A program made the translations under genes and the position numbers. A DNA stretch of 64,000 bases from a virus. The stretch is taken from positions 4,034 to 68,033 of IMG/VR virus record IMGVR_UViG_3300020439_001360. One strand, given 5' to 3'. Of this stretch, positions 1 to 64,000 are shown piece by piece. Each line of letters opens with the position of its first letter. Within the stretch, counting starts at the first letter, position 1. The notes beneath the pieces are model-generated. The model had not been told where the DNA came from and searched no databases. It saw only the letters and a list, made by a program, of their open reading frames with translations.

Positions 1-1
1 A

Positions 2-61
2 ACAGATTACTTGGATGATGTAGATGCCCGCTTAAAAATTTTAGAATATTCTGATAAGTAA
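2..61 (+). CDS. 3' end of an upstream hypothetical protein (partial)
   Basis: Open frame TDYLDDVDARLKILEYSDK* whose TAA overlaps the next ATG (TAATG). Confidence 0.55.
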   Translation, partial: TDYLDDVDARLKILEYSDK

Positions 62-930
62 TGGCAATCCTCATACCTAGTGGTCAATCCTTCACCGAGG
101 TTGGTGGTATGTGGAAGATGCTGCCTGCCCCTGGATCCTTTGTGTTACCCGACATGAGGAGAGAGGGGGAGGATATTAATATATACGAGACTGCTGGGGT
201 GGTGAATGTCACTGCTCAAGCGAACTTGGTATGTCCTGGAGGAACACCTGGTCCTTCACAACCTAGTCCCGAGTTAATCACAGGTATCAGTGTCAGTGTC
301 TATCAACCTGGTGTAATAGTCCTGAAAGGAGGAGTATCTACCATTGCAGAGATGAGAGATGGTACTGATGCTGTGAGTATGGGGAGTATCAGTGCAGCAC
401 CTGGGGTCACCACATTAGTGCTGCCGATCCCTATCATTGGCAATTACACAGAGAAGTGGTTATATGATAGCGAGGCAGGTTTCATTGAGAGTTATAAGGG
501 ACTAGAGGTGCCAATTGCACAGGACAATGTGAGAAGCTCATCATTCTTCAGTGGACAGGGTAAGGTGAAACCTATATCGCAAAAAATGAGGACCGAGCCT
601 CTGATAGCACGAAAGATACCTGGAACAGGTGCAAGGAACTTTGCATATCAGAATTCTGTAGGTAGAGAGTTATATGGACCTGTAGGTCATGACCTTGCAC
701 AGCAGAATAGTAACTATATGTGGAGTTATAGACCCTCTCTGATAAAAACTCTGCGTTATCATTATCTAATCACTGTAACGAGCACATGTCCACCATATAC
801 TTGGACTTTCCCTGCATATGTGGATGTGGACAATAATTGGCGTCATCATAAGTCTAGGACGCTACATAGATTGTCTAGACAACGTACTGCGACTACGGGT
901 ATTGTAGGAACAACTGGAGGTAACCCCTAA
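61..930 (+). CDS. Hypothetical protein, baseplate-region gene
   Basis: 289-aa ORF with TAATG coupling at both ends; no family recognised. Confidence 0.7.
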   Translation: MAILIPSGQSFTEVGGMWKMLPAPGSFVLPDMRREGEDINIYETAGVVNVTAQANLVCPGGTPGPSQPSPELITGISVSVYQPGVIVLKGGVSTIAEMRDGTDAVSMGSISAAPGVTTLVLPIPIIGNYTEKWLYDSEAGFIESYKGLEVPIAQDNVRSSSFFSGQGKVKPISQKMRTEPLIARKIPGTGARNFAYQNSVGRELYGPVGHDLAQQNSNYMWSYRPSLIKTLRYHYLITVTSTCPPYTWTFPAYVDVDNNWRHHKSRTLHRLSRQRTATTGIVGTTGGNP

Positions 931-1229
931 TGGCAGCAGGATCGGGTATAAGCAGAATTAAAGACCTAGAGAGTGGTCACCAGTGTTGGCCACCTGTACC
1001 TGTCGTTACAGGGTCTACAAACGTATTTGTAAACAAGAAAGCAGTAATAAAGGTTGGTGATGTAACATCAGTCCATGTATGTGGTAAGAACCCACCTCAT
1101 AGTGATACGTGTGTGAAGGGATCGACGAAGGTGTTCTGTAATAAGAAGGCAATCATGCGTATTGGTGATGTATTGTCATTTGGAGCAGTAATGACACAAG
1201 GATCGCATACAGTGTTGGCAGGTGGATGA
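930..1229 (+). CDS. PAAR-domain spike-tip protein (gp5.4-like)
   Basis: GH.C.PP, GS.NVFVN.K...VGD, H.CG...PH, GS.KVF.N.K...RIGD and GS.TVLAG repeats typical of PAAR proteins. Confidence 0.9.
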   Translation: MAAGSGISRIKDLESGHQCWPPVPVVTGSTNVFVNKKAVIKVGDVTSVHVCGKNPPHSDTCVKGSTKVFCNKKAIMRIGDVLSFGAVMTQGSHTVLAGG

Positions 1230-1243
1230 ATTTGTGGTATAAT
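1215..1243 (+). promoter_or_regulatory. sigma70-like (early-type) promoter
   Basis: TTGGCA-N17-TATAAT with extended -10 (TG.TATAAT), 22 nt upstream of the ATG at 1266. Confidence 0.6.
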
Positions 1244-1265
1244 ATTATCAGTTCATTATTGATCA

Positions 1266-1412
1266 ATGGCAAAGGTTAAAAAGTCTCTACTTGGACAACA
1301 GTTTATTGAGTCCCAACCGAAGAATACTCGTCAGGGTAACGGAAGGAACACCAAGTATGCAGCAACATCCCGTAACAAAGCAAAGAAGCGTTATCGGGGT
1401 CAAGGTAAGTGA
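1266..1412 (+). CDS. Small basic protein, 48 aa (not in ORF track)
   Basis: MAKVKKSLLGQQFIESQPKNTRQGNGRNTKYAATSRNKAKKRYRGQGK*; follows the promoter; stop overlaps the next start (GTGA). Confidence 0.75.
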   Translation: MAKVKKSLLGQQFIESQPKNTRQGNGRNTKYAATSRNKAKKRYRGQGK

Positions 1413-2062
1413 ATCTAATTTGCAATCTTCCTGCTAAAAAAGTATGGGTTCGTAAAGAATACTTACGAGACCATCAAGATGGACATGGGGAGTTTGTAGA
1501 GGGCGTCTGGGTATGTGCTAAAAGCATACCTGGGCGTGCTTTTTACTTTGAGACATATTTGCCTACCTATGGTGCGATGTATGATAAACTCCCCATCAGT
1601 GCCTTTGTAAGATCACCCAAAACTCCAGACGTAGACATGAGTTTGGAGAATTTGCAGTTCTGGAATTGCATGGACTATGGTGTTATGGCAATCAACAAAG
1701 GATTCATCGCACAGATGGAAGTAGAGATCTTTACTCGTGATCATGGGTTACAGAAAGGTAAATACTTGTTTACATTAGACAACTATCATGCAAATCCTGA
1801 TGTGATAGATAATAATGTAAGTGAGACTCCACAGGAGCACAAATCACATAATTGCATTGCATTGAACAATGGTCAATATGCATTGTATCCTAATAATAGG
1901 ATGCGTCTGTATGACCTCTCCTTGACCCCAGAACAACCCACATTCCCTGATTTCAAAGTATCTACCATAGAGTATGAAGTTGAGGGTGAAACGGACTGGG
2001 GACGCCTTGGAGACACTGACGATTATTTCTGGCAAACACTAAAGGAGAAACAAAATGGGTAA
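1409..2062 (+). CDS. Hypothetical protein, 217 aa
   Basis: GTG start coupled to the upstream stop; protein-like composition. Confidence 0.8.
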   Translation: MNLICNLPAKKVWVRKEYLRDHQDGHGEFVEGVWVCAKSIPGRAFYFETYLPTYGAMYDKLPISAFVRSPKTPDVDMSLENLQFWNCMDYGVMAINKGFIAQMEVEIFTRDHGLQKGKYLFTLDNYHANPDVIDNNVSETPQEHKSHNCIALNNGQYALYPNNRMRLYDLSLTPEQPTFPDFKVSTIEYEVEGETDWGRLGDTDDYFWQTLKEKQNG

Positions 2063-2183
2063 TTCACCTACCGACAAAAGTAAAGATTTTATCAAGTCTG
2101 GAATGACCCTGATCACACAGGTTGACTCCGACAAGTATCTGAAGAAACTGAAGAAGGAAGATCAGAAAAAGGACCATAAATAA
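2055..2183 (+). CDS. Small hypothetical protein, 42 aa (not in ORF track)
   Basis: AAGGAG Shine-Dalgarno, then MGNSPTDKSKDFIKSGMTLITQVDSDKYLKKLKKEDQKKDHK*; fills the gap before gp25. Confidence 0.65.
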   Translation: MGNSPTDKSKDFIKSGMTLITQVDSDKYLKKLKKEDQKKDHK

Positions 2184-2201
2184 ACAATAAATCGTCTTAT
2201 T

Positions 2202-2597
2202 GTGCCTAGTCAACAGTCTTTTAAAGATTTAAAGGTATCCTTCAAACCACATCCTGTAACAGGAGATTTGATGGTTGCTAAAGACGACGCTGCTATTAAG
2301 CAGGCAGTTGTCAATCTTATCATGACTATACCTGGGGAAAGACCATTCAATAACAAGTTGGGTTCTAGTCTGAACGCTCTATTATTTGAACCACTCGATT
2401 TTGCAGTGGCATCTCAAATTGAGAGTGAAATTAGATTAGTTCTACGACAGTTTGAACCAAGAATCAACGTTACTGATTTGCAGGTAGAACCCAACTTTCT
2501 TGATAATGCTTTTGATGTCCATCTAGAGTTTAGAATTCGTGGTCGTCAGGATGATCCTACATTTGATCTCAACTTCCTCCTTCAGAGAACACAATGA
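2202..2597 (+). CDS. gp25: Baseplate wedge subunit gp25
   Basis: FKDL...F.PHPVTGDL, AIKQAV.NL..T.PGERPF, FEPRI motifs; directly upstream of gp6. Confidence 0.93.
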   Translation: MPSQQSFKDLKVSFKPHPVTGDLMVAKDDAAIKQAVVNLIMTIPGERPFNNKLGSSLNALLFEPLDFAVASQIESEIRLVLRQFEPRINVTDLQVEPNFLDNAFDVHLEFRIRGRQDDPTFDLNFLLQRTQ

Positions 2598-4396
2598 AGT
2601 ATATTCAAGTCAATAATTTAGACTTTGCAAACATCAAGTCTGCTCTCAAAGATTATCTGCGAGCGCAGACTGATTTTACTGACTATGACTTCGAGGGTTC
2701 TGTATGGAGCAACGTCCTAGACGTTCTGGCATATAACACTTACTACACCGCGTTCAATACGAACATGGTGGTAAACGAGATGTTTTTGGAGTCTGCCACA
2801 CTCCGTGACAACGTAGTCACTATCGCAAAGCAACTTGGATATAAACCAAAGTCCGTGGTTGCACCTAAAGCAACCGTAAGTTTTCAAGTAAATTTTCCAC
2901 AGACATATCCTGCTACGATTGAACTGAAGAAAGGTACGGGATTTGTCACATCTTTTGATGATAAGATCTATAAGTTTGTAACCATTGAGGATTACAAAGC
3001 GGGAGTCATCAATGGACAAGCATTTTTCAACAATGTAGAGGTGTACGAGGGTTCACTAGTTACCGACACTTTTACTGTAGATACGACAAGAGCGGGACAG
3101 CAATTCCTACTTTCTAACGGTTCTGCGGATACTAGCACTATTCGTACCAAGGTTTACCCTATTGAGACAGCAACCGAGTTTGCTTACTACAATCAGATTA
3201 ACAATATTATTGACATTGGAGCATCTGACGGTATTTTCTACGTAGACGAGAATCTAGACGAGCAATACGAACTCTTCTTCGGTGACGGTGTTATCGGAAA
3301 GGCGCTAGAGAATAACAACTTCATTGAAGTATCCTACCTAGTATCATCGGGTAGCGCAGCGAACAATGCTTCTGTATTCACATTTTCTGGTGTTCTGACA
3401 GATAAGAACGGAATTGCGTTCCCTAATAACGTAACCAACATCACTACAGTGTTCCCTGCACAGGGTGGTGCGGATATTGAGAACATTGACAGCATTAAGA
3501 ATAATGCTCCTAAACTGTATGCAACACAGAATAGAGCAGTCACATCAAATGACTATGCTGCTATCGTAAGAAAAATCTACCCAGCGATCTCTGATATCAT
3601 CACATACGGCGGTGAAGAGGAGAGATACCCTGAATTTGGTAAAGTCAAGATTGTAATCAAACCAAACAGCGGATCTACTCTATCAACAAGAACCAAGCAA
3701 GAAATCATTGCTGGATTAAAGGATTATGCTGTTGCTTCTGTAACTCCAGAGATCAAGGACCCATCTATCCTGTATCTAGAGTTAGACAGCAGAATTAACT
3801 ATAACACTAGAATTACTAACCAGTTCCCTGAAGATATTAAGATCAAGGTTAGTAATGGAGTAGAAGATTACACTAAACTATCTGGTACAGAGAAATTCAA
3901 CGGAAAGTTTAGATACAGTAAGTACATCGGTATTATTGATGGTGCTGACAGATCGATCACATCTAATACCACAACAGTGACGATGAGGAAAGACTTCTAT
4001 CCTCTCATCAACGCTACTTCATACTACGAACTCTGCTTCCAGAACCCATTCAAGAACACTTGTCCTGAAGACGGTCCTGTGATTGAGAGCACTGGATTTA
4101 AGGTTCAAGAATACCCCACATATGTGGTCTATATGGAAGATCGCTTGGGTAAAATGATCCTATATAGACTAGATCCTGGAACTGGTGAAAAGATAGTATT
4201 GAAGGACTATATTGGCGATGTTGATTACGACGAAGGCGAAATCAAACTCTATGATGTAACCATTATTCAAGGCACTTTCTTTGACAATCGAATTTCGGTT
4301 CGTGTTGTTCCTCGTAATAATGATATCGATGCGTCTAGACACATGTATCTAGATTTAGATGTTGCTAATAGTAAGTTCGCGGTATACCCAGAGTAA
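2594..4396 (+). CDS. gp6: Baseplate wedge subunit gp6
   Basis: LDF..IK..LK.YL, DYDFEGS, LAYNTYY, FL.SA.LR, LGY.P.S, FGDG..G, QNRAVT..DY. Confidence 0.95.
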   Translation: MKYIQVNNLDFANIKSALKDYLRAQTDFTDYDFEGSVWSNVLDVLAYNTYYTAFNTNMVVNEMFLESATLRDNVVTIAKQLGYKPKSVVAPKATVSFQVNFPQTYPATIELKKGTGFVTSFDDKIYKFVTIEDYKAGVINGQAFFNNVEVYEGSLVTDTFTVDTTRAGQQFLLSNGSADTSTIRTKVYPIETATEFAYYNQINNIIDIGASDGIFYVDENLDEQYELFFGDGVIGKALENNNFIEVSYLVSSGSAANNASVFTFSGVLTDKNGIAFPNNVTNITTVFPAQGGADIENIDSIKNNAPKLYATQNRAVTSNDYAAIVRKIYPAISDIITYGGEEERYPEFGKVKIVIKPNSGSTLSTRTKQEIIAGLKDYAVASVTPEIKDPSILYLELDSRINYNTRITNQFPEDIKIKVSNGVEDYTKLSGTEKFNGKFRYSKYIGIIDGADRSITSNTTTVTMRKDFYPLINATSYYELCFQNPFKNTCPEDGPVIESTGFKVQEYPTYVVYMEDRLGKMILYRLDPGTGEKIVLKDYIGDVDYDEGEIKLYDVTIIQGTFFDNRISVRVVPRNNDIDASRHMYLDLDVANSKFAVYPE

Positions 4397-4400
4397 GTAG

Positions 4401-7400
4401 ATGAGTAATCAAATTTCATCGCTAATTGAAAATCAGCTTCCTGCGTTTATCGTTACAGATTATGGCGAACTCGCAGCAGTATTAGAGTCATACTACAAGC
4501 AGTTAGAGGCAACTGGTCAACCCCTTGATATTATTGCTAATATCGCAAAGTATCGCGATATTGACTTTTATGAGAAGAATCTTTTAAAAGAGAGCACCAC
4601 ACTCACTAGTAATGTTAGTGCTGCTGCTACCACTATTACTGTTGCTGATGCCAGTTCTTTCCCCAAGAAGGACGGTTACATCAAAATTGGTGATGAGATA
4701 TGCTTTTATGCAGAAAGAACCGACACAGAGTTCCTAGGTGTTGCTAGAGGTGTTCATGGAACCACTCAACTAGGAGATTTGCACGAGACTTCTGTATTTG
4801 AGTCTTCTAACGCAAGTTCTCATTTTACAAACGCCACTGTATATAATTTAAGTCATCTCTTCTTGTATGCATTTGTAAAAGCATTCGAGAGAGAATATCT
4901 AGTAGACGTTCCAGAAGTATATCTCAAAGGAGATATTGATAAGCGTCAGTTAATCAAAAATATTTCAGACTTCTATAAAGTCAAGGGAACTGATAAGTCA
5001 ATCAGATTTATTTTCAACTCTATTGTATCAAAGAGTGCTGATGATGTCCCTACAACTTACTATCCTAAAGATTTTACTGTAAAAGTATCCGAATCTAACT
5101 GGGATTCTGCATTTGCGTTACAAGTCATTGTTTTGTCTGGCAATCCAGACTGGTTGATTGGTGAGAGTATTATTCAGCAAGCAGATAAGAATTCTCCCGA
5201 TTCTAGTTATGCATCTGTAGGTGTTGAGAATGTGGTCGGCATTGGTAAGGTTGGCAATTATGGTTTGTACAATCTGTTAATCAACCCATCTACAGTAAAT
5301 GGCGATTTTGAAATCCCCCAAAAGACAGTCCTGGACAGGGATCTCACGCCTACTCAAGGTGCTGGAGATACAATCACTGTAGACTCTACTTTGGGTTGGA
5401 CAGCACAGACTGGATACCTACAAATTAACAATGAGATCATTAGATTTGAAGGAAAAGGTGCTAGACAGTTTATTATTAGAGAAAGAGGCAATATCACTAG
5501 AACACACAGTGTTGGTGACCTAGTAGTAAACTATTCTAATGTCACAGCATCTACTGCTGATGGTAATGTCAAGTTACTTGTCTACGGAACTCTAACAAAC
5601 CTCAATGTTGAGAACGCACAACCATATTCTCAAGTAGGTGATAAGATTCAAGTCTCTAAACCAGGATTTGAAACCAAGAATCCCGTTATTTACGACCAAA
5701 GTGCAAATGGTGTTCGTTGGAAGGTAAACACTTCTGGGTTAACTCCATCAGTTCCATTCAATCCTGGTGTCGGTCAAGGACTGCAGAAATTCCTTGCTGA
5801 TGTCAGTGCGGTGTACGAAGACAGTCAGTATTACTACTTTGCTACGTCTTCATATCCATCTACCCCTATTCTGACAAGTCAGGATCAACCAGTGCCTATG
5901 GTTGACCCCCAGTTGCTCAAACTCATTCCAAAAGAGACTAGTACAACTCCCGAAGTATACAAAACCCCAACGAGAGATGTAGGTATCTTTGTTGATGGTT
6001 CTATTGCTTTCAGTTTCAGGAGCGAGAACAATATTGCATATGGAGACATTCAGACCTACACACTCACCAAACGTGGTTCTGGATACACCAAACCTCCTTA
6101 TGTTCTAGTAAACGGTGATTCGTCGATTGCTCTGTCTTCTTTGGCGGGTGATACTGTTAATGCAATCACAACTATTAAAAACCAAAATTATACAGCAGAT
6201 CCTTTAATTGAGATTACTGCTGGCAGAAATGGTAAAGCAGAAGCAGTTATTACATCTGGAGAAATTACTAGCATCAGAATTATTGATGCTGGTGAATATT
6301 ATTCTGCACCACCTCTTGTCGTTATTAGTGACCTAGCAGGTAAAGGTAGGTTTGCTGAATATCGCGCAAAGACAAATACGTTAGGAAAAATCACAGAGTT
6401 TGAGAAAATCTCTGGTGGTAAGTTTTATACCCAAGAAAATGTAAGGGTTGAGTTAGTCTCTGAAGGTCAAAACAACCCTGCATCTGCGACTGCTAGAATC
6501 TACCGTTGGGTCCGAAATAGATTCTTTGAAAATGAGCTTATTTTAGATGATAACAACGGACTAGCAGTAAAGGATGCAATTGAAAATGAATATTATTATG
6601 GTGTTGCTGCGAACCCAAAAAGACTGCGTTTGAGACTGCAGGACAATATCCAAAATATCACATTCCAAGAAACAGCAACTCTCAATCACTCCCCGATTCT
6701 TGGATATGCATATGATGGAAATCCAATTTATGGTCCATATGGATTCTCTGATCCCCTAGACAGTTCATCTTCTGTTGCGAGAATGAACAGTGGATATCAA
6801 CTTAAGAGTTCTAGAACCGATGGTCCTGTTGATGCTCCATATGACATGGGCACATTTGTTGATGACTATGAGTGGGTTGCTACAGTTGATACTGGTAAGA
6901 CTCGTCTTGATATCAATAATGGTAGATTCTGTGTAACACCAGAATTCCCACGGGGAACGTATGCATACTTTATTACTATTGATGCTACAAATAAACCTGT
7001 ATATCCATATATTCTCGGTGAGAACTTCTATTCTCTCCCAGTTAGATCAAACTACGAAAGCAAGATTACTCAAAAGTCTATTCCTTCTGATTCGAGAAGA
7101 CTGTTTATTCCTGGCACACTGAAGAATGGTTCTGGAGAACTAGCGTTTGTAGATTCTGTTACTACTGGTTTTGTCTCTTCTGTGAAAATTGAAGATTCGC
7201 AACCTAACTTCCAGGTTGGTTCTAGAATCTATGTTGATGATGCAGGAACTGGTGGTAGTGGTGCATCTGGTATTGTATCTTCTACTTTCGGCAAACCTGT
7301 TATTGGTATTGAATCAAAAGAACTCAAAGCAGTTCAATTAACAACTCTAACTTCATTCTTTGGTTTTCTTGGTGATACAATCACTCAAGAGGGAACAGGT

Positions 7401-10400
7401 GCTGTCGGTGAGTTGATTAGAGATGTCAGTGAAGAGAACACTATTGTTTTAAGAGCTGTTAGTGGTACATTTGAAGTAGGAAATGAAATTAACTCTTCTA
7501 CTAGAGTAATTAATCTTTTACTCTCACAGAACAGCACATACACTCAAGGCGAGACTCTTGCTCTTGTATTGTTTGACGATCCCACCACAGAGATTGCTAC
7601 TGGTGAGATTTTGGCAGGAACTGTTGAGCAGAACGCCGTCAGATTAAAAGTATTGTCTGGTAACTTTGACGATTATCTAAATTATGCAGAAGGCGAAGTT
7701 ATTCTGAAGAGTAGTGATCTAGGCAATACTGCAGGAACTGAAATTGTAATTATCAAAGAGTTGAGTAAAAACGTCGGTGTCACTGGTGTTGATGAATCTA
7801 TTGCTATCCTAGAGACAACTGAAGCACATGACTTTGGTAGTGGTGATATTATTGATATTATTGTAGATCCCGATGAAGCAACTACCGAGACTACTTATTA
7901 TGTCACCAAAAAGAAATTCCAAGAAGTTTCTCTATTAGATCTACAATACAGTGCCAAAGTAAACGACAGTGGTATTGGAGCATCTACTGTCATTGGTCTC
8001 GGTAAAGACTACTATACAGACACATATAATGATGTGCCTCTAGTATTTGCAAATGCTGCGAAGAACAGAGATGACGTTGTTCAGGCAAAAGCAACCGTAG
8101 TTGTTGCTGGAGATAACTTTGATGGTAGTGGTAATATTGCGAGTATCACTATCACTGATCCAGGTTCTAACTATCGTAGAGATGATATCCTAACTTTAGC
8201 ACCAAATGCTGTTCCTAGGGTAGATCCTGCCGATCTGGATCAAAGTCCTAATCTTGGTATGGAGTATACCAACCAAGAGCAAGTAGAAGCAAATTTAGCG
8301 AAGAGATTCTTTGTTGCCGAAGCTGACTACGACGACTTCATTGCCAACGAATACACAGCAGCTGCTTTTGGGGTGAATGATGCTGGTAACGTAAACTTCA
8401 TTTATCAGAACACAGATCCAAATAATTTTAGTATCCAATATTTTATCGTTGATGAAGAGGGAGATGAACTCACCACTTCCGATACAATTGGTGGATATGC
8501 AATTACTGCCACAGATACTTTCTATCCTCAAGGTTCTTTGTTGCCACAGTACGTATTCAAAGATCTGGATACCAACGAAGAAAACCCTGATTATAGTCTT
8601 CGTGTCGGCAGCACACTTACTATTCCTAATATGGCGGGGCACACCATTTATGTGGTGTCCAATTACAGCACATCTACAGCGTCTGACGGATATGCATTGA
8701 AAGTAGATGACTATGACATCGCTACTGGATCTTCTACTGATCAATCCGTTCCAATTACATTCACACCACAATTTGCTGGCACATACTACTATATCTGTAT
8801 TGCCCACCCAGAGATGGTTGGAACAATTACTGTATATGCTGCTCCAGGATCATCTACGCCTCTAATCAATGTAGATTCTGCTGGATTCGGTGTTGATAGA
8901 ACTGATCTCAATGTAACCAACACTTTTGGTATTGCAGCGAATGATCTACTGTCTATTGGATCTGAAGTTATCAAGGTTGTTACAGTTGACAACACCAATA
9001 AAAAGATGACTGTATTGAGAGCACAGGAAGGCACCAGTAAGTCAGATCATGGCGATGGTAAAGATATAACATCTTTCAACCCAACATACAATTTTACTCC
9101 TGGATCTAAACTTGGTGGCAATACCGCCAATGATCCTGTTGTTGTGTCTTATGATAAGACTTCCAAGACTTTAGTCGTCAACTGGGATTACGACGCAACA
9201 TCCACAGTTCCATTGACAACTGTATCTTCCATTCAGGATCAAAGTACGCCACCTAAAGTGGTGTCTATTTCTAGTACAGAACCCATCAGAGAGAAACTTC
9301 TATTCTCTCTAGACAACACCAATTTTGACACTAACCCTGTTGTTGATATTCAGAAGTATTACTTCTACAAGTTTGATGTCAGTCACCCTTCGATGCTGAA
9401 TTCTTACTTGGATATTTCTACAAGTCCAAACTTTAATGTCTTTACAGAAGAAAAGGAAGTTGGTCTGACTGAACCAGGAAATCCTGGTGCGTATGTAAGA
9501 ATTAGACTTGGTTATGGTGCAAACATTGGTGAGAAGACACGTAAGGATGTAAACTTCACTAGTTACTACTATTTCCTCACCAATTCTTCTACAGACACTG
9601 AAGGATCTTTCTTAAGAGTCATTGACGATCCTCTTTCTGGCAGAAAGTCTGTCACATACACAACTGATACAAAAGTTGTCTATGGTCTAGATGAAGTTCC
9701 TCAATATGACGGTTCTGGAGATATTAATTACACGGGACGTTCTGTTGGTAAAATTTCGTCTATTACATTAGACAATCTAGGTTCTAACTACAAGAAACTA
9801 CCTATCATCAAAGGTGTTGTCCCTGCTGATGGATATAAAGCAGAAGTAACAGCGGTTAGAAATGCCACAACCAATGAGATTGAGGCAATTACCATTTCTG
9901 ATCCAGGACAAGGATATTCTAAACCAGAATTGGTAGTTGCTAGTGGAGAAGGCACTGGTCTTCGCACCGTAGTTGATACCGAAAATGGTAAGGTTACTCA
10001 AGTAAGAATTCTCAATGGAGGAACATTTACAGAGACACCATTGGTTGATATTATCGAAACTGACAACAAGTTATTCTTTGAGTCGGAAAACATTGGCGTA
10101 CCACAAAATGTCAATTTCGTCAAGTATGGATCTGGATTCCATACTGATGATACCATCATCTCTGAATACCTCACACCTTCTGTATTTGTCTTAAGATCAT
10201 TTGATCTAGATGCATTCAAACCTGGCGAACTCATTGAACAGCGTTCTGGTCAACTTGTTACTGCTCAAGGTAGAGTTGCACCTAATGGATGGACAAAGGG
10301 TTCTAATATCCTGCGTCTTGAAAAAATTACTGGTGTATTCAAAGAGAATGAGCAGATTATTGGAAAGAGTGGAAAAAATACTGCTGTCATTGACAGTATC

Positions 10401-13400
10401 AAGAAGACTACATTTGCTCCAGTCATTGTAACTAGAGACAAGACTTTGGGAGTATTTACTTCTGATAGAGGAAAGATTAGTTCTGGCAACCAGAAGCTTC
10501 ATGACTCTGATTTCTACCAAGATTACTCTTATGTAATTAGATCTAGAACTCCAATCAAGCAGTGGCGTAATATCATTAAAGATACCACACACCCTGCAGG
10601 ATTTAAGGCATTTGGTGAGGTATACCTGGAGACACAGGCACCTGCAATCATGCCTACTAGTCAACCTGTCAAAAAGACTACGGTGATCATCACAGGTCCG
10701 CCTGTAAATCTTTCTACAGTTTCGACTAGGAGAAGTATTACTACTAGTGTATTCAAGGTAGAAGACTCTAGAGTCTCTAGAGGTGCTGGTTCTGTATCTG
10801 TCGATGATTTTGACGAAACCCTCTTCAAGACTAGAGAATTAGAACTCACTCCTGCCTTTGATGGTAGATATGACCCCCAAACAGGTCTAAAGATTGGTAA
10901 TACCCAGTTTACTATTATTGATAAGGCAACAGGCACTGCATACACCCCATACAACGAGCAAGAACTGCTCATGACCATTGATGGTGTAGCACAGAGACCT
11001 GGGTATTCTTTCAAAGTAACTGGCAATCAACTCAATTTCTACGAACCACCTCTTGGTATCAGAATTGTAGAAGATCAGGAAGTTCCAGCACAGCAAGAAT
11101 ATATTAGAGCATTCAAGTTTAGAGAAGATGCAGACAATGCACGCTATCTTAAGCGTCTGAAAAATATTGCAGATTCGTTCGATGGTAGAACTAGAATCTT
11201 TGACCTCAACTGGGAAGATGGTAGTGTCGTAAAGACACAAGTCAACGAAGATCTGTTTGTATATCTCGATGGAGTATTGCAGCAAGGTTCATATGAAATC
11301 AGAAGATTTTCAAGTCCAAACAAAACAGATCGTATCGCTTTTGATAAAGCACCCAAAAACTACAAAGACTTATACGATGCTGATGCTTTTCCACAAGAAC
11401 TACAGAATGAGACATATTTCTATGGATTTGGTGTGGGTCTATATGAAAGACTTGGAATAGACGAAAGAATAGTTCCTTTCAACACATATAATAGTTACTC
11501 CATCTATGATTCAAAAGGTGACGTAATTAATGTAGATGATGATAAGAATCTCTATGTTTATGTTGATGGTGTGTTGCAGAATAGAGAATTCTCTTACAAG
11601 ATTGCTGGATCTTCTATTATATTCAATCAACCACTCACTTATGCAGAACAAGCAGATGGTGGATACACCACTGCTAGAGTTGACATTATCCGTCTATATG
11701 GTAAAGATGCTCAACAGACAGTCACACTGTTTAATCATGAACCTGATGTTTACTACAACAGAGCAACAGTTGAATTAGATCTTGCTGGTGGTTATGGTGC
11801 CCTCACAACTTGGCGCACACAAAATACCACTGACACTACGATTGTGAGACAAGGAGACAAAGTATGGGGAGATCTCATCTCTGTTTCTTTGGGTGCTGGC
11901 AATACATTCAAAATTGAACTACGTTCACAGAACATTCTCTCTGATGAATCCCTACCTATCACCTTCGATAGAAGTGATGGATCTCCACTTACATTGAATC
12001 CAGATAGTTTCACTATTACATATGTAACTAATGAAGATGGTGAGAGGGTCCTCAATAGAGTAGAGGCAAATTATATTCCTTACTTACCCACAGGTGATGC
12101 CTTCGACAGTTTTGACTACAGAGGTGAGATTCTGAAACAACATCCAAACCTTCGTGTTGGTGATAAGATCAAAATCGATGGCGAAACCGATTTCAGAAGA
12201 ATTATCAGTTCTCCACTATTTGCAAGACCAACTGAATATCGTGACGACGAACAAGTATCCAATAACTTCTTTACAAAGATTGCTGCTGGTAACTATGACG
12301 GCGAGAAGTTTGGTGAAGGTCTATCTGTAGTTGCAAACATTGATGCTGGTAAAGTAACTTCCCTCGACTGGAATCGTAGAGATCTCTCATACTATTTCAA
12401 CCATGGTATCCTGATCAATCCTACTGCATACAACTATAATAGCGCACCAATTCTAAACTTCATTCCTGTCAATGGTGAAGGTGGTGGTGCTAAAGCAAGA
12501 GTGATTGTATATGGTGGTCAAATCATTGATATTGAAATTGTAGATCCTGGATCTGGTTACACCAAGGCACCTAGAGTCGTAGTTTCTAGAGGTTATTCAA
12601 TTCTCCGAGAAAATAACCACCCAGAGTTCTTGATGATCAGATATACCACTGGTGGTGGAGGTCAGAATCTAGTTAATACTATCCAAGTAGTATCATCTGT
12701 TGTTCCCCTGTATGACAAAAACCTCATTGAAAGCATTGCTGTTATACAGCAACCAAATCCTCTCCAATTTAATAACGAATACGTCAGAGTTATTCAACCA
12801 GCGTCTCCTGCAATTGGAATGGGTGAAGTATCTGAACAGAAGATCCTCTCTCAAATTCAGTATATTGCTGCTACAGAATCTCCTGCTGCAGTATCGCAAC
12901 CTGCATTTACGAGAATCTTCCCTGACAATATGGATCTTGGTTTTGAGTCATTCAGGGCAGTCAAGACCAGACAATATAGTTCTGGTGTTGTCGCAATAGA
13001 TGAGCAACCAGTTAATAATCCTCATCTCTATTCTCAAGGTAAGTTAGGAACTACAGTATCCTCCTTCATTGATTATCTGTTCCTAGATGTTGGATATGCA
13101 AATGTGTCTGGTATTACTCTGGAGCAACTTGAATTGACTTATACACAATTTGCTGGTATTAGCGAAGGAGTTAATACCTGGATGGATAACTTGGCAATTA
13201 ATGCCTCTTCATTAACTACCGATGGATCACTATTCAACCCAGGTGTTCCATCACTACAAGAGCATGTCAGTTTCTTGGATGCTCCTGCAACTGATGTGTC
13301 AATTGTACTCTATGTTCCAGACACTTCCAGGTTCCCTGACTCTGGAAAACTCTTGTTGGGTAAAGAACTTGTAACATATACTAGCAAGTCAGCTGATCGT

Positions 13401-13496
13401 TTTGCTGGTGTCACAAGGGGTGTCGATGGCACCACTGCAGAAGCACATGCTGCAGGTACATTTATCAGGACTATCGGTCTAGAGACAACTCTCTAA
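4401..13496 (+). CDS. gp7: Giant baseplate wedge initiator (gp7-like) with YHYH-like and cupredoxin-like insertions
   Basis: Lies between gp6 and gp8; IK.I.DFY..KGT..S..F.F near the N-terminus; HDSDFYQDYSYVIRS...HPAGFK.FG; many G.GY...P repeats. Confidence 0.8.
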   Translation: MSNQISSLIENQLPAFIVTDYGELAAVLESYYKQLEATGQPLDIIANIAKYRDIDFYEKNLLKESTTLTSNVSAAATTITVADASSFPKKDGYIKIGDEICFYAERTDTEFLGVARGVHGTTQLGDLHETSVFESSNASSHFTNATVYNLSHLFLYAFVKAFEREYLVDVPEVYLKGDIDKRQLIKNISDFYKVKGTDKSIRFIFNSIVSKSADDVPTTYYPKDFTVKVSESNWDSAFALQVIVLSGNPDWLIGESIIQQADKNSPDSSYASVGVENVVGIGKVGNYGLYNLLINPSTVNGDFEIPQKTVLDRDLTPTQGAGDTITVDSTLGWTAQTGYLQINNEIIRFEGKGARQFIIRERGNITRTHSVGDLVVNYSNVTASTADGNVKLLVYGTLTNLNVENAQPYSQVGDKIQVSKPGFETKNPVIYDQSANGVRWKVNTSGLTPSVPFNPGVGQGLQKFLADVSAVYEDSQYYYFATSSYPSTPILTSQDQPVPMVDPQLLKLIPKETSTTPEVYKTPTRDVGIFVDGSIAFSFRSENNIAYGDIQTYTLTKRGSGYTKPPYVLVNGDSSIALSSLAGDTVNAITTIKNQNYTADPLIEITAGRNGKAEAVITSGEITSIRIIDAGEYYSAPPLVVISDLAGKGRFAEYRAKTNTLGKITEFEKISGGKFYTQENVRVELVSEGQNNPASATARIYRWVRNRFFENELILDDNNGLAVKDAIENEYYYGVAANPKRLRLRLQDNIQNITFQETATLNHSPILGYAYDGNPIYGPYGFSDPLDSSSSVARMNSGYQLKSSRTDGPVDAPYDMGTFVDDYEWVATVDTGKTRLDINNGRFCVTPEFPRGTYAYFITIDATNKPVYPYILGENFYSLPVRSNYESKITQKSIPSDSRRLFIPGTLKNGSGELAFVDSVTTGFVSSVKIEDSQPNFQVGSRIYVDDAGTGGSGASGIVSSTFGKPVIGIESKELKAVQLTTLTSFFGFLGDTITQEGTGAVGELIRDVSEENTIVLRAVSGTFEVGNEINSSTRVINLLLSQNSTYTQGETLALVLFDDPTTEIATGEILAGTVEQNAVRLKVLSGNFDDYLNYAEGEVILKSSDLGNTAGTEIVIIKELSKNVGVTGVDESIAILETTEAHDFGSGDIIDIIVDPDEATTETTYYVTKKKFQEVSLLDLQYSAKVNDSGIGASTVIGLGKDYYTDTYNDVPLVFANAAKNRDDVVQAKATVVVAGDNFDGSGNIASITITDPGSNYRRDDILTLAPNAVPRVDPADLDQSPNLGMEYTNQEQVEANLAKRFFVAEADYDDFIANEYTAAAFGVNDAGNVNFIYQNTDPNNFSIQYFIVDEEGDELTTSDTIGGYAITATDTFYPQGSLLPQYVFKDLDTNEENPDYSLRVGSTLTIPNMAGHTIYVVSNYSTSTASDGYALKVDDYDIATGSSTDQSVPITFTPQFAGTYYYICIAHPEMVGTITVYAAPGSSTPLINVDSAGFGVDRTDLNVTNTFGIAANDLLSIGSEVIKVVTVDNTNKKMTVLRAQEGTSKSDHGDGKDITSFNPTYNFTPGSKLGGNTANDPVVVSYDKTSKTLVVNWDYDATSTVPLTTVSSIQDQSTPPKVVSISSTEPIREKLLFSLDNTNFDTNPVVDIQKYYFYKFDVSHPSMLNSYLDISTSPNFNVFTEEKEVGLTEPGNPGAYVRIRLGYGANIGEKTRKDVNFTSYYYFLTNSSTDTEGSFLRVIDDPLSGRKSVTYTTDTKVVYGLDEVPQYDGSGDINYTGRSVGKISSITLDNLGSNYKKLPIIKGVVPADGYKAEVTAVRNATTNEIEAITISDPGQGYSKPELVVASGEGTGLRTVVDTENGKVTQVRILNGGTFTETPLVDIIETDNKLFFESENIGVPQNVNFVKYGSGFHTDDTIISEYLTPSVFVLRSFDLDAFKPGELIEQRSGQLVTAQGRVAPNGWTKGSNILRLEKITGVFKENEQIIGKSGKNTAVIDSIKKTTFAPVIVTRDKTLGVFTSDRGKISSGNQKLHDSDFYQDYSYVIRSRTPIKQWRNIIKDTTHPAGFKAFGEVYLETQAPAIMPTSQPVKKTTVIITGPPVNLSTVSTRRSITTSVFKVEDSRVSRGAGSVSVDDFDETLFKTRELELTPAFDGRYDPQTGLKIGNTQFTIIDKATGTAYTPYNEQELLMTIDGVAQRPGYSFKVTGNQLNFYEPPLGIRIVEDQEVPAQQEYIRAFKFREDADNARYLKRLKNIADSFDGRTRIFDLNWEDGSVVKTQVNEDLFVYLDGVLQQGSYEIRRFSSPNKTDRIAFDKAPKNYKDLYDADAFPQELQNETYFYGFGVGLYERLGIDERIVPFNTYNSYSIYDSKGDVINVDDDKNLYVYVDGVLQNREFSYKIAGSSIIFNQPLTYAEQADGGYTTARVDIIRLYGKDAQQTVTLFNHEPDVYYNRATVELDLAGGYGALTTWRTQNTTDTTIVRQGDKVWGDLISVSLGAGNTFKIELRSQNILSDESLPITFDRSDGSPLTLNPDSFTITYVTNEDGERVLNRVEANYIPYLPTGDAFDSFDYRGEILKQHPNLRVGDKIKIDGETDFRRIISSPLFARPTEYRDDEQVSNNFFTKIAAGNYDGEKFGEGLSVVANIDAGKVTSLDWNRRDLSYYFNHGILINPTAYNYNSAPILNFIPVNGEGGGAKARVIVYGGQIIDIEIVDPGSGYTKAPRVVVSRGYSILRENNHPEFLMIRYTTGGGGQNLVNTIQVVSSVVPLYDKNLIESIAVIQQPNPLQFNNEYVRVIQPASPAIGMGEVSEQKILSQIQYIAATESPAAVSQPAFTRIFPDNMDLGFESFRAVKTRQYSSGVVAIDEQPVNNPHLYSQGKLGTTVSSFIDYLFLDVGYANVSGITLEQLELTYTQFAGISEGVNTWMDNLAINASSLTTDGSLFNPGVPSLQEHVSFLDAPATDVSIVLYVPDTSRFPDSGKLLLGKELVTYTSKSADRFAGVTRGVDGTTAEAHAAGTFIRTIGLETTL

Positions 13497-13504
13497 AAAC
13501 ACCG

Positions 13505-13518
13505 TATAAATATAAATA
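13505..13518 (+). promoter_or_regulatory. Overlapping tandem T4-type late promoters
   Basis: TATAAATATAAATA upstream of gp8. Confidence 0.8.
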
Positions 13519-13550
13519 ACACAGAAATCCAACCCGTATCTCTTATTTCA

Positions 13551-15416
13551 ATGGCTGCTATTATCTCGGAAAAGTTTAGAATTTTTAATGCGAAGCAGTT
13601 CCTAGAGTCTCTTACTGAAGGCGCTAGCGATACTGGTGCTGACCGAAGTCGTATGTACTTCTTTGTCGGCAGACCCCAAGCATGGGATTCGTTTTTAGAA
13701 GTATATTCGACAGACGGTGGTTCGTTCACCGTAGGCAACGAAGTATATGTTGGTGCCAACTATGCTGGCGCTACATTTAAGGCAACAATCGCAAAGATTC
13801 TTCCTGAAAGTCTTCTACTTAACTTGGTAGGACCACTTCCAACTAGTGCTCCTACTCTGGGATCTCTGTTGAAAGAATACGACGGTTCGGCGGATACGGG
13901 TGTCCAAGCAACCACGGGTGTTTACAGATATTCTACAGAGAACGTTCCTCCTGTACCTCTTGATAACCTAACCGAGAAATTCAGCGTTTACAGTGACATC
14001 ATTGCAGCGAAGAGAATCACTTCTTCCTATGCAAGATCTGTTGTAAGAAGATACAACTGGGACACAGCGAACAATCCAAAGTTCGACATGTGGAAACCCA
14101 ACTATTCTGCTACCCCTGCTGGTGGTGGTCAGGTCGGTGTTGGAACCGCTCTTGGCGGATCTTCTATCTCTGGAGCAAAGTTCTATGTAATGAACCAGGG
14201 TTACGAGGTATTCAAATGCCTCTATAACGGCGAGTCTGTTGCTAATCCATCTGGTGTTAACGTAGTTCACGAACCCAAGACCAATCCTTCTGCTGGTCTC
14301 GGTACATATTCTAACGGCATCTTTACTGCTCCTGATGGATCTTATATCTGGAAGTACATGTACACCATGCCTACTGATGATGTACTAGCATTCCTCTCTT
14401 CTGACTTCATGCCTATTGCGGCAGCAGGAGAAGCAAGCAGAGTTGCAACTGAAACTGCAGCAGTAGCAGGTGCTCTTGATGTTGCTCTCATCAAAGATGG
14501 CGGCACTGGTCTTACTAACGGAACCTTCTATGCTCCTGTACTAGGAGATGGTACTGGCGCTATTGCTAAACTAGTTGTTGCTGCTGGTGTTATCACTAGT
14601 GTCGAGATGGAGACTGCAGGTTCTGGTTATACCTATGCATCCATCCCTGTTGTGACTGGTGTTCCTTCTGGAACTGCAGGTAGCACAGAAGCAATCGGTC
14701 TATTCACTGATACTGCACTTACAGTATCTCAAGCAGTTGCAGCAACATCTGCTCCATCACTAGAAGTGATCATTCCTCCACAAGGTGGTCACGGTTCTGA
14801 CTTTGAGACCGAATTTAATGCAAAGCGCGTTATGGCAAATATTCGTCTCACTTTCGTCGAAAGTGCTGGCGACTTCCCTGTCGATAATGATTTCCGTCGT
14901 ATTGGTATTATCAAAGATCCTTATGATTTCGGTACTACTACTTTCGCTACTGCTGATACCCTTTCTGGACTGAAGGCAGTTAAGATTACTGGAGCAACTG
15001 GAGACTTCACTCCCGATGAGATGATCACCCAGACTGTTGCAGGAGGCACTGCAAAGGGCACTGTAGTCTCTTGGACCCTAGATGCTGGATCTCCTACTCC
15101 AACACCTTCTACCCCTGGTAGCGGCGTTCTGAAGTACATGCAAAGTTCCGAGTATCATATGGATGCTAACTACATTGTGAGAGCATTTGCATCAGATGCT
15201 GCTAACGCAATTGTAGGTGCAGATTCTGCTTCTCAAGGTACTGTGGATGTTGCATTGGCAGATGGTACAGAACTGATTGGTTCCGTATTCACCGATGGTA
15301 TGGCAGATCCCGAGATCGAAGCGAACACGGGCGATCTCATATACATAGAGAACAGAAGACTAATCACTAGAGCAGCCGACCAGATTGAGGACATCAAGTT
15401 AGTCATCGAATTCTGA
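13551..15416 (+). CDS. gp8: Baseplate wedge subunit gp8
   Basis: MAAIIS.KFRI.NA..F, Y.FVGRPQ.W, VFKCLYN, DGSYIWKYMY, NDFRRIGII.DP, GDLIYIENR..ITRA.DQIEDIKLVIEF. Confidence 0.92.
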   Translation: MAAIISEKFRIFNAKQFLESLTEGASDTGADRSRMYFFVGRPQAWDSFLEVYSTDGGSFTVGNEVYVGANYAGATFKATIAKILPESLLLNLVGPLPTSAPTLGSLLKEYDGSADTGVQATTGVYRYSTENVPPVPLDNLTEKFSVYSDIIAAKRITSSYARSVVRRYNWDTANNPKFDMWKPNYSATPAGGGQVGVGTALGGSSISGAKFYVMNQGYEVFKCLYNGESVANPSGVNVVHEPKTNPSAGLGTYSNGIFTAPDGSYIWKYMYTMPTDDVLAFLSSDFMPIAAAGEASRVATETAAVAGALDVALIKDGGTGLTNGTFYAPVLGDGTGAIAKLVVAAGVITSVEMETAGSGYTYASIPVVTGVPSGTAGSTEAIGLFTDTALTVSQAVAATSAPSLEVIIPPQGGHGSDFETEFNAKRVMANIRLTFVESAGDFPVDNDFRRIGIIKDPYDFGTTTFATADTLSGLKAVKITGATGDFTPDEMITQTVAGGTAKGTVVSWTLDAGSPTPTPSTPGSGVLKYMQSSEYHMDANYIVRAFASDAANAIVGADSASQGTVDVALADGTELIGSVFTDGMADPEIEANTGDLIYIENRRLITRAADQIEDIKLVIEF

Positions 15417-15449
15417 TTATAAACAAAAACAAGACGGTAGTTTAATACA

Positions 15450-18400
15450 ATGCCACAGAAGACTAATCTTAAAGCCGCCCCATATTTTGACGACTACGAT
15501 TCAAGGAAAGATTTCTACAAAGTATTATACAGACCTGGTTACCCTGTACAGGGTAGGGAACTTAATACTACACAATCTATTCTACAGAATCAGATCGAAA
15601 GCTATGGCAAATATGCTTTCAAACAGGGCGACCTAGTTGTCCCTGGAGAGGTCGGTCTTAACAAAAAACTGGACTTTGTAAAACTATCGTCTGTTTCTGA
15701 AGTTGCTGTTAATGTTGATGGTGAATTAGTATATCAAAAGTATGACATCGATGGTCTGGTTGGTCAGAAGATCAACGGACTATCTTCTGGTGTTATTGCT
15801 ATTGTTCAAACTGTTGTAAAAGCAACAGAGAACAATTCTGATACATTATATGTAAAATATTTAACGGCAGGTGACAGTGGAGATGAAGAAACATTCCGCC
15901 AAGGAGAAACTCTCGAAGTTGTCGATGGCGTTAACTCACCTTTGCTTGTTGTTGGTACTGACGGCAGTGTTCTTCCTACTAGCGTTGCAGTCTTAAATCC
16001 TGATACAAGTGAGACTACATTTGTAGACAGTGGTGCCATGGGATTTGGTTCTGCTGTACAAGTAGAAGAAGGTGTCTATTTTGTAAATGGTTATTTCGTA
16101 AGAAATGATTCGGGTCTTATTGTTGTTGATGGTTATAGTGACAATCCTTCGGTAAAAGTTGGATTCAAAATTACCGAAACCCTAGTCACCCCAGAGGATG
16201 ACCCTTCTCTGTATGACAATGCATTTGGATCTTCTAACTATGCTGCACCTGGAGCACATAGATTACAGATCACACTATCTCTGGTCAAATATCAGTTTGA
16301 ACAGACTCCTGACAAGAATTTTATTCAACTCCTATCTATCAAGAATGGAGTTATCCAGAAACAAGTAAAGCAAGCAGCATATAATACTCTTGAGAATACT
16401 CTTGCTAGAAGAACATACGACGAATCTGGTGATTACGTAGTAGAGAACTTTGACGTTGATATTAGAGAGTTTTATCAAAGAGATGGAAACTTTGGTCTGT
16501 ATAGTGCTGGTGTCGATGGCACAGTAGGACCAAATGGTATTTCTGCAATGGAAGCTGCAGATAAACTAATTGCAACGGTTGGTGCTGGTAAAGCATACGT
16601 TCGTGGTTTTGAAATTGTCAACAAAGAAACCAAGTATCTGGAAGTTGACAAGGCAAGAGAAACCCTTGCCAGAGATAACGTAACGATCAAGTCTAATGGT
16701 CTTGCATCGTTTACACTAACAAATGTATACAATACGCTGCCACTAAACGCAGAAGGAGCAGATCTTACTGCATATCCAACTATTTTCCTCAACGCTGCAT
16801 ATAATGACGGAACTGTTGGATTTAATAATCTAGAAGAAGTCACTGATTACAGACAGACTCTTTCTAGAAGAGGACAAGGATTTGACAAAGATGATGCCAT
16901 TAAGACCATCTGGGTACAAGCATCTGCTGATCTAGGTCTTATTGACGATACTAGTATTTCTGATTCCCCTGGTTCTGGAAAACTAGATATCAGAACTCTT
17001 TACTTTGTTCAGACTAGAACAGACACTGGTGGTGTAGCAACAACAAACACTGTCAAGGTACTGTCATTTGCAAAAGTTACTAGACCTGAAATTGGTGATG
17101 TAAATGCACAATTCCTTCAGTTGACTGTTGCTGGTAGAAAAGATCTACTAGACGATTTCTTCCTTGAGTATGATGACAACGTAGCGACAAAAAGAAGATT
17201 CTTATACACTAGTCTCGCTAACGTCCAACAAGAAGTTAACAACCTAGGATACATTGTAGATTATTCAGACAGCATTGTTCCTGTTATTGGTGTAGCAAAA
17301 CCAAAAGACTTTACTCTTGTTAAGAGACCAGAGGGATTCAATCAGGATACAGATATCATTATCTCTCGTGGAAAACTTGCTGATGGCAGAGAAACATATA
17401 ACGGCAACTTTAATCTCTCTTACTTCAACCCAGTATTTTTCACCAGACTTTTTGTAGATTCTCCTGTCACTCCAGACTTCGCACCTGGTAAGTACATTTA
17501 TGGCACCACAAGCGGTGCATATGGCATTGTAGAAGGTTCTTCTAATGGTTATATGTCATTGGGCAGAAGTTTGTTTGTAAAGACCTTGTACGGCAATTTC
17601 GTGCCTGGTGAGACTATCAATAGTGAAGAAGGTTCGGTTCTGCGTATTCCAAAGAACAACACCATCTCCCACTTCGTTGTACAACGTCAAGGAACTGGTT
17701 ACGTTGCAGGATCGAAAATTAATGTTAACGGCACTCTATTTGAAAGTGCTGATATTGAAGTTGGTATTGATGGTGGTACTGTTTACAAGGTTGTAATTAA
17801 TAACAGAGATGCAATCCAAACCGAATTTGCTGCACCTCCTATTTGTGAGGTAACTGGAGCGAATACAATCGCTGTAGGTATTGCGCCTGTACTCTATAGA
17901 GATACAGTTCTGACATACACAGCACAAAATGTCAAGTCTCTGTATTCTGAATTTGGATCAAATAATAAATTTTCTGCTGATATCGAAACTACCGAAGGCA
18001 GTCTCTCCGATACGAGAAATGTAACCGAATCCACTTTCTCTGGTACGAAGGGATATAAGTTTATTGAGTGTAATGCGTTTGGATCTGATGCATCTTTAGT
18101 TCTTGTTCAGGGTGACATTATTCAGTTCAATGATGATACTGGAAGAGTAAACAAGTACACTGTCGAACTAGTAACTACACCAAGAGGAACAGATAAGTCT
18201 AGGATCTACTTGAATGGTGCTCTGCCTGATACAGTAACGGCAAAGACTGTCATTAGACAACGCGGCAAAGTCAACAATGGTTCTACATCTACCTTGATCT
18301 TCCCAACAGGAAGTAAAGAGGTAGGTAGTCTCGTCAAGTCAACCGAAGATACCAAATTAGTTTATTACATCAGAAGAGACTTTGTAACCACTGGTAGTGA

Positions 18401-21400
18401 TAACGGCGGTAACATTACTTTTGCTGCACAACTAGATTTTGGTACACAGAGGTTTACTCAATTCACAGAAAGAGACTTCCTCATCACTGTCTTGGACAAA
18501 GGTGGTTCTGACCTAGTAGAAACTGGAGATGTTGTTTATGTTTCTCCAGAGTTCGTTAAAATTCTGAATACTACAGATGCTACATCTGGATTGTCTTCTG
18601 GTAGTATCACACTTACCTTCCCTGGTAACTATTTTGGTAATAATGTAACCAACTTCCCCAAACTGAAGTTGACTGCAACCATCGAAGTTTCCAAAGGCAG
18701 ACCAAAACTTAAGACAGCAATCAAGAATAAGAGAATTATCATCCAGTCTCCTGGTGACCAGATTCTACCTCTTCGCGGTCTAGATTACGATAGCGACAGC
18801 ACTGAAGTATTCTCCTATTCAGATGCATTCCGTATCAGGTACATCTATGAAGGATCATCTTCTGCTCCCCCAACTGTTGATGTCAATGGCAATCTGGTTG
18901 TTGGCACAGATCTTACTAACAGATTTACTTTTGATGATGGACAAAGGGATACATTCTATGACGTATCCAGAATCGTTCTGAAACCTGGATTCAGTCCACC
19001 AACAGGTCAACTAGTTGTTGCTTTCGATTACTTTGAGCATTCTCAAGGAGACTTCTGCACTGTTGACTCTTACATCCACGAAGCAGGTGTAGTCCTAGAT
19101 GAGATTCCTGATTTCAACTCTAACGTTCATGGTAATGTAAGTCTGAAGAACGTTATTGACTTTAGACCAAAAGTAGACTCCACAGCAATTATTCCTGGAT
19201 ATCAGGATACATCTCTACTGTCACAAGCAGAGTATATCAACTTCATTGGACCTGGTGGTTCTGTTTCTAGTACACCATCTTCTGCAAGAAATCTTCCTTA
19301 TACTATCTCATTCAGTGAGTCACAGTATCTTGACAGAATTGATGGCGTCTTCCTCACCAAGAAGGGAGAATTTGTTGTCAAGAAAGGTAATGCATCTCTG
19401 AACCCAAGCAAACCAGAGATCATTGAGGATGGTATTCCTCTCTATTATATGTTCATCCCTGCGTTCACGAAGTCCAGCAAGGATGTAAGAATTACTCCTG
19501 TTGACAACCGTCGTTACACGATGCGTGACATCGGTAAACTGGAAAAGCGTATTGAGCGCCTTGAGTATTACACCACGTTGAGCATTCTTGAGCAGCAAGC
19601 ACTCAACATGCAGGTTAAAGATTCTCTTGGTATCGACAAAACAAAGAGTGGTTTCTTGGTTGACAACTATGAAACTCACAATGTCGGTAACGTCAAGTCT
19701 ATCGATCATCTCTGTTCTATCGACGCACAGCAGTCTGTATTGAGACCTCAATCTAAAGAAGACAGTTTTGCACTGAAGGAAGTCAACAGAAGAAATGATC
19801 AAAGAGTTATTTCTGGATATACAAATTCCAATGGCATAATTACACTGCCATACACCAACGTTACATATGCACAAAATCAATTTGCAACCAAGACAGTAAA
19901 TCCAAATCCATTTGTTGTTCTACAGTATGTTGGTGATGCTGCACTGATGCCAAACATTGATCAGTGGTATAACAGCTCGGTAGCGCCATTGGTAACCGAA
20001 AATAACACTAATCTGTTCTCGGTTTTCTTGGCAAAACAAGATGCACGAGTAGCATTCTCTAGTATCTACAATTCTTTTGTAATCAACTGGGTTGGTGTAA
20101 ACAAAACTTTCTACAACCTGAAGAGTTTTGCAGAAAACAATGGAAGATCTGCAGAATCTACTGTAAGCAGCGCATCTACTGGATCCTCTTCTAACGTCAG
20201 TCCACAAAACAATGAGATTGCGAAGGGAGTAGGATATAAGACTGTTAATGGAACTAATGTATCTAATGCACTGAAGTTCTATGCTAGATCTATTCCTGTT
20301 AAGTATGTCGTAAGACGTATGAAACCAAAGACGAAACTACATGTCTTCATGGAAGGTAGAGACATCGCTAGATGGATCAACCCAGACTCTAGATTTACTG
20401 GTGTTGCTGGAAACTCTTCTACCACATTTGGTAATGGCGTTACAACAGATGAGTACGGTAATGCTAGTGGTATCATTCTAGTACCATCGGGATATGCACC
20501 TAGAGAGAATTCTTTCTGGACTGGCAATATCGATACCATGCAATATGATGATACCTCCGAAGAAGTATACTTCTCCACAGGTGTCAAGACAATTAGATTC
20601 ACCTCTAGTTCTACTGACGCTCCTATTACTGATGTAAATGGAGTCAGTTCTTTTGCTGAAGTCAAGTTCTATGCTACTGGTATTCTTCCAGAGAATCCTG
20701 CATCTATCATTTCTACTGCACCAGCATTCTTCAAAGCAAACGAAGGTGTACAGGAGATCGATAGCAATACCGAGAACAAAGAAAGACCAAATCCAATGGC
20801 ACAGACTTTCAAAGTCGAAAGCTTTGAAGGTGGTATGTTTGCAACAGGCGTCGATCTGTTCTTCTCCGAAAAGAGTGCTACTGTTCCATTGAGAGTTTAT
20901 CTCTCTAACGTAGAAGCAGACAAACCTGGTAAGTATATCCTTCCTGGATCTGTCAAGACTCTCTATCCAGATACTTTCCTTAAGGTATATTCTTCTGGAA
21001 ACATCACTATCCAACAAGGCGAAGACATCACTGGTAACAGAAGTCTTGCCAAAGGACCCATCGCTAAAGTTCTAGATAGAAATAATTTTGAAGTTACTCC
21101 TTCCAGCAATGGAGAAATCTCTCTAACGAATGAACAGACTTATACGTTCGTCTTAAGTAATCACAATGGAAGAGACTTCTTGCAGAATGAAGATCTAACC
21201 ATCGGCACAGTTACTGCATACAACAATGCTAACAATGCCACAGTGGGTCTGAAAATTGCTAAAGACTCTGGTCGCGTGTCGAAACTGAATATTACTAATT
21301 TGGGTTCTGGATATGAAAGTGCAACCATCACTATTGAAAGTCCACAACTACCTGGTGGAAGCAATGCTACTGGATCTGTCAAAGTGTCTGGTGGTCAACT

Positions 21401-23570
21401 ATTCTTTGCCGATGTAAGTCTTGCTGGTAGAGGATATACCGAAGCACCATCTGTTGTTATCAGAGGAACTGGTGCTAGTAACAACGGTGCTGTTATTGAG
21501 TCTGAAATTGAGATTGACGAACCCGCTGTAAGAATGGGTGTTGCAATTGACCCAGAGGGTGGAATCAGATCTACCACACCCACACGTTTCAACTTCGAGT
21601 ATCCTGTTTATCTTCAGAATGATACCGAGTATGCACTCAATATTGAGTGTGACGCTGTTGAATATAAACTGTGGTCTTCCAAGTTGGGAGAAGAAGATAT
21701 TTCTTCTGGTCTGGTTGTTAATGCACAACCTCTCCTCGGATCTCTATTCAAGTCCCAAAATACTGCTAACTGGGAAGAAGATCTATTTGAGGACATTAAG
21801 TTCACTCTATACAGAGCAGAATTCGATACCTCTAGAGATGGCGAACTAGTTATCAAGAATGAAGATCTAGGTTACGAAAAACTACAATCCGATCCTTTCG
21901 AGACTTATGCTCTCGCTAACAGCACAGCATCTTCTCCTCTATTCAAAAACAACAGCAATGTTGTTAAGGTGTACCACAGAGATCATGGTTTTGAAACCAC
22001 TGGAGATTCCAAAGTATTCTTTAGAGGACTACCCGATTTTGCTGGATATGATGCTATCGACCTAGAGTCTACGTTGTTCCAAGTTTCTAATGTAGGTATT
22101 GACTCTTACAATATCATTGGACCAACTAGAGCATCTGACACGGGATTCTTTGGTAACGATGCAGTTCTAGCATCTTACAATAGAAAGTACGAAAAACTCT
22201 ATGCACAAATTCCTTATCTACAAGTTAGTGGAACTTCTATTGACAGCATGGTGAAAACCACTAATGTTGTTCCTGTTGATTCTAATACCACCAACTATAC
22301 CTCATATTCTATGACAGATTATGAGACCACTTTCTTGAATGAAGAACAGTATTTCTTGAATCAAAAGTTGATTGCATCTCCAATCAACGAAAGTCTCAAC
22401 AATTTACAAGGATCGTTGATGTATAAGTTGACTCTGAAGTCCGAGAAGTCTCATCTTTCTCCTGTTGTTGACTTAAGATCTGCTTCTGCGAAGACTGTCA
22501 CCAATAGAGTAGAAAATCCTACAGGAACCGAAGGAAGATATGGTAAGAGATATCAAGAAGTTCAACTGTTCCCTGTATACAGATTCACTGTACAAGGAAA
22601 CGAAAGTGGTGGCAATCTGGTTCCTATCACCATCGATCAAAATGTCACTGGCGTAACTTCTGGCGCAGAGTCTGAAGTCCTACGTGTACGTGATAATGAC
22701 ATCTTCGTCAAGATCAAAAATTCTGTAAACTTTGTCTTGGGAGAGACTCTATATTTCAGCACCCAGTCTGCTTCTGGTGGTGATCTAGATGGAATTACTG
22801 TAGTGGTTGCAAACTCTGGAATCTTTAACGAAGTACCAGAATTTGTAGTTGGTTCTACTATTACTGCATTTAACCCTTCGGTAAGAACTGAAAAGTATGA
22901 TAATAAAGTCAGTGGTAAAGTAATCTTCTGGGATTCAAACACCAAGACATTAACTCTTGAAAACGACAAGAGACCTATCAATGATGATTATACTAGTGAA
23001 ATTACATTGGGCAGTGACTTTGCTAGAACTGCAACCACAAGTCTACAAACATCTGATGTCTTTAGAGTCGGTGATCTAATCGACTTTAAGAATGCTTCTT
23101 TCGAGACATCCAAGTTTGCTGAAATCAAGGCAATGACGTTTGGAGATGGTGTTGACTTTGTTGCAGAAAATGGTTCTGTAAACACCTCTGGTGTATCCAA
23201 GTATGTAACTAAAGAGATCTCCCTAGCAAGTTCTGCTTCTTCACTGAATACTAAATTGACTGTTAATGCAACTGATGTTAATAACATCCAAGTTCTGTAC
23301 AAGATTAAACCAGAAGCATCACAACAAAAGTTTGATGATATTAGTTGGACCTACTTCAATGGAGATGGTTCTTCTGATAATGATGTGATTGCTACGGCAC
23401 AGAACAGCATCTCTGGACAGTATGAATCTCAAGATGCATATCAAGAACTATCATTCACTGCGAATGATATTCCTGACTTCGCATCCTTTGCTATCAAGAT
23501 TGTTATGAAATCTGATAATCCATCTTATGTCCCCAAGATTCAGGACATGAGAACTGTTGCTTCTTTCTAA
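15450..23570 (+). CDS. VrlC-like (DUF4815-type) large virion structural protein
   Basis: MPQKTNL...PYFDDY...K.FYKVL.RPG.PVQ.RELN..QS.LQ.Q; APGAHR; LARRTYDESGDY; RYTMRDIGKLEKRI.RLEYYT.LS.LE. Confidence 0.88.
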   Translation: MPQKTNLKAAPYFDDYDSRKDFYKVLYRPGYPVQGRELNTTQSILQNQIESYGKYAFKQGDLVVPGEVGLNKKLDFVKLSSVSEVAVNVDGELVYQKYDIDGLVGQKINGLSSGVIAIVQTVVKATENNSDTLYVKYLTAGDSGDEETFRQGETLEVVDGVNSPLLVVGTDGSVLPTSVAVLNPDTSETTFVDSGAMGFGSAVQVEEGVYFVNGYFVRNDSGLIVVDGYSDNPSVKVGFKITETLVTPEDDPSLYDNAFGSSNYAAPGAHRLQITLSLVKYQFEQTPDKNFIQLLSIKNGVIQKQVKQAAYNTLENTLARRTYDESGDYVVENFDVDIREFYQRDGNFGLYSAGVDGTVGPNGISAMEAADKLIATVGAGKAYVRGFEIVNKETKYLEVDKARETLARDNVTIKSNGLASFTLTNVYNTLPLNAEGADLTAYPTIFLNAAYNDGTVGFNNLEEVTDYRQTLSRRGQGFDKDDAIKTIWVQASADLGLIDDTSISDSPGSGKLDIRTLYFVQTRTDTGGVATTNTVKVLSFAKVTRPEIGDVNAQFLQLTVAGRKDLLDDFFLEYDDNVATKRRFLYTSLANVQQEVNNLGYIVDYSDSIVPVIGVAKPKDFTLVKRPEGFNQDTDIIISRGKLADGRETYNGNFNLSYFNPVFFTRLFVDSPVTPDFAPGKYIYGTTSGAYGIVEGSSNGYMSLGRSLFVKTLYGNFVPGETINSEEGSVLRIPKNNTISHFVVQRQGTGYVAGSKINVNGTLFESADIEVGIDGGTVYKVVINNRDAIQTEFAAPPICEVTGANTIAVGIAPVLYRDTVLTYTAQNVKSLYSEFGSNNKFSADIETTEGSLSDTRNVTESTFSGTKGYKFIECNAFGSDASLVLVQGDIIQFNDDTGRVNKYTVELVTTPRGTDKSRIYLNGALPDTVTAKTVIRQRGKVNNGSTSTLIFPTGSKEVGSLVKSTEDTKLVYYIRRDFVTTGSDNGGNITFAAQLDFGTQRFTQFTERDFLITVLDKGGSDLVETGDVVYVSPEFVKILNTTDATSGLSSGSITLTFPGNYFGNNVTNFPKLKLTATIEVSKGRPKLKTAIKNKRIIIQSPGDQILPLRGLDYDSDSTEVFSYSDAFRIRYIYEGSSSAPPTVDVNGNLVVGTDLTNRFTFDDGQRDTFYDVSRIVLKPGFSPPTGQLVVAFDYFEHSQGDFCTVDSYIHEAGVVLDEIPDFNSNVHGNVSLKNVIDFRPKVDSTAIIPGYQDTSLLSQAEYINFIGPGGSVSSTPSSARNLPYTISFSESQYLDRIDGVFLTKKGEFVVKKGNASLNPSKPEIIEDGIPLYYMFIPAFTKSSKDVRITPVDNRRYTMRDIGKLEKRIERLEYYTTLSILEQQALNMQVKDSLGIDKTKSGFLVDNYETHNVGNVKSIDHLCSIDAQQSVLRPQSKEDSFALKEVNRRNDQRVISGYTNSNGIITLPYTNVTYAQNQFATKTVNPNPFVVLQYVGDAALMPNIDQWYNSSVAPLVTENNTNLFSVFLAKQDARVAFSSIYNSFVINWVGVNKTFYNLKSFAENNGRSAESTVSSASTGSSSNVSPQNNEIAKGVGYKTVNGTNVSNALKFYARSIPVKYVVRRMKPKTKLHVFMEGRDIARWINPDSRFTGVAGNSSTTFGNGVTTDEYGNASGIILVPSGYAPRENSFWTGNIDTMQYDDTSEEVYFSTGVKTIRFTSSSTDAPITDVNGVSSFAEVKFYATGILPENPASIISTAPAFFKANEGVQEIDSNTENKERPNPMAQTFKVESFEGGMFATGVDLFFSEKSATVPLRVYLSNVEADKPGKYILPGSVKTLYPDTFLKVYSSGNITIQQGEDITGNRSLAKGPIAKVLDRNNFEVTPSSNGEISLTNEQTYTFVLSNHNGRDFLQNEDLTIGTVTAYNNANNATVGLKIAKDSGRVSKLNITNLGSGYESATITIESPQLPGGSNATGSVKVSGGQLFFADVSLAGRGYTEAPSVVIRGTGASNNGAVIESEIEIDEPAVRMGVAIDPEGGIRSTTPTRFNFEYPVYLQNDTEYALNIECDAVEYKLWSSKLGEEDISSGLVVNAQPLLGSLFKSQNTANWEEDLFEDIKFTLYRAEFDTSRDGELVIKNEDLGYEKLQSDPFETYALANSTASSPLFKNNSNVVKVYHRDHGFETTGDSKVFFRGLPDFAGYDAIDLESTLFQVSNVGIDSYNIIGPTRASDTGFFGNDAVLASYNRKYEKLYAQIPYLQVSGTSIDSMVKTTNVVPVDSNTTNYTSYSMTDYETTFLNEEQYFLNQKLIASPINESLNNLQGSLMYKLTLKSEKSHLSPVVDLRSASAKTVTNRVENPTGTEGRYGKRYQEVQLFPVYRFTVQGNESGGNLVPITIDQNVTGVTSGAESEVLRVRDNDIFVKIKNSVNFVLGETLYFSTQSASGGDLDGITVVVANSGIFNEVPEFVVGSTITAFNPSVRTEKYDNKVSGKVIFWDSNTKTLTLENDKRPINDDYTSEITLGSDFARTATTSLQTSDVFRVGDLIDFKNASFETSKFAEIKAMTFGDGVDFVAENGSVNTSGVSKYVTKEISLASSASSLNTKLTVNATDVNNIQVLYKIKPEASQQKFDDISWTYFNGDGSSDNDVIATAQNSISGQYESQDAYQELSFTANDIPDFASFAIKIVMKSDNPSYVPKIQDMRTVASF

Positions 23571-23571
23571 T

Positions 23572-23769
23572 ATGAAACTATCTGAATATTTACAAGTCGA
23601 AGGTCAAGAAGGACTTGTGCGAGATATGAACACGGGTGCCATTATCAACACGGCACCCAAACCAAAAAAGAGACTCGCAGAAGAGTTCAAGAATGTGCAG
23701 GATGATCTAAATACTTTGAAGGAAGAAATGTCCGAAATTAAGTCCCTCCTTAAGCAGTTAATCAAATGA
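23572..23769 (+). CDS. Small hypothetical protein with coiled-coil C-terminus
   Basis: V.G..GLVRD..TGAIIN followed by a heptad-like tail; ATG at 23572 follows the upstream stop. Confidence 0.75.
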   Translation: MKLSEYLQVEGQEGLVRDMNTGAIINTAPKPKKRLAEEFKNVQDDLNTLKEEMSEIKSLLKQLIK

Positions 23770-24851
23770 CACTACGTAACGTACCAAAGGCGCATACGCT
23801 GGAACAGCAGCGTCAAGAGATTAACTTAATCGCATCTGACCTCGATACCGCAGTCGATGGTACGAAAACATTTGGTGGGAGTAAAACATTCTCTAGTGAT
23901 GTAACATTCCAAAGCACTGTAGCATTCGACGGCATTGCAACATTCAATAGCAGTCCTACTTTTTCTGATAATATAGCAGCAAACTTTGGTGATGATGCTG
24001 ACCTAAAAATTTACTATGATGGTTCATTAGGTGTCGAAACTTCTTTCATCGATTCTGATGCTTTACAGATTAGATCAGAATCTGATACTAGTGAATTGTA
24101 TGCTACATTCTTGAAGGATGGACCTGTTGAGCTATACCACAATGGTGCTAAAAAATTTGGAACTAATCTTACAGGTGCGACAGTTTTAGGAGATCTTGAA
24201 ATTAATGACGAGATCCATTCTGCATCTGGAGGAATCACACTTAAAGTTGCCGATGAGATAACTCCTGGCAACATGATCACCGCAGCAGTTTTTGGCGGTT
24301 CAATCTATGCTCCATACGGATTTGACACATACAATCTTGCTAATTTCCCTACTGGTGGTATCAGTGAGACATCTACTGATGCTGGATTTAGTGTAGGTAG
24401 CAATGGACAAATTTATATTGCTACCAATGGTAGTAGTGCTCTTTGGAAAGGCAGACAGGTAGGAACTGCAGGAATCACATCTGAAATCGATGCTCCTGGT
24501 AATGCTACATTTGCAGGAACTGTTGATGCAGCAGCATTTACTATCAGTGGTACACCATTCACTGGATCTACTGGTGAGATTACGCTAGGTACAACTCCTA
24601 CGTGGACTGGAACAGCAGGAGTAACGGTGACACAGCAATCCAGTGGCAACTATCGTATGACCTTCACAAATGCATTTACTAATGCCACTGACTACTATGT
24701 CTTCACCAATCACATGGATTATATTGGTGGTCAGGTAGTATTTGTGAAGACTACTAGATCCAATACACACATTGATTTTGTTGTATACAGAGAAGGTGAT
24801 GGTGCGCTCGTTGACACTGGGTCTGTCGCAGTTCAGGTTATTGCACACTGA
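23766..24851 (+). CDS. Short tail-fibre-like protein
   Basis: LRNVP...TLEQQRQEIN N-terminus; FGDDADLKIY and VELYHNG.KK fibre motifs. Confidence 0.7.
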   Translation: MTLRNVPKAHTLEQQRQEINLIASDLDTAVDGTKTFGGSKTFSSDVTFQSTVAFDGIATFNSSPTFSDNIAANFGDDADLKIYYDGSLGVETSFIDSDALQIRSESDTSELYATFLKDGPVELYHNGAKKFGTNLTGATVLGDLEINDEIHSASGGITLKVADEITPGNMITAAVFGGSIYAPYGFDTYNLANFPTGGISETSTDAGFSVGSNGQIYIATNGSSALWKGRQVGTAGITSEIDAPGNATFAGTVDAAAFTISGTPFTGSTGEITLGTTPTWTGTAGVTVTQQSSGNYRMTFTNAFTNATDYYVFTNHMDYIGGQVVFVKTTRSNTHIDFVVYREGDGALVDTGSVAVQVIAH

Positions 24852-24883
24852 TAAATACTAAAATAGAGGAATAGTCTGGTATC

Positions 24884-26320
24884 ATGCCATTAAGAAACGT
24901 ACCAATTACATATACCCTGGATCAACAGCGCCAGGAGATCAATGCTCTTGCTGCTGATGTAAACGGGTTAGACGTTACCTTTGACGAAAAGGTGGATGAT
25001 AGGGTTGCCGCCCTATTACAAGGTGGTGTGGGAACAGCAGTTACTTATGATGATGCTAACGGATCTTTAACAATCGATCTAGCATTCAACGAGTTTTCCA
25101 CATCTTCAGTTCTGGAAGGCACCAATCTCTACTTCACAGATGCCAGAGCGAATGCTGCTATTGACGCAAGAGTAAACCAGACATTTGTCAATAACCTGAA
25201 TATCACCAATCTTGGTCCCCAAGATTCTATTACTCTATCTCTAGGTCAAACAACCAAGTATCTAACTCCTCTAAACTACAATAACGTATCGTGGGACACC
25301 GCCTATGGATGGGGTGATCACGGCGCTGTTGGATATCTAACAAGTTACACAGAAACTTCTACATTAAACGATGTAGTCGGACGAGGAGATACAACTGCTT
25401 CTAGTATTAATGTTGGTGGAGTAAATACAAATTCAATTACTACAGCAACAGCATCAGCAAACTTAACGTTGACTGGAAACAATGTAGTTGTTCCATCCAA
25501 CACTAGATTTGGTACTATTGCTACTGCACTGGCAAATGACTATGGTGTTCTTGTCGATAAAGATGGTGAAATTGTAATTAACCACGCCCCAGGTTCTGGT
25601 GGGTTAACACTCAAGTCAAGTGGCAATACTACATTCAATATTGACGGTAGTGGAAAAATTAATGGTGTTGTTAAGTTTGTAACTTCTGATGGCACTGCTG
25701 GACAATCTCTAACCACTGACGGAAATGGTCAACTATATTGGGGTGAAGGTGGTGGTGCCAATGTCGAAGTAGGTGACAACCCACCATCAAATGCCACCAG
25801 TGGAGATATGTGGTGGGAGAGTGATTCTGGTCGCTTGAAAGTTTATTATGACAATGGAGCAAACCCAGCAGCATGGGTTGATGCGTCCCCTCCTCTTGTA
25901 GCAGAATCTCCAAACTCGGCATTCAGAACTGCTGTTGGCGACGTTGATGCGTCGTTTACTTTGGGTGGATCTGGAACATTATTCGCTGATGATAACGGAA
26001 CGTTTAATGCAGGCATTACTGTATCAAACTTTTCTAGAACAAGGGTTAGCGTCTTGTTCGGTAAACTAAATGGCACTAACAATACTAGTGGACTTATTGC
26101 CATTGAAAGAAGTGATGGATCTTCACTGACAGAGATTTGTACAATTGCCACAACAGATCCAAATGTCACTGGCGTAACACCATTGTATTTTGAGTTTGTA
26201 GATAGTCATGGCGGAACTACTGGTGATATTATGACATATCAAATTAGATTAAAGTCTTTGAATGCATCTGGAAATAGAACTGGTACTGAAACGTGTCAGT
26301 TATATGTTCAAGAAATTTGA
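24884..26320 (+). CDS. Tail-fibre-like protein (N-terminal paralog of the upstream gene)
   Basis: Same N-terminal motif; EGTNLYFT..RA, WDTAYGWGDH...GYLT, GDMWWESDSGRLKVYY...WVDASP fibre motifs; ATAAATA at 24851. Confidence 0.72.
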   Translation: MPLRNVPITYTLDQQRQEINALAADVNGLDVTFDEKVDDRVAALLQGGVGTAVTYDDANGSLTIDLAFNEFSTSSVLEGTNLYFTDARANAAIDARVNQTFVNNLNITNLGPQDSITLSLGQTTKYLTPLNYNNVSWDTAYGWGDHGAVGYLTSYTETSTLNDVVGRGDTTASSINVGGVNTNSITTATASANLTLTGNNVVVPSNTRFGTIATALANDYGVLVDKDGEIVINHAPGSGGLTLKSSGNTTFNIDGSGKINGVVKFVTSDGTAGQSLTTDGNGQLYWGEGGGANVEVGDNPPSNATSGDMWWESDSGRLKVYYDNGANPAAWVDASPPLVAESPNSAFRTAVGDVDASFTLGGSGTLFADDNGTFNAGITVSNFSRTRVSVLFGKLNGTNNTSGLIAIERSDGSSLTEICTIATTDPNVTGVTPLYFEFVDSHGGTTGDIMTYQIRLKSLNASGNRTGTETCQLYVQEI

Positions 26321-26351
26321 AATAAATAACTAAACGGAGAGATCTTAAGAA

Positions 26352-26993
26352 ATGGCAATTCTATTCCCAGATACCGCTGGACAAGCTACAGACGGTTCAT
26401 TTACACATACCGAGGGTGGTCTTACTTGGATCTGGAATGGTAGCAGCTGGAAGTCTAGTGGCGGAACCCTCGATTCATACCAACTACCAACCGCAAGCAC
26501 AACTGTATTGGGCGGTGTAAAAGTAGACGGATCTACTGTCACTATTACTAATGGAGTAATCAGTTCCGCTGGCGGCGGTGGTGGAGGCGGTGGTGGTGGC
26601 ACCAGTCTTGGGACAAGACAAGATTTTAACAACTCCACTAGTGCTACTCATGCTAATGATGTTGATGAGAGTATTGTTATTACAGCATATAAGTCATATG
26701 CACTACTGAAGTTAAATGTATCTCACCCAGCATGGGTAAGAATTTATCCTACATCTGCAGCAAGAACAGCAGATGCATCTAGAACTATTTCTGAAGATCC
26801 CACCCCTGGTTCTGGCGTAATTGCAGAAGCTATTACAACAGGAACCAATGAAGATGTTCTCTTCACTCCTGCTTTGATTGGATTTAACGATGATGCTACA
26901 CCATCAACAAACGTTTATCTAGCAGTTATGAATAAGTCTGGAGGACAACAATCCATCACTGTCGAGATGACTGTACTCCAACTAGAGGCATAA
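26352..26993 (+). CDS. Fibre-associated structural protein with poly-Gly linker
   Basis: AI.FP...W.WNG..W N-terminus, LPTAS...LGGVKV, Gly run; ATAAATA at 26322. Confidence 0.7.
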   Translation: MAILFPDTAGQATDGSFTHTEGGLTWIWNGSSWKSSGGTLDSYQLPTASTTVLGGVKVDGSTVTITNGVISSAGGGGGGGGGGTSLGTRQDFNNSTSATHANDVDESIVITAYKSYALLKLNVSHPAWVRIYPTSAARTADASRTISEDPTPGSGVIAEAITTGTNEDVLFTPALIGFNDDATPSTNVYLAVMNKSGGQQSITVEMTVLQLEA

Positions 26994-26994
26994 A

Positions 26995-29250
26995 ATGGAA
27001 CTAGGCGGTTCAGCAGTATTAGTAGATGTTATCCTTGTCGAAGGAACTGACAAGCAAGCATTTGTAGATAGTTTTGACGAGAATAAAGCAGAGTGGTGGA
27101 ATATGCTTCCATCTATGCCTACCTTACTTGTTATGCTCGTTGAGGGAGATTTCATAGAGACTCTAAAAGCAGATCCAAGAGTTGTTTCTGCAATGGAAGT
27201 TCCACAATCATTTCCATGTACTCTCCCAGATAAGGAGAGCATGACAAAAAGATTTACTTCTTCCACAAGTTCATCTTATAGAGCAGCATCTGGACTAGGA
27301 GAAGATAATTCGGGTCTCCAGTTTTACTTGGACACAGAACATATCGTTGCTACAGATCCTGGTGGAGAAATTCAAAAAATTGGTAGAGAAGTTGGTAGCA
27401 CTAATGGTGACGACGCATACTTTGTTGATGGCACTTATACTTCTAGATGGACTGGAAAGAACGTCGATATCGTCACATTAGAATCTGGTAGTGGTGGAGA
27501 CTGGTCTACTCACCAAGGTTTACATGATCTACACCCAGACTTCCAAAAGTTAGAAAGTGAAGATGACTCTCACGGGAGTGTACATCCTTACTGGTATCAG
27601 TGTACCATACACTCCAATATGAAGAATACCATCACAATTAATGATGCTGATGGTACTAGAGAAAACTATAATATTGCTGTAAGTTTTGGCGGAAGTGGAA
27701 TCTACACATTGAGTGGATCTGATAGAAATGGAACTGTCAATGGAAGCAATCCTCCACTAGTATTCCAAGAAGGAGATACTGTAACATTTAGCGTAACTGC
27801 TTCTGGTCACCCATTTGAAATTCGTTTTGCTGATGGTGGCGCTGCCGTAAGTGATGGCAGTGTTCAAAATAATGCCAGTGATTCTGGAGATGTAATCTGG
27901 ACTTTAAGAACGGCATCTAGATTCATTCCAATGGATTGGCCAGATCTAGAAGCAGCTGCCAACAACCAAGTAACATCTCAAGATGGTGGCAACAGTGGAT
28001 TGACTAATCACGGCATTGGTGTATTGAGTGTTTCTGGCGGTACTATTTGTGGATTTGCAAAGAAAGCAAATCTTTATGCAATGTACCTAGTTACTGGTGA
28101 CAGTCCAACAGAGTGTATTCAGGCATTGATTGATTGGCATAATGCCAAACCAAATAATCCAGAAACTGGAGAGAAAAACCCCACTATCATGATTGCAGAA
28201 TATCAATATCTGCAAGACAGGCAACGTGCAATTCCAGTAGATTATGTTGACAGTATTGTCACTCCAAATGGAACTGTCAATAGACCTGCTGGTGGTTCTT
28301 GGGGATCTGATCTATCAGATTTCGTGAGAGCAAACATTATCCCATTTAAAGTCTACGATGAAACTAACGGCACCAGATGGTGTGTCGTGATGCCTAACCA
28401 GTTTACATATAGTTCTTTACACACCGCACTAGAAACTGCTTGGAATAGTGGTATCATCTGTGTTAATGCCGCTGGTAATAATGGCGGAACATACACGAAG
28501 AGAGACGATTCTCAAGATGTGTACATCACTGTAGATGAACCAACGCCATATGATATTACATTCATTTCTTATGGGAGTGACAATAGTGCTTCTACTTCTA
28601 GCGTCACCACTTGGTATCCTCATATAGCATATGGTCCACATGGAACCAATAACAATATTGATGTAGCAGCAGGATACAACTCGGAAGCAATGCCTGGTTG
28701 GGACGGATATTCAAACCGTGGACCTGGTATTACTATTACAGGACTTGGAGCGAACACTTACAGTGCATATCAAACTTCAACATATGGATCCTACAAGTGG
28801 GGTATGTTCTCTGGAACAAGTTGTGCAACACCAACTGTTGTAGGAAAAATTGCTTGCCTGATGGAGAAGTATCAATACTATAATGGAACTTGGCCATCAC
28901 CAAATGCAACCAAGCAATTATTGGTCAGGGCAGCAAAGAATGTAGTACGTGGCATCCCTTCGGGAGGAACCAGTTTTTCTTGGACTAATGTTCCTAGTGC
29001 TGGTGGCGCATCCCTATCCAATGCAATTTCTTTTGGAAACTGCTCCATTACAAATGGCAGTGGAAATGGTGGTTACAAATACACAGAGGCAGCAGGAACA
29101 CCTGGACTACGAGCATTTTTTGACGAACCAGACTTCTCTGGTCATAAATTAAAACTTAAAGGTAGAAGACCAGTTCAGGGAGCAACATACCCCAGAACAT
29201 CTAATTCCATTGGAAGAACATCCGCAACCTACCCAGAATTGATCGTCTAA
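26995..29250 (+). CDS. Subtilisin-like (S8) serine protease, probably virion-associated
   Basis: TGKNVDIVTLESG, NHGIGV, AAGN and FSGTSCATP motifs in subtilase order; propeptide-like N-terminus. Confidence 0.82.
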   Translation: MELGGSAVLVDVILVEGTDKQAFVDSFDENKAEWWNMLPSMPTLLVMLVEGDFIETLKADPRVVSAMEVPQSFPCTLPDKESMTKRFTSSTSSSYRAASGLGEDNSGLQFYLDTEHIVATDPGGEIQKIGREVGSTNGDDAYFVDGTYTSRWTGKNVDIVTLESGSGGDWSTHQGLHDLHPDFQKLESEDDSHGSVHPYWYQCTIHSNMKNTITINDADGTRENYNIAVSFGGSGIYTLSGSDRNGTVNGSNPPLVFQEGDTVTFSVTASGHPFEIRFADGGAAVSDGSVQNNASDSGDVIWTLRTASRFIPMDWPDLEAAANNQVTSQDGGNSGLTNHGIGVLSVSGGTICGFAKKANLYAMYLVTGDSPTECIQALIDWHNAKPNNPETGEKNPTIMIAEYQYLQDRQRAIPVDYVDSIVTPNGTVNRPAGGSWGSDLSDFVRANIIPFKVYDETNGTRWCVVMPNQFTYSSLHTALETAWNSGIICVNAAGNNGGTYTKRDDSQDVYITVDEPTPYDITFISYGSDNSASTSSVTTWYPHIAYGPHGTNNNIDVAAGYNSEAMPGWDGYSNRGPGITITGLGANTYSAYQTSTYGSYKWGMFSGTSCATPTVVGKIACLMEKYQYYNGTWPSPNATKQLLVRAAKNVVRGIPSGGTSFSWTNVPSAGGASLSNAISFGNCSITNGSGNGGYKYTEAAGTPGLRAFFDEPDFSGHKLKLKGRRPVQGATYPRTSNSIGRTSATYPELIV

Positions 29251-29274
29251 ATATAGATACTTGTTATACTCAAT

Positions 29275-29463
29275 ATGGATAATGCACAGTTGCGAGCTGA
29301 ATTTGAAAAGCAGTTTGCAGACTATGATCTGAAGATCAGAAGAGGTGAAGAAGAACTTGCCAAGTTGCGTGAATATCGCACTAAACTAGAAGGCGGTTTG
29401 GAAGCACTTAACCTACTAGAAAAGGATACCGATGGCAGCGATACCAGTCAACATACTGATTGA
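29275..29463 (+). CDS. Small coiled-coil hypothetical protein
   Basis: 62 aa ending KLEGGLEAL; CTAAATA at 29247. Confidence 0.7.
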   Translation: MDNAQLRAEFEKQFADYDLKIRRGEEELAKLREYRTKLEGGLEALNLLEKDTDGSDTSQHTD

Positions 29464-29764
29464 TAAAGGAGCAGACTTTGCCGTCACCTTTTTCATCACT
29501 AATAAAGACGGAACCCCACTAAACATGTCGGGGTATACTGGTGCTGCAGCGATGAAGAAGAGTTATTCTGCAACAACTTCAGTTCCATTTACTCTAGATT
29601 TTGTTAACAGAACTACAGGGGAAATTGCTCTGACACTAACAGACACAGAAACCCTGGCGTTAGATCGTAGGAGATATGTTTACGATATTGTCCTTACAGA
29701 TCCTAATGGATATAAAACTAGAGTAATTATGGGGAATGCAGAAGTAAGTCCTGGAGTTTCCTGA
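29432..29764 (+). CDS. Virion structural protein, BppU-N-like adaptor
   Basis: NI.IDKGADF...F, P.N.SGYT..A.MKK, G.I.L.LT...T..L..RRYVYDI, RV..G...VSPGV. Confidence 0.72.
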   Translation: MAAIPVNILIDKGADFAVTFFITNKDGTPLNMSGYTGAAAMKKSYSATTSVPFTLDFVNRTTGEIALTLTDTETLALDRRRYVYDIVLTDPNGYKTRVIMGNAEVSPGVS

Positions 29765-30483
29765 TGGCACAGTATAACGTCAGGGTTGGTAATAATGCAT
29801 ATCGTGTTGGTAAGCAGTTACCAGCGCAACATAAACTTGACGTAAACTACCAGATTCCGTCAAAGTCAGTACAGTATTCAAATCTTCTGATTGAATCACT
29901 GGCATCACAATTTGATGGAACACAAGATACATTCAACATCATTGTTAATGGAGAACCGTACACTCCATTGAATGAGGAGCAATTATTAATTTCTATTGGC
30001 GATACTGTGTTGTCACCTGGAGTTGATTATGTTGTTTCCAACGATCAGATTGTTTTTAATACACCACCAAATGCGGGTGTTCAATTCTTCGGAGTGGCGT
30101 ATGCTACCACCGCAGACTTAACTAGAACACTTAACTATGTTATAGACAGTGGTTCTTTTCCTATGGGCAATGGTCCAAAAGGAACTATGACTGTTGACGT
30201 TACTGGTATCATTGAGTCTTGGACTATCCTTGCTGATAGTGAAGGCAACATTGAAATTGACATCGAGAAGTGTAGTTTTGACGATTTCCCCAACTTCCAA
30301 TCTATATGTGGTACTGAACGTCCTACATTGGGATCCATAAATAACTTCACGGCCAGAAAAAACAAAGACGACAGTCTGTCCACCTGGAACACTACAGTGA
30401 ACGCAGGAGACATTTTTCAGTTTAAGGTGAATTATTCGATCAATATTTCACGATGCATGGTCTCATTAAAACTGAAACTATAA
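29764..30483 (+). CDS. Virion structural protein
   Basis: S.FDG....F and L.PG.DY.V....I.F..PP module also present in the gp7-like protein. Confidence 0.7.
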   Translation: MAQYNVRVGNNAYRVGKQLPAQHKLDVNYQIPSKSVQYSNLLIESLASQFDGTQDTFNIIVNGEPYTPLNEEQLLISIGDTVLSPGVDYVVSNDQIVFNTPPNAGVQFFGVAYATTADLTRTLNYVIDSGSFPMGNGPKGTMTVDVTGIIESWTILADSEGNIEIDIEKCSFDDFPNFQSICGTERPTLGSINNFTARKNKDDSLSTWNTTVNAGDIFQFKVNYSINISRCMVSLKLKL

Positions 30484-30501
30484 ATAGTAACGATATAAAT
30501 A
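30479..30501 (+). promoter_or_regulatory. Two T4-type late promoters
   Basis: TATAAATA at 30479-30486 and 30494-30501. Confidence 0.8.
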
Positions 30502-30535
30502 AATTTACACCGAGAGATAAACACGGAGAGTTTAC

Positions 30536-31963
30536 ATGGCACTGCTAGTAACCGACAACGGTGAAATTGATTCTCTGCGTAATCTGCTGAATTATAATCA
30601 GGAGATTCCCAGGAACCTAATTCTTAAGTTGTTCACCACCAATACGTATCCTGCTGAAAGTGATACGCCTTCCCAAACCAGATATTATGAGCCTTACACC
30701 AACAACAATACGTTGGGTTATGGTTCTGCACCTGTAACTGGTTATCACCAAATTGAAAACAACAGAACTGATCAGAACTATGCTAACCAGTATGGTATTC
30801 TGTTGAACGGCAACCGTTGGACGATTGAAACCCTACAAACTGCTGCAGTTTCTGCTGTACAAGGTAGTGGTACTCAAGACGAATATACCATCACTGTTGC
30901 TGCTAACACTGGTATCAAAAAAGGCGACTATGTAACTGGCGGTGACGTTGGTACTGGTGCATATGTCGTTGACATTGACGGTCTAACTCTCCTCTTAAGC
31001 GTCAAGAATACTGGTACATTCTCCAACCAAAACCTAGACTTTGGTGCTGGTAGAACAACCGCTTCTTATCCAGAGCAAACCTTCACCTTCACTGGTGCTG
31101 CTGGTGACGTTTATGGTTACATGCTTGTTCGTGCCAACAACATGCCTACCACTATTCATGGTGTAGCAGATGCAGCATCCGCGTCCGCTGGAACCACTAT
31201 CAGCAAGACTGGTGTTCGTGGTACTATCGGTAACGACTATATCGTTCTTGCTGCTGTTGCTAACACCACTACCATCACTGGTACTTCTGGTGAATTTGAG
31301 GTAACTGTTGGTGCTACTTCGGGTCTTGCAGTTGGTCAGAGACTAACTGGTACTGGCGTTGCTGCTGGTGCAAGAATTGCTGGTATTGCAGGAACCACTG
31401 TTTATCTAGACAAAGCAAACGCTGGTGCTGTATCTGGCAACGGTGTATTCCAAGCAGAAGTCGGTGAAGATCTAACCGTAGGCATGGCAGTTTCCCAGAC
31501 TGGTACTGCTGGTGTTATCGGTGGTGCTCCTAACGGCATCGATGCTAATACCATCATCACTGGTATCGATCACGTCACTTATGACGATGCTGGTTCTGAA
31601 CTGCTAGGACAAGTTACTGTCTACCTGAACAACGTACTGATCGACAACATTCAGCCTTCTAACAACAATGACGAGGTTGAGTTTGACTTCAGTAAGGTAA
31701 CCGCAACTGCACACGGTCTTGTCAAAGGCGATGCAGTCTACATCGACCAGGGTACTGGTAACAGCACCACAACTCCTGGCACCTACACCGTATTCGATGT
31801 ACTCGATGCTAACACCTTTACTACAACCAAGGCACTAAATGGTACTGGCGATTTGACACTTTACAGCGCAATCTTCTTCGCTGAAAGATTCACGAATGGT
31901 CCATACGCGATTCAAAACGCTGGTGACCAAATCAAAGTCACCCTGAACGTCAGCCTCGACTGA
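30536..31963 (+). CDS. Abundant virion structural protein, possible major fibre subunit
   Basis: 475 aa, G/T/A/V-rich; double late promoter, GGAGAG SD and its own terminator. Confidence 0.72.
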   Translation: MALLVTDNGEIDSLRNLLNYNQEIPRNLILKLFTTNTYPAESDTPSQTRYYEPYTNNNTLGYGSAPVTGYHQIENNRTDQNYANQYGILLNGNRWTIETLQTAAVSAVQGSGTQDEYTITVAANTGIKKGDYVTGGDVGTGAYVVDIDGLTLLLSVKNTGTFSNQNLDFGAGRTTASYPEQTFTFTGAAGDVYGYMLVRANNMPTTIHGVADAASASAGTTISKTGVRGTIGNDYIVLAAVANTTTITGTSGEFEVTVGATSGLAVGQRLTGTGVAAGARIAGIAGTTVYLDKANAGAVSGNGVFQAEVGEDLTVGMAVSQTGTAGVIGGAPNGIDANTIITGIDHVTYDDAGSELLGQVTVYLNNVLIDNIQPSNNNDEVEFDFSKVTATAHGLVKGDAVYIDQGTGNSTTTPGTYTVFDVLDANTFTTTKALNGTGDLTLYSAIFFAERFTNGPYAIQNAGDQIKVTLNVSLD

Positions 31964-31990
31964 TCTTCTGAAATTGAGTTTTACATTATG

Positions 31991-32026
31991 GGGGGATTGC
32001 TTCACTGGCGATCCCCCTATTTTTTT
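31991..32026 (+). terminator. Rho-independent terminator
   Basis: GGGGGATTGC-ttcactg-GCGATCCCCC hairpin followed by TATTTTTTT. Confidence 0.85.
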
Positions 32027-32042
32027 AACTTGGCTGTAGTCT

Positions 32043-35000
32043 ATGGTATTCTCCTACGCTGGTACTGGAAGAATGCCCCAGTTTGTTGCTGTGAAGGCAC
32101 TGGGGTTAATTTCTTACAGCTATACATCAGCGATTGAGGAGCAGTTTTTATATCTAGATTTTGGTGCGCTGGGTCGTGCATATTGGGTAATTGCAGACCA
32201 CGCAAGTAAAGTAATTGAAGATTACAAAGATGATCAAATAGTTGACTTGGTAGAGTCGGGCGGTCCCCTGAACCAAGTTGATTATGGATCTATCACAGAA
32301 GTAGAAGCATACGCCACGGATGACTGGGGCGAAATCACAGTCACATCAAATATTCAGGCAATGGGTCGTACCCATTTCCACTCGCTTACCACCTGGTCTG
32401 TTATCAAGACCTGGGTTGGTACAGGAACCGTCTGGGAGATGGACGGTGGCACCAGGTATCGACTGGATGCTCCTTGGATTGGTTCTGGTACGCTGCGACC
32501 ATACGGTTCTGCCAACACTCATTATGTACCTGCGATTGCTACGGAGGGACTACTACCCCTCCGTAGTGACACTAAAGTTGCTTATGCTCCTAACTGGAAT
32601 GCATTCGGCACCCTGTTCAGCGGTAGCTTTGCTGGAGAGGCTGTCACCAAGGTATTCCCAGAGGATCCTGATTATACGGTCAAACAAGGTTCACTTACTA
32701 CGTTAACTGCTGCGGATCTGTCTAGCGGTTACGGTGCGGTATATGAAGGATCTGTATTCTATTCTACCAGTGGAGCTGGCACCACTGCTACTAATGGATT
32801 TGCTGTAGGTCCACACGTCAGATTTGGCACAGCCACCGATCCTGGAGGTTCTAGTAGCACATTCAGAAAAGTTGAATATGATCTAGATCTCACTAATGTT
32901 GAGGAGATCACCTTTAGACTCGTCATGGGTAACGGGTCTAATGGCGGTGAGACTCCAGATAATGGTGAAGACCTATGGATGAGATTCCTATATACAGGTC
33001 TCTCTGTTGCTGATGCATCTAGAAAATTACTAGACAATACAGAAACTACTTACACGACTCCTGGCGATAAGACAGTTACTGTCCCAGTAGTTGCAAGAAA
33101 ACCTTATCAGACGATTAGAATTTACCAGTTAACATGGTCTGGTACATATGAATTTGATCACTACGGATTCATATCACTATCATATGGCAGCGAAGTTGTT
33201 GTCGGTGGAGTTGGTGATCAACGCAATAGTCTATTCAATGTTGTTGGTGACGCTAGTGTCAGCTTCAGACCTAACTGGGTTGGTTCTGGTGTCCTGTTTA
33301 ACTTCAGCACTACTACCTTCAAACAGACATATGATTATGTCGGTGAAGGAACTCTATTTGGATTCTCTTCCACAGAAGAAAGAGTCGTCTGGGATTACAA
33401 CAATTCCAGCATCGATTACTTTACCTATGAGAACTTTGGATCGGTTGCCGAGTCGCCAATCGAATCCATCACGATTCAGTCGATTGCTAATGAGACAATC
33501 CAGAGTCGTGCAAACGAAAGAATTATTGATCTAGTTGTATCTGGATCTACTTCTGGTGCATTCCTAGACTTTGGTAGTATTCTCACTGACGGTGAGCAGA
33601 CCCCATCTACTGTTGGACTCGATTGGGGTCACATTCTCACGAACCAGACAGATTATCCATTCGGTCTGTTCCCAATCAGTGGTACTGCCAAGCAAATATT
33701 TACTCCCAACTTTGTTGGTTCTGGATCTCTATTCGCTTTTGTCAGTGGTCGTGGCAGAACGAAACCCAGATGGATTGCTTATGTCAACATCGGAATCTTT
33801 GGTGCTGCGAAGACCAACTTCAGCTTGCTGCACATTGGTTCTGGTTCTCTATTCAGCATCAACAATGCAGACGACAGCAGAGCGTATGCATATAGAGGTT
33901 CTGGTGCCCTCTACGCCTTCTCTGGCGCTGCCGAGGCAGTCGGGTTCAACCCACCAGAAGACACCGCTATCCTGCCACTACAAGGTGCTGCAAACGTTGC
34001 CTTTGCTCCCAACTGGATTGCAGAAGGTACAGTCAAGGCAGAAGGCGCAGCGGTCGAGAGACAGACAGATCATTACAAAGGATCTGGAACTCTATTCAAC
34101 TTCGAGACTGCTGTCGAGAAAATCACATATCATTACAGCAGCACATCTAATGATATCTTCCAGTATCGCAACTACGGATCTGTTGCTGATCAACCAATTG
34201 AATCTATTACGATTCAATCTATTGCTAATGAGACCATTGAAAGTCGTAAGGACGACAGAATTATTGACCTGGTAGTAGGTGGTACTACTTCTGGATCTTA
34301 TCTGGATTATGGTCCAATTCTTATCGACGGCGAGGACGCTCCAGAGACTGTTCGCGAAGACTATGGTTCCATCATGGAATCCATTTCTCGCTACGCAATG
34401 GGCGATCTGTTGGTACATGGTACTGCAGGAGTCAGGAGAGAGTTCTCCTACGTTGGTAAAGGTGACCTGTTTGCATTCATCGAGGGTCGTGGTAGAACGA
34501 AACCCAGATGGATTGCCAATGTCAACATCGAGGTCAAAGGCGAGGCTCAAGATGCAGTCGTCAAACGCTTCATTGGCGACGGCAATCTATTCAACTTCGA
34601 GAAGGCAGAAGAAAGAAGAACCTTTGGTTACGAAGGTCAAGGAACCTTCTCCACATCTGGCGAAGCTTCTATTGCATACGAGAAAGCACCATATCGTGGA
34701 TTTGTCCTCTTCGATGTTACTGGCGACACGAGAATTGCATTCGTACCGAACTTCAATGGTTCTGGTGTTGCCACCATCGATGTCGGGCACGTCGAGAGAA
34801 CTACATTCAGCGAGGTTGGATCTGGTGTCCTCTTCGACATGGGCAACCTTGTCGAGAGAAGAACGTATCACTACAGTCATACTTCCGACACTATATTCAC
34901 TCCTCTGGATTATGGTTCGGTTGGTGCCAATCCAATCGACTCCATTACGATCCAATCTATCGCTAATGATACGATTGAAAGTCGTAAGGACCAGAGAATT

Positions 35001-38000
35001 ATTGATCTTGTAACCACAGGTTCTACCTCTGGTTCTTACTTCGATTATGGATCTGTCAGTGACTTCTATCCATCCATCACGGATGATTACGAAGGTATCA
35101 CCGAGACAGTCACCAGATATGCAATGGGTGGTCCACAAATCAGTGGTGCTGCCGATGTCAACTTCAGACCTGTCTACGTTGGTTCTGGAGACATTACTAT
35201 CAACGTCAGCACCATCGTCAGAGTGCTGCCCAGATGGATTGCCTTTGTGCCCATCGACTTTACAGGTGCTGCAACAGACACCTTCACCAAAGCATACAAG
35301 GGTTCTGGTATTGTTCCCCTACCTGTCAGCACGACAGATACCAGAAGCTTTGCATACGAAGGCAAAGGAGAACTATTTGCTATCAACGGTGGGGAGGAAG
35401 CATTTGCATTCGACTATCCACGTCAAGATCCTGTATTTACAATTACAGGCGAAGCAAATGTTGCATACGTTCCCAACTGGAATGGATCTGGTACGGCAGT
35501 CCTTTCTGGTACAGCAGTCGAGAGAGTTGCAGTCAATCCTCCTGCGCGTGGAGATCTCTTCAGCTTCAACAATCTCGATGAGCGTAGAACATATCATTAC
35601 AACTCCAGTTCTATTGATCTACTCAACAGAATCAGCTATGGTTCTGTTGCTTCGCCAGTCATTGATTCTTGGGTCATTGCTGACCATGCAACCAAGGTCA
35701 TTCAAGACTACAGAAATGATAAACTCGTCGATCTTGTCGAGGGAACTGGTGGCGACTACTTCGATTATGGATTCCTAGAACAAGAAAATGTTGGTGGTCT
35801 TCCCAACATCAATACCCCAGATGCTACTGAAGATTATCAGTTCATCATTGATCCTGAACTTGGTGCATCTAGATATCCATTCGGTGTTCTATTCCGTCAC
35901 TTTGAATCTGAAGTTGTTATTGGCATTAGTCTGCGTCACATCGCAGTCAACGAAAAACCAACCGTCAAGATTGGCGGCAAGGTATTCGTCAAACTTCCCA
36001 ACAAGCACCAGGGCGAAGGTGTTCTATTCAGCACTGGCGGCGCTGCAGAAACTGCAACATTCAGCGAAGTCAAGGACGGTCTATTCGAGTTTGTTGGATT
36101 CGCTGCAACCAGAAGAATCCCCAACTTCAATGGCGGCGGTACTATCAGATTGGATGGTGCATCCAGCAGTGCAGTTGCATTCGCAGGATTCCAAGAGAAT
36201 ACAATCGTCCTACGTGGTGTTGCTACTGTCAAGTACACGCCATCCTACACTGGAACTGGATTTATCTCCACTCTGTCTGGCGCTGCCGAGGCAATCACAG
36301 CAAGTCCAGACGATCTCTTCGGTCTATTCGACTTTGTTGGAACAGCAGCAGAGAGGACATCTGCAGCACATCTTGGTTCTGGTTCTCTGTTTGCACTATC
36401 TGGTGCAGGCGAAGCAGTCGCTGTTGCAGAAGAGAAGAGAAATCTTCTCAAAATCAGCGGCAACGCTGGCGAGAGATTCATCCCGAACTTCAATGGTTCT
36501 GGTACTCTATCTGTACTATCTGGCGCAGCAGAATCCAGAACAGCAAGTCCAGACGATCTGTTCACCCTGTTCGACTTTACTGGTCGTGGTACAGTCAAGG
36601 CAACTGTTGCCGAATCTGGATTCGCTCTTCTCTCTGTATCTGGCACAACAGAACCAGAAATTCTCACGTTTGCAGAGCAACCATTTGGCACTGCTACGAT
36701 CAGCGGCAACGCTGGAGAGAGATTTGTTCCCAACTGGATTGGTTCTGGTACTATCGCAACCCTATCGGGTGCAGCAGAATCTGCAACATTCAATCCTCTG
36801 GAGAGACAGCTTCTGTTCTCCATGGGCGGCATTGCTACAGAAGTATTTGCTGCAGCACCCGCAATCGAAGGAACAGAGATCAAACTCTCTGGAACCACCG
36901 CTCCAGAAATTCGCACATTTGCAGAGCAACCACTCGGAGACATCTTTGTCGGTGGTCTTGCAGAATACGTTCACGTCGATGTATACGGTGGATTCGGTAC
37001 TCTATTCTCTGGAGGATTTACTTCCGAGTCTGTCACATTCAAGATTCCTCCAACCAGAGAAGCAGACATTCTCTTCCGTGGAGAGGCAGTCGAGCGTGTT
37101 GCATTCAATCCACCAGAAGAAACTGCACATCTTCTCCTTTCTGGAGAGGTTGTCATTCCTCTTCGCACATTTGCAGAGCAACCAACCGTTCGTGTTGCTA
37201 TCAGCGGTGTTGCAATCGAGAAGAACACCGAAGTATATGTTGGAACTGGTGCTATCTTCTCCAACGGATTCACCTCCGAATCTGTTACCAGAAAACTTCC
37301 AGAGTTCACAGCACACCTCAATGTTACTGGTCTCGCAGAAGAGAGAGCAACATTCAGAGAGATATTCTTTGGTTCCCTCTTCAAGTTCAGAGGATCTGCA
37401 GGTCGCGCACTTCTCACGTTTGCAGAGCAACCACAGACTCTATCCAAGATTAGTGGTGTTGCTGTTACCACCAGAGCAAGAGACTTCGTTGGCGAAGGCA
37501 ACATTGCAACTCTTTCTGGTGCTGCCGAGGCAGTCACCTTCAATCCTCTGGAAAGAGATCTGCTCTTCGATGTTACTGGCATCGCTGAAACCAGATACTC
37601 CCGCACTTGGGTTGGTTCTGGTCAAATCAAGGTTTATCCAGAAGCAGCAGACATCAGATTCATCCCCAACTGGAATGCCGAAGGTGTCATTCCCGTCAGT
37701 GGTGTTGCAGTCGAGCGTGTCGCAAGAGACGAGGTTGTTCAGGTCAACATCGGAACATTCTCTGGTGCAGCAGAGTCTGTTACCTTCAATCCTCTCGAAA
37801 AGGATATGCTGTTCTCCATCGGAGGCAGAGCAGCATACAGAACTTCTGTATCGGAAGTCAAACTTGCCAACGCAAGACTCTTCGCAGACGACAACAACGG
37901 AACAACCACCAAGATACACGTTGGTTCTGGAACAGCAACTCTATCTGGTGCTGGTCGCATTGTCATTACTCTCTCCTACATTGGAGACATCAGAATTGGT

Positions 38001-38981
38001 ACATTCTCTGGTGCAGCAGAAGCAGTCACCTTCAATCCACTGGAGAAGGATCTACTATTCTCTGCATCTGGTATTGCAACCCTACGTTCCACTCGCGCTT
38101 ACTCTGGAACTGGTTCTCTCTTTGCAATCAACGGTGCAGCAGAATCCAGAACCGTTGTTCCACCAGCAGATGGTCTGTACGCGATCAACGGCGAAGCAAA
38201 TATTGTTATTACTCTCTCCCATGTTGGCGATGGAAGTCTATTCAGCTTTGTCAAGGGTGCAGAAAGCTTCACTTACGATTACGTCGGAGAACAAGTTCTC
38301 TTCGATCTATCTGGCGAAGCAATCGAGAGAATCACCAATGTATATGCTGGATCTGGTTCTATCTTCTCTATCGGCGGTGCTGCAGAAAGAGTCGCTTTTG
38401 TACCAAGTCTCCTCGCAGATGTCAACATCAGTGGTGTTGCAGCGACACCAAGATCCAGAGTATTCACTGGTTCTGGAGATCTATATGCATTCGGTGGTGC
38501 AGCAGAGTCCAGAACAATTACTTACGAGAACGTCGCAATCTTCGACTTCCTCGGTCAAGTCAAACCTGCCATTACCAAGGTACATGTTGGCGATGGAGAG
38601 ATCGAAGTTACTGGCGAAGCAGCAGTTGCATTCGCCAGAGCACCTTACTCTGGTCAGGCAGAAGTTCAACTATCTGGCACAGCAACAGAAAGCACAACTG
38701 CCAACCCACCAGAAGAGGGCACAGAGATTGCAACTTCTGGCGAGGCAAAGGTTCTTCGCTCCTTCGGTTACGAGGGATCTGGTCAACTCAAAGTACACGG
38801 CGACACCATTATCGGTATTTCTCTCCGTATCTTTGGTACTGGATCTATCAAGGTCGATGTTCGCACCAGATACTTCCCACTACTCCAGCACAGAGCAGAT
38901 GTTCATATCTACATCGCTGGCAGCGCAGCAACTGTCAAGATTGATGTTGCTCCACCACGTACCTATGGATGGATTATTTAA
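32043..38981 (+). CDS. Large repetitive structural protein, 2312 aa (fibre scaffold or ruler-like)
   Basis: About 40-aa G.G.LF...GAAE repeats interleaved with about five DYGS...IIDLV domains. Confidence 0.8.
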   Translation: MVFSYAGTGRMPQFVAVKALGLISYSYTSAIEEQFLYLDFGALGRAYWVIADHASKVIEDYKDDQIVDLVESGGPLNQVDYGSITEVEAYATDDWGEITVTSNIQAMGRTHFHSLTTWSVIKTWVGTGTVWEMDGGTRYRLDAPWIGSGTLRPYGSANTHYVPAIATEGLLPLRSDTKVAYAPNWNAFGTLFSGSFAGEAVTKVFPEDPDYTVKQGSLTTLTAADLSSGYGAVYEGSVFYSTSGAGTTATNGFAVGPHVRFGTATDPGGSSSTFRKVEYDLDLTNVEEITFRLVMGNGSNGGETPDNGEDLWMRFLYTGLSVADASRKLLDNTETTYTTPGDKTVTVPVVARKPYQTIRIYQLTWSGTYEFDHYGFISLSYGSEVVVGGVGDQRNSLFNVVGDASVSFRPNWVGSGVLFNFSTTTFKQTYDYVGEGTLFGFSSTEERVVWDYNNSSIDYFTYENFGSVAESPIESITIQSIANETIQSRANERIIDLVVSGSTSGAFLDFGSILTDGEQTPSTVGLDWGHILTNQTDYPFGLFPISGTAKQIFTPNFVGSGSLFAFVSGRGRTKPRWIAYVNIGIFGAAKTNFSLLHIGSGSLFSINNADDSRAYAYRGSGALYAFSGAAEAVGFNPPEDTAILPLQGAANVAFAPNWIAEGTVKAEGAAVERQTDHYKGSGTLFNFETAVEKITYHYSSTSNDIFQYRNYGSVADQPIESITIQSIANETIESRKDDRIIDLVVGGTTSGSYLDYGPILIDGEDAPETVREDYGSIMESISRYAMGDLLVHGTAGVRREFSYVGKGDLFAFIEGRGRTKPRWIANVNIEVKGEAQDAVVKRFIGDGNLFNFEKAEERRTFGYEGQGTFSTSGEASIAYEKAPYRGFVLFDVTGDTRIAFVPNFNGSGVATIDVGHVERTTFSEVGSGVLFDMGNLVERRTYHYSHTSDTIFTPLDYGSVGANPIDSITIQSIANDTIESRKDQRIIDLVTTGSTSGSYFDYGSVSDFYPSITDDYEGITETVTRYAMGGPQISGAADVNFRPVYVGSGDITINVSTIVRVLPRWIAFVPIDFTGAATDTFTKAYKGSGIVPLPVSTTDTRSFAYEGKGELFAINGGEEAFAFDYPRQDPVFTITGEANVAYVPNWNGSGTAVLSGTAVERVAVNPPARGDLFSFNNLDERRTYHYNSSSIDLLNRISYGSVASPVIDSWVIADHATKVIQDYRNDKLVDLVEGTGGDYFDYGFLEQENVGGLPNINTPDATEDYQFIIDPELGASRYPFGVLFRHFESEVVIGISLRHIAVNEKPTVKIGGKVFVKLPNKHQGEGVLFSTGGAAETATFSEVKDGLFEFVGFAATRRIPNFNGGGTIRLDGASSSAVAFAGFQENTIVLRGVATVKYTPSYTGTGFISTLSGAAEAITASPDDLFGLFDFVGTAAERTSAAHLGSGSLFALSGAGEAVAVAEEKRNLLKISGNAGERFIPNFNGSGTLSVLSGAAESRTASPDDLFTLFDFTGRGTVKATVAESGFALLSVSGTTEPEILTFAEQPFGTATISGNAGERFVPNWIGSGTIATLSGAAESATFNPLERQLLFSMGGIATEVFAAAPAIEGTEIKLSGTTAPEIRTFAEQPLGDIFVGGLAEYVHVDVYGGFGTLFSGGFTSESVTFKIPPTREADILFRGEAVERVAFNPPEETAHLLLSGEVVIPLRTFAEQPTVRVAISGVAIEKNTEVYVGTGAIFSNGFTSESVTRKLPEFTAHLNVTGLAEERATFREIFFGSLFKFRGSAGRALLTFAEQPQTLSKISGVAVTTRARDFVGEGNIATLSGAAEAVTFNPLERDLLFDVTGIAETRYSRTWVGSGQIKVYPEAADIRFIPNWNAEGVIPVSGVAVERVARDEVVQVNIGTFSGAAESVTFNPLEKDMLFSIGGRAAYRTSVSEVKLANARLFADDNNGTTTKIHVGSGTATLSGAGRIVITLSYIGDIRIGTFSGAAEAVTFNPLEKDLLFSASGIATLRSTRAYSGTGSLFAINGAAESRTVVPPADGLYAINGEANIVITLSHVGDGSLFSFVKGAESFTYDYVGEQVLFDLSGEAIERITNVYAGSGSIFSIGGAAERVAFVPSLLADVNISGVAATPRSRVFTGSGDLYAFGGAAESRTITYENVAIFDFLGQVKPAITKVHVGDGEIEVTGEAAVAFARAPYSGQAEVQLSGTATESTTANPPEEGTEIATSGEAKVLRSFGYEGSGQLKVHGDTIIGISLRIFGTGSIKVDVRTRYFPLLQHRADVHIYIAGSAATVKIDVAPPRTYGWII
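36669..37433 (+). repeat. Intragenic direct repeat TTTGCAGAGCAACCA (FAEQP), four copies
   Basis: Copies start at 36669, 36918, 37170 and 37419 (spacing 249, 252, 249 nt). Confidence 0.85.
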
Positions 38982-38984
38982 TAG

Positions 38985-38992
38985 TATAAATA
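38985..38992 (+). promoter_or_regulatory. T4-type late promoter
   Basis: TATAAATA 25 nt before the ATG at 39018. Confidence 0.8.
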
Positions 38993-39017
38993 ACATTGGT
39001 ATCCTAAATTAATTTTA

Positions 39018-39476
39018 ATGACTACCCAGGTACAGTTTAGAAGAGGTACTACTGCTGAACATGCTCACTTCGCGGGAGCGCAGGGTGAGTTGACTATTGA
39101 TACTGATAAGAATATGGCGGTTGTCCATGATGGACAAACGAATGGTGGATTTGACGTTTTTCGTGCTCGGTGGGAGTATCTAAATCAAAGTGTCACACTT
39201 GGCACAAGTCTTCGTTATCTCGTGGACTCGTCGGGTGGACCACTCACACTGACTCTGCCACTATATAATAATCAGTTGGTTCCCAAAGCAGGGGACACTA
39301 TGGAGTTCATTGATATTAATTTTACGTGGGATACAAATAATGTAACAATAATCGATCCAATTGGAAGAGAATTTCAAAACACTTTTGGAGTTATTTCCAG
39401 TCCTTTAGTATTCGACTTGAAAGGAGCGAGAGTGCAACTAATTTGGGACGGTAACTACTGGAGGGTAATTGTATGA
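39018..39476 (+). CDS. Fibre attachment/connector protein
   Basis: QVQFRRGTTAEH..F.GA.GE.T.DTDK...VHDG N-terminus (Mtd/hyaluronidase-N-like); DS.GG..TLTLP...GD....ID C-terminal domain. Confidence 0.72.
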   Translation: MTTQVQFRRGTTAEHAHFAGAQGELTIDTDKNMAVVHDGQTNGGFDVFRARWEYLNQSVTLGTSLRYLVDSSGGPLTLTLPLYNNQLVPKAGDTMEFIDINFTWDTNNVTIIDPIGREFQNTFGVISSPLVFDLKGARVQLIWDGNYWRVIV

Positions 39477-39865
39477 CAATGTTTATTAGCGATAGCTATC
39501 AACAAGCAGGGGGAACGGGACAGTCCTTTTCTACCAATAGCTATACCCTCGGTAACGACTTTACTATCCATGCTCTTGAAAGAGATGACGATGGAATGCT
39601 GCGTTACACCAGAATTAGATCTATTGATGATGAAATTGGAGATTTCTACCGTTTAGACGGAACCCCATACCTAGATATTGCTACAGGTGTGTATGACTAC
39701 GTAGAAGAAACTACCGAATCCAAGTCATATAAGAATCATCCACAAGATAAATACCAACAGTATAGATTTGATAGTCGCAAGATTAGCTATTTTATTGATG
39801 ATGACGGATACTTTGTAATTCGTTTCAATGAAAATTATGATTACACCACCGAAGGACCCAAATAA
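39473..39865 (+). CDS. Hypothetical protein
   Basis: 130-aa coupled ORF; YQQYRFD...YFIDDDGYFV. Confidence 0.72.
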   Translation: MTMFISDSYQQAGGTGQSFSTNSYTLGNDFTIHALERDDDGMLRYTRIRSIDDEIGDFYRLDGTPYLDIATGVYDYVEETTESKSYKNHPQDKYQQYRFDSRKISYFIDDDGYFVIRFNENYDYTTEGPK

Positions 39866-39880
39866 TAAGGCAGCATAAAC

Positions 39881-42800
39881 ATGGCAGATTTCAGATTAGG
39901 CAGACTTAAGTTTAATTGGAGGGGCGACTGGACAGTTGCCACTGCATACGTCATCGATGACATCGTTAAGTTTGGCGCAAACACTTTTGTTTGTATTTCC
40001 AACCACACGTCAGCATCGAATGAAGCACAATGGTATGGATCGGATGGTGCCAGATGGCAACTCCATACCGAAGGCATTTACCACAGAGGTGAATGGGCGG
40101 ATGCAACCTTCTATAGAACCAATGATATTGTCAAGTATGGCAATGATCAGTATAGAGTTGTCAACCCTCATACTTCCAGCGGATCTTTCGCTGCTGCAAA
40201 CTTCGTCTCGTATATTAATGGACTGAAGTTTGAAGATACGTGGGATACCAACACTGAATACCAACCAGGTGACATTGTAACTTTCGGTGGTTACTCTTAT
40301 GTTGCTCAAACAATCTCTACGGGTTCCCAACCCAATAGCACTATTGGCAGCGACTGGGAGATTCTAACTACTGGTTTCAAGGTGGTTGGTACATGGAGCA
40401 ACAGCACCGAGTATAAGCCTGGTGACGTTGTACTCCTTGGTGGTAACTCTTACGTTGCCAAGACAACCAACACAAACTCCACACCTGGAGCCAATCCTTC
40501 TGATTGGGACTTCGTTGTTGGTGGTTTCACCTGGAGAGGCACTTGGGATAGCAGCACAACCTACCAACCTGGTGATGCTGTTACCAGAGCAAGTAACTCC
40601 TACATCTGTATTGCCGAAACAACTGGCAACGAACCTGAACTAGATGTTAACGGAGACTACTGGAACTCCTTGACCCAAGGCGCACAGTCTAACGTTCTAA
40701 CCGATCCTGGTGATGTTCTCTACATCTCTGGTTCTGGTGCTGCAAGACTACCTATCGGAACAACTGGTCAAGTTCTAACTGTTGATTCTAATGGATTCCC
40801 AGCATGGGAAAATAATAATGTTACTGATCCTGTTTACTATGTTACCACAAATGGCAACGACCTAAACGATGGTTCTAACATTAGTAAAGCATTTGCTTCA
40901 CTCTCTCATGCAGTAAGTCTTGTTACTGGTCCTGCTACCATTTATGTTAAGGCAGGTATCTATAACGAAACTCTACCAATCATCGTTCCCGAGAACGTTT
41001 CGATCATTGGTGATAACATGAGAACGTCCACCATTAAACCAAATGTTGGACAACCTTCTAACATCCAAAGACTAACACTCGCACAGATTCCTCTTCAAAC
41101 CGAAAGAGTCATTGGCGAGACATGCGCCAACGGTGCTGGCGATAAGACCGCACAGATCATGGATGTCAGAGACGGTGGTGCTACTATTGACGTTATGCCA
41201 CTGACTGGTGGTGTTTGGACTATCGCTGATACTTTCGATAACGGCGGTGCTGATATTACACTCAATACAGTAACCACTCTCAACAACGAGAACGCAACTC
41301 TCTTCTATCTGTCTAACAGATCGATGCTGAAGGATCTCGTTATGGATGGTATGGCAGGATTCGTTCCTTCGGTTATTGATCCAAAGGATATGAACACCTC
41401 TATTCCAGATGGTGTATTCGTCAGACTGAATCCTAACTCCCCAATCACCAAGTCTCCTTACGTTTCGCAGTGTTCTGCATTCTCACAGACTGGTATTGGT
41501 GCAATTGTTGACGGTGGTGTTCACGACAAGTATGACGGAACTGCAACTCCTTCTAACAAGTCTATCGTTTTTGACTCTTGGACTAACATCCACGAAGACG
41601 GTGGTGTAGGTTTCTGGATTACGAACAACGGCGCTGCTGAAATTGTATCCTGCTTCACCTACTATTGCCACATCTCCTACACCTCTACTAGAGGCGGTAG
41701 AATCAGATCTCTTGCAGGTAACTCCTCCTGGGGTACTTACGCTATTGTTTCTTCTGGTTTCAACGAGAACGAATCTACTCTCGATGGTTTCATCGATGGT
41801 ATTGAACTTAACTACGATCTTACCACTCTTTCGACTGGTGCATCGTTCGAGACCGATGAGCAAGTTATTGGCGGTACTTCTGGTGCGGTTGGCGAAGTTA
41901 CTAGCTTCCAACCTTCTGCAGATAAGATTCTTATCCGTCCTCTCAAAGGTAACTTTGCACAGAATGAAGTTGTTACTGGTCAAACTTCTGGTGCTTTTGC
42001 AACTCTGGTCAACAACTCTGATGCACAGCAAGGTATCTCTGGATTCACCTTTGTTCTTGGCGGTCTAACTGCTGCTCCTGACCCAGGTGGTTCTATTGAA
42101 TACATCACTGGTCCTGGTGGAATCGGTGCTGACCTCTTCACCTATGTTATTGCAAACTCTTCTTATCGTGGTCCTAATGGTCGTGGCGAACTGACCGTAA
42201 CTAGAGGACTGTTGGGTTCTGCTGCTGCAACTCACGATGGTTTGAGCAATGTTATTAGATACCAAACTGGTACTGCAACATCTCTAACCGCTCCTATCAG
42301 TGATGCAGTAGGTACTGTTATTCAAGTTGCTTCTATTACTGGTATCAACACTGGTGGTTATATTATCATCGAAAATGAGATGATGGAAGTTGTCTCCTTC
42401 CCAACTGCAACTTCGGTCGAGGTTATCAGAGGAGTAGAAGGAACCACTGCTGCTACCCACAACTCGGGCGTTACTGTTAGAGCACTTCAAATCAAAGTTC
42501 CTAACGAAACAACTACTGCTAGAGACCTGACCGCAAGCGACACAGTTATTCTTGTCGAATCTTCTACAGGTACTCTATCTTCTGATTATATTAAGATTGA
42601 CAATGAGTTCATGCAGGTATCTACCTCTGCAACAATTACAACTGGTACTGTTCTAGTTGTTCTCGCAGAAGAGAAGCCAACACCAACTTATGATCGTCAA
42701 GCTTCAAGAATCAGATACCTGTATTCTCAAGTCAGACTAACTGGTCACGACTTCCTGGATATTGGTACTGGTAACAAGACACAGACTAACTGGCCAGGTC

Positions 42801-43153
42801 AGCCACTTTCGGCACCTGCACCAGGTAATGAGGTTACTGAAAACTTCCCTGGTCGTGTGTTCTTCGTATCCACGGACCAAGATGGTAACTTCACTGTTGG
42901 TCGTTACTTCAAAGTTAACCAGGCAACTGGTAGCACAACCTTGAACGCATCGTCCTTCGACCTATCTGGTCTATCGTCCTTGAGACTGGGTTCCATCGGT
43001 GCTCAAATCGGTGAATCCATTAATGAGTTCACAAGCGACGTTACATTCTCTGCTAATAGCAACTCTAAAGTTCCTACGCAGAAGGCAGTCAAGACTTACG
43101 TTGACACAAAGACGAAGACTAAAGGCTTCACTTTCTGGGCGGGAGCAATGTGA
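39881..43153 (+). CDS. Tail fibre / carbohydrate-binding virion protein
   Basis: MADFRLGRLKFNWRG.W; about six W...T.Y...D.V..G...Y repeats (CBM5/12-like); YYV...GND.NDG...AFAS...A and IYVKAG.Y.E.LP beta-helix start. Confidence 0.78.
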   Translation: MADFRLGRLKFNWRGDWTVATAYVIDDIVKFGANTFVCISNHTSASNEAQWYGSDGARWQLHTEGIYHRGEWADATFYRTNDIVKYGNDQYRVVNPHTSSGSFAAANFVSYINGLKFEDTWDTNTEYQPGDIVTFGGYSYVAQTISTGSQPNSTIGSDWEILTTGFKVVGTWSNSTEYKPGDVVLLGGNSYVAKTTNTNSTPGANPSDWDFVVGGFTWRGTWDSSTTYQPGDAVTRASNSYICIAETTGNEPELDVNGDYWNSLTQGAQSNVLTDPGDVLYISGSGAARLPIGTTGQVLTVDSNGFPAWENNNVTDPVYYVTTNGNDLNDGSNISKAFASLSHAVSLVTGPATIYVKAGIYNETLPIIVPENVSIIGDNMRTSTIKPNVGQPSNIQRLTLAQIPLQTERVIGETCANGAGDKTAQIMDVRDGGATIDVMPLTGGVWTIADTFDNGGADITLNTVTTLNNENATLFYLSNRSMLKDLVMDGMAGFVPSVIDPKDMNTSIPDGVFVRLNPNSPITKSPYVSQCSAFSQTGIGAIVDGGVHDKYDGTATPSNKSIVFDSWTNIHEDGGVGFWITNNGAAEIVSCFTYYCHISYTSTRGGRIRSLAGNSSWGTYAIVSSGFNENESTLDGFIDGIELNYDLTTLSTGASFETDEQVIGGTSGAVGEVTSFQPSADKILIRPLKGNFAQNEVVTGQTSGAFATLVNNSDAQQGISGFTFVLGGLTAAPDPGGSIEYITGPGGIGADLFTYVIANSSYRGPNGRGELTVTRGLLGSAAATHDGLSNVIRYQTGTATSLTAPISDAVGTVIQVASITGINTGGYIIIENEMMEVVSFPTATSVEVIRGVEGTTAATHNSGVTVRALQIKVPNETTTARDLTASDTVILVESSTGTLSSDYIKIDNEFMQVSTSATITTGTVLVVLAEEKPTPTYDRQASRIRYLYSQVRLTGHDFLDIGTGNKTQTNWPGQPLSAPAPGNEVTENFPGRVFFVSTDQDGNFTVGRYFKVNQATGSTTLNASSFDLSGLSSLRLGSIGAQIGESINEFTSDVTFSANSNSKVPTQKAVKTYVDTKTKTKGFTFWAGAM

Positions 43154-43162
43154 TCCCCTCTT

Positions 43163-43170
43163 TATAAATA
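43163..43170 (+). promoter_or_regulatory. T4-type late promoter
   Basis: TATAAATA upstream of the ORF at 43216 (AAGGAG SD). Confidence 0.8.
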
Positions 43171-43215
43171 CTAGTAAAATTACGAAATCTCGGCAAACTT
43201 AAGGAGTAATAAAAA

Positions 43216-43536
43216 ATGGCTTCTGGAATCCTGGGGACACAAGCTTCCCTTTCAGCAAACACCCTAACCACAATTTATACCGTACCTGCATCTACCGTTG
43301 CATACGTGAACTTTAACATTGTCAACACTAACTCTACCCCTGTTAGCGTTCGTGTTGCTCTCGCTGCTACTAGCACACCTACTGGCGCAGAATACATTGA
43401 GTACAATGCAGAAATTGCAGGGTACGGTATTCTGGAAAGAACTGGTATTGCGCTTCAGGCAACTAAAAACATTGTAGTGCTTTCCGATACGGCAAACGTC
43501 AGCGTGGCTGCGTATGGCGTTGAAGAAGAGGCTTGA
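43216..43536 (+). CDS. Small virion structural protein
   Basis: 106 aa: TTIYTVPA, EYIEY, LERTGI.L, AYGVEE; strong SD. Confidence 0.78.
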   Translation: MASGILGTQASLSANTLTTIYTVPASTVAYVNFNIVNTNSTPVSVRVALAATSTPTGAEYIEYNAEIAGYGILERTGIALQATKNIVVLSDTANVSVAAYGVEEEA

Positions 43537-43564
43537 TAAATAGTACAAAGGAGTTTTAAGAACA

Positions 43565-43894
43565 ATGGGACGCAATCTATCAGCACCACCCCTAGAGCAA
43601 AGAACTACTCTAGGCATTACAGCAAACCACAGTGTTCTCTCGGGAGAAATCCTCCTGATTGACACCACCGCTGGTTCGGAAATTACACTAACATTGCCAG
43701 CAAACCCTGCAGTGGGTGACCGCATCAATCTAATTGATGCAGCAGGTCAGTGTGGTACAACCAAGGCAATTCTTGCTAGAAATGGCAATAAAATCGCTAA
43801 TCTAGCAGAAGACCTGGACTTCGATATTAAAAATGCATCTCTTGAATTAATCTATAGCGGATCTTCTTACGGTTGGTCGATCCTTTCTAACTGA
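43565..43894 (+). CDS. Small fibre-connector protein
   Basis: DTT.G...TLTLPANP.VGD.I..IDA.G...RNG.KI....DL..D...A...LIY.G..YGW. Confidence 0.75.
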   Translation: MGRNLSAPPLEQRTTLGITANHSVLSGEILLIDTTAGSEITLTLPANPAVGDRINLIDAAGQCGTTKAILARNGNKIANLAEDLDFDIKNASLELIYSGSSYGWSILSN

Positions 43895-43917
43895 TATACC
43901 TAGGGAGGATATAAGTC

Positions 43918-44853
43918 ATGTCGAGTTTAAGAGACTTACTGGATGTTGCAGATTCTACTGCAGTACCAGTAACTACATATTACGGTCCCCAAAACAGTCA
44001 CCAAATTTGGTTTCGTGGGGGTCACTGTTGGGAATACAACAACAACCACAACTACAACTGGCAAGAACTTTGCTGGTGCGTTCCAGTTTGTTGTGTCTGT
44101 AAACTAGAGATCGAAATCTGGGGTGGAGGCGGCGGCGGCGCTGGCGCTTGCTGCTGTATGAACGGATGGAATGGTCATTCTGGTCAGTATAACAAAACTA
44201 CAGTTTGTGCTGCACAACCTGGTCTTGGGTATAATTCTCTAGACGGTTGCAAGTATTGCTTCTGTGCTGCATCGGTTACTTGTAGATCACCATCCAACGG
44301 CGGTTTTGACGGTTGTAAGAGCTGGGTAAATGGTCCTGGTCTAGATAACTTCTGTGCTTGTGGTGGATGTCACGGTCGCTCCTGTTGCTTTGGTGCTGCT
44401 AACTACTCTGGTGGTTGTAGAACCAGAGAGAACTGGATGGTCGGTTCTGCACAGGCAAGATGGCAGACTAACTGCTGGAGTCAGGAACGCGAATGTCGCG
44501 AATACTGCTGTGAATATGGTAAGGAATTCTGGGGCAACCAAAACTCCTACAACCAGAACAGTTGCTCCGATTGTGGCAACTGGTGTATGATGAAAAACTA
44601 TGTTCCTACTGGTCCTTACCAAGATGGTAAGTTCGGTACACTCCACACTACCAGACGTTGCTCTATGGCAACTTGCGGTAGAAATGCAACAATGTGGATG
44701 GAAGGAAATAATGCTGGTCTATCCAGTGACTGTTTCCGTAATGGTCCTCCTGGCATGGGTGGATTCTCTGCTGACGTATTTGGTAGAGGTTGCTGCTGTG
44801 GTTCCGAGGGTGCTGCAGGTCTTGTTAAAATCACATGGTACTGTAAGACTTAA
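43918..44853 (+). CDS. Cys-rich, Gly-rich adhesin-like protein 1
   Basis: W.VP...EIWGGGGGG.G.CCC and G.GG...G..GLVKITW; about 35 Cys in 311 aa by manual count. Confidence 0.75.
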   Translation: MSSLRDLLDVADSTAVPVTTYYGPQNSHQIWFRGGHCWEYNNNHNYNWQELCWCVPVCCVCKLEIEIWGGGGGGAGACCCMNGWNGHSGQYNKTTVCAAQPGLGYNSLDGCKYCFCAASVTCRSPSNGGFDGCKSWVNGPGLDNFCACGGCHGRSCCFGAANYSGGCRTRENWMVGSAQARWQTNCWSQERECREYCCEYGKEFWGNQNSYNQNSCSDCGNWCMMKNYVPTGPYQDGKFGTLHTTRRCSMATCGRNATMWMEGNNAGLSSDCFRNGPPGMGGFSADVFGRGCCCGSEGAAGLVKITWYCKT

Positions 44854-44859
44854 TTAAAG

Positions 44860-45792
44860 ATGGCAAATTTACGAGGACTACTGGGGAAGGAATTTGCTTC
44901 CACAATTACTGACACCGCAGCGGTATATGGTAGCTATACCCGTGTCAGAGACGGCATGGTCTTTAACTTCATGCCTTACTGCAACATGGGCAACTGTGAG
45001 CAGTCGTATCACGATTATTGCATCAACCATTGGTGCGTTCCTTGTGGTACTACCCAGATTACTTTTGAACTCTGGGGTGGTGGCGGTTCTGGTGGTGGCG
45101 CTTGCTGCTGCCAACAGGGTGTCCCTGGTGGTGCTGGTTCATATGTCAGAAAAACTCTACAGTATCCACAAATCCAAGGTGGATGGTGTTACACTCTGGT
45201 TGTAGCAGCGCCTACTTGTTGCTCACAGTGCTGCTGTGGTATTCAAGGTTGTAAGTCTTACATCACTGGATGTAACCTATCTAACCTATGTGCTGAAGGC
45301 GGTCTCCCTGGTAAGACATGCTGTTATGCATTCTGGGGTAACGAATTTAGATGTCAGGATAGAGTTTACTTCGCAGGATGTGGCGGATGGACACCTGGTA
45401 CACACCAATCTCAAGCTTATGGTGGAGACGAAATGATTCCTGGTGGTCCTGGATTCTTTAGAACTTATAATAACTCCAATACTTGCTGGGCAAAGATTGG
45501 AATGCCATACCCAGGTAGACTCATTGACCACAAAGGTGGTCACATTATGTCTAATAATAGAGGTGATGCTTGTAACAATGAGCGCACCTATTGCAACGGA
45601 ACGACTCCTTGGGCATACAGCACAAACTGCAATGGTGGTCCTGGTATGCCTGGCGTTGGTGCTCCTTCTGCAACCTCCTGCGCCAATAGCTGCTGCTATG
45701 GAAGAAGAGGTGGCGGTGGATTTATTAAGATCACATACTGTTCCTGCTGGTTAGGCGTCAACAATAACTGCGCTTACCACTTCTGTAACTAA
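44860..45792 (+). CDS. Cys-rich, Gly-rich adhesin-like protein 2
   Basis: WCVP.GTTQITFELWGGGGSGGGACCC...PGGAGSY; about 32 Cys in 310 aa. Confidence 0.75.
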   Translation: MANLRGLLGKEFASTITDTAAVYGSYTRVRDGMVFNFMPYCNMGNCEQSYHDYCINHWCVPCGTTQITFELWGGGGSGGGACCCQQGVPGGAGSYVRKTLQYPQIQGGWCYTLVVAAPTCCSQCCCGIQGCKSYITGCNLSNLCAEGGLPGKTCCYAFWGNEFRCQDRVYFAGCGGWTPGTHQSQAYGGDEMIPGGPGFFRTYNNSNTCWAKIGMPYPGRLIDHKGGHIMSNNRGDACNNERTYCNGTTPWAYSTNCNGGPGMPGVGAPSATSCANSCCYGRRGGGGFIKITYCSCWLGVNNNCAYHFCN

Positions 45793-45818
45793 ATATCAAT
45801 TAAGAAGAGCCATAGAAG

Positions 45819-46718
45819 ATGCCAAATACCAATTTACGAGACTTATTGGGAGTCGTAACCACCGCACAAATTCAGTCACTAGCTGAAGCGGATGTTACAA
45901 CAAAAGTACCACCATATCCTTCAAAGGATTATACAGTGATGTACATCGCAGCACACTGTGGTGCCACCTGTGACAACTGGACTTCCAACTATGGATACTT
46001 CCAGTATCCTGATTGGAAGATCCCCCAAAACACCACAGAAGTCATTTTTGAGATCTGGGCTGCTGGTGGATCTGGTGGTGATAGTCGCTGCTGTGGTAGA
46101 GGCATCCCTGGTTCATCTGGTGCTTATGCATATAAGAAGCTATCTGGTGCTGATGTTGTCCCTGGTTGTTCTTATTCCATTGATATTGGTCAAGGTGGTA
46201 GAGCAAGAAATAACTTGACTTGTGGTCAGAAAGGTGGAGACACCTACATCACAGGTTATGGTCTTTCTAACTTCTGTGCTGTTGGTGGTGACGGAGGATG
46301 CTCTTGCTGCTACATGTGCTGCTGCTTCTGGCACACGAAGTGTACTGTATGCTGCAATGGTCCTTGTGCGCTTTACTACGGTGCTGATGGCGGTGCTTAC
46401 GGCAACCCTGGCGCTGGTTACATCTTCTGCCACAACAACCACTGCCACAACAAGCAGTACATCCCATATCCTGGTGGTCTAGTTAACGGTAAGGGCGGTT
46501 GGTTGCCCATGACCCAATGTGAGCATAGAGGATGTGGATATTGTAGCACCATGTACGCTACCGCACAACTACAATGGGGTGGTGCATATTCCGAAGGTAA
46601 CTATGTTCCTGGTATCGGTGGTGCCTCTGGTTGGACTGATGGTGGATGCTGCTACGGTCAGCATGGATACCATGGTCTAGTTCGGATTTCCTACAAGCAA
46701 TCCGAATGCAGCTACTGA
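45819..46718 (+). CDS. Cys-rich, Gly-rich adhesin-like protein 3
   Basis: WKIP..TTEVIFEIWAAGGSGG..RCC...PGSSGAY; about 25 Cys in 299 aa. Confidence 0.75.
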   Translation: MPNTNLRDLLGVVTTAQIQSLAEADVTTKVPPYPSKDYTVMYIAAHCGATCDNWTSNYGYFQYPDWKIPQNTTEVIFEIWAAGGSGGDSRCCGRGIPGSSGAYAYKKLSGADVVPGCSYSIDIGQGGRARNNLTCGQKGGDTYITGYGLSNFCAVGGDGGCSCCYMCCCFWHTKCTVCCNGPCALYYGADGGAYGNPGAGYIFCHNNHCHNKQYIPYPGGLVNGKGGWLPMTQCEHRGCGYCSTMYATAQLQWGGAYSEGNYVPGIGGASGWTDGGCCYGQHGYHGLVRISYKQSECSY

Positions 46719-46727
46719 TCAACATTA

Positions 46728-46735
46728 TATAAATA
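46728..46735 (+). promoter_or_regulatory. T4-type late promoter
   Basis: TATAAATA. Confidence 0.78.
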
Positions 46736-46776
46736 TCTAAAGCAATACTCACGGACTATACAAAGAGATTACTACC

Positions 46777-47502
46777 ATGGCGAACATTTCAAAGGAATAC
46801 ACTTATAACCTACCTGACGAGTACACAAAGCAGACTAGTGATCTTGGACTAACTGCTACTGCGACCTATGAGGGTCCAGAGTTCTTGTACGTATTCGTTG
46901 ATGCAGAGACTGGTAAACTACAACCAGCACAGTCCTGCATGCCAGTCTTTTCTGAAACTGACCAGGCAGAAAACGCACAAATCAGAGCAGGTCTTGACGA
47001 GAGAGCAATTCTCCTCCGTCCTAATACTGATAACACAGATGCTATTATCGCATCTATCTTCTTCCACACCGACACTGGTAAAGAAGCAGGTTATCCACAG
47101 AAGACATACACCCTTGACGGCGAGACAGAACCATACTACGAGCGTCCCGATCCTCAACTACCAGACCACACCTACAATGTAGACGAGATTACTTACAATT
47201 TCGCTACTGGTTCGTGGGTACAACCTTTCCCATTCATGGAAGTTTGGATCACTATGGAACAGCATGTTGCTGCTCGTGATGGTATTGTTGCAGGAGCAAC
47301 CGACTTCCTCACTAACCAAAGAGCAAACTTGACTGCTGCTCAAATCACCGAGATTGAAGCATTCATCGCAGAAATGGGTGAAGTATACACCAAGTATGAT
47401 GGCGTTGAAGCATTCATGATTCCTTTTCCAGTTGATCCTACCGTTGGTCTTCTTGAAAATTATGACTACAACGAAGATCCAGAAGGTCTTCTTACTGAAT
47501 GA
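46777..47502 (+). CDS. Acidic protein, possible tail-fibre assembly chaperone
   Basis: Follows the adhesin-like genes; helical C-terminus ending IPFPVDP resembles fibre chaperones (weak). Confidence 0.55.
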   Translation: MANISKEYTYNLPDEYTKQTSDLGLTATATYEGPEFLYVFVDAETGKLQPAQSCMPVFSETDQAENAQIRAGLDERAILLRPNTDNTDAIIASIFFHTDTGKEAGYPQKTYTLDGETEPYYERPDPQLPDHTYNVDEITYNFATGSWVQPFPFMEVWITMEQHVAARDGIVAGATDFLTNQRANLTAAQITEIEAFIAEMGEVYTKYDGVEAFMIPFPVDPTVGLLENYDYNEDPEGLLTE

Positions 47503-47524
47503 TAACAAATTCCGTGGTATAATT

Positions 47525-47548
47525 GGGGCGGGGAACCGCCCCTTTTTT
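47525..47548 (+). terminator. Rho-independent terminator
   Basis: GGGGCGG-GGAA-CCGCCCC hairpin (GNRA loop) followed by TTTTTT. Confidence 0.88.
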
Positions 47549-47552
47549 CGTG

Positions 47553-47560
47553 CATAAATA
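47553..47560 (+). promoter_or_regulatory. Late-promoter variant for the sugar-modification operon
   Basis: CATAAATA just after the terminator and 27 nt before the ATG at 47588. Confidence 0.65.
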
Positions 47561-47587
47561 GTAGAAACTAAATCATTGTGATTGATT

Positions 47588-48724
47588 ATGAGACCTAAAT
47601 CATTCTTTATCAATGGTGGTGCTGGACGTGTGCTTTGTTCAATTCCTGCCCTTGAGAAGTATCAAGAGGATCATCCTGACGAGGAGTTCCTAATCGTATG
47701 TGAAGGAGGTACAGACTTCTTCAAAGGACATCCTACACTTTATGGCAAGGTGTATGATAGTTGGCACAAAAATATTTTCAGAGACAAACTGATTCATACC
47801 GACACAGTTTCTCCAGAACCTTACAGAGTTTGGGAATATTACAATCAGAAATGCAATCTTTCCCAAGCATTCGATATTGCCATTAACAATAAAGGTGTTA
47901 GAGATCTGCCCAAACCAACTCTAAAACTTTCTAGAGAAGAAGCTATTAACGGAAAGTTTATTGTTGCCGAAGTAAGACAAAAGACCAAGAAACCAAAAAC
48001 AGTAGTATTCCAACCATATGGTAGAGGAGTACAGCAAGCAGGTAATATTATTACCGATCCTTCTGGTAGAAGTTTTGAGCACAAGAACGTTGTTTCTATT
48101 ATCAAGCGTCTACAGAAAAAGTATTCTGTCATTCTGATGTCAGAGTTTGCATTTGATTTCGAGAAAGAAGGACTTCGTGATACTATTTCATTCCCTGCTG
48201 GGAATGGAGTTCCCATGAGAGGATGGGCAGGTATCATTGATGAAGCAGACTTGTTCCTTGGATGCGACTCTGTAGGACAGCATATTGCACATGCAGTTGG
48301 AACACCAGTTGTTGCTGTTATGGGTTCTACTTTTGGAGAGAATGTTTCGTATCCCGATGACGAAATGTTTGATGTTCTTGATATGGGTGCAGGTCAACGT
48401 ATCTATGATCCTATTCGCATCTGCCCTGATGAAGAAGCAGCAAGAGCTAATGATGGTATCATGGCAATGAATGATAAGATTGAAGATGTTATCATGAAGT
48501 CGGTTGACAAACTGATGAACAAATACTATCGCAAACCTGCTATGGATATTGTTCTTCCTCCAGAATTTGGTGGTCCTACAGCAGATGGTTGTAACTTACC
48601 AGAAGCACCCAGCAGCAATGGAAACAATTTTCAAATTCCAATGCAACAACCTGCTCCTGGCGGAACAGATGTAAATATTCCAGCACTAGAAATTCCCAGC
48701 AAAGGGTTTTCCGTTAAAAAATAA
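47588..48724 (+). CDS. GT9-like (ADP-heptose heptosyltransferase-like) glycosyltransferase
   Basis: FFINGGAGRVLCSIPAL N-terminal motif; IIDEADLFLGCDSVGQHIAHAVGTPVVAVMG matches the GT9 DS..HLA.A...P motif. Confidence 0.72.
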   Translation: MRPKSFFINGGAGRVLCSIPALEKYQEDHPDEEFLIVCEGGTDFFKGHPTLYGKVYDSWHKNIFRDKLIHTDTVSPEPYRVWEYYNQKCNLSQAFDIAINNKGVRDLPKPTLKLSREEAINGKFIVAEVRQKTKKPKTVVFQPYGRGVQQAGNIITDPSGRSFEHKNVVSIIKRLQKKYSVILMSEFAFDFEKEGLRDTISFPAGNGVPMRGWAGIIDEADLFLGCDSVGQHIAHAVGTPVVAVMGSTFGENVSYPDDEMFDVLDMGAGQRIYDPIRICPDEEAARANDGIMAMNDKIEDVIMKSVDKLMNKYYRKPAMDIVLPPEFGGPTADGCNLPEAPSSNGNNFQIPMQQPAPGGTDVNIPALEIPSKGFSVKK

Positions 48725-48737
48725 TTGAGGATTAGTA

Positions 48738-50420
48738 ATGAACATTCTTGCAATCGCCCGTGGTCATAACGGGAGCACTACTTTGCTGGTTGACGGTAAG
48801 GTAGTATTCTATCTAGAGGAAGAACGCCTCTCTAGATTTAAGTATGATGGTTCCCCTCTGTTGGGAATTGCAAAGGCGTTTGAGTATGTCGATCACATTG
48901 ACCATCTGGTTGTGTGTCATACTCACCGCCACGGTCCTGTACTGGACTGGTCTGGTGAAGATGCATACCAGGGTTGGGTAAGAAAACTTGCCAGGAAGAA
49001 GTTTGAGTTTGAAACTCACTTCATCGACATCAACCACCATGAGATGCATGCTGCATGTGGATTCTATAACTCTGGTTTTGAATCTGCTGCATGTGTTATT
49101 GCTGATGGTGCTGGTAGTTTCTTACAGATCGAACAAGTGGGAGATGTATCCTACGAATTTGAAACTATCTTCAACGCATCTTACCCTGGTGAGTTTGATA
49201 CTGTATTCAAACACATTGGTTCTAAAGCAGCTATTGGTTGTAATGAACCAGAACCAGGTATCTGGATCACAGAGTATCCTGGTCACACCAAGATGTATGA
49301 AGCAGTAACTCAATACTGTGGATTCCCAGCAATTGAAGCTGGCAAACTTATGGGTCTTGCTCCATACGGTAAACCCAACGAAGATTTGCCAGACTTCTTC
49401 AGAGATGGTTGGGGTAACAGGGACTTAATTATTCCCACGTATCCTAATGCTGCTCAAATTAACATTGGTCGTTATGATATTCTCAAGAAGGATTATGACA
49501 ACCACGTAGAGGGTGAGTATACCGATATTCAAAAGGATCTTGCATATAAGATTCAGGAACAAACTTCCGACCGTATGGTTCAGTTGATTCGCAAAGCACA
49601 CGAGTTGACTGGTGAAAAGAACATTGTAATTTGTGGTGGTTATGGTCTCAACTGCGTTGCAAACTACAAGTATTGGAAAGAGTTCCCTGACCTCAACATT
49701 TACTGCGAACCTATTTCGCACGATGGTGGTACTTCTATTGGTGGTGCTAAATATGTCTACCACAAAGTAAAAGAAACCGCAAAACCACAGAAACAGGAGT
49801 CTGTTTACTATGGTCCTCAATATGATCCTACTGGTTACGAGGCAGATCTAGAAGGTCTAGAAACTACCGACACTTCATATGATGATGTTGCTAAACTGAT
49901 TCGTGAAGGTAACATCGTAACCATCTATCAGGGTCGTTCTGAAGGTGGTCCACGAGCACTTGGCAACAGATCTATTCTGTTTGATCCTACTATCAAAGAT
50001 GGTAAAGATCATGTCAATGCAGTTAAGCGTCGTGAATGGTTCCGTCCATTTGCATGCTCCATCAAGAAAGATAAAGTCAGTGACTGGTTTGACTTGGCAG
50101 GTCGTGATGAGACCCCTCACATGATGTATGCGGTCAAGTGTCATGACGGAGTGGAAGAGAAGATTCCTTCGGTTATTCATGTGGATAATACATGTCGTAT
50201 CCAAACTGTAACCCAAGAGCAAAATGAACACTACTACAAACTCATTGATGCATTCGATAAGATTACTGGTGTCCCTATTTTGTTTAACACTTCTTTTAAT
50301 CTTGGTGGAGACCCGTTGGTCGAGACAATCGAAGATGCAGTCCTCACTCTAAAGAAGAGTGATATTGAATGGATGTATCTGCCAGAGATTCAGAAACTTG
50401 TTCATGTTCCTAACGAATGA
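48738..50420 (+). CDS. O-carbamoyltransferase (NodU/CmcH/TobZ family)
   Basis: EEERLSR.K, HH..HA, DG.G, GKLMGLAPYG, GG..LNCVAN, GPRALGNRS, KRREWFRPFA, HVD.T.RIQTV, NTSFN. Confidence 0.93.
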   Translation: MNILAIARGHNGSTTLLVDGKVVFYLEEERLSRFKYDGSPLLGIAKAFEYVDHIDHLVVCHTHRHGPVLDWSGEDAYQGWVRKLARKKFEFETHFIDINHHEMHAACGFYNSGFESAACVIADGAGSFLQIEQVGDVSYEFETIFNASYPGEFDTVFKHIGSKAAIGCNEPEPGIWITEYPGHTKMYEAVTQYCGFPAIEAGKLMGLAPYGKPNEDLPDFFRDGWGNRDLIIPTYPNAAQINIGRYDILKKDYDNHVEGEYTDIQKDLAYKIQEQTSDRMVQLIRKAHELTGEKNIVICGGYGLNCVANYKYWKEFPDLNIYCEPISHDGGTSIGGAKYVYHKVKETAKPQKQESVYYGPQYDPTGYEADLEGLETTDTSYDDVAKLIREGNIVTIYQGRSEGGPRALGNRSILFDPTIKDGKDHVNAVKRREWFRPFACSIKKDKVSDWFDLAGRDETPHMMYAVKCHDGVEEKIPSVIHVDNTCRIQTVTQEQNEHYYKLIDAFDKITGVPILFNTSFNLGGDPLVETIEDAVLTLKKSDIEWMYLPEIQKLVHVPNE

Positions 50421-50815
50421 AAATCTCTTTTGTAAATGGATGTTTTGATGTGCTCCACCCTGGACACATCAAACTCCTAGAATACGCTAGGTCTTTTGGA
50501 GACTATCTCATTGTTGCTATTGATTCCGACAGGAAGGTAGCAGAAATGAAAGGTCCCGAGAGACCTATTTTTTCGCAATCCGATAGATCATTGATGTTAT
50601 CATCCATCAGGTATGTTGATGTCGTTCATATATTTGACACCAAGACCGAGCTAGAGGAGTTGCTGGAATCGATCAAACCTGATACAATGGTAGTCGGTTC
50701 CGACTGGAAAGGAAAAGAAGTAGTAGGTTCACGCTATGCAAAATCAGTTCGGTTTTTTGATCGACAAGGAGACTACTCCACCACGCAAACAATTCAAGGT
50801 ACTCCTTATCGGTGA
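50417..50815 (+). CDS. rfaE2: Heptose-1-phosphate nucleotidyltransferase-like (HldC / RfaE domain II)
   Basis: NGCFDVLHPGH, KGPERPI, KPD..V.GSDW, YSTT. Confidence 0.85.
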   Translation: MKISFVNGCFDVLHPGHIKLLEYARSFGDYLIVAIDSDRKVAEMKGPERPIFSQSDRSLMLSSIRYVDVVHIFDTKTELEELLESIKPDTMVVGSDWKGKEVVGSRYAKSVRFFDRQGDYSTTQTIQGTPYR

Positions 50816-51521
50816 CACCTGTACTGACAGATATGTCTATGGCAGAGTCACTAGGATTAGTCCAGAAGCGCCTGTACCAGTCATGGTTTATGACAGGGTA
50901 GAAGATGCCAAGGGTATGGCATGGAACGTCAGAGAGAATCTGCTGTCCTTTGAGGACGATGTTTACATGATGACTCATGAAGCAAAGATTACCAAGACTC
51001 GATATGTAGACTCCAAGTCTAACCAACAGATCATGCGGTTAGATGAGAACGATCAAGCTGAAGATTTTGGATGGGATCTACCTACAGAAAAGTTTGATGC
51101 TATGGTCATCTCTGACTATAACAAAGGATTCCTTTCCAAAGAGAAGATTCAAGAACTGGTAGATTGGTTTGATGGTCCTGTCTTTATAGACAGCAAGAAA
51201 ACTGTTCTCCCGACTAATTGCTTTATTAAGATCAATGATCGAGAAGCACAAGAATTAGAAGGAGAATACCCCAATCTAATTGTCACCAAAGGTTCTGAAG
51301 GTTGTACTTACGATGGCAGAACTTTTCCTGGTATTAAGGTGCCAGTGTTTGATGTAGCAGGTGCTGGTGATACGTTCCTAGCAGCTTTGGTACATTTCTA
51401 TCTGTTGCTTGGTACAATTGATCGTGCTATTCCTTATGCAAATAAAGCAGCAGCAATTGCCGTTACACACTTCGGCACTTATGTTCTATCCAAAGATGAT
51501 GTAAATAATATACGTATTTGA
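50736..51521 (+). CDS. rfaE1: PfkB-family heptose-7-phosphate kinase-like (HldA / RfaE domain I); start uncertain
   Basis: KVLLIGD...D.YVYG.V.RISPEAPVPV, ISDYNKG, VFDVAGAGDTF. Confidence 0.88.
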   Translation: MQNQFGFLIDKETTPPRKQFKVLLIGDTCTDRYVYGRVTRISPEAPVPVMVYDRVEDAKGMAWNVRENLLSFEDDVYMMTHEAKITKTRYVDSKSNQQIMRLDENDQAEDFGWDLPTEKFDAMVISDYNKGFLSKEKIQELVDWFDGPVFIDSKKTVLPTNCFIKINDREAQELEGEYPNLIVTKGSEGCTYDGRTFPGIKVPVFDVAGAGDTFLAALVHFYLLLGTIDRAIPYANKAAAIAVTHFGTYVLSKDDVNNIRI

Positions 51522-51534
51522 TAGGGAGTTAATT

Positions 51535-51888
51535 ATGGCAGATTTAGTCAAGCATGTACCAAAAGGTTGGGGATATGAAAAGTGGATTGTCAATAACGAA
51601 AAGTATTGTGGAAAACTTCTCTTTTTTGAGGCGGGTAAGAAGTGCTCTTGGCATTATCACAAACTAAAGCACGAAACTTTCTATTTACATTCAGGTAAAA
51701 TCTATCTTTACTATGGATTTGAAGATGATTTTTACACAGCTGACCGCACAATATTAACCCCTGGAATTCCTTTCGAGATTCCCAGGGGCATGAGGCATCA
51801 AATGATTGCTTTGGAAGATTCAGAATTATATGAGTTCTCTACGACACACTTTGAGTCTGACTCTTATCGAGTAATGAAAGGTGACTGA
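51535..51888 (+). CDS. Cupin-fold sugar isomerase-like protein
   Basis: VPKGWG.E.WI, CSWHYHKLKHETFY, IPRG.RH, EFST. Confidence 0.8.
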   Translation: MADLVKHVPKGWGYEKWIVNNEKYCGKLLFFEAGKKCSWHYHKLKHETFYLHSGKIYLYYGFEDDFYTADRTILTPGIPFEIPRGMRHQMIALEDSELYEFSTTHFESDSYRVMKGD

Positions 51889-52663
51889 TGTATGTCTCGA
51901 TTGAGACAAATTCTTTTTGATCCCACTTAAAATTAGAAAAAGTATTATATTGATACTTGTCTTTCAGATGTTCGGGGAAGGGGATCTCTTTGATCTCCGC
52001 CCCGAATTTTTCTGCAATGATTTCTGCTACCTGTCTGAAAGAATAGACATGACCAGATCCTAGATCGTAGATACCAGATCCAGCACCGTTGTTGTCTACA
52101 ATATCTACAACATCATCCACCCAGATAAAGTCTCTCTTACAATTTTCAGATCCCTCAAAGATTTCAATCACACCATTCTGTACTGCTTGCTCTGCAAACT
52201 TACTTACGGGACTACGTTGATTACCTTTGTGTTCTTCGCCTAGACCATATACATTGAAGAATCTAAATCCTTGAATGAAGTCAAACCTTTCAATATTTTC
52301 AGACACCCATAGATCTACAGCAACCTTTGACTTTGCATAGAGGTTGAGGGGGTCTAGTCCACCATCAGTTCTGTTACCATACACAGAAGCAGAAGATGCA
52401 TACTTGACTGGGATACCATATTCTAGTGCTTTCTCGAATAGTTCTATGGAAAACTCTACGTTAAAACAAGTAAGTTTTTCCTCATCGGTACAGGTAGTAG
52501 AAGAGATTGCGCCCATGTGGATAATCTCATCAATGTCTTTCCACCCTTTAAAGTTCTCAAGCATTGCCCATGCATTGTAATCTTCTACGCCAATGAATGG
52601 TTGGTGTTTTTCTGCAAACTTCTTTCCAATGAATCCATTGCATCCCGTAATCAGTTTAGGCAT
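51839..52663 (-). CDS. hldD: ADP-L-glycero-D-manno-heptose 6-epimerase-like NAD-dependent epimerase
   Basis: ITGCNGFIG, HMGAISSTT, YASSASVYG, PLNLYAKSK, RFFNVYG..E.HK, RDFIWVDD; start taken at MPKLITG. Confidence 0.88.
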   Translation of the reverse strand: MPKLITGCNGFIGKKFAEKHQPFIGVEDYNAWAMLENFKGWKDIDEIIHMGAISSTTCTDEEKLTCFNVEFSIELFEKALEYGIPVKYASSASVYGNRTDGGLDPLNLYAKSKVAVDLWVSENIERFDFIQGFRFFNVYGLGEEHKGNQRSPVSKFAEQAVQNGVIEIFEGSENCKRDFIWVDDVVDIVDNNGAGSGIYDLGSGHVYSFRQVAEIIAEKFGAEIKEIPFPEHLKDKYQYNTFSNFKWDQKEFVSIETYISHLSLLDKSQTQSVS

Positions 52664-52678
52664 CGTATTGTAGAGCAG

Positions 52679-52686
52679 TATAAATA
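52679..52686 (+). promoter_or_regulatory. T4-type late promoter
   Basis: TATAAATA upstream of the ORF at 52720. Confidence 0.78.
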
Positions 52687-52719
52687 AGTATAACACAGAA
52701 GGACTATAGCGACAACAAG

Positions 52720-53895
52720 ATGTCTAATCCCACTTTTGGATATTTAGCGTCTCTCGTTTCACCTAAAAAAACTAGAGTCGCACTACATACTGCCCCAACA
52801 GGCAAAGTTGTAGAGGGTAAAATTTCGATTACACATAAAGATCCTTATCCAGTACGGGTTAGAATCGGTGTTTCTAGCGGAGGTCTACTAGACTTCAACC
52901 CTGAAAACTATATCTTATTTGATTATGAGATTGGCGAAGGTCAGAGTTATGAAAGTGACACCATCTATTATGGTGGCGACCAATCTCTAATTGTATGGTC
53001 AACCTGCGAGAGCACATCATTTGTTCTCCACGGTCAGATTCAAGATGACCCAACTGCTACTGGATTCGTTGCAGCAGCTCTACCAACACCAAAACAAAAC
53101 ACAGCAATTTACACAGTTCCTGATGGCGAAGAGGCACTGATCAGTTTGTTTGTTGCAAACCAAGGACCATCACCTGCTAGATTTAGAGTAGCAATTAGTG
53201 ATGAAGGTGCTGGTACTACAATCACTTCTGATCAATATCTAGAATACAATAGAGACATTGTTCCTAGAACTTCTTATCAAAGAACTAACTTAAAAATTCG
53301 TGGTGGACAATCAGTAGTTGTATTCACAGATACTGCTGATGTATCTTTCTCTGTTTATGCAAAGTTCAACTACTCTGTAATCTCCACAGACTTCTCTGTT
53401 GGTGGTGCATTTGATGTAGGTGGCACATCTCTCTTAAGAGGTGAACTTACTGTCACTGCAGATACTGTGATCGGAACCGAGTCTACTCCACAGTCACTCA
53501 AAGTTGCTAATGTAGACACTGCAGACATTGATCTATATGGTAATCTAACAGTTTATGGTGATGATCTTCCTTGGACAGGTACTACGGGTACACCAACAGT
53601 AAAACTTTCAATTTCACAAGATACTGGTAATCTTTCGACCAGTGGTAGTATCTCCACAAGCAGTTTAGCAACTAGTGGAGACATCATTGCTGGATCAAAC
53701 AAAGTTACATTAAATGGAACCACTGGAGACGTTACCGTAACAGGAGTTTTGGATCCTCAAGGTGGATTCCTAGGTGATTTGAATCTTCTAAATAATAAAG
53801 TAACGAACTTGGCAGATCCTGCTGCCGCAACGGACGCTGCAAACCGCAAGTACGTTGATAGTAAGGTTGTAGCATTCTCTATCGCACTAGGATAA
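52720..53895 (+). CDS. Virion structural / fibre protein
   Basis: Two copies of the domain seen in 43216-43536; C-terminal KVTNLADP...TDAANRKYVD fibre motif. Confidence 0.72.
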   Translation: MSNPTFGYLASLVSPKKTRVALHTAPTGKVVEGKISITHKDPYPVRVRIGVSSGGLLDFNPENYILFDYEIGEGQSYESDTIYYGGDQSLIVWSTCESTSFVLHGQIQDDPTATGFVAAALPTPKQNTAIYTVPDGEEALISLFVANQGPSPARFRVAISDEGAGTTITSDQYLEYNRDIVPRTSYQRTNLKIRGGQSVVVFTDTADVSFSVYAKFNYSVISTDFSVGGAFDVGGTSLLRGELTVTADTVIGTESTPQSLKVANVDTADIDLYGNLTVYGDDLPWTGTTGTPTVKLSISQDTGNLSTSGSISTSSLATSGDIIAGSNKVTLNGTTGDVTVTGVLDPQGGFLGDLNLLNNKVTNLADPAAATDAANRKYVDSKVVAFSIALG

Positions 53896-53909
53896 TAACG
53901 GAGTTATAA

Positions 53910-56900
53910 ATGGCAAAACGACAAATTAGAGACTATGTATTCTCCCCAGGTATCGCTGGTGTCGGTACTCTTAAGATCCTGGATAAGGTAGATGTTGATC
54001 AGATTCTGATCATCACTAATGCTACCAGCAACCAATTTTTATACAACTTTAGTGATCCGTCTTTACCGATCTCGGTGGAATTCACATCAACGTCAGACGG
54101 ATCTGACCCAGACTTCCCATACAGTAACACGTTGTCAAATGGTGTGACCACCATTACTTTCCTGTATGATACTTCTGCACAGTTTGCTACTGACAAGATC
54201 CTAATCTTTGTAGAAGCAGAAGAGCAAAGAACTAGACCATACGATTTCGGTACTGATGCTATCGAACGTATGAGGTTTGCAGAACCTCAATCGATGCTTG
54301 ACGCTGACTTTGAGTATGGTATCCAACCAACCAAGTGGCAGTCTCTTGACCTGCTTCGTGGTTATCCTTCTATCTACGAAGTTCCTGGATCTGACATTGG
54401 TCTCGTTGCTGTTACAACCGACGCATCTGCTGGATCAGGCGCTATTGGTCCATCAAAAATTACTGTTGATACAGTCCTAGACCACGGTCTAGATGTTGGA
54501 GATCCAATTTCTATTAAAGGTCTAGATGACGCTGTTTCTGGTTTCGCAAAAGCAGAAGGTTCGTTTATTATCGACTCTGTTCCCAGCACAACACAGTTTA
54601 CTTACTATGCTAAAGCAAAAGTAGGAACAACTCCTGCTACAGCACTGCTATCTTCATTCACTGTATTGAAGCAAGCAGGTTTCTATACTGGTGCTGCAAT
54701 TGGTACTAACCCTGTATTCAGCGTAGTAACTAATGGTGCTTCTGGTAGTTTCCAAACAAGAGGATCTAACCCACAAGGAACGACAAGACTTGGTGTACAA
54801 CCAGGATCTACTCTACCTCCCATTGGCGCTCCTCTATCTGGTATCGGCGTTCCAACAGGTACACAGGTAACTTCTGTTATCAGCACAAATACTACACTAA
54901 ACATTACTGACTCTTTCACTGCTCCAGTGTCGGAGATCACATTCAACGATACTGCTGCTATTGAAGTAGGTTCTGCTCTGGACGATGGTAGTGGTAATGC
55001 TATCTTCGTTACTAACATTTCTGGAAATGTTGTAACTCTATCTTCACCATATCAAATCGATAAGACTGGTAACAGCTTCGTTTCTCAACCAACAGCAGCA
55101 ACTCCAGTCAACTTTGGTCAAGGTGTTGGAGCACAGTTCGATATCACCCGAGAGAATGGTGTCTATTCTACGGTTGTTATCAACACTCAAAATTATTACA
55201 ACAATGTAAGTGGAGCATACTCTGGTCAGTTGGGTAGTGGTGCTGCATTTGTCGTAGAAAGAACTGGTGGTGCAACACCATCTTATGTAAATGTCTTTAC
55301 CGTACAATCAGGAACCGATTATTCACCAACAGAAACTATCACTATTTCTGGTACTGATCTGGGTGGTGATGCTAGCACAAATGATCTAACTATTACTATT
55401 GATACGGTTGGTGTCAATGGAGAAATTACTGGATTGAGTTTTGCTGGTGTTGCTAGTAACAAACTGAATGCAGCTGGTACAGGATACAGTCAAGGTGAAG
55501 ACTTGGTTGTATATGGTAATGCACTCGGTGGTACTTCTCCACTGAATGATATGGTTATCTCCATTACTTCAGTTGGTGTTGATGGAGAAATCCTAGGATT
55601 CAACGTTACTGGTTTTGGTGTACCATCAACATCATTCTATTCTGGTATCGAACAGAACGCTACTTCTGGTTCTGGTATTAACGCTGGTTTCAATATCGAA
55701 AGAGTTGGTACTGGATCGGCAACTGCACAGGTAGATGACGTTGTTATCGGTGGCAGCATCGAAGCAGATGATACCTTCAGAATTACTATTGATGGAACTA
55801 ACGATTATAGTTATACAGCACAGACAGGAGACACCATTGTCGCAGTTAGAAATGGTCTGATTGCTGCTATCAATGATCCTGATACAGGATCCACAACTGT
55901 ACAGGCAACTACTGGTGCTACAAGCGACACGTTAGATATCACTGCACTGAATCCTGGTACGGCATTTACGATTGCTGTACTGACAGAAGATCAAGGTGGT
56001 AATCCTGCGGACACGCAGACAATGACTACCAATAACGTCATTCCAAACAACACCAGCACTTCTACACCAGCATACAATGTCGTCATTTCTAACCCTGGTC
56101 AATCATATGCTAACTCTGACACCATTACAATTAATGGAGAACAACTAGGTGGATCTACTGGTGTTAATGACCTAACTATTACAGTACAAACTGTTAATGC
56201 ACAGGGCGGCATTACTGGCATCACTATTGCTGGTACTCCATGGGATGGTAACCAGACATTCCTGAATATGAATCCAAACCCAGTTGCATTCAACGCAACC
56301 TTTATTCCTAGAATTTCTAGCGGTAACTACACTCCAGAAATTTCTAACGCTGGTGAAGGTTACAAATTGGGTTATCAGTTTGTTATCCCAGGCACATCTC
56401 TGGGTGGTACGTCACCAACTAACGACATGACAATTACTGTCGATGACGTTGATGCTACTGGCGCAATTCAATTAGCAAGTGCTACTGGTACTCCTGTTAG
56501 TGGTGATACCATTGCATTCTTCCCCGCAGTTTCTCTGTCTGCAGCAACCACCAATATCATTGGCGCAAACGCTACAGTAACATACTCTGCTATTGCAAAA
56601 ATTAATGTCCAGTTTACATCAAACCATGGTCTGGTCCCTGGAGATACTGTTCTGACATCTATCACATCTAATGGTAGTGGTCATGATTTAGCATCTGGTC
56701 CATTCTTTGTTGATGAAGTACCTGGTCTAGATAACTTCACATTCACCGCAAGATCGACTGGTAACGTCTCTAGTGGCATCACTGGTGTTGTATATCCAAG
56801 AACCGACTCTTTCTATACACACAGACCATTTGATGGTGGTGTTCAGTTGGGTACAGGTTCTCCTGCTCACGGCGCACAGGCAGTTCGTCAATCCAAGAAG

Positions 56901-58931
56901 TATATCAGATATCAGTCTGGTAAAGGTATTATGTATACCACTGGTGCTCTGTTCGCACCTTCTTATGACTTGAGAAGTGTTGCTGCAGATGGCACCGCAA
57001 TTGGTAGTATCATCACTTGCGTCACCGACGACCTCAACCACGGTCTACAGGTTGGTGCAGAAATTCAATTGACTGGTCTGACCACAGCAGGATATAACGA
57101 TCACTATACTGTAGCATCGGTTATTGATGAAATCACATTTACTGTCATTGCGAAGAATAGTCTAGCATCTGCACAAGCATCATTCGGTGATCAACCTTCT
57201 GTTGCTCTGTATAGATGGCAAGGTGCTACGGTTCGTGCTGGCGCATTTGATGACCAGAACGGTATCTTCTTCCAGTATGACGGAACAAACATCGCAGTTG
57301 GTTTAAGATCCTCTACTTACCAAATTGCTGGTACAGTATCTGCTTCACCAGACTCCAACCAACTTACTGGAAACAATACCAAGTTTACCGAACAGTTGTC
57401 TGTTGGTGACAGAATTGTCATTCGTGGCATGTCTCATGTCGTTACCGATATTCAAGGAGACACACTATTATCAATCAACCCAGACTTTAGAGGCGTTGCT
57501 AATGCAATTAATGTTAAAGCAGCACTGACCAAAGAAATCATTATTCCACAGAATGAGTGGAACATTGATAGATGTGATGGCACTGGTAAGTCTGGATATG
57601 ACATCGAGATCAACAGAATGCAGATGATCGGATTCCAGTATACCTGGTACGGTGCTGGATTCATTGACTGGATGTTCAGAGGTCCATCTGGTAACTTCGT
57701 CTTCTGCCACAGACTCAAGAACAACAACAGAAACAACGAAGCGTTCATGCGTTCTGGTAACCTACCTGTTCGCTATGAGGTTATCAACGAAGGTGCGAAG
57801 AACAAACTACAATCAGCACTGTCATCTTCAGAAACCGATTCTATGGTACTAAAGGATGCATCATTGTTCCCAGCAAGTGGTACTGTATTGATCAATAACG
57901 AGATTGTTAGATACACCGCTAAATTAAATAATACTCTGACTGGTCTAACTAGATCCGCAAACTACACCAACTTCGTTGCTGGTTCTCAAAGAACCTTCCT
58001 TGCAGGTAGTGCAGACGACCACAATGCTAACGCTGGTGTTATCTTACTATCCAACACAGCAACTCCACAGATTAATCACTGGGGTTCTGCATTCCTGACT
58101 GATGGTGGATTCGATGAAGATCGTGGATACCTATTCAACTATCAGGAAAAAGAGATTGAGATTACAACCACGAAATCTACTATCTTCCTGATTAGACTGT
58201 CGCCTAGCGTTTCTAACGCTATCACTGGTGACCTAGGTGAAAGAGAACTCATCAACAGAGCACAGTTGCTCCTCAAGAATATTGAGATTACTACACAGGG
58301 TGGTAACAGTTCTCAAGGTATTATTATTGAGGGTGTTCTTAATCCCAAGAACTATCCAACTAATCCAAATGACGTTACCTGGGCAGGTTTGAATACAGGC
58401 GGTGCGGGTGGACAACCATCATTCGCACAGATTGCATCTGGTGGTGATATTACATTCGTTGGTGGTACTGCTCCAATCAGTGCTACTAACGCTGGAACTC
58501 AAAACTACTCTTCCAACTATGTCTTCTTCAATACATCAGACATCGGTGGTGTACAGATTGGTTTTGGTGTAACTGGTGGTGACTTGAGAGGTGGTACTAC
58601 TGTTGTTAACATTTTCAGAAGAAATAGCAGTACAACTTGGATCCAGTTCTCTGACAGAACTAGAGCAGGAGGAGCAGGATCTTCCACATATGTGTTTGAA
58701 CCACTGACTGGCGCAGCAACTCCTGGTGAGCAGGTCTTCGCTTTCACTGCATCTCCTGGATCCAGAGACACCATCGATCTTTCTGAACTGAAGGAACTTA
58801 CCAATACTCCAATCGGCGGTAGAGGTACATTCCCCAACGGTCCAGACGTACTAGCGATTAATGCGTATCTAACTTCTGGTAACGCAATTAACGCAACGAT
58901 TAACGTTCGCTGGTCTGAAGCACAGGCATAA
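53910..58931 (+). CDS. Large virion structural / tail-fibre protein, 1673 aa
   Basis: DADFEYG.QPTKW; repeated I.G..LGG.SP.ND..I.V; RQSKKYIRYQSGKG; WYGAG; RSGNLPVRYEV. Confidence 0.78.
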   Translation: MAKRQIRDYVFSPGIAGVGTLKILDKVDVDQILIITNATSNQFLYNFSDPSLPISVEFTSTSDGSDPDFPYSNTLSNGVTTITFLYDTSAQFATDKILIFVEAEEQRTRPYDFGTDAIERMRFAEPQSMLDADFEYGIQPTKWQSLDLLRGYPSIYEVPGSDIGLVAVTTDASAGSGAIGPSKITVDTVLDHGLDVGDPISIKGLDDAVSGFAKAEGSFIIDSVPSTTQFTYYAKAKVGTTPATALLSSFTVLKQAGFYTGAAIGTNPVFSVVTNGASGSFQTRGSNPQGTTRLGVQPGSTLPPIGAPLSGIGVPTGTQVTSVISTNTTLNITDSFTAPVSEITFNDTAAIEVGSALDDGSGNAIFVTNISGNVVTLSSPYQIDKTGNSFVSQPTAATPVNFGQGVGAQFDITRENGVYSTVVINTQNYYNNVSGAYSGQLGSGAAFVVERTGGATPSYVNVFTVQSGTDYSPTETITISGTDLGGDASTNDLTITIDTVGVNGEITGLSFAGVASNKLNAAGTGYSQGEDLVVYGNALGGTSPLNDMVISITSVGVDGEILGFNVTGFGVPSTSFYSGIEQNATSGSGINAGFNIERVGTGSATAQVDDVVIGGSIEADDTFRITIDGTNDYSYTAQTGDTIVAVRNGLIAAINDPDTGSTTVQATTGATSDTLDITALNPGTAFTIAVLTEDQGGNPADTQTMTTNNVIPNNTSTSTPAYNVVISNPGQSYANSDTITINGEQLGGSTGVNDLTITVQTVNAQGGITGITIAGTPWDGNQTFLNMNPNPVAFNATFIPRISSGNYTPEISNAGEGYKLGYQFVIPGTSLGGTSPTNDMTITVDDVDATGAIQLASATGTPVSGDTIAFFPAVSLSAATTNIIGANATVTYSAIAKINVQFTSNHGLVPGDTVLTSITSNGSGHDLASGPFFVDEVPGLDNFTFTARSTGNVSSGITGVVYPRTDSFYTHRPFDGGVQLGTGSPAHGAQAVRQSKKYIRYQSGKGIMYTTGALFAPSYDLRSVAADGTAIGSIITCVTDDLNHGLQVGAEIQLTGLTTAGYNDHYTVASVIDEITFTVIAKNSLASAQASFGDQPSVALYRWQGATVRAGAFDDQNGIFFQYDGTNIAVGLRSSTYQIAGTVSASPDSNQLTGNNTKFTEQLSVGDRIVIRGMSHVVTDIQGDTLLSINPDFRGVANAINVKAALTKEIIIPQNEWNIDRCDGTGKSGYDIEINRMQMIGFQYTWYGAGFIDWMFRGPSGNFVFCHRLKNNNRNNEAFMRSGNLPVRYEVINEGAKNKLQSALSSSETDSMVLKDASLFPASGTVLINNEIVRYTAKLNNTLTGLTRSANYTNFVAGSQRTFLAGSADDHNANAGVILLSNTATPQINHWGSAFLTDGGFDEDRGYLFNYQEKEIEITTTKSTIFLIRLSPSVSNAITGDLGERELINRAQLLLKNIEITTQGGNSSQGIIIEGVLNPKNYPTNPNDVTWAGLNTGGAGGQPSFAQIASGGDITFVGGTAPISATNAGTQNYSSNYVFFNTSDIGGVQIGFGVTGGDLRGGTTVVNIFRRNSSTTWIQFSDRTRAGGAGSSTYVFEPLTGAATPGEQVFAFTASPGSRDTIDLSELKELTNTPIGGRGTFPNGPDVLAINAYLTSGNAINATINVRWSEAQA

Positions 58932-58940
58932 GGAGCACAC

Positions 58941-59771
58941 ATGGCAGAACCCTCTAGTAGACAAGAACTCAAGGAGTATTGTTTGAGGCGTCTCGGTCAT
59001 CCAGTTCTCGAAATCAACGTAGATGACGATCAACTCGATGACCTGATTGACGACGCTTTTCAATACTACCGTGAGCGACACATGGATGGTGTCGAGAAGA
59101 TGTATCTCAAGCATGAGATTACAGCAGATGATGTGACAAGATTTGATGGTGCAGATGAAACATCATCAACACCAGCTCCTGATGCTGCTACTTGGATTAG
59201 TAGAAAGAACTTCATTGAAGTGCCAGAGCACGTAGTTGGCATCTCTAAAGTTATGGGCATCTCCTCCAACTTTGCGAGGAACAATCTTTTTGGTATGAAC
59301 AACCAGTATTTCCTGATGGATATATTTTCCTTCTCGTCAGGATTTGCTTTTGGTAACTTCGACATGACGAACTACTACATGATCAAGCAGTATTTTGAAA
59401 CGCTTGACATGATTGTTCAGACTGGATCTCTGGTGCAGTTTAGATTTAACCAGAGACAGGACAGACTATTCATTGATATCGATAAGCACAGAATGGTAGA
59501 AGGTAACTTCCTCCTAATCGAGTGCTATCGTTTCTTGAATCCTGATGACTTTACTCAAGTCTACAATGATAGTTTTGTCAAGCAGTATCTAACTGCGCTG
59601 ATCAAGAGACAGTGGGGTCAAAACCTAATCAAGTTTAACAACGTACAACTGCCTGGTGGTGTATCACTTAACGGCAGACAGTTGTTTGAGGATGCACAGA
59701 AAGAGATCGATGCTCTCATGGAAAAAAGTGCAACCTACTATGAGCTTCCCCCAATGGATATGATCGGATGA
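58941..59771 (+). CDS. gp13: Neck protein gp13
   Basis: P.SRQELKEYCLRRLG.PVLEINVDDDQ, K.Y.TALIKRQWGQNL.KF..VQLPGG..LNG. Confidence 0.95.
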   Translation: MAEPSSRQELKEYCLRRLGHPVLEINVDDDQLDDLIDDAFQYYRERHMDGVEKMYLKHEITADDVTRFDGADETSSTPAPDAATWISRKNFIEVPEHVVGISKVMGISSNFARNNLFGMNNQYFLMDIFSFSSGFAFGNFDMTNYYMIKQYFETLDMIVQTGSLVQFRFNQRQDRLFIDIDKHRMVEGNFLLIECYRFLNPDDFTQVYNDSFVKQYLTALIKRQWGQNLIKFNNVQLPGGVSLNGRQLFEDAQKEIDALMEKSATYYELPPMDMIG

Positions 59772-60646
59772 AAAGTATCTACTTCCCGCAACATGGTGGT
59801 GTTAACACCGAGCAGAACCTTATCCAAAGTTTAGTGGATGAGCAGATCAAATTGTTCGGTAGCGATGTCTACTATCTTCCAAGGAAGATGATCAAAGATG
59901 TAGCACTCAATGACATCCTGTATTCCGAGTTTAAGACTCAATACATGATTGAGATGTTACTGATCAATGTTGAGGGGTTTGGATCACCATCCGAATTCAT
60001 CAGTAAGTTTGGTCTACGTATCACTGATGAGATCACAATGGTGGTGTCACAGAACAGGTGGAGTCAGGTATTCCAAGAGTTTGCTGACATCACCACTGTA
60101 GATGGTAGACCTAATGAAGGCGACCTTATCTATCTACCACTCACAGAAGACCTGTATGAGATTAAGTTTGTAGAAAGAGAGGCACCATTCTACCAGTTAG
60201 GTAAGAACTACATTTATACAATGACTGCCGAGATCTACGAACTTGGTAACGATGAGTTCGAGACAGGTATCGAAGAGATTGATGTCATTGAAGAAGTCTT
60301 TGCACCTTCTATTACAATTGCTATGGATCCTGAAGCTACCACACACTATTCTCTAGGAGAGACTGTGACTGGTGGCACGACAGGAACTACAGCAGAAGTT
60401 TCGTTCTGGGATAGAGATACCCACGAACTCAAACTTATCAATAGAAATGGCAACTTTACTCCTGGCGAAACTATCACTGGAGCAGAGAGTGGCACTGTAC
60501 AAGACAGCGTTACAGTAGACAATCTATCACTAGAAAATGTTCAGTACGCTGATAATAAATACATTGAGACTACGGCTAATGATCTACTTGACTTTACCGA
60601 AGTGAATCCATTTGGAGAGTATGGCAACGTTACTGGTGAATTCTGA
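59768..60646 (+). CDS. gp14: Neck protein gp14
   Basis: EQNL...LV.EQIK.FG.DVYYLPR, SKFGL, RPNEGDLIY.P, PFYQLGK, DFTE.NPFG. Confidence 0.95.
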   Translation: MKSIYFPQHGGVNTEQNLIQSLVDEQIKLFGSDVYYLPRKMIKDVALNDILYSEFKTQYMIEMLLINVEGFGSPSEFISKFGLRITDEITMVVSQNRWSQVFQEFADITTVDGRPNEGDLIYLPLTEDLYEIKFVEREAPFYQLGKNYIYTMTAEIYELGNDEFETGIEEIDVIEEVFAPSITIAMDPEATTHYSLGETVTGGTTGTTAEVSFWDRDTHELKLINRNGNFTPGETITGAESGTVQDSVTVDNLSLENVQYADNKYIETTANDLLDFTEVNPFGEYGNVTGEF

Positions 60647-61455
60647 TGTTAGGACCACATTTTTATAACGAAGCGATTAGGAAAACAGTAATCGGTTTCG
60701 GTACACTATTCAACAATATTGAAATCAGGAAGAAAGATCCTTCTACTGGAACTGTGATTGAAGCAGAGAAGGTTCCTCTTGCTTATGGTCCCAAGCAAAA
60801 ATTTCTAGCAAGACTAGAACAGAACCCTGACGTTGATAAGAAGATCGCGATCACTTTGCCTCGTCTCTATTTTGAGATGACAAATATTTCTTATGACACA
60901 TCTAGAAAAATCACAGCAACCCAAAAGCTTAAGAAGACTATTGATGCAGATGGAGAATCCCTCTCTGTACAATACGTGCCCGTACCCTATAACATGGAGT
61001 TTGAACTCGGAATCATCGCCAAGTCACAAGACGACGGACTACAGATTCTTGAGCAAATACTTCCGTTCTTCCAACCAAATTTCAACATTACGTTGAACAT
61101 GATCCCAGACATGGGAGAGAAGAAGGATATCACTATCAACCTAAACAACATCAACTATGAAGATGATTGGGACGGTGACTTCCTAGACAGAAGAAGCATT
61201 GTGTGGACGTTGAACTTCACTGCTAGATCTTTCATCTACGGTCCTTTCACCAAGTCTGGTGTTATCAAGAAGGCAACAATTATCGAAGCAACTGGAGACA
61301 AGAATGGATCTCCAGAGAACAGACATACACAACTTACATACACACCCAAGGCACTGGAAGACAAAAACCAGGATGGTGTTATCGATGCACAAGACGACGC
61401 ACTTGTCATCAGTACAGACGACTTTGGATTTAACGAGGGTATTGATTTGTTATGA
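60646..61455 (+). CDS. gp15: Tail sheath stabilizer / tail terminator gp15
   Basis: FYNE.IRK.VI.FGTLFNNI, VPLAYGPKQKFLARL, PVPYN, QILEQILPFFQP. Confidence 0.95.
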   Translation: MLGPHFYNEAIRKTVIGFGTLFNNIEIRKKDPSTGTVIEAEKVPLAYGPKQKFLARLEQNPDVDKKIAITLPRLYFEMTNISYDTSRKITATQKLKKTIDADGESLSVQYVPVPYNMEFELGIIAKSQDDGLQILEQILPFFQPNFNITLNMIPDMGEKKDITINLNNINYEDDWDGDFLDRRSIVWTLNFTARSFIYGPFTKSGVIKKATIIEATGDKNGSPENRHTQLTYTPKALEDKNQDGVIDAQDDALVISTDDFGFNEGIDLL

Positions 61456-61889
61456 ACGAATTTGAAAAGAACATGGAAGATATCTTTGATATCGAAGTTG
61501 AATCTGAAGAGGTTGCGATCGAAGCATCACAACCATCCAAACCAGTTCCTGAAAAGAAAGAGCAGTCTCACCAGGATAAAGACTACGAATATTCTAGAGC
61601 ACAACTGTACAACCTTATTGACAAGGGTCAGGAGGCGCTCAACGGGGCGTTAGAGGTAGCGCAGGAGTCAGGGCACCCAAGAGCATATGAGGTTGCTGTG
61701 AACGCCATGAAGCAGGTTGCAGACACCACTGACAAACTGATTGACTTACAAAAGAAAATGAAAGACCTGGATGCACCTACGAAGGGTCCTACACAAAACA
61801 CCACAAACAATCTATTTGTTGGTAGCACAGCAGACTTGCAAAAGATGCTAAAGCAAATAAATAAAAAGGAAGATGATACGGATTCATAA
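61452..61889 (+). CDS. gp16: Terminase small subunit gp16
   Basis: DYEYSR..LY.LI.KGQEA, A.ESGHPRAYEV, NNLFVGSTADLQKML. Confidence 0.95.
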   Translation: MNEFEKNMEDIFDIEVESEEVAIEASQPSKPVPEKKEQSHQDKDYEYSRAQLYNLIDKGQEALNGALEVAQESGHPRAYEVAVNAMKQVADTTDKLIDLQKKMKDLDAPTKGPTQNTTNNLFVGSTADLQKMLKQINKKEDDTDS

Positions 61890-61891
61890 AT

Positions 61892-62173
61892 ATGAAGTCG
61901 TTTAAGCAACTGCGTAGTGACATCACCGAAGCAGCCTGGACCCGAAAGGAAGGTAAGAAAAAGTCTGGAGGACTCAACGAGAAAGGAAGAAAGTCTTACG
62001 AAAGAGAGAATCCTGGATCAGACCTCAAGGCACCAAGCAAGAAGGTTGGAAACCCCCGCAGGGCATCCTTCTGCGCTCGAATGAAGGGCATGAAAAAGAA
62101 GTTAACCAGCAAGAAAACTGCCAACGATAAGGACAGTAGAATCAATAAGTCACTTCGTGCGTGGAATTGCTGA
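61892..62173 (+). CDS. Small basic protein (DUF6321-like)
   Basis: AAW.RKEGK..SGGLN.KGR.SY, RR.SFCARM.GM, SRINKSLR.W.C. Confidence 0.78.
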   Translation: MKSFKQLRSDITEAAWTRKEGKKKSGGLNEKGRKSYERENPGSDLKAPSKKVGNPRRASFCARMKGMKKKLTSKKTANDKDSRINKSLRAWNC

Positions 62174-62234
62174 CATAACATGTAAAAACATTGTTAAATT
62201 TGTTGAATATTGATTGAGTATCCTATAATTAGTT

Positions 62235-62402
62235 ATGAGTTTTGAACCTGAAATGCGTCTTAACGACACCGACATCTACCGTCTGATCACTGCCTGTAAA
62301 CTCTACCAAGAGAAGACAGGTTCAGAGTATATGTGGGAACAATATGATGATCTTATTAATAAGCTCAAAACTTATCAAGATCAATATTCGACAAACACAT
62401 GA
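62235..62402 (+). CDS. Small hypothetical protein, 55 aa (not in ORF track)
   Basis: MSFEPEMRLNDTDIYRLITACKLYQEKTGSEYMWEQYDDLINKLKTYQDQYSTNT*; stop overlaps the petE ATG; TATAAT at 62224. Confidence 0.7.
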   Translation: MSFEPEMRLNDTDIYRLITACKLYQEKTGSEYMWEQYDDLINKLKTYQDQYSTNT

Positions 62403-62722
62403 GAATTTTATTCGCTTTTCTCGCGACACTATTTCTCGCCGCTCCTGCGTGGGCAGTAGATGTACAGATGGGTTCCAACGGGAACCTAGTTTTCGATCCA
62501 GCAGAAGTTACTATTTCAGCTGGTGAGTCGGTTCATTTCGTCAACAACATGCTTCCACCCCACAATGTTATTGTTGAGGACCACCCCGAACTGGATCACG
62601 AAGCACTCGCATTGTTACCTGGTGAAGAGTTTGATGTAACCTTCACAGAGGCAGGAGACTACACCTACTGGTGTGCTCCACATAAAGGTGCAGGCATGAT
62701 CGGCACTGTACATGTAGAATAA
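62399..62722 (+). CDS. petE: Plastocyanin
   Basis: Signal peptide (..APAWA), LVFDP, PHNV and YWCAPHKGAGM type-1 copper ligands. Confidence 0.95.
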   Translation: MRILFAFLATLFLAAPAWAVDVQMGSNGNLVFDPAEVTISAGESVHFVNNMLPPHNVIVEDHPELDHEALALLPGEEFDVTFTEAGDYTYWCAPHKGAGMIGTVHVE

Positions 62723-63228
62723 TGCAAACAATCAACAGGTTCGTTTTAGATATCACTGTTGCAATATTAGATTTTCTCTACCAAGGTAGGGACTATCAAC
62801 GCTTTTGGGTGCTTGAGGAAATCGCTCGGGCACCCTATTTTGCGTTCTTAAGCGTGTTACATTTTCGCGAGAGCATGGGACTTCGCGGTCCCGAGCATCT
62901 ATATTTGATGAAACAACACTTCGAGCAGAGCGTCAATGAAACAGAACATCTGGAATATATGGAATCTAGGGGCGGTAATCTTTATTTTATCGATCGCTTT
63001 GTTGCCAAGCACCTCGTCCTTATCTACTATTGGACTAACGTGGTTTATTATTGGGTATCTCCTCGCCTTGCTTACCATCTCTCCTACGAGGTAGAGATTC
63101 ATGCAGCAGAAACTTACGGTAAGTTTCTTGCTTTGCATGGGCATGACGACAAGATCCTTGAGATCTTGAATGATGAACTACACCACTCAAAAGAACTGAA
63201 GGATGCTATGGAGATGATTCATGTTTAA
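62722..63228 (+). CDS. ptox: Plastoquinol terminal oxidase
   Basis: RFWVLEEIARAPYF, NETEHL, EVEIHAAETY, DELHH di-iron motifs. Confidence 0.93.
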   Translation: MQTINRFVLDITVAILDFLYQGRDYQRFWVLEEIARAPYFAFLSVLHFRESMGLRGPEHLYLMKQHFEQSVNETEHLEYMESRGGNLYFIDRFVAKHLVLIYYWTNVVYYWVSPRLAYHLSYEVEIHAAETYGKFLALHGHDDKILEILNDELHHSKELKDAMEMIHV

Positions 63229-63439
63229 GAACTGGGGCAAAGGTATAGAACCACCCGAACGACTAACTAGAGATGATGTGCAGGAGATGATCGATGATGC
63301 CATACGCAAACATAATCGTAATGCTTCAATTATCTCAATGTGTGTTGGTTGGCTTGTTCTTGCACTTTTTGCTGAAGGTCTTCTTCGACTCATTGGAGTA
63401 ATACCACCGCTACTACCATGGTTGAAAATAACATTATAG
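63221..63439 (+). CDS. Small membrane protein
   Basis: EMIDDAIRKHNRNASIISM followed by a hydrophobic segment. Confidence 0.72.
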   Translation: MFKNWGKGIEPPERLTRDDVQEMIDDAIRKHNRNASIISMCVGWLVLALFAEGLLRLIGVIPPLLPWLKITL

Positions 63440-63606
63440 TAATAGAATGGATAGGCATTATCCTTGCCTTGGTATTTGGCGTGACCATGTTCTGTCAAGG
63501 TCATGCTATTTTCCATGGTAAATATGGGTATAAACACACAGAGCGTGAGAAGAAAAAAATGTCTGACGCTCGTGAACAAGTTGAAAATTTATTCAAAGAC
63601 AAATGA
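63418..63606 (+). CDS. Small membrane protein
   Basis: N-terminal hydrophobic helix, QGH.IFHGKYGYKH; stop overlaps the gnd start. Confidence 0.68.
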   Translation: MVENNIIVIEWIGIILALVFGVTMFCQGHAIFHGKYGYKHTEREKKKMSDAREQVENLFKDK

Positions 63607-64000
63607 AAGTAGGACTAATCGGTTTAGGTAGGATGGGCGAAGGCATGTCCCGCCGTATGTTGAAAACAGGTATTGAAGTTTATGGTTACCGAAGAAATGT
63701 CGCCAAGGCACAAGAAGCAGCAGCGAACGGGTATATTACTGCAGCTGCAGATTCTTTGGAAAGCCTTGTTCAAGTAGTACACCAAGATGATACTGCTGGC
63801 ATTGTTCCTGGTATCTTTCAACTCGTCATCCCCGCAGAACTAGTAGAGGACACACTCAATGAGCTACTACCACTTTGTATGGAGGGTGATATTATTATTG
63901 ATCATGGCAATTCCAATTTTAAGGACTCTAGACGCAGGGCAGAAAGGTTGTCTAAACTGGGCATCCAATATCTTGACTGTGGTACTAGTGGTGGTGTTTA
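63603..64000 (+). CDS. gnd: 6-phosphogluconate dehydrogenase, 5' part (runs off the window; not in ORF track)
   Basis: MKVGLIGLGRMG.GMSRR...GDIIIDHGNSNFKDSRRRAERL...YLDCGTSGGV. Confidence 0.93.
   Translation, partial: MKVGLIGLGRMGEGMSRRMLKTGIEVYGYRRNVAKAQEAAANGYITAAADSLESLVQVVHQDDTAGIVPGIFQLVIPAELVEDTLNELLPLCMEGDIIIDHGNSNFKDSRRRAERLSKLGIQYLDCGTSGGV

What the first reader, a model, noticed from the sequence alone, without database searches (positions are those of the whole stretch)
33596..35578. Stop-triplet depletion switches on and off with the protein's domain architecture
Seen: upstream blocks encoding the G.G.LF..GAAE repeats are also nearly stop-free in all forward frames (33596-34147: one TAG; about 34497-34963: none; 35087-35578: none). 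The interleaved DYGS...ESITIQSIAN...IIDLV domains (for example about 34148-34280 and 35580-35929) contain many off-frame stops. The ORF track shows consecutive +1-frame ORFs at 33148, 33571, 34279, 35047 and 35788. Inference: the constraint belongs to the repeat segments rather than to the gene's overall composition, and the stop-rich domains could act as frame checkpoints.
Basis: partly seen in the sequence, partly recalled or inferred. Interest (0 to 1): 0.7.

Follow-up and report, generated by a model that had tools for sequence, protein, structure and literature searches.

The report
Stop-free zone in cyanophage fibre gene
The distal repeat region of a giant virion gene of a marine cyanophage has been cleared, by selection on silent codon choices, of every stop triplet in all three forward reading frames, a conserved oddity whose purpose is still unknown.

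Summary
The gene is window 32043..38981 (+), 2312 aa, family phrog_11522 of unknown function, in the tail-fibre module of an S-CAM1-like Synechococcus myovirus. Its repeat segments lack TAA/TAG/TGA in both alternative forward frames. In the last 1017 codons there are 0 (+1) and 3 (+2) off-frame stops; synonymous-codon shuffles expect 18.6 and 64.6. Amino-acid order, codon usage and GC3 therefore do not predict the pattern. A third-position T stands before codons starting AA/AG/GA in 3 of 219 cases, against 319 of 797 elsewhere. TGG, TGY and TAY are not depleted.

The zone is unique: 29 other window ORFs and 92 other S-CAM1 ORFs are near expectation. It is conserved in relatives down to about 26-37% identity and nearly always abuts the gene's 3' end, but some family members lack it.

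Not supported:
- overlapping gene
- non-triplet repeat
- past frame swaps
- "checkpoint" role of the stop-rich domains, which simply have normal stop density

Best reading: purifying selection against termination by out-of-frame ribosomes. Why that would be harmful is unknown. The closest analogue is the stop-free reverse frame of ambigrammatic narnaviruses.

The parts
32043..38981 (+). Gene for a 2312-aa giant repeat protein (phrog_11522, unknown function) in the tail-fibre / virion-structural module of an S-CAM1-like cyanomyovirus
   Evidence: ORF and translation. Full-length match to phrog_11522 (E 0), with neighbours matching tail fibre, virion structural and tail protein phrogs. 87% aa identity to S-CAM1 over residues 376-2312. 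No Pfam family and no PDB relative.
32043..33593 (+). N-terminal part with ordinary off-frame stop density
   Evidence: +1 18 vs 24.7+-2.3; +2 48 vs 46.6+-4.4. Residues 154-382 resemble stretches annotated baseplate wedge subunit/initiator in other cyanomyoviruses (32-38% identity; depositors' names).
33594..34147 (+). Stop-free repeat segment A (one TAG at 33893, frame +2)
   Evidence: +2 1 vs 12.8+-2.9.
34148..34276 (+). Island: small conserved domain (..ESITIQSIAN..IIDLV..) with normal stop density
   Evidence: 11 stop triplets. +2 9 vs 5.7+-1.7.
34277..34963 (+). Stop-free repeat segment B (three +2 stops at 34457, 34463, 34493; none in 34494-34963)
   Evidence: +2 3 vs 20.4+-3.7.
34964..35084 (+). 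Island: second copy of the small domain
   Evidence: 8 stop triplets. +2 6 vs 4.2+-1.6.
35085..35578 (+). Stop-free repeat segment C (no stop triplet in any forward frame, 494 nt)
   Evidence: +2 0 vs 13.1+-2.7.
35579..35927 (+). Island: WVIADH..DYRNDKLVDLV..DYG domain, the last stretch with off-frame stops
   Evidence: 14 stop triplets. +2 13 vs 11.2+-2.6.
35928..38941 (+). C-terminal stop-free zone, 3014 nt, about 20/41/82-aa repeats (GSG.LF..GAAE, TFAEQP); only two stop triplets (TAG 37451, TGA 37586, both frame +2)
   Evidence: +1 0 vs 23.1+-4.0 and +2 2 vs 72.1+-6.6 with gene-wide codon usage. The depletion is specific to the stop triplets. Conserved in relatives.
35788..39012 (+). 1074-codon open +1 frame (mechanical ORF, not a gene) that runs 31 nt past the real stop
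   Evidence: Its ATG is not conserved. No Pfam or PHROG family.
38942..38981 (+). Last 13 codons (..DVAPPRTYGWII) and the stop; off-frame stops reappear here
   Evidence: +2 stop at 38942. The C-terminal motif is conserved across the family.

Best explanation
Shown: the distal repeat region of this virion gene is kept open in all three forward reading frames by purifying selection on silent sites. Wherever the next codon begins AA, AG or GA, the preceding codon avoids a third-position T. Codons ending TA or TG are never followed by the base that would complete a stop. The protein is untouched, and only the three stop triplets are removed in this way (T|TT is also depleted, but separately; see the Against line).

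Inferred: the only cellular reader that groups TAA, TAG and TGA while sparing TGG, TGY and TAY is translation termination. So what is being avoided is termination by ribosomes that are out of frame on this mRNA, whether after a slip or after an internal out-of-frame start. Such ribosomes run on to within about 40 nt of the normal stop instead of releasing after roughly 15 codons.

Why early release would be harmful is not shown. There are three candidates, none of which I can separate here:
- Truncated fragments made of independently folding repeats could be stable and compete for assembly, whereas a long nonsense tail would mark the chain for degradation or block incorporation.
- Ribosomes kept on the long 3' part could shield the mRNA, as proposed for ambigrammatic narnaviruses.
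- Out-of-frame read-through chains could themselves have a use.
For: 1. Size and specificity. Frame +2 in the C-terminal 1017 codons: TGA 2 vs 31.3, TAA 0 vs 18.6, TAG 1 vs 14.7. The controls are not depleted: TGG 74 vs 48.7, TGC 56 vs 38.2, TGT 43 vs 24.5, TAT 17 vs 19.3, TAC 24 vs 30.6.
2. The effect holds across amino acids, so it is not one inherited motif. Val before AA/AG/GA codons is GTC in 17 of 17 cases, against 13 of 67 elsewhere. Gly is never GGT (0 of 26, against 54 of 92). Phe is TTC in 20 of 20.
3. It is strand-specific. The longest minus-strand stop-free run in the window is 114 nt.
4. It is not repeat ancestry. DNA self-matches are short (22-183 nt, 72-100% identical). Four-fold sites before 'danger' codons do change between lineages (0.14-0.42 differ), mostly A<->C and A<->G and rarely to T, whereas C<->T and A<->T dominate at other four-fold sites.
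5. It is conserved. Of 36 IMG/VR loci, 28 have at most 12 +2 stops against 61-81 expected in the last 1000 codons. The same holds for S-CAM3, for L036 at about 35% identity with a 2205-nt run, for S-SSM7 with a 1196-nt run and for L047/L048 with 1215-1314 nt. In these lineages the zone ends at the gene's 3' end.
6. It is unique. The 29 other window ORFs have z between -5.2 and +1.7, against -7.8 and -10.4 for this gene. Among the 93 S-CAM1 ORFs of at least 200 aa, this gene has obs/exp 0.35 (z -13.1), the next is 0.73 and the median is 0.96. Of the 11 longest stop-free runs in the 197.5-kb genome, 8 lie in this gene.
7. Precedent. In narnaviruses a stop-free frame is kept by selection while its protein appears non-functional and translation itself matters (abstracts of PMC8155312 and PMC8316113). 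Forward frames can be cleared of stops by synonymous changes (PMC6884476, section 14).
Against: - Nothing here measures out-of-frame ribosomes. The inference rests on the identity of the avoided triplets.
- Some family members with the same repeat architecture lack the zone: L040, L052 and L055 have stop ratios of 0.78-0.89 in their last 800 codons. Any harm intrinsic to truncated repeat proteins should apply to them as well.
- In the window lineage the middle segments are cleared although the islands close both frames again. This fits a per-site cost better than a 'must reach the end' model.
- The gene has a strong terminator-like hairpin just upstream and no TATAAATA of its own, so it may be weakly expressed, which makes an energetic cost argument weak.
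- The downstream gene has its own TATAAATA 6 nt after the stop in nearly all relatives, which weakens a translational-coupling motive.
- Depletion of slippery T|TT contexts does not track the stop purge: L052 has T|TT 0.05 with stops at 0.78. It cannot be counted as support.
Confidence: 0.4

Rival explanations
1. Tolerance of frameshift mutations (evolvability). The open frames let ±1 indels change the distal fibre sequence without truncating it, as proposed for PE_PGRS genes.
For: The gene is a repeat-rich, fast-evolving virion protein: aa identity 0.85-0.91 while only 0.16-0.22 of four-fold sites differ versus S-CAM1. All three frames end within about 70 nt of each other. PE_PGRS genes are described as depleted in out-of-frame stops, with continued translation after frameshifts (PMC13328622, passages read).
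Against: There are 0 cross-frame protein matches among the three frames of five homologous genes. The non-multiple-of-3 gaps in DNA alignments of 14 lineages are paired within 35 nt or less in the window-L008 comparison where I mapped them, and lie in divergent stretches; the two places I inspected are gapless at the protein level. All 36 loci keep frame 0 intact in the zone, and the single frameshifted contig (L014) breaks between aa 517 and 529, outside it. There is no homopolymer of 6 or more, and T runs of 4 or more number 1 against 13.1 expected. The extreme C-terminus (..PPRTYGWII), which any frameshift would lose, is conserved across the family. Contigs cannot show rare variants.
Confidence: 0.13
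2. One or two real overlapping genes, or programmed frameshift isoforms, are encoded in the +1 and +2 frames.
For: The alternative ORFs are very long (1074 codons in +1; 445 and 507 codons in +2) and are conserved as open frames across genera. This is the signal used to nominate overlapping genes in viruses (PMC6188560, listing and abstract only). A +2 stop at column 37449 is shared by 8 of 10 lineages, and the other 2 have one 27 nt upstream.
Against: The +1 ATG at 35788 is not conserved, and the first start differs by lineage. Four-fold sites in the zone diverge as fast as in the N-terminus and islands (for example 0.18 vs 0.22 and 0.16 against L001), although each such change alters position 2 of a +1 codon. 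Alternative-frame identity (76%) is below frame-0 identity (87%). By eye, the +2 translation is rich in Arg, Cys and Trp (no composition was computed). No Pfam or PHROG family matches. No X_XXY_YYZ heptamer is present, 0 against 2.6 expected.
Confidence: 0.1
3. Avoidance of the triplets as RNA or single-stranded DNA motifs for a reader unrelated to translation, such as a nuclease, a regulator or a primase-type enzyme acting on the complementary TTA/CTA/TCA.
For: Each site seems to carry its own cost: the middle segments are cleared even though the islands re-close the frames. The purge is strand-specific.
Against: No known reader has exactly this three-triplet set (my recall of toxin endoribonuclease motifs, not a call). 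The boundaries coincide with protein-domain boundaries, and the purge is confined to one gene of 93. A diffusible factor would be expected to act genome-wide.
Confidence: 0.1
4. A passive by-product of amino-acid composition, GC3, codon usage, or recent amplification or gene conversion of one stop-free unit.
For: The region is internally repetitive, with exact 23-nt matches and a 15-mer present four times.
Against: Shuffles that keep the protein and local codon usage expect 20-fold more stops. GC of the gene is 0.46-0.49. The repeats are diverged, and the codon-context rule holds for every amino acid. The state persists between lineages with about 50% of four-fold sites changed and between genera at 26-37% aa identity.
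Confidence: 0.03

Closest known systems
Ambigrammatic narnaviruses (stop-free reverse ORF over the RdRp gene)
   Same: A kilobase-scale alternative frame is kept free of stops by synonymous choices in the main gene and is conserved across diverse relatives. The encoded protein appears not to be functional, and translation itself is proposed to matter, for example by ribosomes protecting the RNA (abstracts of PMC6884476, PMC8155312 and PMC8316113). The same group showed on paper that forward +2 frames can always be cleared synonymously, and +1 frames mostly (PMC6884476, section 14).
   Different: Here both forward frames are cleared, not the codon-aligned reverse frame. The setting is one segment of one gene of a 198-kb dsDNA phage of bacteria, not a whole RNA genome. 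The reverse strand is not cleared. No experiment exists.
PE_PGRS genes of Mycobacterium tuberculosis (depleted out-of-frame stops, proposed frameshift tolerance)
   Same: Gly-rich repeat genes for surface proteins with few off-frame stops, so that translation continues after a frameshift (PMC13328622, passages).
   Different: By the authors' own regression that depletion is 'largely a passive consequence of GC pressure'. Here GC is 0.46-0.49 and the deficit is about 20-fold beyond codon usage. No frameshifted alleles or mutational hot-spot motifs were found.
Ambush hypothesis / hidden stop codons
   Same: It concerns selection on off-frame stops through synonymous codon choice and the fate of frame-shifted ribosomes (PMC2996987, abstract in the listing only).
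   Different: The sign is opposite. That hypothesis predicts enrichment so that wrong-frame translation is aborted early. Here off-frame stops are removed almost completely.
Overlapping (overprinted) viral genes detected by unexpectedly long alternative ORFs
   Same: Long alternative-frame ORFs, significant against codon permutation (PMC6188560, abstract in the listing only).
   Different: There is no conserved start, no drop in synonymous divergence, both alternative frames are open at once, and the +2 composition is implausible by eye.
Ohno's internally repetitious coding sequences built from oligomers whose length is not a multiple of three (recalled; no paper read)
   Same: Repetitive coding DNA that is open in all frames.
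   Different: All 30 of 30 internal DNA repeats are in codon register, and the alternative frames show no similarity to frame 0.

Membership tests
phrog_11522 (phage protein family of unknown function) | Full-length match to the family profile | tested here: met
   E 0, 3862.6 bits, residues 1-2312 on profile positions 1-2130 of 2130.
Overlapping gene in an alternative frame | Conserved start codon for the alternative ORF | tested here: not met
   The ATG at 35788 comes from AAT GTT, and L001 has AAT ATT there. The first ATG or any start lies at different codons in the 10 lineages.
Overlapping gene in an alternative frame | Reduced synonymous divergence of the main frame where the frames overlap | tested here: not met
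   The share of four-fold sites that differ in the zone equals that in the N-terminus and islands in 9 pairwise comparisons (for example 0.18 vs 0.22/0.16; 0.48 vs 0.44/0.51).
Overlapping gene in an alternative frame | Alternative-frame protein with relatives or a plausible composition | tested here: not met
   0 families in Pfam and PHROGs for P0002, P0003 and P0004. By eye, the +2 translations are rich in Arg, Cys and Trp (not quantified).
Programmed -1 ribosomal frameshift site | Slippery heptamer X_XXY_YYZ in frame | tested here: not met
   0 found in each of three parts of the gene, against 0.9, 2.0 and 2.6 expected. I did not search for a stimulatory RNA structure.
Contingency / frameshift-tolerant hypervariable gene (PE_PGRS-like) | Few off-frame stops | tested here: met
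Contingency / frameshift-tolerant hypervariable gene (PE_PGRS-like) | Indel-prone tracts and frameshifted alleles among relatives | tested here: not met
   The longest homopolymer is 5 nt, and T runs of 4 or more are 1 vs 13.1 expected. There are 0 cross-frame matches and no true frame-changing gaps at the places inspected. Rare variants could not be seen because only contigs were available.
Ohno-type non-triplet oligomer repeat | Repeat unit length not divisible by three, so that copies are read in different frames | tested here: not met
   30 of 30 self-matches have offset mod 3 = 0. The only blastp hit of the alternative frames to frame 0 has E 6.4.
Ambigram-like stop-free frame kept by selection (narnavirus type) | Stops removed by synonymous choices, conserved across diverged relatives, with the alternative protein unconstrained | tested here: met
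Ambigram-like stop-free frame kept by selection (narnavirus type) | Open frame on the reverse strand, codon-aligned, covering the genome; translation of it required | tested here: not met
   The reverse strand is not cleared (212, 86 and 51 stops in the three reverse frames). The requirement for translation cannot be tested with these tools.
T4-type tail fibre proteins | Similarity to a tail-fibre family or fold | tested here: inconclusive
   Only the neighbourhood speaks for it (tail fibre, tail protein), plus an N-terminal stretch that resembles proteins which depositors call baseplate wedge subunits. Pfam, PDB sequences and the Atlas give nothing. Two AlphaFold runs failed (pLDDT 26.7 and 34.9).

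The most novel reading that the evidence does not exclude
Cyanomyoviruses maintain a dedicated 'no-termination zone'. Over the last 1-3 kb of one giant virion gene, selection forbids ribosomes to terminate in any frame. This would mean that out-of-frame translation on a bacterial-virus mRNA is frequent or consequential enough to shape hundreds of silent sites, either as error management that works opposite to the ambush idea or as ribosome shielding of a long mRNA. It would be a forward-strand, DNA-phage counterpart of the narnavirus ambigram.
Probability: 0.35. Interest if true: 0.85.

Novelty: new variant of a known kind. Interest (0 to 1): 0.8.

Why it matters
Silent sites are usually thought to be shaped by codon usage, RNA structure or overlapping genes. 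Here about 220 codon junctions in one gene obey a rule whose only visible content is that no stop may be formed in another frame. The rule has held across several cyanomyovirus genera and is absent from the other 92 long ORFs of the S-CAM1 genome.

This is a clean natural test case for two questions: what out-of-frame ribosomes cost a virus, and whether 'stop-free but non-coding' frames exist outside narnaviruses. S-CAM1 and its host WH7803 are in culture (per the GenBank record), so synonymous recoding and ribosome profiling could be applied directly.

There is also a practical point. Gene finders and overlapping-gene screens will flag 1000-codon alternative ORFs here that are almost certainly not genes.

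Tried and rejected
- **Frame checkpoints.** The islands have the expected, not excess, stop density.
- **Translational coupling to the downstream gene.** A TATAAATA motif lies 6 nt after the stop in nearly all relatives, and the +1 stop sits close to the next ATG only in the S-CAM1-like lineages.
- **Common cause of the T|TT and stop purges.** In the zone, T|TT is 2 vs 34.1 and TT|T is 6 vs 23.6. But the other genes of the phage also show it (0.56), and L052 shows T|TT at 0.05 without the stop purge. I dropped it as evidence.
- **The 15-mer TTTGCAGAGCAACCA as a cis element.** It occurs 4 times in the window (0.01 expected) and in 36 of 40 loci. Only 26 of 46 FAE[QKS] motif instances use exactly these codons, with TTT/TTC and GAG/GAA varying, so codon preference plus descent suffices.
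- **Structure.** Two AlphaFold2 jobs on the C-terminal 1017 aa failed (13 and 28 sequences; mean pLDDT 26.7 and 34.9). I ran no fold search because the models are meaningless.
- **Other protein look-ups.** The Atlas gave only unnamed viral clusters with scores at or below 0.89, PDB sequence search gave 0 hits, and Pfam gave 0.
- **Sequencing runs.** All 24 listed runs are kept as contigs. Laying X3, X4, X6 and X19 showed only closely paired indels in diverged relatives and no uncompensated frameshift, and rare variants cannot be seen this way. Contigs from an RNA library (X19, 95-99% alike) cover parts of the gene, which does not prove transcription.
- **Distant loci.** The search for related loci with the 28-sequence alignment was not possible because it has no conserved stretch; I used single proteins instead.
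- **Literature.** Searches for prior reports found none for phages or cyanophages. Supplements were not consulted.

Full report
**What is there**

The finding lies inside one ORF, window 32043..38981 (+), 2312 aa. It matches phrog_11522 (unknown function) over its full length and sits among genes matching tail-fibre, virion-structural and tail-protein families. It has no Pfam family and no relative among PDB sequences. Its nearest named relatives are 'hypothetical proteins' of Synechococcus myoviruses:
- S-CAM1: 87% aa identity over residues 376-2312.
- S-CAM3: about 37% over the C-terminal 1026 residues.

The window's contig is 68 kb, so this is an S-CAM1-like T4-type cyanophage. A whole-library search finds 229 cluster representatives at E <= 1e-3, many of them proteins of 1300-3800 aa. 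It is therefore a large family of giant repeat proteins.

The protein has three parts:
- An N-terminal non-repeat part.
- A middle with three roughly 245-aa modules, each holding a small conserved domain (..ESITIQSIAN..IIDLV..DYG..).
- About 1000 residues of roughly 20/41/82-aa repeats (GSG.LF..GAAE, TFAEQP), ending in a conserved ..PPRTYGWII.

Two AlphaFold runs gave no usable model (pLDDT 26.7 and 34.9). The fold and function remain unknown. 'Fibre-like virion protein' is an inference from the neighbourhood.

The pattern is larger than reported:
- Frame +1 has 22 stops in the gene and none after 35776.
- Frame +2 has 86 and only 3 after 35927.
- The stretches 35928-37450 and 37587-38941 contain no TAA/TAG/TGA in any forward frame. 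The window average is one per 22 nt, and the longest such run outside the gene is 206 nt.

**It is not composition**

I shuffled synonymous codons among identical amino acids within each region. This keeps the protein, all amino-acid pairs, codon usage and GC3. Results are observed vs expected:

| Region | Frame +1 | Frame +2 |
|---|---|---|
| C-terminal 1017 codons | 0 vs 18.6+-2.7 | 3 vs 64.6+-5.7 |
| Middle | 4 vs 11.6 | 33 vs 70.0 |
| N-terminus | 18 vs 24.7 | 48 vs 46.6 |

Where a deficit is reported, 0 of 2000 shuffles reached the observed value. Restricting shuffles to 30-codon blocks still expects 10.3+-2.1 and 40.5+-4.2 against 0 and 2.

The deficit is specific to stops. In the stop-free segments the junction ratios are:
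- Depleted: T|AA 1/31.1, T|AG 3/27.1, T|GA 2/50.2, TA|A 0/9.6, TA|G 0/11.3, TG|A 0/3.7.
- Not depleted: T|GG, T|GC, T|GT, T|AC and T|AT lie between 0.81 and 1.62 of expectation.

A third-position T precedes AA/AG/GA codons in 3 of 219 cases, against 319 of 797 elsewhere. The rule holds for each amino acid separately.

**It is not repeat ancestry or a non-triplet repeat**

Internal DNA matches are short and diverged, and all 30 are in codon register. The alternative frames do not resemble frame 0. Four-fold sites in front of 'danger' codons do change between lineages, but among A, C and G. Elsewhere C<->T and A<->T changes dominate. That is the signature of continuing purifying selection against T at these sites.

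**It is unique to this gene**

- The 29 other ORFs of the window are near expectation, z from -5.2 to +1.7. The extreme is a mild 16% deficit in 15450..23570.
- In the complete S-CAM1 genome, this gene has obs/exp 0.35 (z -13.1). The next of 93 ORFs has 0.73, and the median is 0.96.
- Of the 11 longest stop-free runs in that genome, 8 are in this gene.
- The reverse strand is not cleared.

**It is conserved, but not universal**

- Of 36 IMG/VR loci, 28 have at most 12 +2 stops against 61-81 expected in the last 1000 codons. Many of these loci are near-duplicates; about ten lineages are distinct.
- Three loci (L026, L028, L031) are partial. Two (L032, L033) are cut contigs and not comparable. 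Two (L038, L039) are cleared only over the last 1.3 kb. One (L040) is not cleared at all.
- S-CAM3, L036/37, the syntenic S-SSM7 gene and the 3400-aa L047/L048 all have runs of 1.2-2.2 kb that abut the 3' end.
- S-SCSM2R has only 598 nt. L050 has a 701-nt run short of the end. L052 and L055 have none.
- The +1 frame is usually cleared further upstream than +2.

The on/off pattern in the middle of the gene, which is what the finding describes, exists only in the window/S-CAM1 lineage. In L008, L015, L017, L023 and L029 the same region has ordinary stop density.

**The islands are not checkpoints**

They carry roughly the expected number of off-frame stops. They are ordinary sequence between extraordinary sequence.

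**What it is not**

- *An overlapping gene.* The +1 start is not conserved. Synonymous divergence is not reduced. Alternative-frame identity is below frame-0 identity. The alternative translations match no family, and the +2 translation looks Arg/Cys/Trp-rich by eye.
- *Programmed frameshifting or a contingency locus.* There are no slippery heptamers and no long homopolymers.
- *A record of frame swaps.* There are 0 cross-frame matches. The apparent non-triplet gaps I inspected are alignment artefacts in divergent but equal-length protein stretches. One contig of 36 (L014) has a frameshift, but outside the zone.
- *Translational coupling.* The next gene has its own TATAAATA motif (that this motif is the T4-type late promoter is recalled knowledge).

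**Most likely mechanism**

Shown: selection on silent sites keeps both alternative forward frames open.

Inferred: only translation termination treats TAA, TAG and TGA as one class and spares TGG, TGY and TAY. So the thing avoided is termination of out-of-frame ribosomes.

Not shown: why that matters. I give 0.4 to this translation-level reading as a whole. Three sub-variants could not be separated:
- Truncated fragments built of independently folding repeats act as assembly poisons.
- Ribosomes shield the long mRNA.
- Read-through products have a use.

Against it stand several points: family members without the zone, the cleared middle segments that the islands close again, the probable low expression (a terminator-like hairpin at 31988-32030 with no promoter motif before the start), and the complete absence of expression data.

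**Comparison with the known**

The best functional analogue is the ambigrammatic narnavirus reverse ORF. There a stop-free frame is kept by synonymous choices, its protein is apparently non-functional, and translation itself is required. The same authors noted that forward frames could be cleared in the same way (abstracts, plus section 14 of PMC6884476).

PE_PGRS genes share the low off-frame stop count, but there it is mostly a GC effect. The ambush hypothesis predicts the opposite sign (abstract only).

Five searches found no report of such a purge in phages.

**Verdict**

This is a real, strong, conserved and gene-specific constraint without an established cause. It is a new variant of the 'stop-free frame kept by selection' kind.

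Noticed in passing
window 31988-32030 and 38985-38992: A 14-bp-stem terminator-like hairpin with a T run ends 13 nt before the giant gene's ATG, and there is no TATAAATA motif in front of the gene. The 8 TATAAATA copies in the window (2.4 expected) lie at 13505, 13511, 30479, 30494, 38985, 43163, 46728 and 52679, where checked against the ORF list between genes. The giant gene may be transcribed only by read-through from the promoter-like motifs at 30479/30494.
   Followed up: partly
window 36669, 36918, 37170, 37419: The 15-mer TTTGCAGAGCAACCA (FAEQP) occurs four times exactly, about 250 nt apart, and is found in 36 of 40 loci including S-CAM3. Across lineages 26 of 46 motif instances use these exact codons, with TTT/TTC and GAG/GAA varying, so codon preference plus descent probably explains it.
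   Followed up: yes
window 37449-37453 (ATT AGT) and 37422: The one +2-frame stop in the middle of the C-terminal zone is shared by 8 of 10 lineages. The 2 that lack it (L019, L035) have another one 27 nt upstream (GCT GAA). This may be chance or a required closure of the +2 frame; it is unexplained.
   Followed up: partly
L014:5065-5101: One metagenomic contig carries a frameshift in this gene between residues 517 and 529, relative to its 99%-identical sibling L012. It could be a sequencing error or a natural broken allele, and it lies outside the stop-free zone.
   Followed up: partly
window, all large genes; L052: A T before TT-starting codons is avoided throughout the phage (183 vs 326 expected in 12 other genes) and very strongly in this gene family (ratios 0.05-0.40), independently of the stop purge. 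T runs of 4 or more number 1 vs 13.1 expected in the C-terminal region.
   Followed up: partly
window 15450-23570 and 4401-13496: Two other giant structural genes show a mild deficit of +2-frame stops (281 vs 335.8, z -5.2; 332 vs 368.0, z -3.3) but no stop-free run longer than about 125 nt.
   Followed up: no
window stop-free segments; L041:17889-18950: The Leu codon TTA is never used in the stop-free segments (0 of 98 Leu codons, against 87 of 802 in other genes) and TTG only 3 times, although S-CAM1 carries tRNA-Leu genes annotated with anticodons TAA and TAG.
   Followed up: no
window 33594-39020, run X19: Contigs from a seawater metatranscriptome library, 95-99% alike, cover several pieces of the gene. 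This is compatible with transcription in nature but does not prove it, since DNA carry-over is possible.
   Followed up: partly
window gene vs L001, L030: Amino-acid divergence is high relative to silent divergence (aa identity 0.85-0.92, with only 0.12-0.22 of four-fold sites differing). This suggests relaxed or diversifying selection on the protein.
   Followed up: no

What the first reader, a model, noticed from the sequence alone, without database searches (positions are those of the whole stretch)
35930..38941. About 3 kb with almost no stop triplets in any forward frame inside the 2312-aa repeat gene
Seen: reading by eye I find only two TAA/TAG/TGA triplets on the + strand here (TAG 37451, TGA 37586, both in the +2 frame). 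The +1 frame is open 35788-39012 (1074 aa), running past the main stop to 5 nt before the next ATG. The +2 frame is open about 35930-37450 and 37589-38941. The gap is specific: TGG, TAC and TAT are common, the minus strand has stops, and T-ending codons remain frequent (GGT TCT GGT). They are swapped for C/A-ending synonyms before GA/AA/AG codons (GCC GAG, GGC GAA, GTC AAG, TTC GAC), whereas neighbouring genes freely use GGT GAC, GCT GAA, CTA GAT. Inference: selection against off-frame termination, the reverse of the usual ambush pattern, implies ribosomes or the gene itself spend time out of frame here. Candidate explanations are programmed frameshifting or bypassing giving alternative fibre isoforms, tolerance of compensating indels during repeat shuffling, preventing cleanly truncated dominant-negative scaffold fragments, or a real overlapping product.
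Basis: partly seen in the sequence, partly recalled or inferred. Interest (0 to 1): 0.88.

Follow-up and report, generated by a model that had tools for sequence, protein, structure and literature searches.

The report
Phage fibre gene purged of off-frame stops
The last 3 kb of a giant tail-region gene of a marine cyanophage has been cleared by natural selection of nearly every stop codon in its two unused reading frames, the opposite of what is normally expected, and no described mechanism explains why.

Summary
In 35931-38978 (1016 codons of the 2312-aa gene 32043-38981) there are 0 (+1 frame) and 3 (+2 frame) stop triplets. Synonymous-codon shuffles give 18.5 and 64.3, and 0 of 1000 shuffles came near the observed counts. 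The 29 other ORFs of the window are normal.

The loss is specific to stops and to the sense strand. It is produced by codon choice and is still under selection: 2 private off-frame stops against about 22 expected from 158 synonymous differences to S-CAM1.

New here:
- The +1 frame is kept open across the whole gene family, down to about 30% identity. The +2 frame is kept open only in some lineages.
- In each of 5 complete genomes that carry the gene, it is the only purged gene.
- Three readings are not supported: an overlapping gene, canonical -1 frameshifting and compensated indels.
That link is loose.

Best guess (0.3): ribosomes that lose the frame are kept from releasing truncated, anchor-bearing fibre chains.

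This scan has already noted the same phenomenon on other cyanophage DNA at least seven times. I found no paper that describes it.

The parts
32043..38981 (+). Giant tail-module gene (2312 aa), member of PHROG 11522 (unknown function). It is the positional ortholog of S-CAM1 SXBG_00232 / N330309_099 and S-CAM3 S250808_094.
   Evidence: ORF. phrog_11522 matched at E=0 over the full length, with no Pfam family. 88.8% nt identity to S-CAM1. Synteny with tail protein and tail fibre genes.
32043..33131 (+). N-terminal 363 codons with normal off-frame stop density. Residues 154-382 resemble part of the 'baseplate wedge subunit' of S-RIM8-type phages, so this may be the virion anchor.
   Evidence: Off-frame stops 15 vs 19.8 (+1) and 32 vs 30.5 (+2). 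tblastn 32.5% identity, E 2e-12.
33594..35578 (+). Middle part. Four repeat arrays (33594-34147, 34277-34456, 34494-34963, 35085-35578) carry 0-1 off-frame stops. They are separated by insert domains (34148-34276, 34964-35084, 35579-35927) with normal density.
   Evidence: Arrays: 0-1 vs 11-13 expected in +2. Inserts: 8/7.7, 5/4.9 and 12/13. This purge is specific to the window's clade and shows little ongoing selection (P 0.024, 0.35, 1, 1, 1, 0.92).
35928..38941 (+). Main stop-free zone: the C-terminal repeat region (residues about 1296-2300) with two off-frame stops in 3 kb.
   Evidence: Ongoing selection: 1-9 private stops vs 16-39 expected against 5 of 6 orthologs.
35788..39012 (+). +1-frame ORF of 1074 codons. 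It is open because the stops were purged and is not a conserved gene.
   Evidence: The product is rich in L/S/Q and does not resemble frame 0. There is no conserved ATG after the last +1 stop in 40 family members.
37451..37453 (+). Residual +2 (-1) frame TAG across ATT|AGT (I1803-S1804). It is conserved in 10 of 15 aligned orthologs and lies in a stretch that is nearly identical among S-CAM1-type genes.
37586..37588 (+). Residual +2 frame TGA (GCT|GAA), private to the window among the 15 aligned sequences.
38942..38944 (+). +2 frame TGA (ATT|GAT), 12 codons before the gene's stop. It marks the end of the zone in this frame and is shared by 6 of 15 aligned orthologs.
38985..38992 (+). TATAAATA directly after the stop codon. 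It matches the T4-type late promoter consensus (consensus recalled, not tested) and is present at the same place in the orthologs.
   Evidence: Sequence. Orthologs.
39018..39476 (+). Next gene: a 152-aa tail protein (phrog_9648).

Best explanation
Shown: in the C-terminal repeat region of this virion (tail/baseplate module) gene, synonymous codon choice removes stop triplets from the two unused sense frames. T-ending codons are swapped for C- or A-ending ones before GA/AA/AG codons. NTA and NTG codons are avoided before purines. Purifying selection still removes new off-frame stops.

Inferred, step 1 (about 65%): the agent that 'sees' these triplets is the ribosome with its release factors, because exactly the three stop triplets, and only on the sense strand, are affected.

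Inferred, step 2 (about 30% overall): the benefit is that a ribosome which has lost the frame in the last ~1000 codons cannot be released there. It runs on to the end of the gene, where all three frames stop within about 70 nt. The cell then makes no stable C-terminally truncated chains that keep the N-terminal anchor and part of the modular repeat shaft. Such chains could occupy virion sites or co-assemble and poison fibres. A chain with a long nonsense tail is instead expected to be degraded or excluded, and the phage's own tmRNA may help with this.

The +1 frame is protected in the whole family. The -1 frame is protected only in some lineages.
For: - Stop-specific, strand-specific depletion: 0 and 3 stops vs 18.5 and 64.3 expected, with 0 of 1000 shuffles reaching the observed value. 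TGG/TGC/TGT are enriched where TGA is lost. The minus strand is normal.
- Ongoing selection: 2 private stops vs 22.1 expected from 158 synonymous differences to S-CAM1. Control parts of the same gene show 8 vs 3.6 and 26 vs 17.6. This was replicated in 14 informative ortholog pairs: +1 at P<0.01 in 12 of 14 and +2 at P<=0.01 in 7 of 14. It was also replicated for the zone against 5 of 6 orthologs.
- Only openness is constrained. The alternative-frame peptides are weaker shadows of frame 0 (523 bits in frame 0 vs 90 and 168 bits for S-CAM3). The share of synonymous differences in the zone (158/3048) is like the rest of the gene (39/624 and 120/2688).
- The feature is specific to one gene. In 7 complete cyanomyovirus genomes the only 300-codon windows with observed/expected below 0.6 lie in this syntenic gene. 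This holds in 5 genomes; 2 genomes have none.
- The N-terminal 363 codons, where a truncated product would lack a complete anchor, are not purged.
- The N-terminal part resembles a baseplate wedge protein, and the neighbouring genes are tail genes.
- tmRNA genes are present in S-CAM1, S-CAM3, S-SSM7 and Sf-FS3, and there are sub-threshold tmRNA-like matches in G007 and G008.
Against: - Nothing shows ribosomes out of frame here. There is no slippery heptamer (0 vs 2.6 expected), and T-runs are avoided as in control genes.
- A frameshifted chain is defective whether it is cut short or runs on, so the benefit rests on an untested difference in stability or assembly.
- A -1-frame TAG at residue 1803 is conserved in 10 of 15 orthologs, yet the -1 frame upstream of it is still kept open. 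A simple 'never terminate early' model does not predict this.
- Three other giant structural genes of the same phage (3031, 2706 and 1673 aa) are not purged (ratios 0.88-0.93).
- Normal +1 run-on is already about 55 codons, yet +1 is the frame protected most widely.
- The tmRNA link is loose. S-CRM01 has a tmRNA and no purged gene. S-SCSM2R has a partly purged gene and no detected tmRNA.
- The fold of the region could not be modelled (pLDDT 27.5).
Confidence: 0.3

Rival explanations
1. Evolvability or indel tolerance. With no off-frame stops, single-base indels, or paired indels, in this fast-evolving host-recognition gene give readable variant proteins rather than truncations. This has been proposed for PE_PGRS genes and shown for an engineered loop of B. 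subtilis Otc.
For: - The concept is in print. PMC13328622 reports PE_PGRS genes depleted in out-of-frame stops and proposes robustness to frameshifts (passages read). PMC13006647 reports that removing out-of-frame stops widened the indel spectrum (abstract read).
- The gene is mosaic and variable. There is a 555-nt module difference to S-CAM1, and metagenome contigs skip or replace segments.
Against: - No natural variant shows a frame change. All 5 indels against S-CAM1 are multiples of 3.
- In 10 orthologs the only indels that are not multiples of 3 are one -1/+4 pair 15 nt apart, which is alignment ambiguity around a +3.
- There were 0 shifted-register patches in 78 pairs of 13 orthologs.
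- There were 0 hits of any alternative-frame translation to any frame-0 protein of 33 genes.
- The alternative-frame peptides are R/S/C/W-rich or L/S/Q-rich and unlike the repeats.
- Second-order selection would have to hold about 80 sites.
Confidence: 0.12
2. Off-frame translation is itself useful, and only its continuity matters. Ribosomes that load at the many +1-frame start codons, or that slip, stay on the 3' part of the 7-kb late mRNA and shield it, or are delivered to the gene's end. The analogy is the stop-free reverse ORF of ambigrammatic narnaviruses.
For: - The +1 frame, the only off-frame with many start codons (106 ATG/GTG/TTG in the zone against 2 in +2), is the frame kept open family-wide.
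- Off-frame starts are not depleted (ATG 21 vs 18.6).
- In the window the +1 frame ends 5 nt before the next start codon.
- Narnavirus precedent for selection on openness without a conserved protein: PMC8155312 and PMC8316113 (search listing and abstracts only).
Against: - It does not explain the +2 purge, because that frame has almost no starts.
- In 10 of 40 family members the +1 frame has a stop within the last 16 codons, and its stop position relative to the next gene varies from +4 to +61.
- The next gene has its own TATAAATA.
- Making up to 1000 aa of nonsense protein is costly.
- Local RNA structure is not special (z -5.5 vs -4.1 and -2.8 in controls).
Confidence: 0.12
3. Channelling to trans-translation. 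Off-frame ribosomes that meet no stop stall on rare off-frame codons or at mRNA ends and are rescued by the phage-encoded tmRNA. The tmRNA tags the aberrant chain for proteolysis, whereas an off-frame stop would release it untagged.
For: - ARAGORN finds tmRNA genes in S-CAM1, S-CAM3, S-SSM7 and Sf-FS3. The S-CAM1 and S-CAM3 tag is ANTSDSAANNIVAFSRSTVAA. All four carry the purged gene.
- There are sub-threshold tmRNA-like matches in G007 (complete) and G008.
- The -1 frame is rich in Arg, Cys and Trp codons.
Against: - The association is not strict and is confounded by relatedness. S-CRM01 has a tmRNA and no purged gene. S-SCSM2R has a partly purged gene (ratio 0.32) and no tmRNA by ARAGORN or Rfam.
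- All Rfam matches were below the gathering score.
- All three frames end in ordinary stops at the end of the gene, so run-on ribosomes can terminate normally.
- The enrichment of CGA and AGA in the -1 frame follows directly from the T-to-C/A swaps, so it is not independent evidence.
Confidence: 0.1
4. Programmed frameshifting or an overlapping gene gives alternative products, such as fibre isoforms with a different C-terminal part or a shorter isoform ending at the conserved -1-frame TAG at residue 1803.
For: - There are long open alternative frames (1074 codons in +1; 507 and 451 codons in +2).
- A -1-frame stop at residue 1793-1806 recurs in 13 of 15 aligned orthologs inside an otherwise stop-free desert. 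It sits at 1802 in 10 of them, at 1793 in L019 and L035, and at 1798/1806 in L028.
Against: - There are 0 X XXY YYZ heptamers in the zone and none upstream of the TAG.
- There is no conserved start after the last +1 stop (0-125 codons, different sequence contexts).
- The alternative-frame peptides are less conserved than frame 0 in every comparison.
- Substitutions are dominated by third positions of frame 0.
- The synonymous rate is not reduced.
- The conserved TAG lies in a stretch that is nearly identical at the DNA level, so it may be a passenger.
Confidence: 0.08
5. Not translation at all. The three triplets are avoided as DNA or RNA motifs, for example as sites of a nuclease, primase or promoter-like element, or the gap is a by-product of repeat ancestry, gene conversion or composition.
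For: - The zone is richer in GC (0.48-0.50 vs about 0.41).
- Repeats share ancestry, with 70-85% identical stretches at offsets of 243-252 nt.
- The purge of the middle arrays looks like a clade-specific relic rather than a selected state.
- Lack of TAA also removes TATAAATA-type motifs (inference).
Against: - Exactly the stop set is lost, while TGG, TGC, TGT, TAT and TAC stay or rise.
- The effect is strand-specific and confined to one gene per genome.
- Shuffles keep composition and codon usage.
- Tandem Repeats Finder finds no arrays.
- The private-stop test does not depend on ancestry and is met in many lineages.
- The two frames evolve differently in the same DNA. A frame-blind motif filter would not do that.
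Confidence: 0.06

Closest known systems
Ambush hypothesis / hidden (out-of-frame) stop codons (Seligmann & Pollock 2004, recalled via reference lists; tests in PMC5909447, PMC3700767 and PMC2996987, search listing and abstracts only)
   Same: It concerns selection on stop triplets in the unused sense frames of coding sequences, in relation to frameshifted ribosomes. The null models are the same kind (synonymous or codon-based expectations).
   Different: The sign is opposite. That hypothesis expects off-frame stops to be kept or enriched genome-wide as a weak effect. Here they are almost eliminated (3 vs 83 expected) in one gene region, while the rest of the phage is normal.
Genes poor in out-of-frame stops proposed to tolerate frameshifts: PE_PGRS of Mycobacterium tuberculosis (PMC13328622, passages read) and the engineered Otc loop of B. 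subtilis (PMC13006647, abstract read)
   Same: A variable, repeat-rich surface or host-interaction gene with few off-frame stops. The idea is that translation can continue past a frameshift.
   Different: Here the depletion is measured against synonymous shuffles that keep the region's own codon usage, in DNA of 48% GC, and by a direct test of selection. No frameshift-derived variation was found. I did not check how far base composition accounts for the PE_PGRS case.
Ambigrammatic narnaviruses (bioRxiv 10.1101/761890 = PMC6884476; PMC8316113; PMC8155312; search listing and abstracts only)
   Same: A long frame is kept free of stops by synonymous choice in the main gene, although the frame does not seem to encode a conserved protein. 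What is selected is openness.
   Different: There the open frame is on the reverse complement of an RNA virus genome. Here two sense-strand frames of a dsDNA phage gene are open, the minus strand is normal, and only part of the gene is affected.
Overprinted same-strand overlapping genes and programmed frameshift products of phages (phiX174 nested genes, lambda G/GT, dnaX tau/gamma; recalled)
   Same: Long open alternative frames inside a phage gene.
   Different: There is no conserved alternative-frame start, no slippery site, no excess conservation of the alternative-frame peptide and no drop in synonymous rate. Both alternative frames are open at once.

Membership tests
PHROG 11522 / S-CAM1 SXBG_00232-like giant tail-module protein | Full-length profile match | tested here: met
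   phrog_11522 at E=0, 1-2312 vs 1-2130 of the profile. 88.8% nt identity to the S-CAM1 gene. At least 511 relatives at E<=1e-5.
PHROG 11522 / S-CAM1 SXBG_00232-like giant tail-module protein | Synteny: the gene lies upstream of the 152-aa tail protein and the tail-fibre-like gene, and has the conserved C-terminus ...RTYGWII | tested here: met
Overlapping (dual-coding) gene | Alternative-frame product conserved beyond the shadow of the main frame; reduced synonymous rate | tested here: not met
   Alternative frames score below frame 0 in all comparisons. The share of synonymous differences in the zone is like the rest of the gene.
Overlapping (dual-coding) gene | Conserved start codon for the alternative frame | tested here: not met
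   The first ATG lies 0-125 codons after the last +1 stop, in different sequence contexts, across 40 family members.
Programmed -1 ribosomal frameshift | Slippery heptamer X XXY YYZ in phase | tested here: not met
   0 in the zone against 2.6 expected. Control genes also have 0. None upstream of the conserved TAG.
Programmed -1 ribosomal frameshift | Downstream stimulatory RNA structure; trans-frame protein | not testable with these tools
   Local folding is more stable than in shuffles, but this is also true of control genes. No proteome or ribosome profiling data were available.
Hidden-stop ('ambush') enrichment | Off-frame stops at or above expectation | tested here: not met
   3 vs 83 expected.
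Ambigrammatic (reverse-strand) stop-free ORF | Stops depleted on the complementary strand | tested here: not met
   Minus-strand stops 19/19, 86/93.6 and 20/20.5.
Frameshift-tolerant hypervariable gene (PE_PGRS-like proposal) | Depletion of out-of-frame stops | tested here: met
Frameshift-tolerant hypervariable gene (PE_PGRS-like proposal) | Variants that differ by frame-shifted segments | tested here: not met
   Logan contigs cannot show rare variants.

The most novel reading that the evidence does not exclude
These cyanophages write one fibre gene so that a ribosome which loses the reading frame cannot terminate inside it. This would be a built-in translational quality-control design. The +1 frame is protected in the whole family and the -1 frame in some lineages. 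The design may work together with the phage's own tmRNA, so that aberrant giant chains are tagged or rendered harmless instead of being released as poisonous truncated fibres. If so, off-frame reading in infected picocyanobacteria is frequent enough to shape about 80 synonymous sites per gene.
Probability: 0.2. Interest if true: 0.85.

Novelty: new variant of a known kind. Interest (0 to 1): 0.72.

Why it matters
Off-frame stop codons are usually treated as neutral or mildly useful. Here one gene family shows the reverse, strongly: about 25-fold depletion, maintained by selection down to about 30% protein identity, and frame-specific.

If the cause is translational, this is a natural and very sensitive readout of how often and in which direction ribosomes lose the frame in infected marine cyanobacteria. 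It would also show that truncated structural proteins can be costly enough to shape hundreds of silent sites.

There are practical consequences. Gene callers and overlapping-gene detectors will call false long alternative-frame ORFs here. Codon-optimisation rules that add 'ambush' stops could harm such genes.

The phage-host pair S-CAM1 / Synechococcus WH7803 is culturable, so the question can be tested directly.

Tried and rejected
Tried, without a useful result:
- The AlphaFold2 model of the zone (15-row alignment) had mean pLDDT 27.5, so no fold could be read.
- Complex prediction with three copies of residues 700-1016 of the zone gave no verdict (score 0.00). It says nothing for or against trimerisation.
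- The ESM Atlas returned only unnamed viral clusters below 0.9.
- Pfam gave nothing above E=0.1.
- Tandem Repeats Finder found 0 arrays.

Considered and rejected or downgraded:
- Alternative-frame peptides against frame-0 proteins: 0 hits at E<=1e-3 for 33 genes. The alternative-frame peptides match nothing else in the window.
- No conserved C-terminal degron at the ends of the alternative frames.
- In-frame avoidance of near-stop codons (TCA/TCG) holds in the window (4% vs 12%) but is inconsistent in distant orthologs, so I dropped it.
- Avoidance of T-runs, slippery heptamers and SD-like motifs is generic, not specific to this gene.
- RNA folding is more stable than in synonymous shuffles, but this is also true of control genes.
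- A lenient nucleotide aligner produced thousands of +1/-1 pairs 2-10 nt apart. I treat these as artefacts of the gap penalties and replaced that test.
- The short indel pairs in the metagenome contigs (table 4) lie within 22 nt of each other, at 85% minimum likeness, and are ambiguous in the same way. All runs laid were contigs, which cannot show rare variants, starts, ends or strand. An RNA-library run covered 24 of 30 bins, but that does not prove transcription.
- tmRNA in the lineages with an unpurged +2 frame could not be judged, because those contigs are 19-34% complete. No cultured phage of that lineage is in the phage collection.

Literature searches that found no description of this phenomenon. 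Supplementary files were not consulted.
Full report
WHAT IS THERE. The finding lies in the 3' 3 kb of a 6.9-kb gene (32043-38981, + strand, 2312 aa). The gene sits in a tail and baseplate gene block of a T4-like cyanomyovirus. The upstream neighbours include a virion structural protein. Downstream lie a 152-aa tail protein (phrog_9648) and a 1090-aa tail fibre protein (phrog_9851).

The protein has no Pfam family and matches PHROG 11522 (unknown function) over its full length. The closest cultured relatives are Synechococcus phages S-CAM1 (88.8% nt identity) and S-CAM3 (25-38% protein identity). Residues 154-382 resemble part of a 'baseplate wedge subunit' of S-RIM8-type phages. The extreme C-terminus (...PRTYGWII) is the best conserved motif of the family. 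TATAAATA follows the stop codon directly. That it matches the T4 late promoter consensus is recalled, not tested.

After 35927 the + strand carries only three stop triplets before the gene's own stop. They are TAG 37451, TGA 37586 and TGA 38942, all in the +2 frame. The +1 frame is open from 35779 to 39009, and its ORF runs from ATG 35788 to 39012, 5 nt before the next ATG.

I shuffled synonymous codons within 35931-38978, which keeps the protein and the region's own codon usage. The shuffles give 18.5 +/- 2.8 stops in +1 and 64.3 +/- 5.7 in +2, against 0 and 3 observed. None of 1000 shuffles had fewer than 62 in total.

The loss is specific to stops. In the +2 frame TGA is 2 vs 31.6, TAA 0 vs 18.6 and TAG 1 vs 14.2. 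Meanwhile TGG (74 vs 48), TGC, TGT, CGA, AGA, CAA and CAG rise, so T is replaced by C or A before GA/AA/AG codons. Stops on the minus strand are at expectation.

The region's codon usage itself has shifted. TTA is 0 of 71 Leu codons, GTA is 14% vs 32% elsewhere, and T at third positions is 0.32 vs 0.41. The shuffle therefore understates the effect.

The other 29 ORFs of the window have observed/expected ratios of 0.82-1.12, including genes of 3031, 2706, 1673 and 1090 aa. Eight of the 10 all-frame stop-free gaps of at least 150 nt in the window lie in this gene.

IT IS SELECTION, NOT ANCESTRY. Repeat ancestry could inflate a shuffle expectation, so I used a test that does not depend on it. The window and S-CAM1 differ at 158 synonymous sites in the zone, and 14% of all possible synonymous changes there would create an off-frame stop. 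About 22 stops private to one of the two sequences are therefore expected. Two are seen (Poisson P 7e-8). In two control parts of the same gene, 8 were seen vs 3.6 expected and 26 vs 17.6.

The test repeats in other lineages (14 informative pairs, which are not independent of one another). It also repeats for the zone against 5 of 6 orthologs, with 1-9 private stops vs 16-39 expected. The sixth ortholog, L026, has partly lost the purge.

Substitutions are dominated by third positions of frame 0, and all five indels against S-CAM1 are multiples of 3.

CONSERVATION AND A NEW PATTERN. I analysed 30 of the 36 IMG/VR loci found with the zone protein. The six left out are cut loci: L011, L020, L021, L022, L032 and L033. 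Many of the 30 are near-duplicates. Counting off-frame stops in the last 1000 codons, 24 loci have 1-7 stops against 77-104 expected. Three have 36, two have 68, and one (L040, 26% identity) is normal at 123 vs 134.

A second scan with the alignment brought in distant relatives. I passed 39 of its 77 loci to the analysis, and 37 could be analysed. In the last 800 codons, the +1 frame has 0-7 stops against 10-23 expected in all 37. The +2 frame ranges from 6/56 to 80/79. Flanking genes in the same loci are normal, for example 158/151 and 316/359.

The private-stop test shows that the +1 frame is under current selection in 12 of 14 pairs (P<0.01). This includes lineages whose +2 frame turns over freely: L169-L171 (+1: 2 vs 14.6; +2: 52 private), L184-L187 and L179-L159. 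The +2 frame is under selection in 7 of 14 pairs.

The two frames are therefore separate targets. Openness of +1 is a family trait. Openness of -1 (= +2) is a lineage trait. It is strongest in the S-CAM1, S-CAM3 and L036 types and is absent in the AT-richer members (GC 0.37-0.41).

WITHIN THE WINDOW'S GENE. The N-terminal 363 codons are normal (15 vs 19.8 and 32 vs 30.5). In the middle part, four repeat arrays have 0-1 stops against 11-13 expected in +2, while the insert domains between them are normal.

That middle purge is confined to the window's clade. The orthologs L008, L015 and L023 carry 47-51 private off-frame stops in those segments (none shared with the window). The selection test there is weak or null (P 0.024, 0.35, 1, 1, 1, 0.92). 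I read it as a relic or a recent extension. The consistently selected unit is the C-terminal ~1000 codons.

ONE GENE PER GENOME. I scanned seven complete cyanomyovirus genomes. All-frame gaps of at least 300 nt, and 300-codon windows with observed/expected below 0.6, occur only in this syntenic gene. This is so in S-CAM1, S-CAM3, S-SSM7, Sf-FS3 and, more weakly, S-SCSM2R. S-CRM01 and S-RIM8 have none. The next lowest genes are at 0.66-0.81.

WHAT IT IS NOT.
(a) It is not an overlapping gene. The alternative-frame peptides are L/S/Q-rich (+1) or R/S/C/W-rich (+2). They resemble neither frame-0 proteins (0 hits) nor anything else in the window. Between distant orthologs they are conserved less than frame 0 (523 vs 90 and 168 bits). 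The synonymous rate is not lowered. No start codon is conserved after the last +1 stop.
(b) It is not canonical -1 frameshifting. There are no X XXY YYZ heptamers in the zone. T-runs and such heptamers are avoided equally in control genes.
(c) It is not compensated frameshifts. Ten orthologs show only indels that are multiples of 3, apart from one ambiguous -1/+4 pair. Seventy-eight ortholog pairs show no 18-nt patch that matches better in a shifted register.
(d) It is not a frame-blind DNA or RNA motif filter. The minus strand is normal and the two frames evolve differently.
(e) It is not RNA structure. The z-score is -5.5 in the zone against -4.1 and -2.8 in two control genes.

THE tmRNA LEAD. 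ARAGORN finds a tmRNA next to tRNA-Arg and tRNA-Val in S-CAM1 and S-CAM3, with the tag ANTSDSAANNIVAFSRSTVAA. It also finds one in S-SSM7, Sf-FS3 and S-CRM01, and none in S-RIM8 or S-SCSM2R. All Rfam matches are below the gathering score.

Among the seven complete cultured genomes, 4 of the 5 with a purged gene have a tmRNA. S-SCSM2R, which is weakly purged, has none detected. One of the 2 without a purged gene (S-CRM01) has one. Two further metagenomic genomes that carry a purged gene (G007, G008) have sub-threshold Rfam tmRNA-like matches. The co-occurrence is real but not strict, and it is confounded by relatedness.

MECHANISM. Exactly the stop set is lost, only on the sense strand, and differently in the two frames. 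I therefore take the ribosome with its release factors as the selective agent (about 65%). I cannot show why termination in the wrong frame should be harmful here.

The most coherent reading (0.3) is this. A chain released early inside the modular repeat shaft keeps its N-terminal part, is stable and interferes with assembly. A chain that runs on into hundreds of nonsense residues is degraded, tagged or excluded.

Several facts count against this reading. A -1-frame TAG at residue 1803 is conserved in 10 of 15 aligned orthologs, with the frame upstream still kept open. Other giant genes are not purged. The +1 frame, where normal run-on is already long, is the frame protected most widely. Nothing indicates that this sequence is prone to slipping.

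The rivals are listed with their odds. About a fifth of the probability remains with causes I have not thought of.

KNOWN PARALLELS AND NOVELTY. The ambush literature expects the opposite sign. PE_PGRS genes have been reported as poor in out-of-frame stops, with a frameshift-tolerance proposal (PMC13328622, passages). Removing such stops widened the indel spectrum in an engineered B. subtilis loop (PMC13006647, abstract). Ambigrammatic narnaviruses keep a reverse-strand frame open without an evident protein (listing and abstracts only).

None of these describes a sense-strand, frame-specific, single-gene purge in a DNA phage. My searches found no such account. Earlier agents of this scan noted the same phenomenon on at least seven other cyanophage windows, so it is a property of a gene family, not of this window alone.

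Noticed in passing
window 32043-38981 and 40 family genes in loci L005-L198: In-frame start-capable codons are scarce across the whole gene family. ATG+GTG+TTG are 0.52-0.54 per 100 codons vs 2.01 in flanking genes, and TTG is 3.5-3.8% of Leu codons vs 12.1%, while CTG is not depleted. The window's gene has the lowest density of 28 genes (0.78; other giant genes 1.65-2.15). This may be selection against internal initiation.
   Followed up: partly
window 37380-37520 (around TAG 37451): A stretch of about 150 nt is nearly identical at the DNA level among S-CAM1-type orthologs that are otherwise 64-90% identical. It carries the one conserved off-frame stop (ATT|AGT). The TFAEQP motif recurs four times at a spacing of about 83 aa upstream of it. 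It may be a recombination anchor.
   Followed up: partly
L041 1279-1593 (S-CAM1 HQ634177 108643-108957); L042 1571-1885 (S-CAM3): ARAGORN calls a phage tmRNA gene (tag ANTSDSAANNIVAFSRSTVAA) beside tRNA-Arg(TCT) and tRNA-Val(TAC). The GenBank records annotate the place as a hypothetical protein or tRNA-Arg. The Rfam score is below the gathering cut-off (34.9 vs 47 bits).
   Followed up: partly
window 32667-33221: The window's gene has one extra ~185-aa module (555 nt) relative to S-CAM1. Metagenome contigs show further segment skips or replacements in the zone. Those whose replaced letters are listed are in-frame once those letters are counted.
   Followed up: partly
window 28665-28840 and 61225-61430: These are the only two all-frame stop-free gaps of at least 150 nt outside the gene (177 and 207 nt). 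The second lies in a stretch with AT skew 0.27.
   Followed up: no
window 38970-38981 and orthologs: The C-terminus ...(A/Q)P.R(T/S/V)Y(G/V)WII is conserved from S-CAM1-type to 26%-identical relatives, including L040, which lacks the purge. TATAAATA follows within 3-10 nt in most.
   Followed up: no
window 15450-18449, 35931-38978 and 39881-43150: All three genes tested fold more stably in 120-nt windows than their synonymous shuffles do (z -2.8, -5.5 and -4.1). T-runs and SD-like motifs are also avoided in controls. These look like general features of the phage's coding sequences.
   Followed up: no
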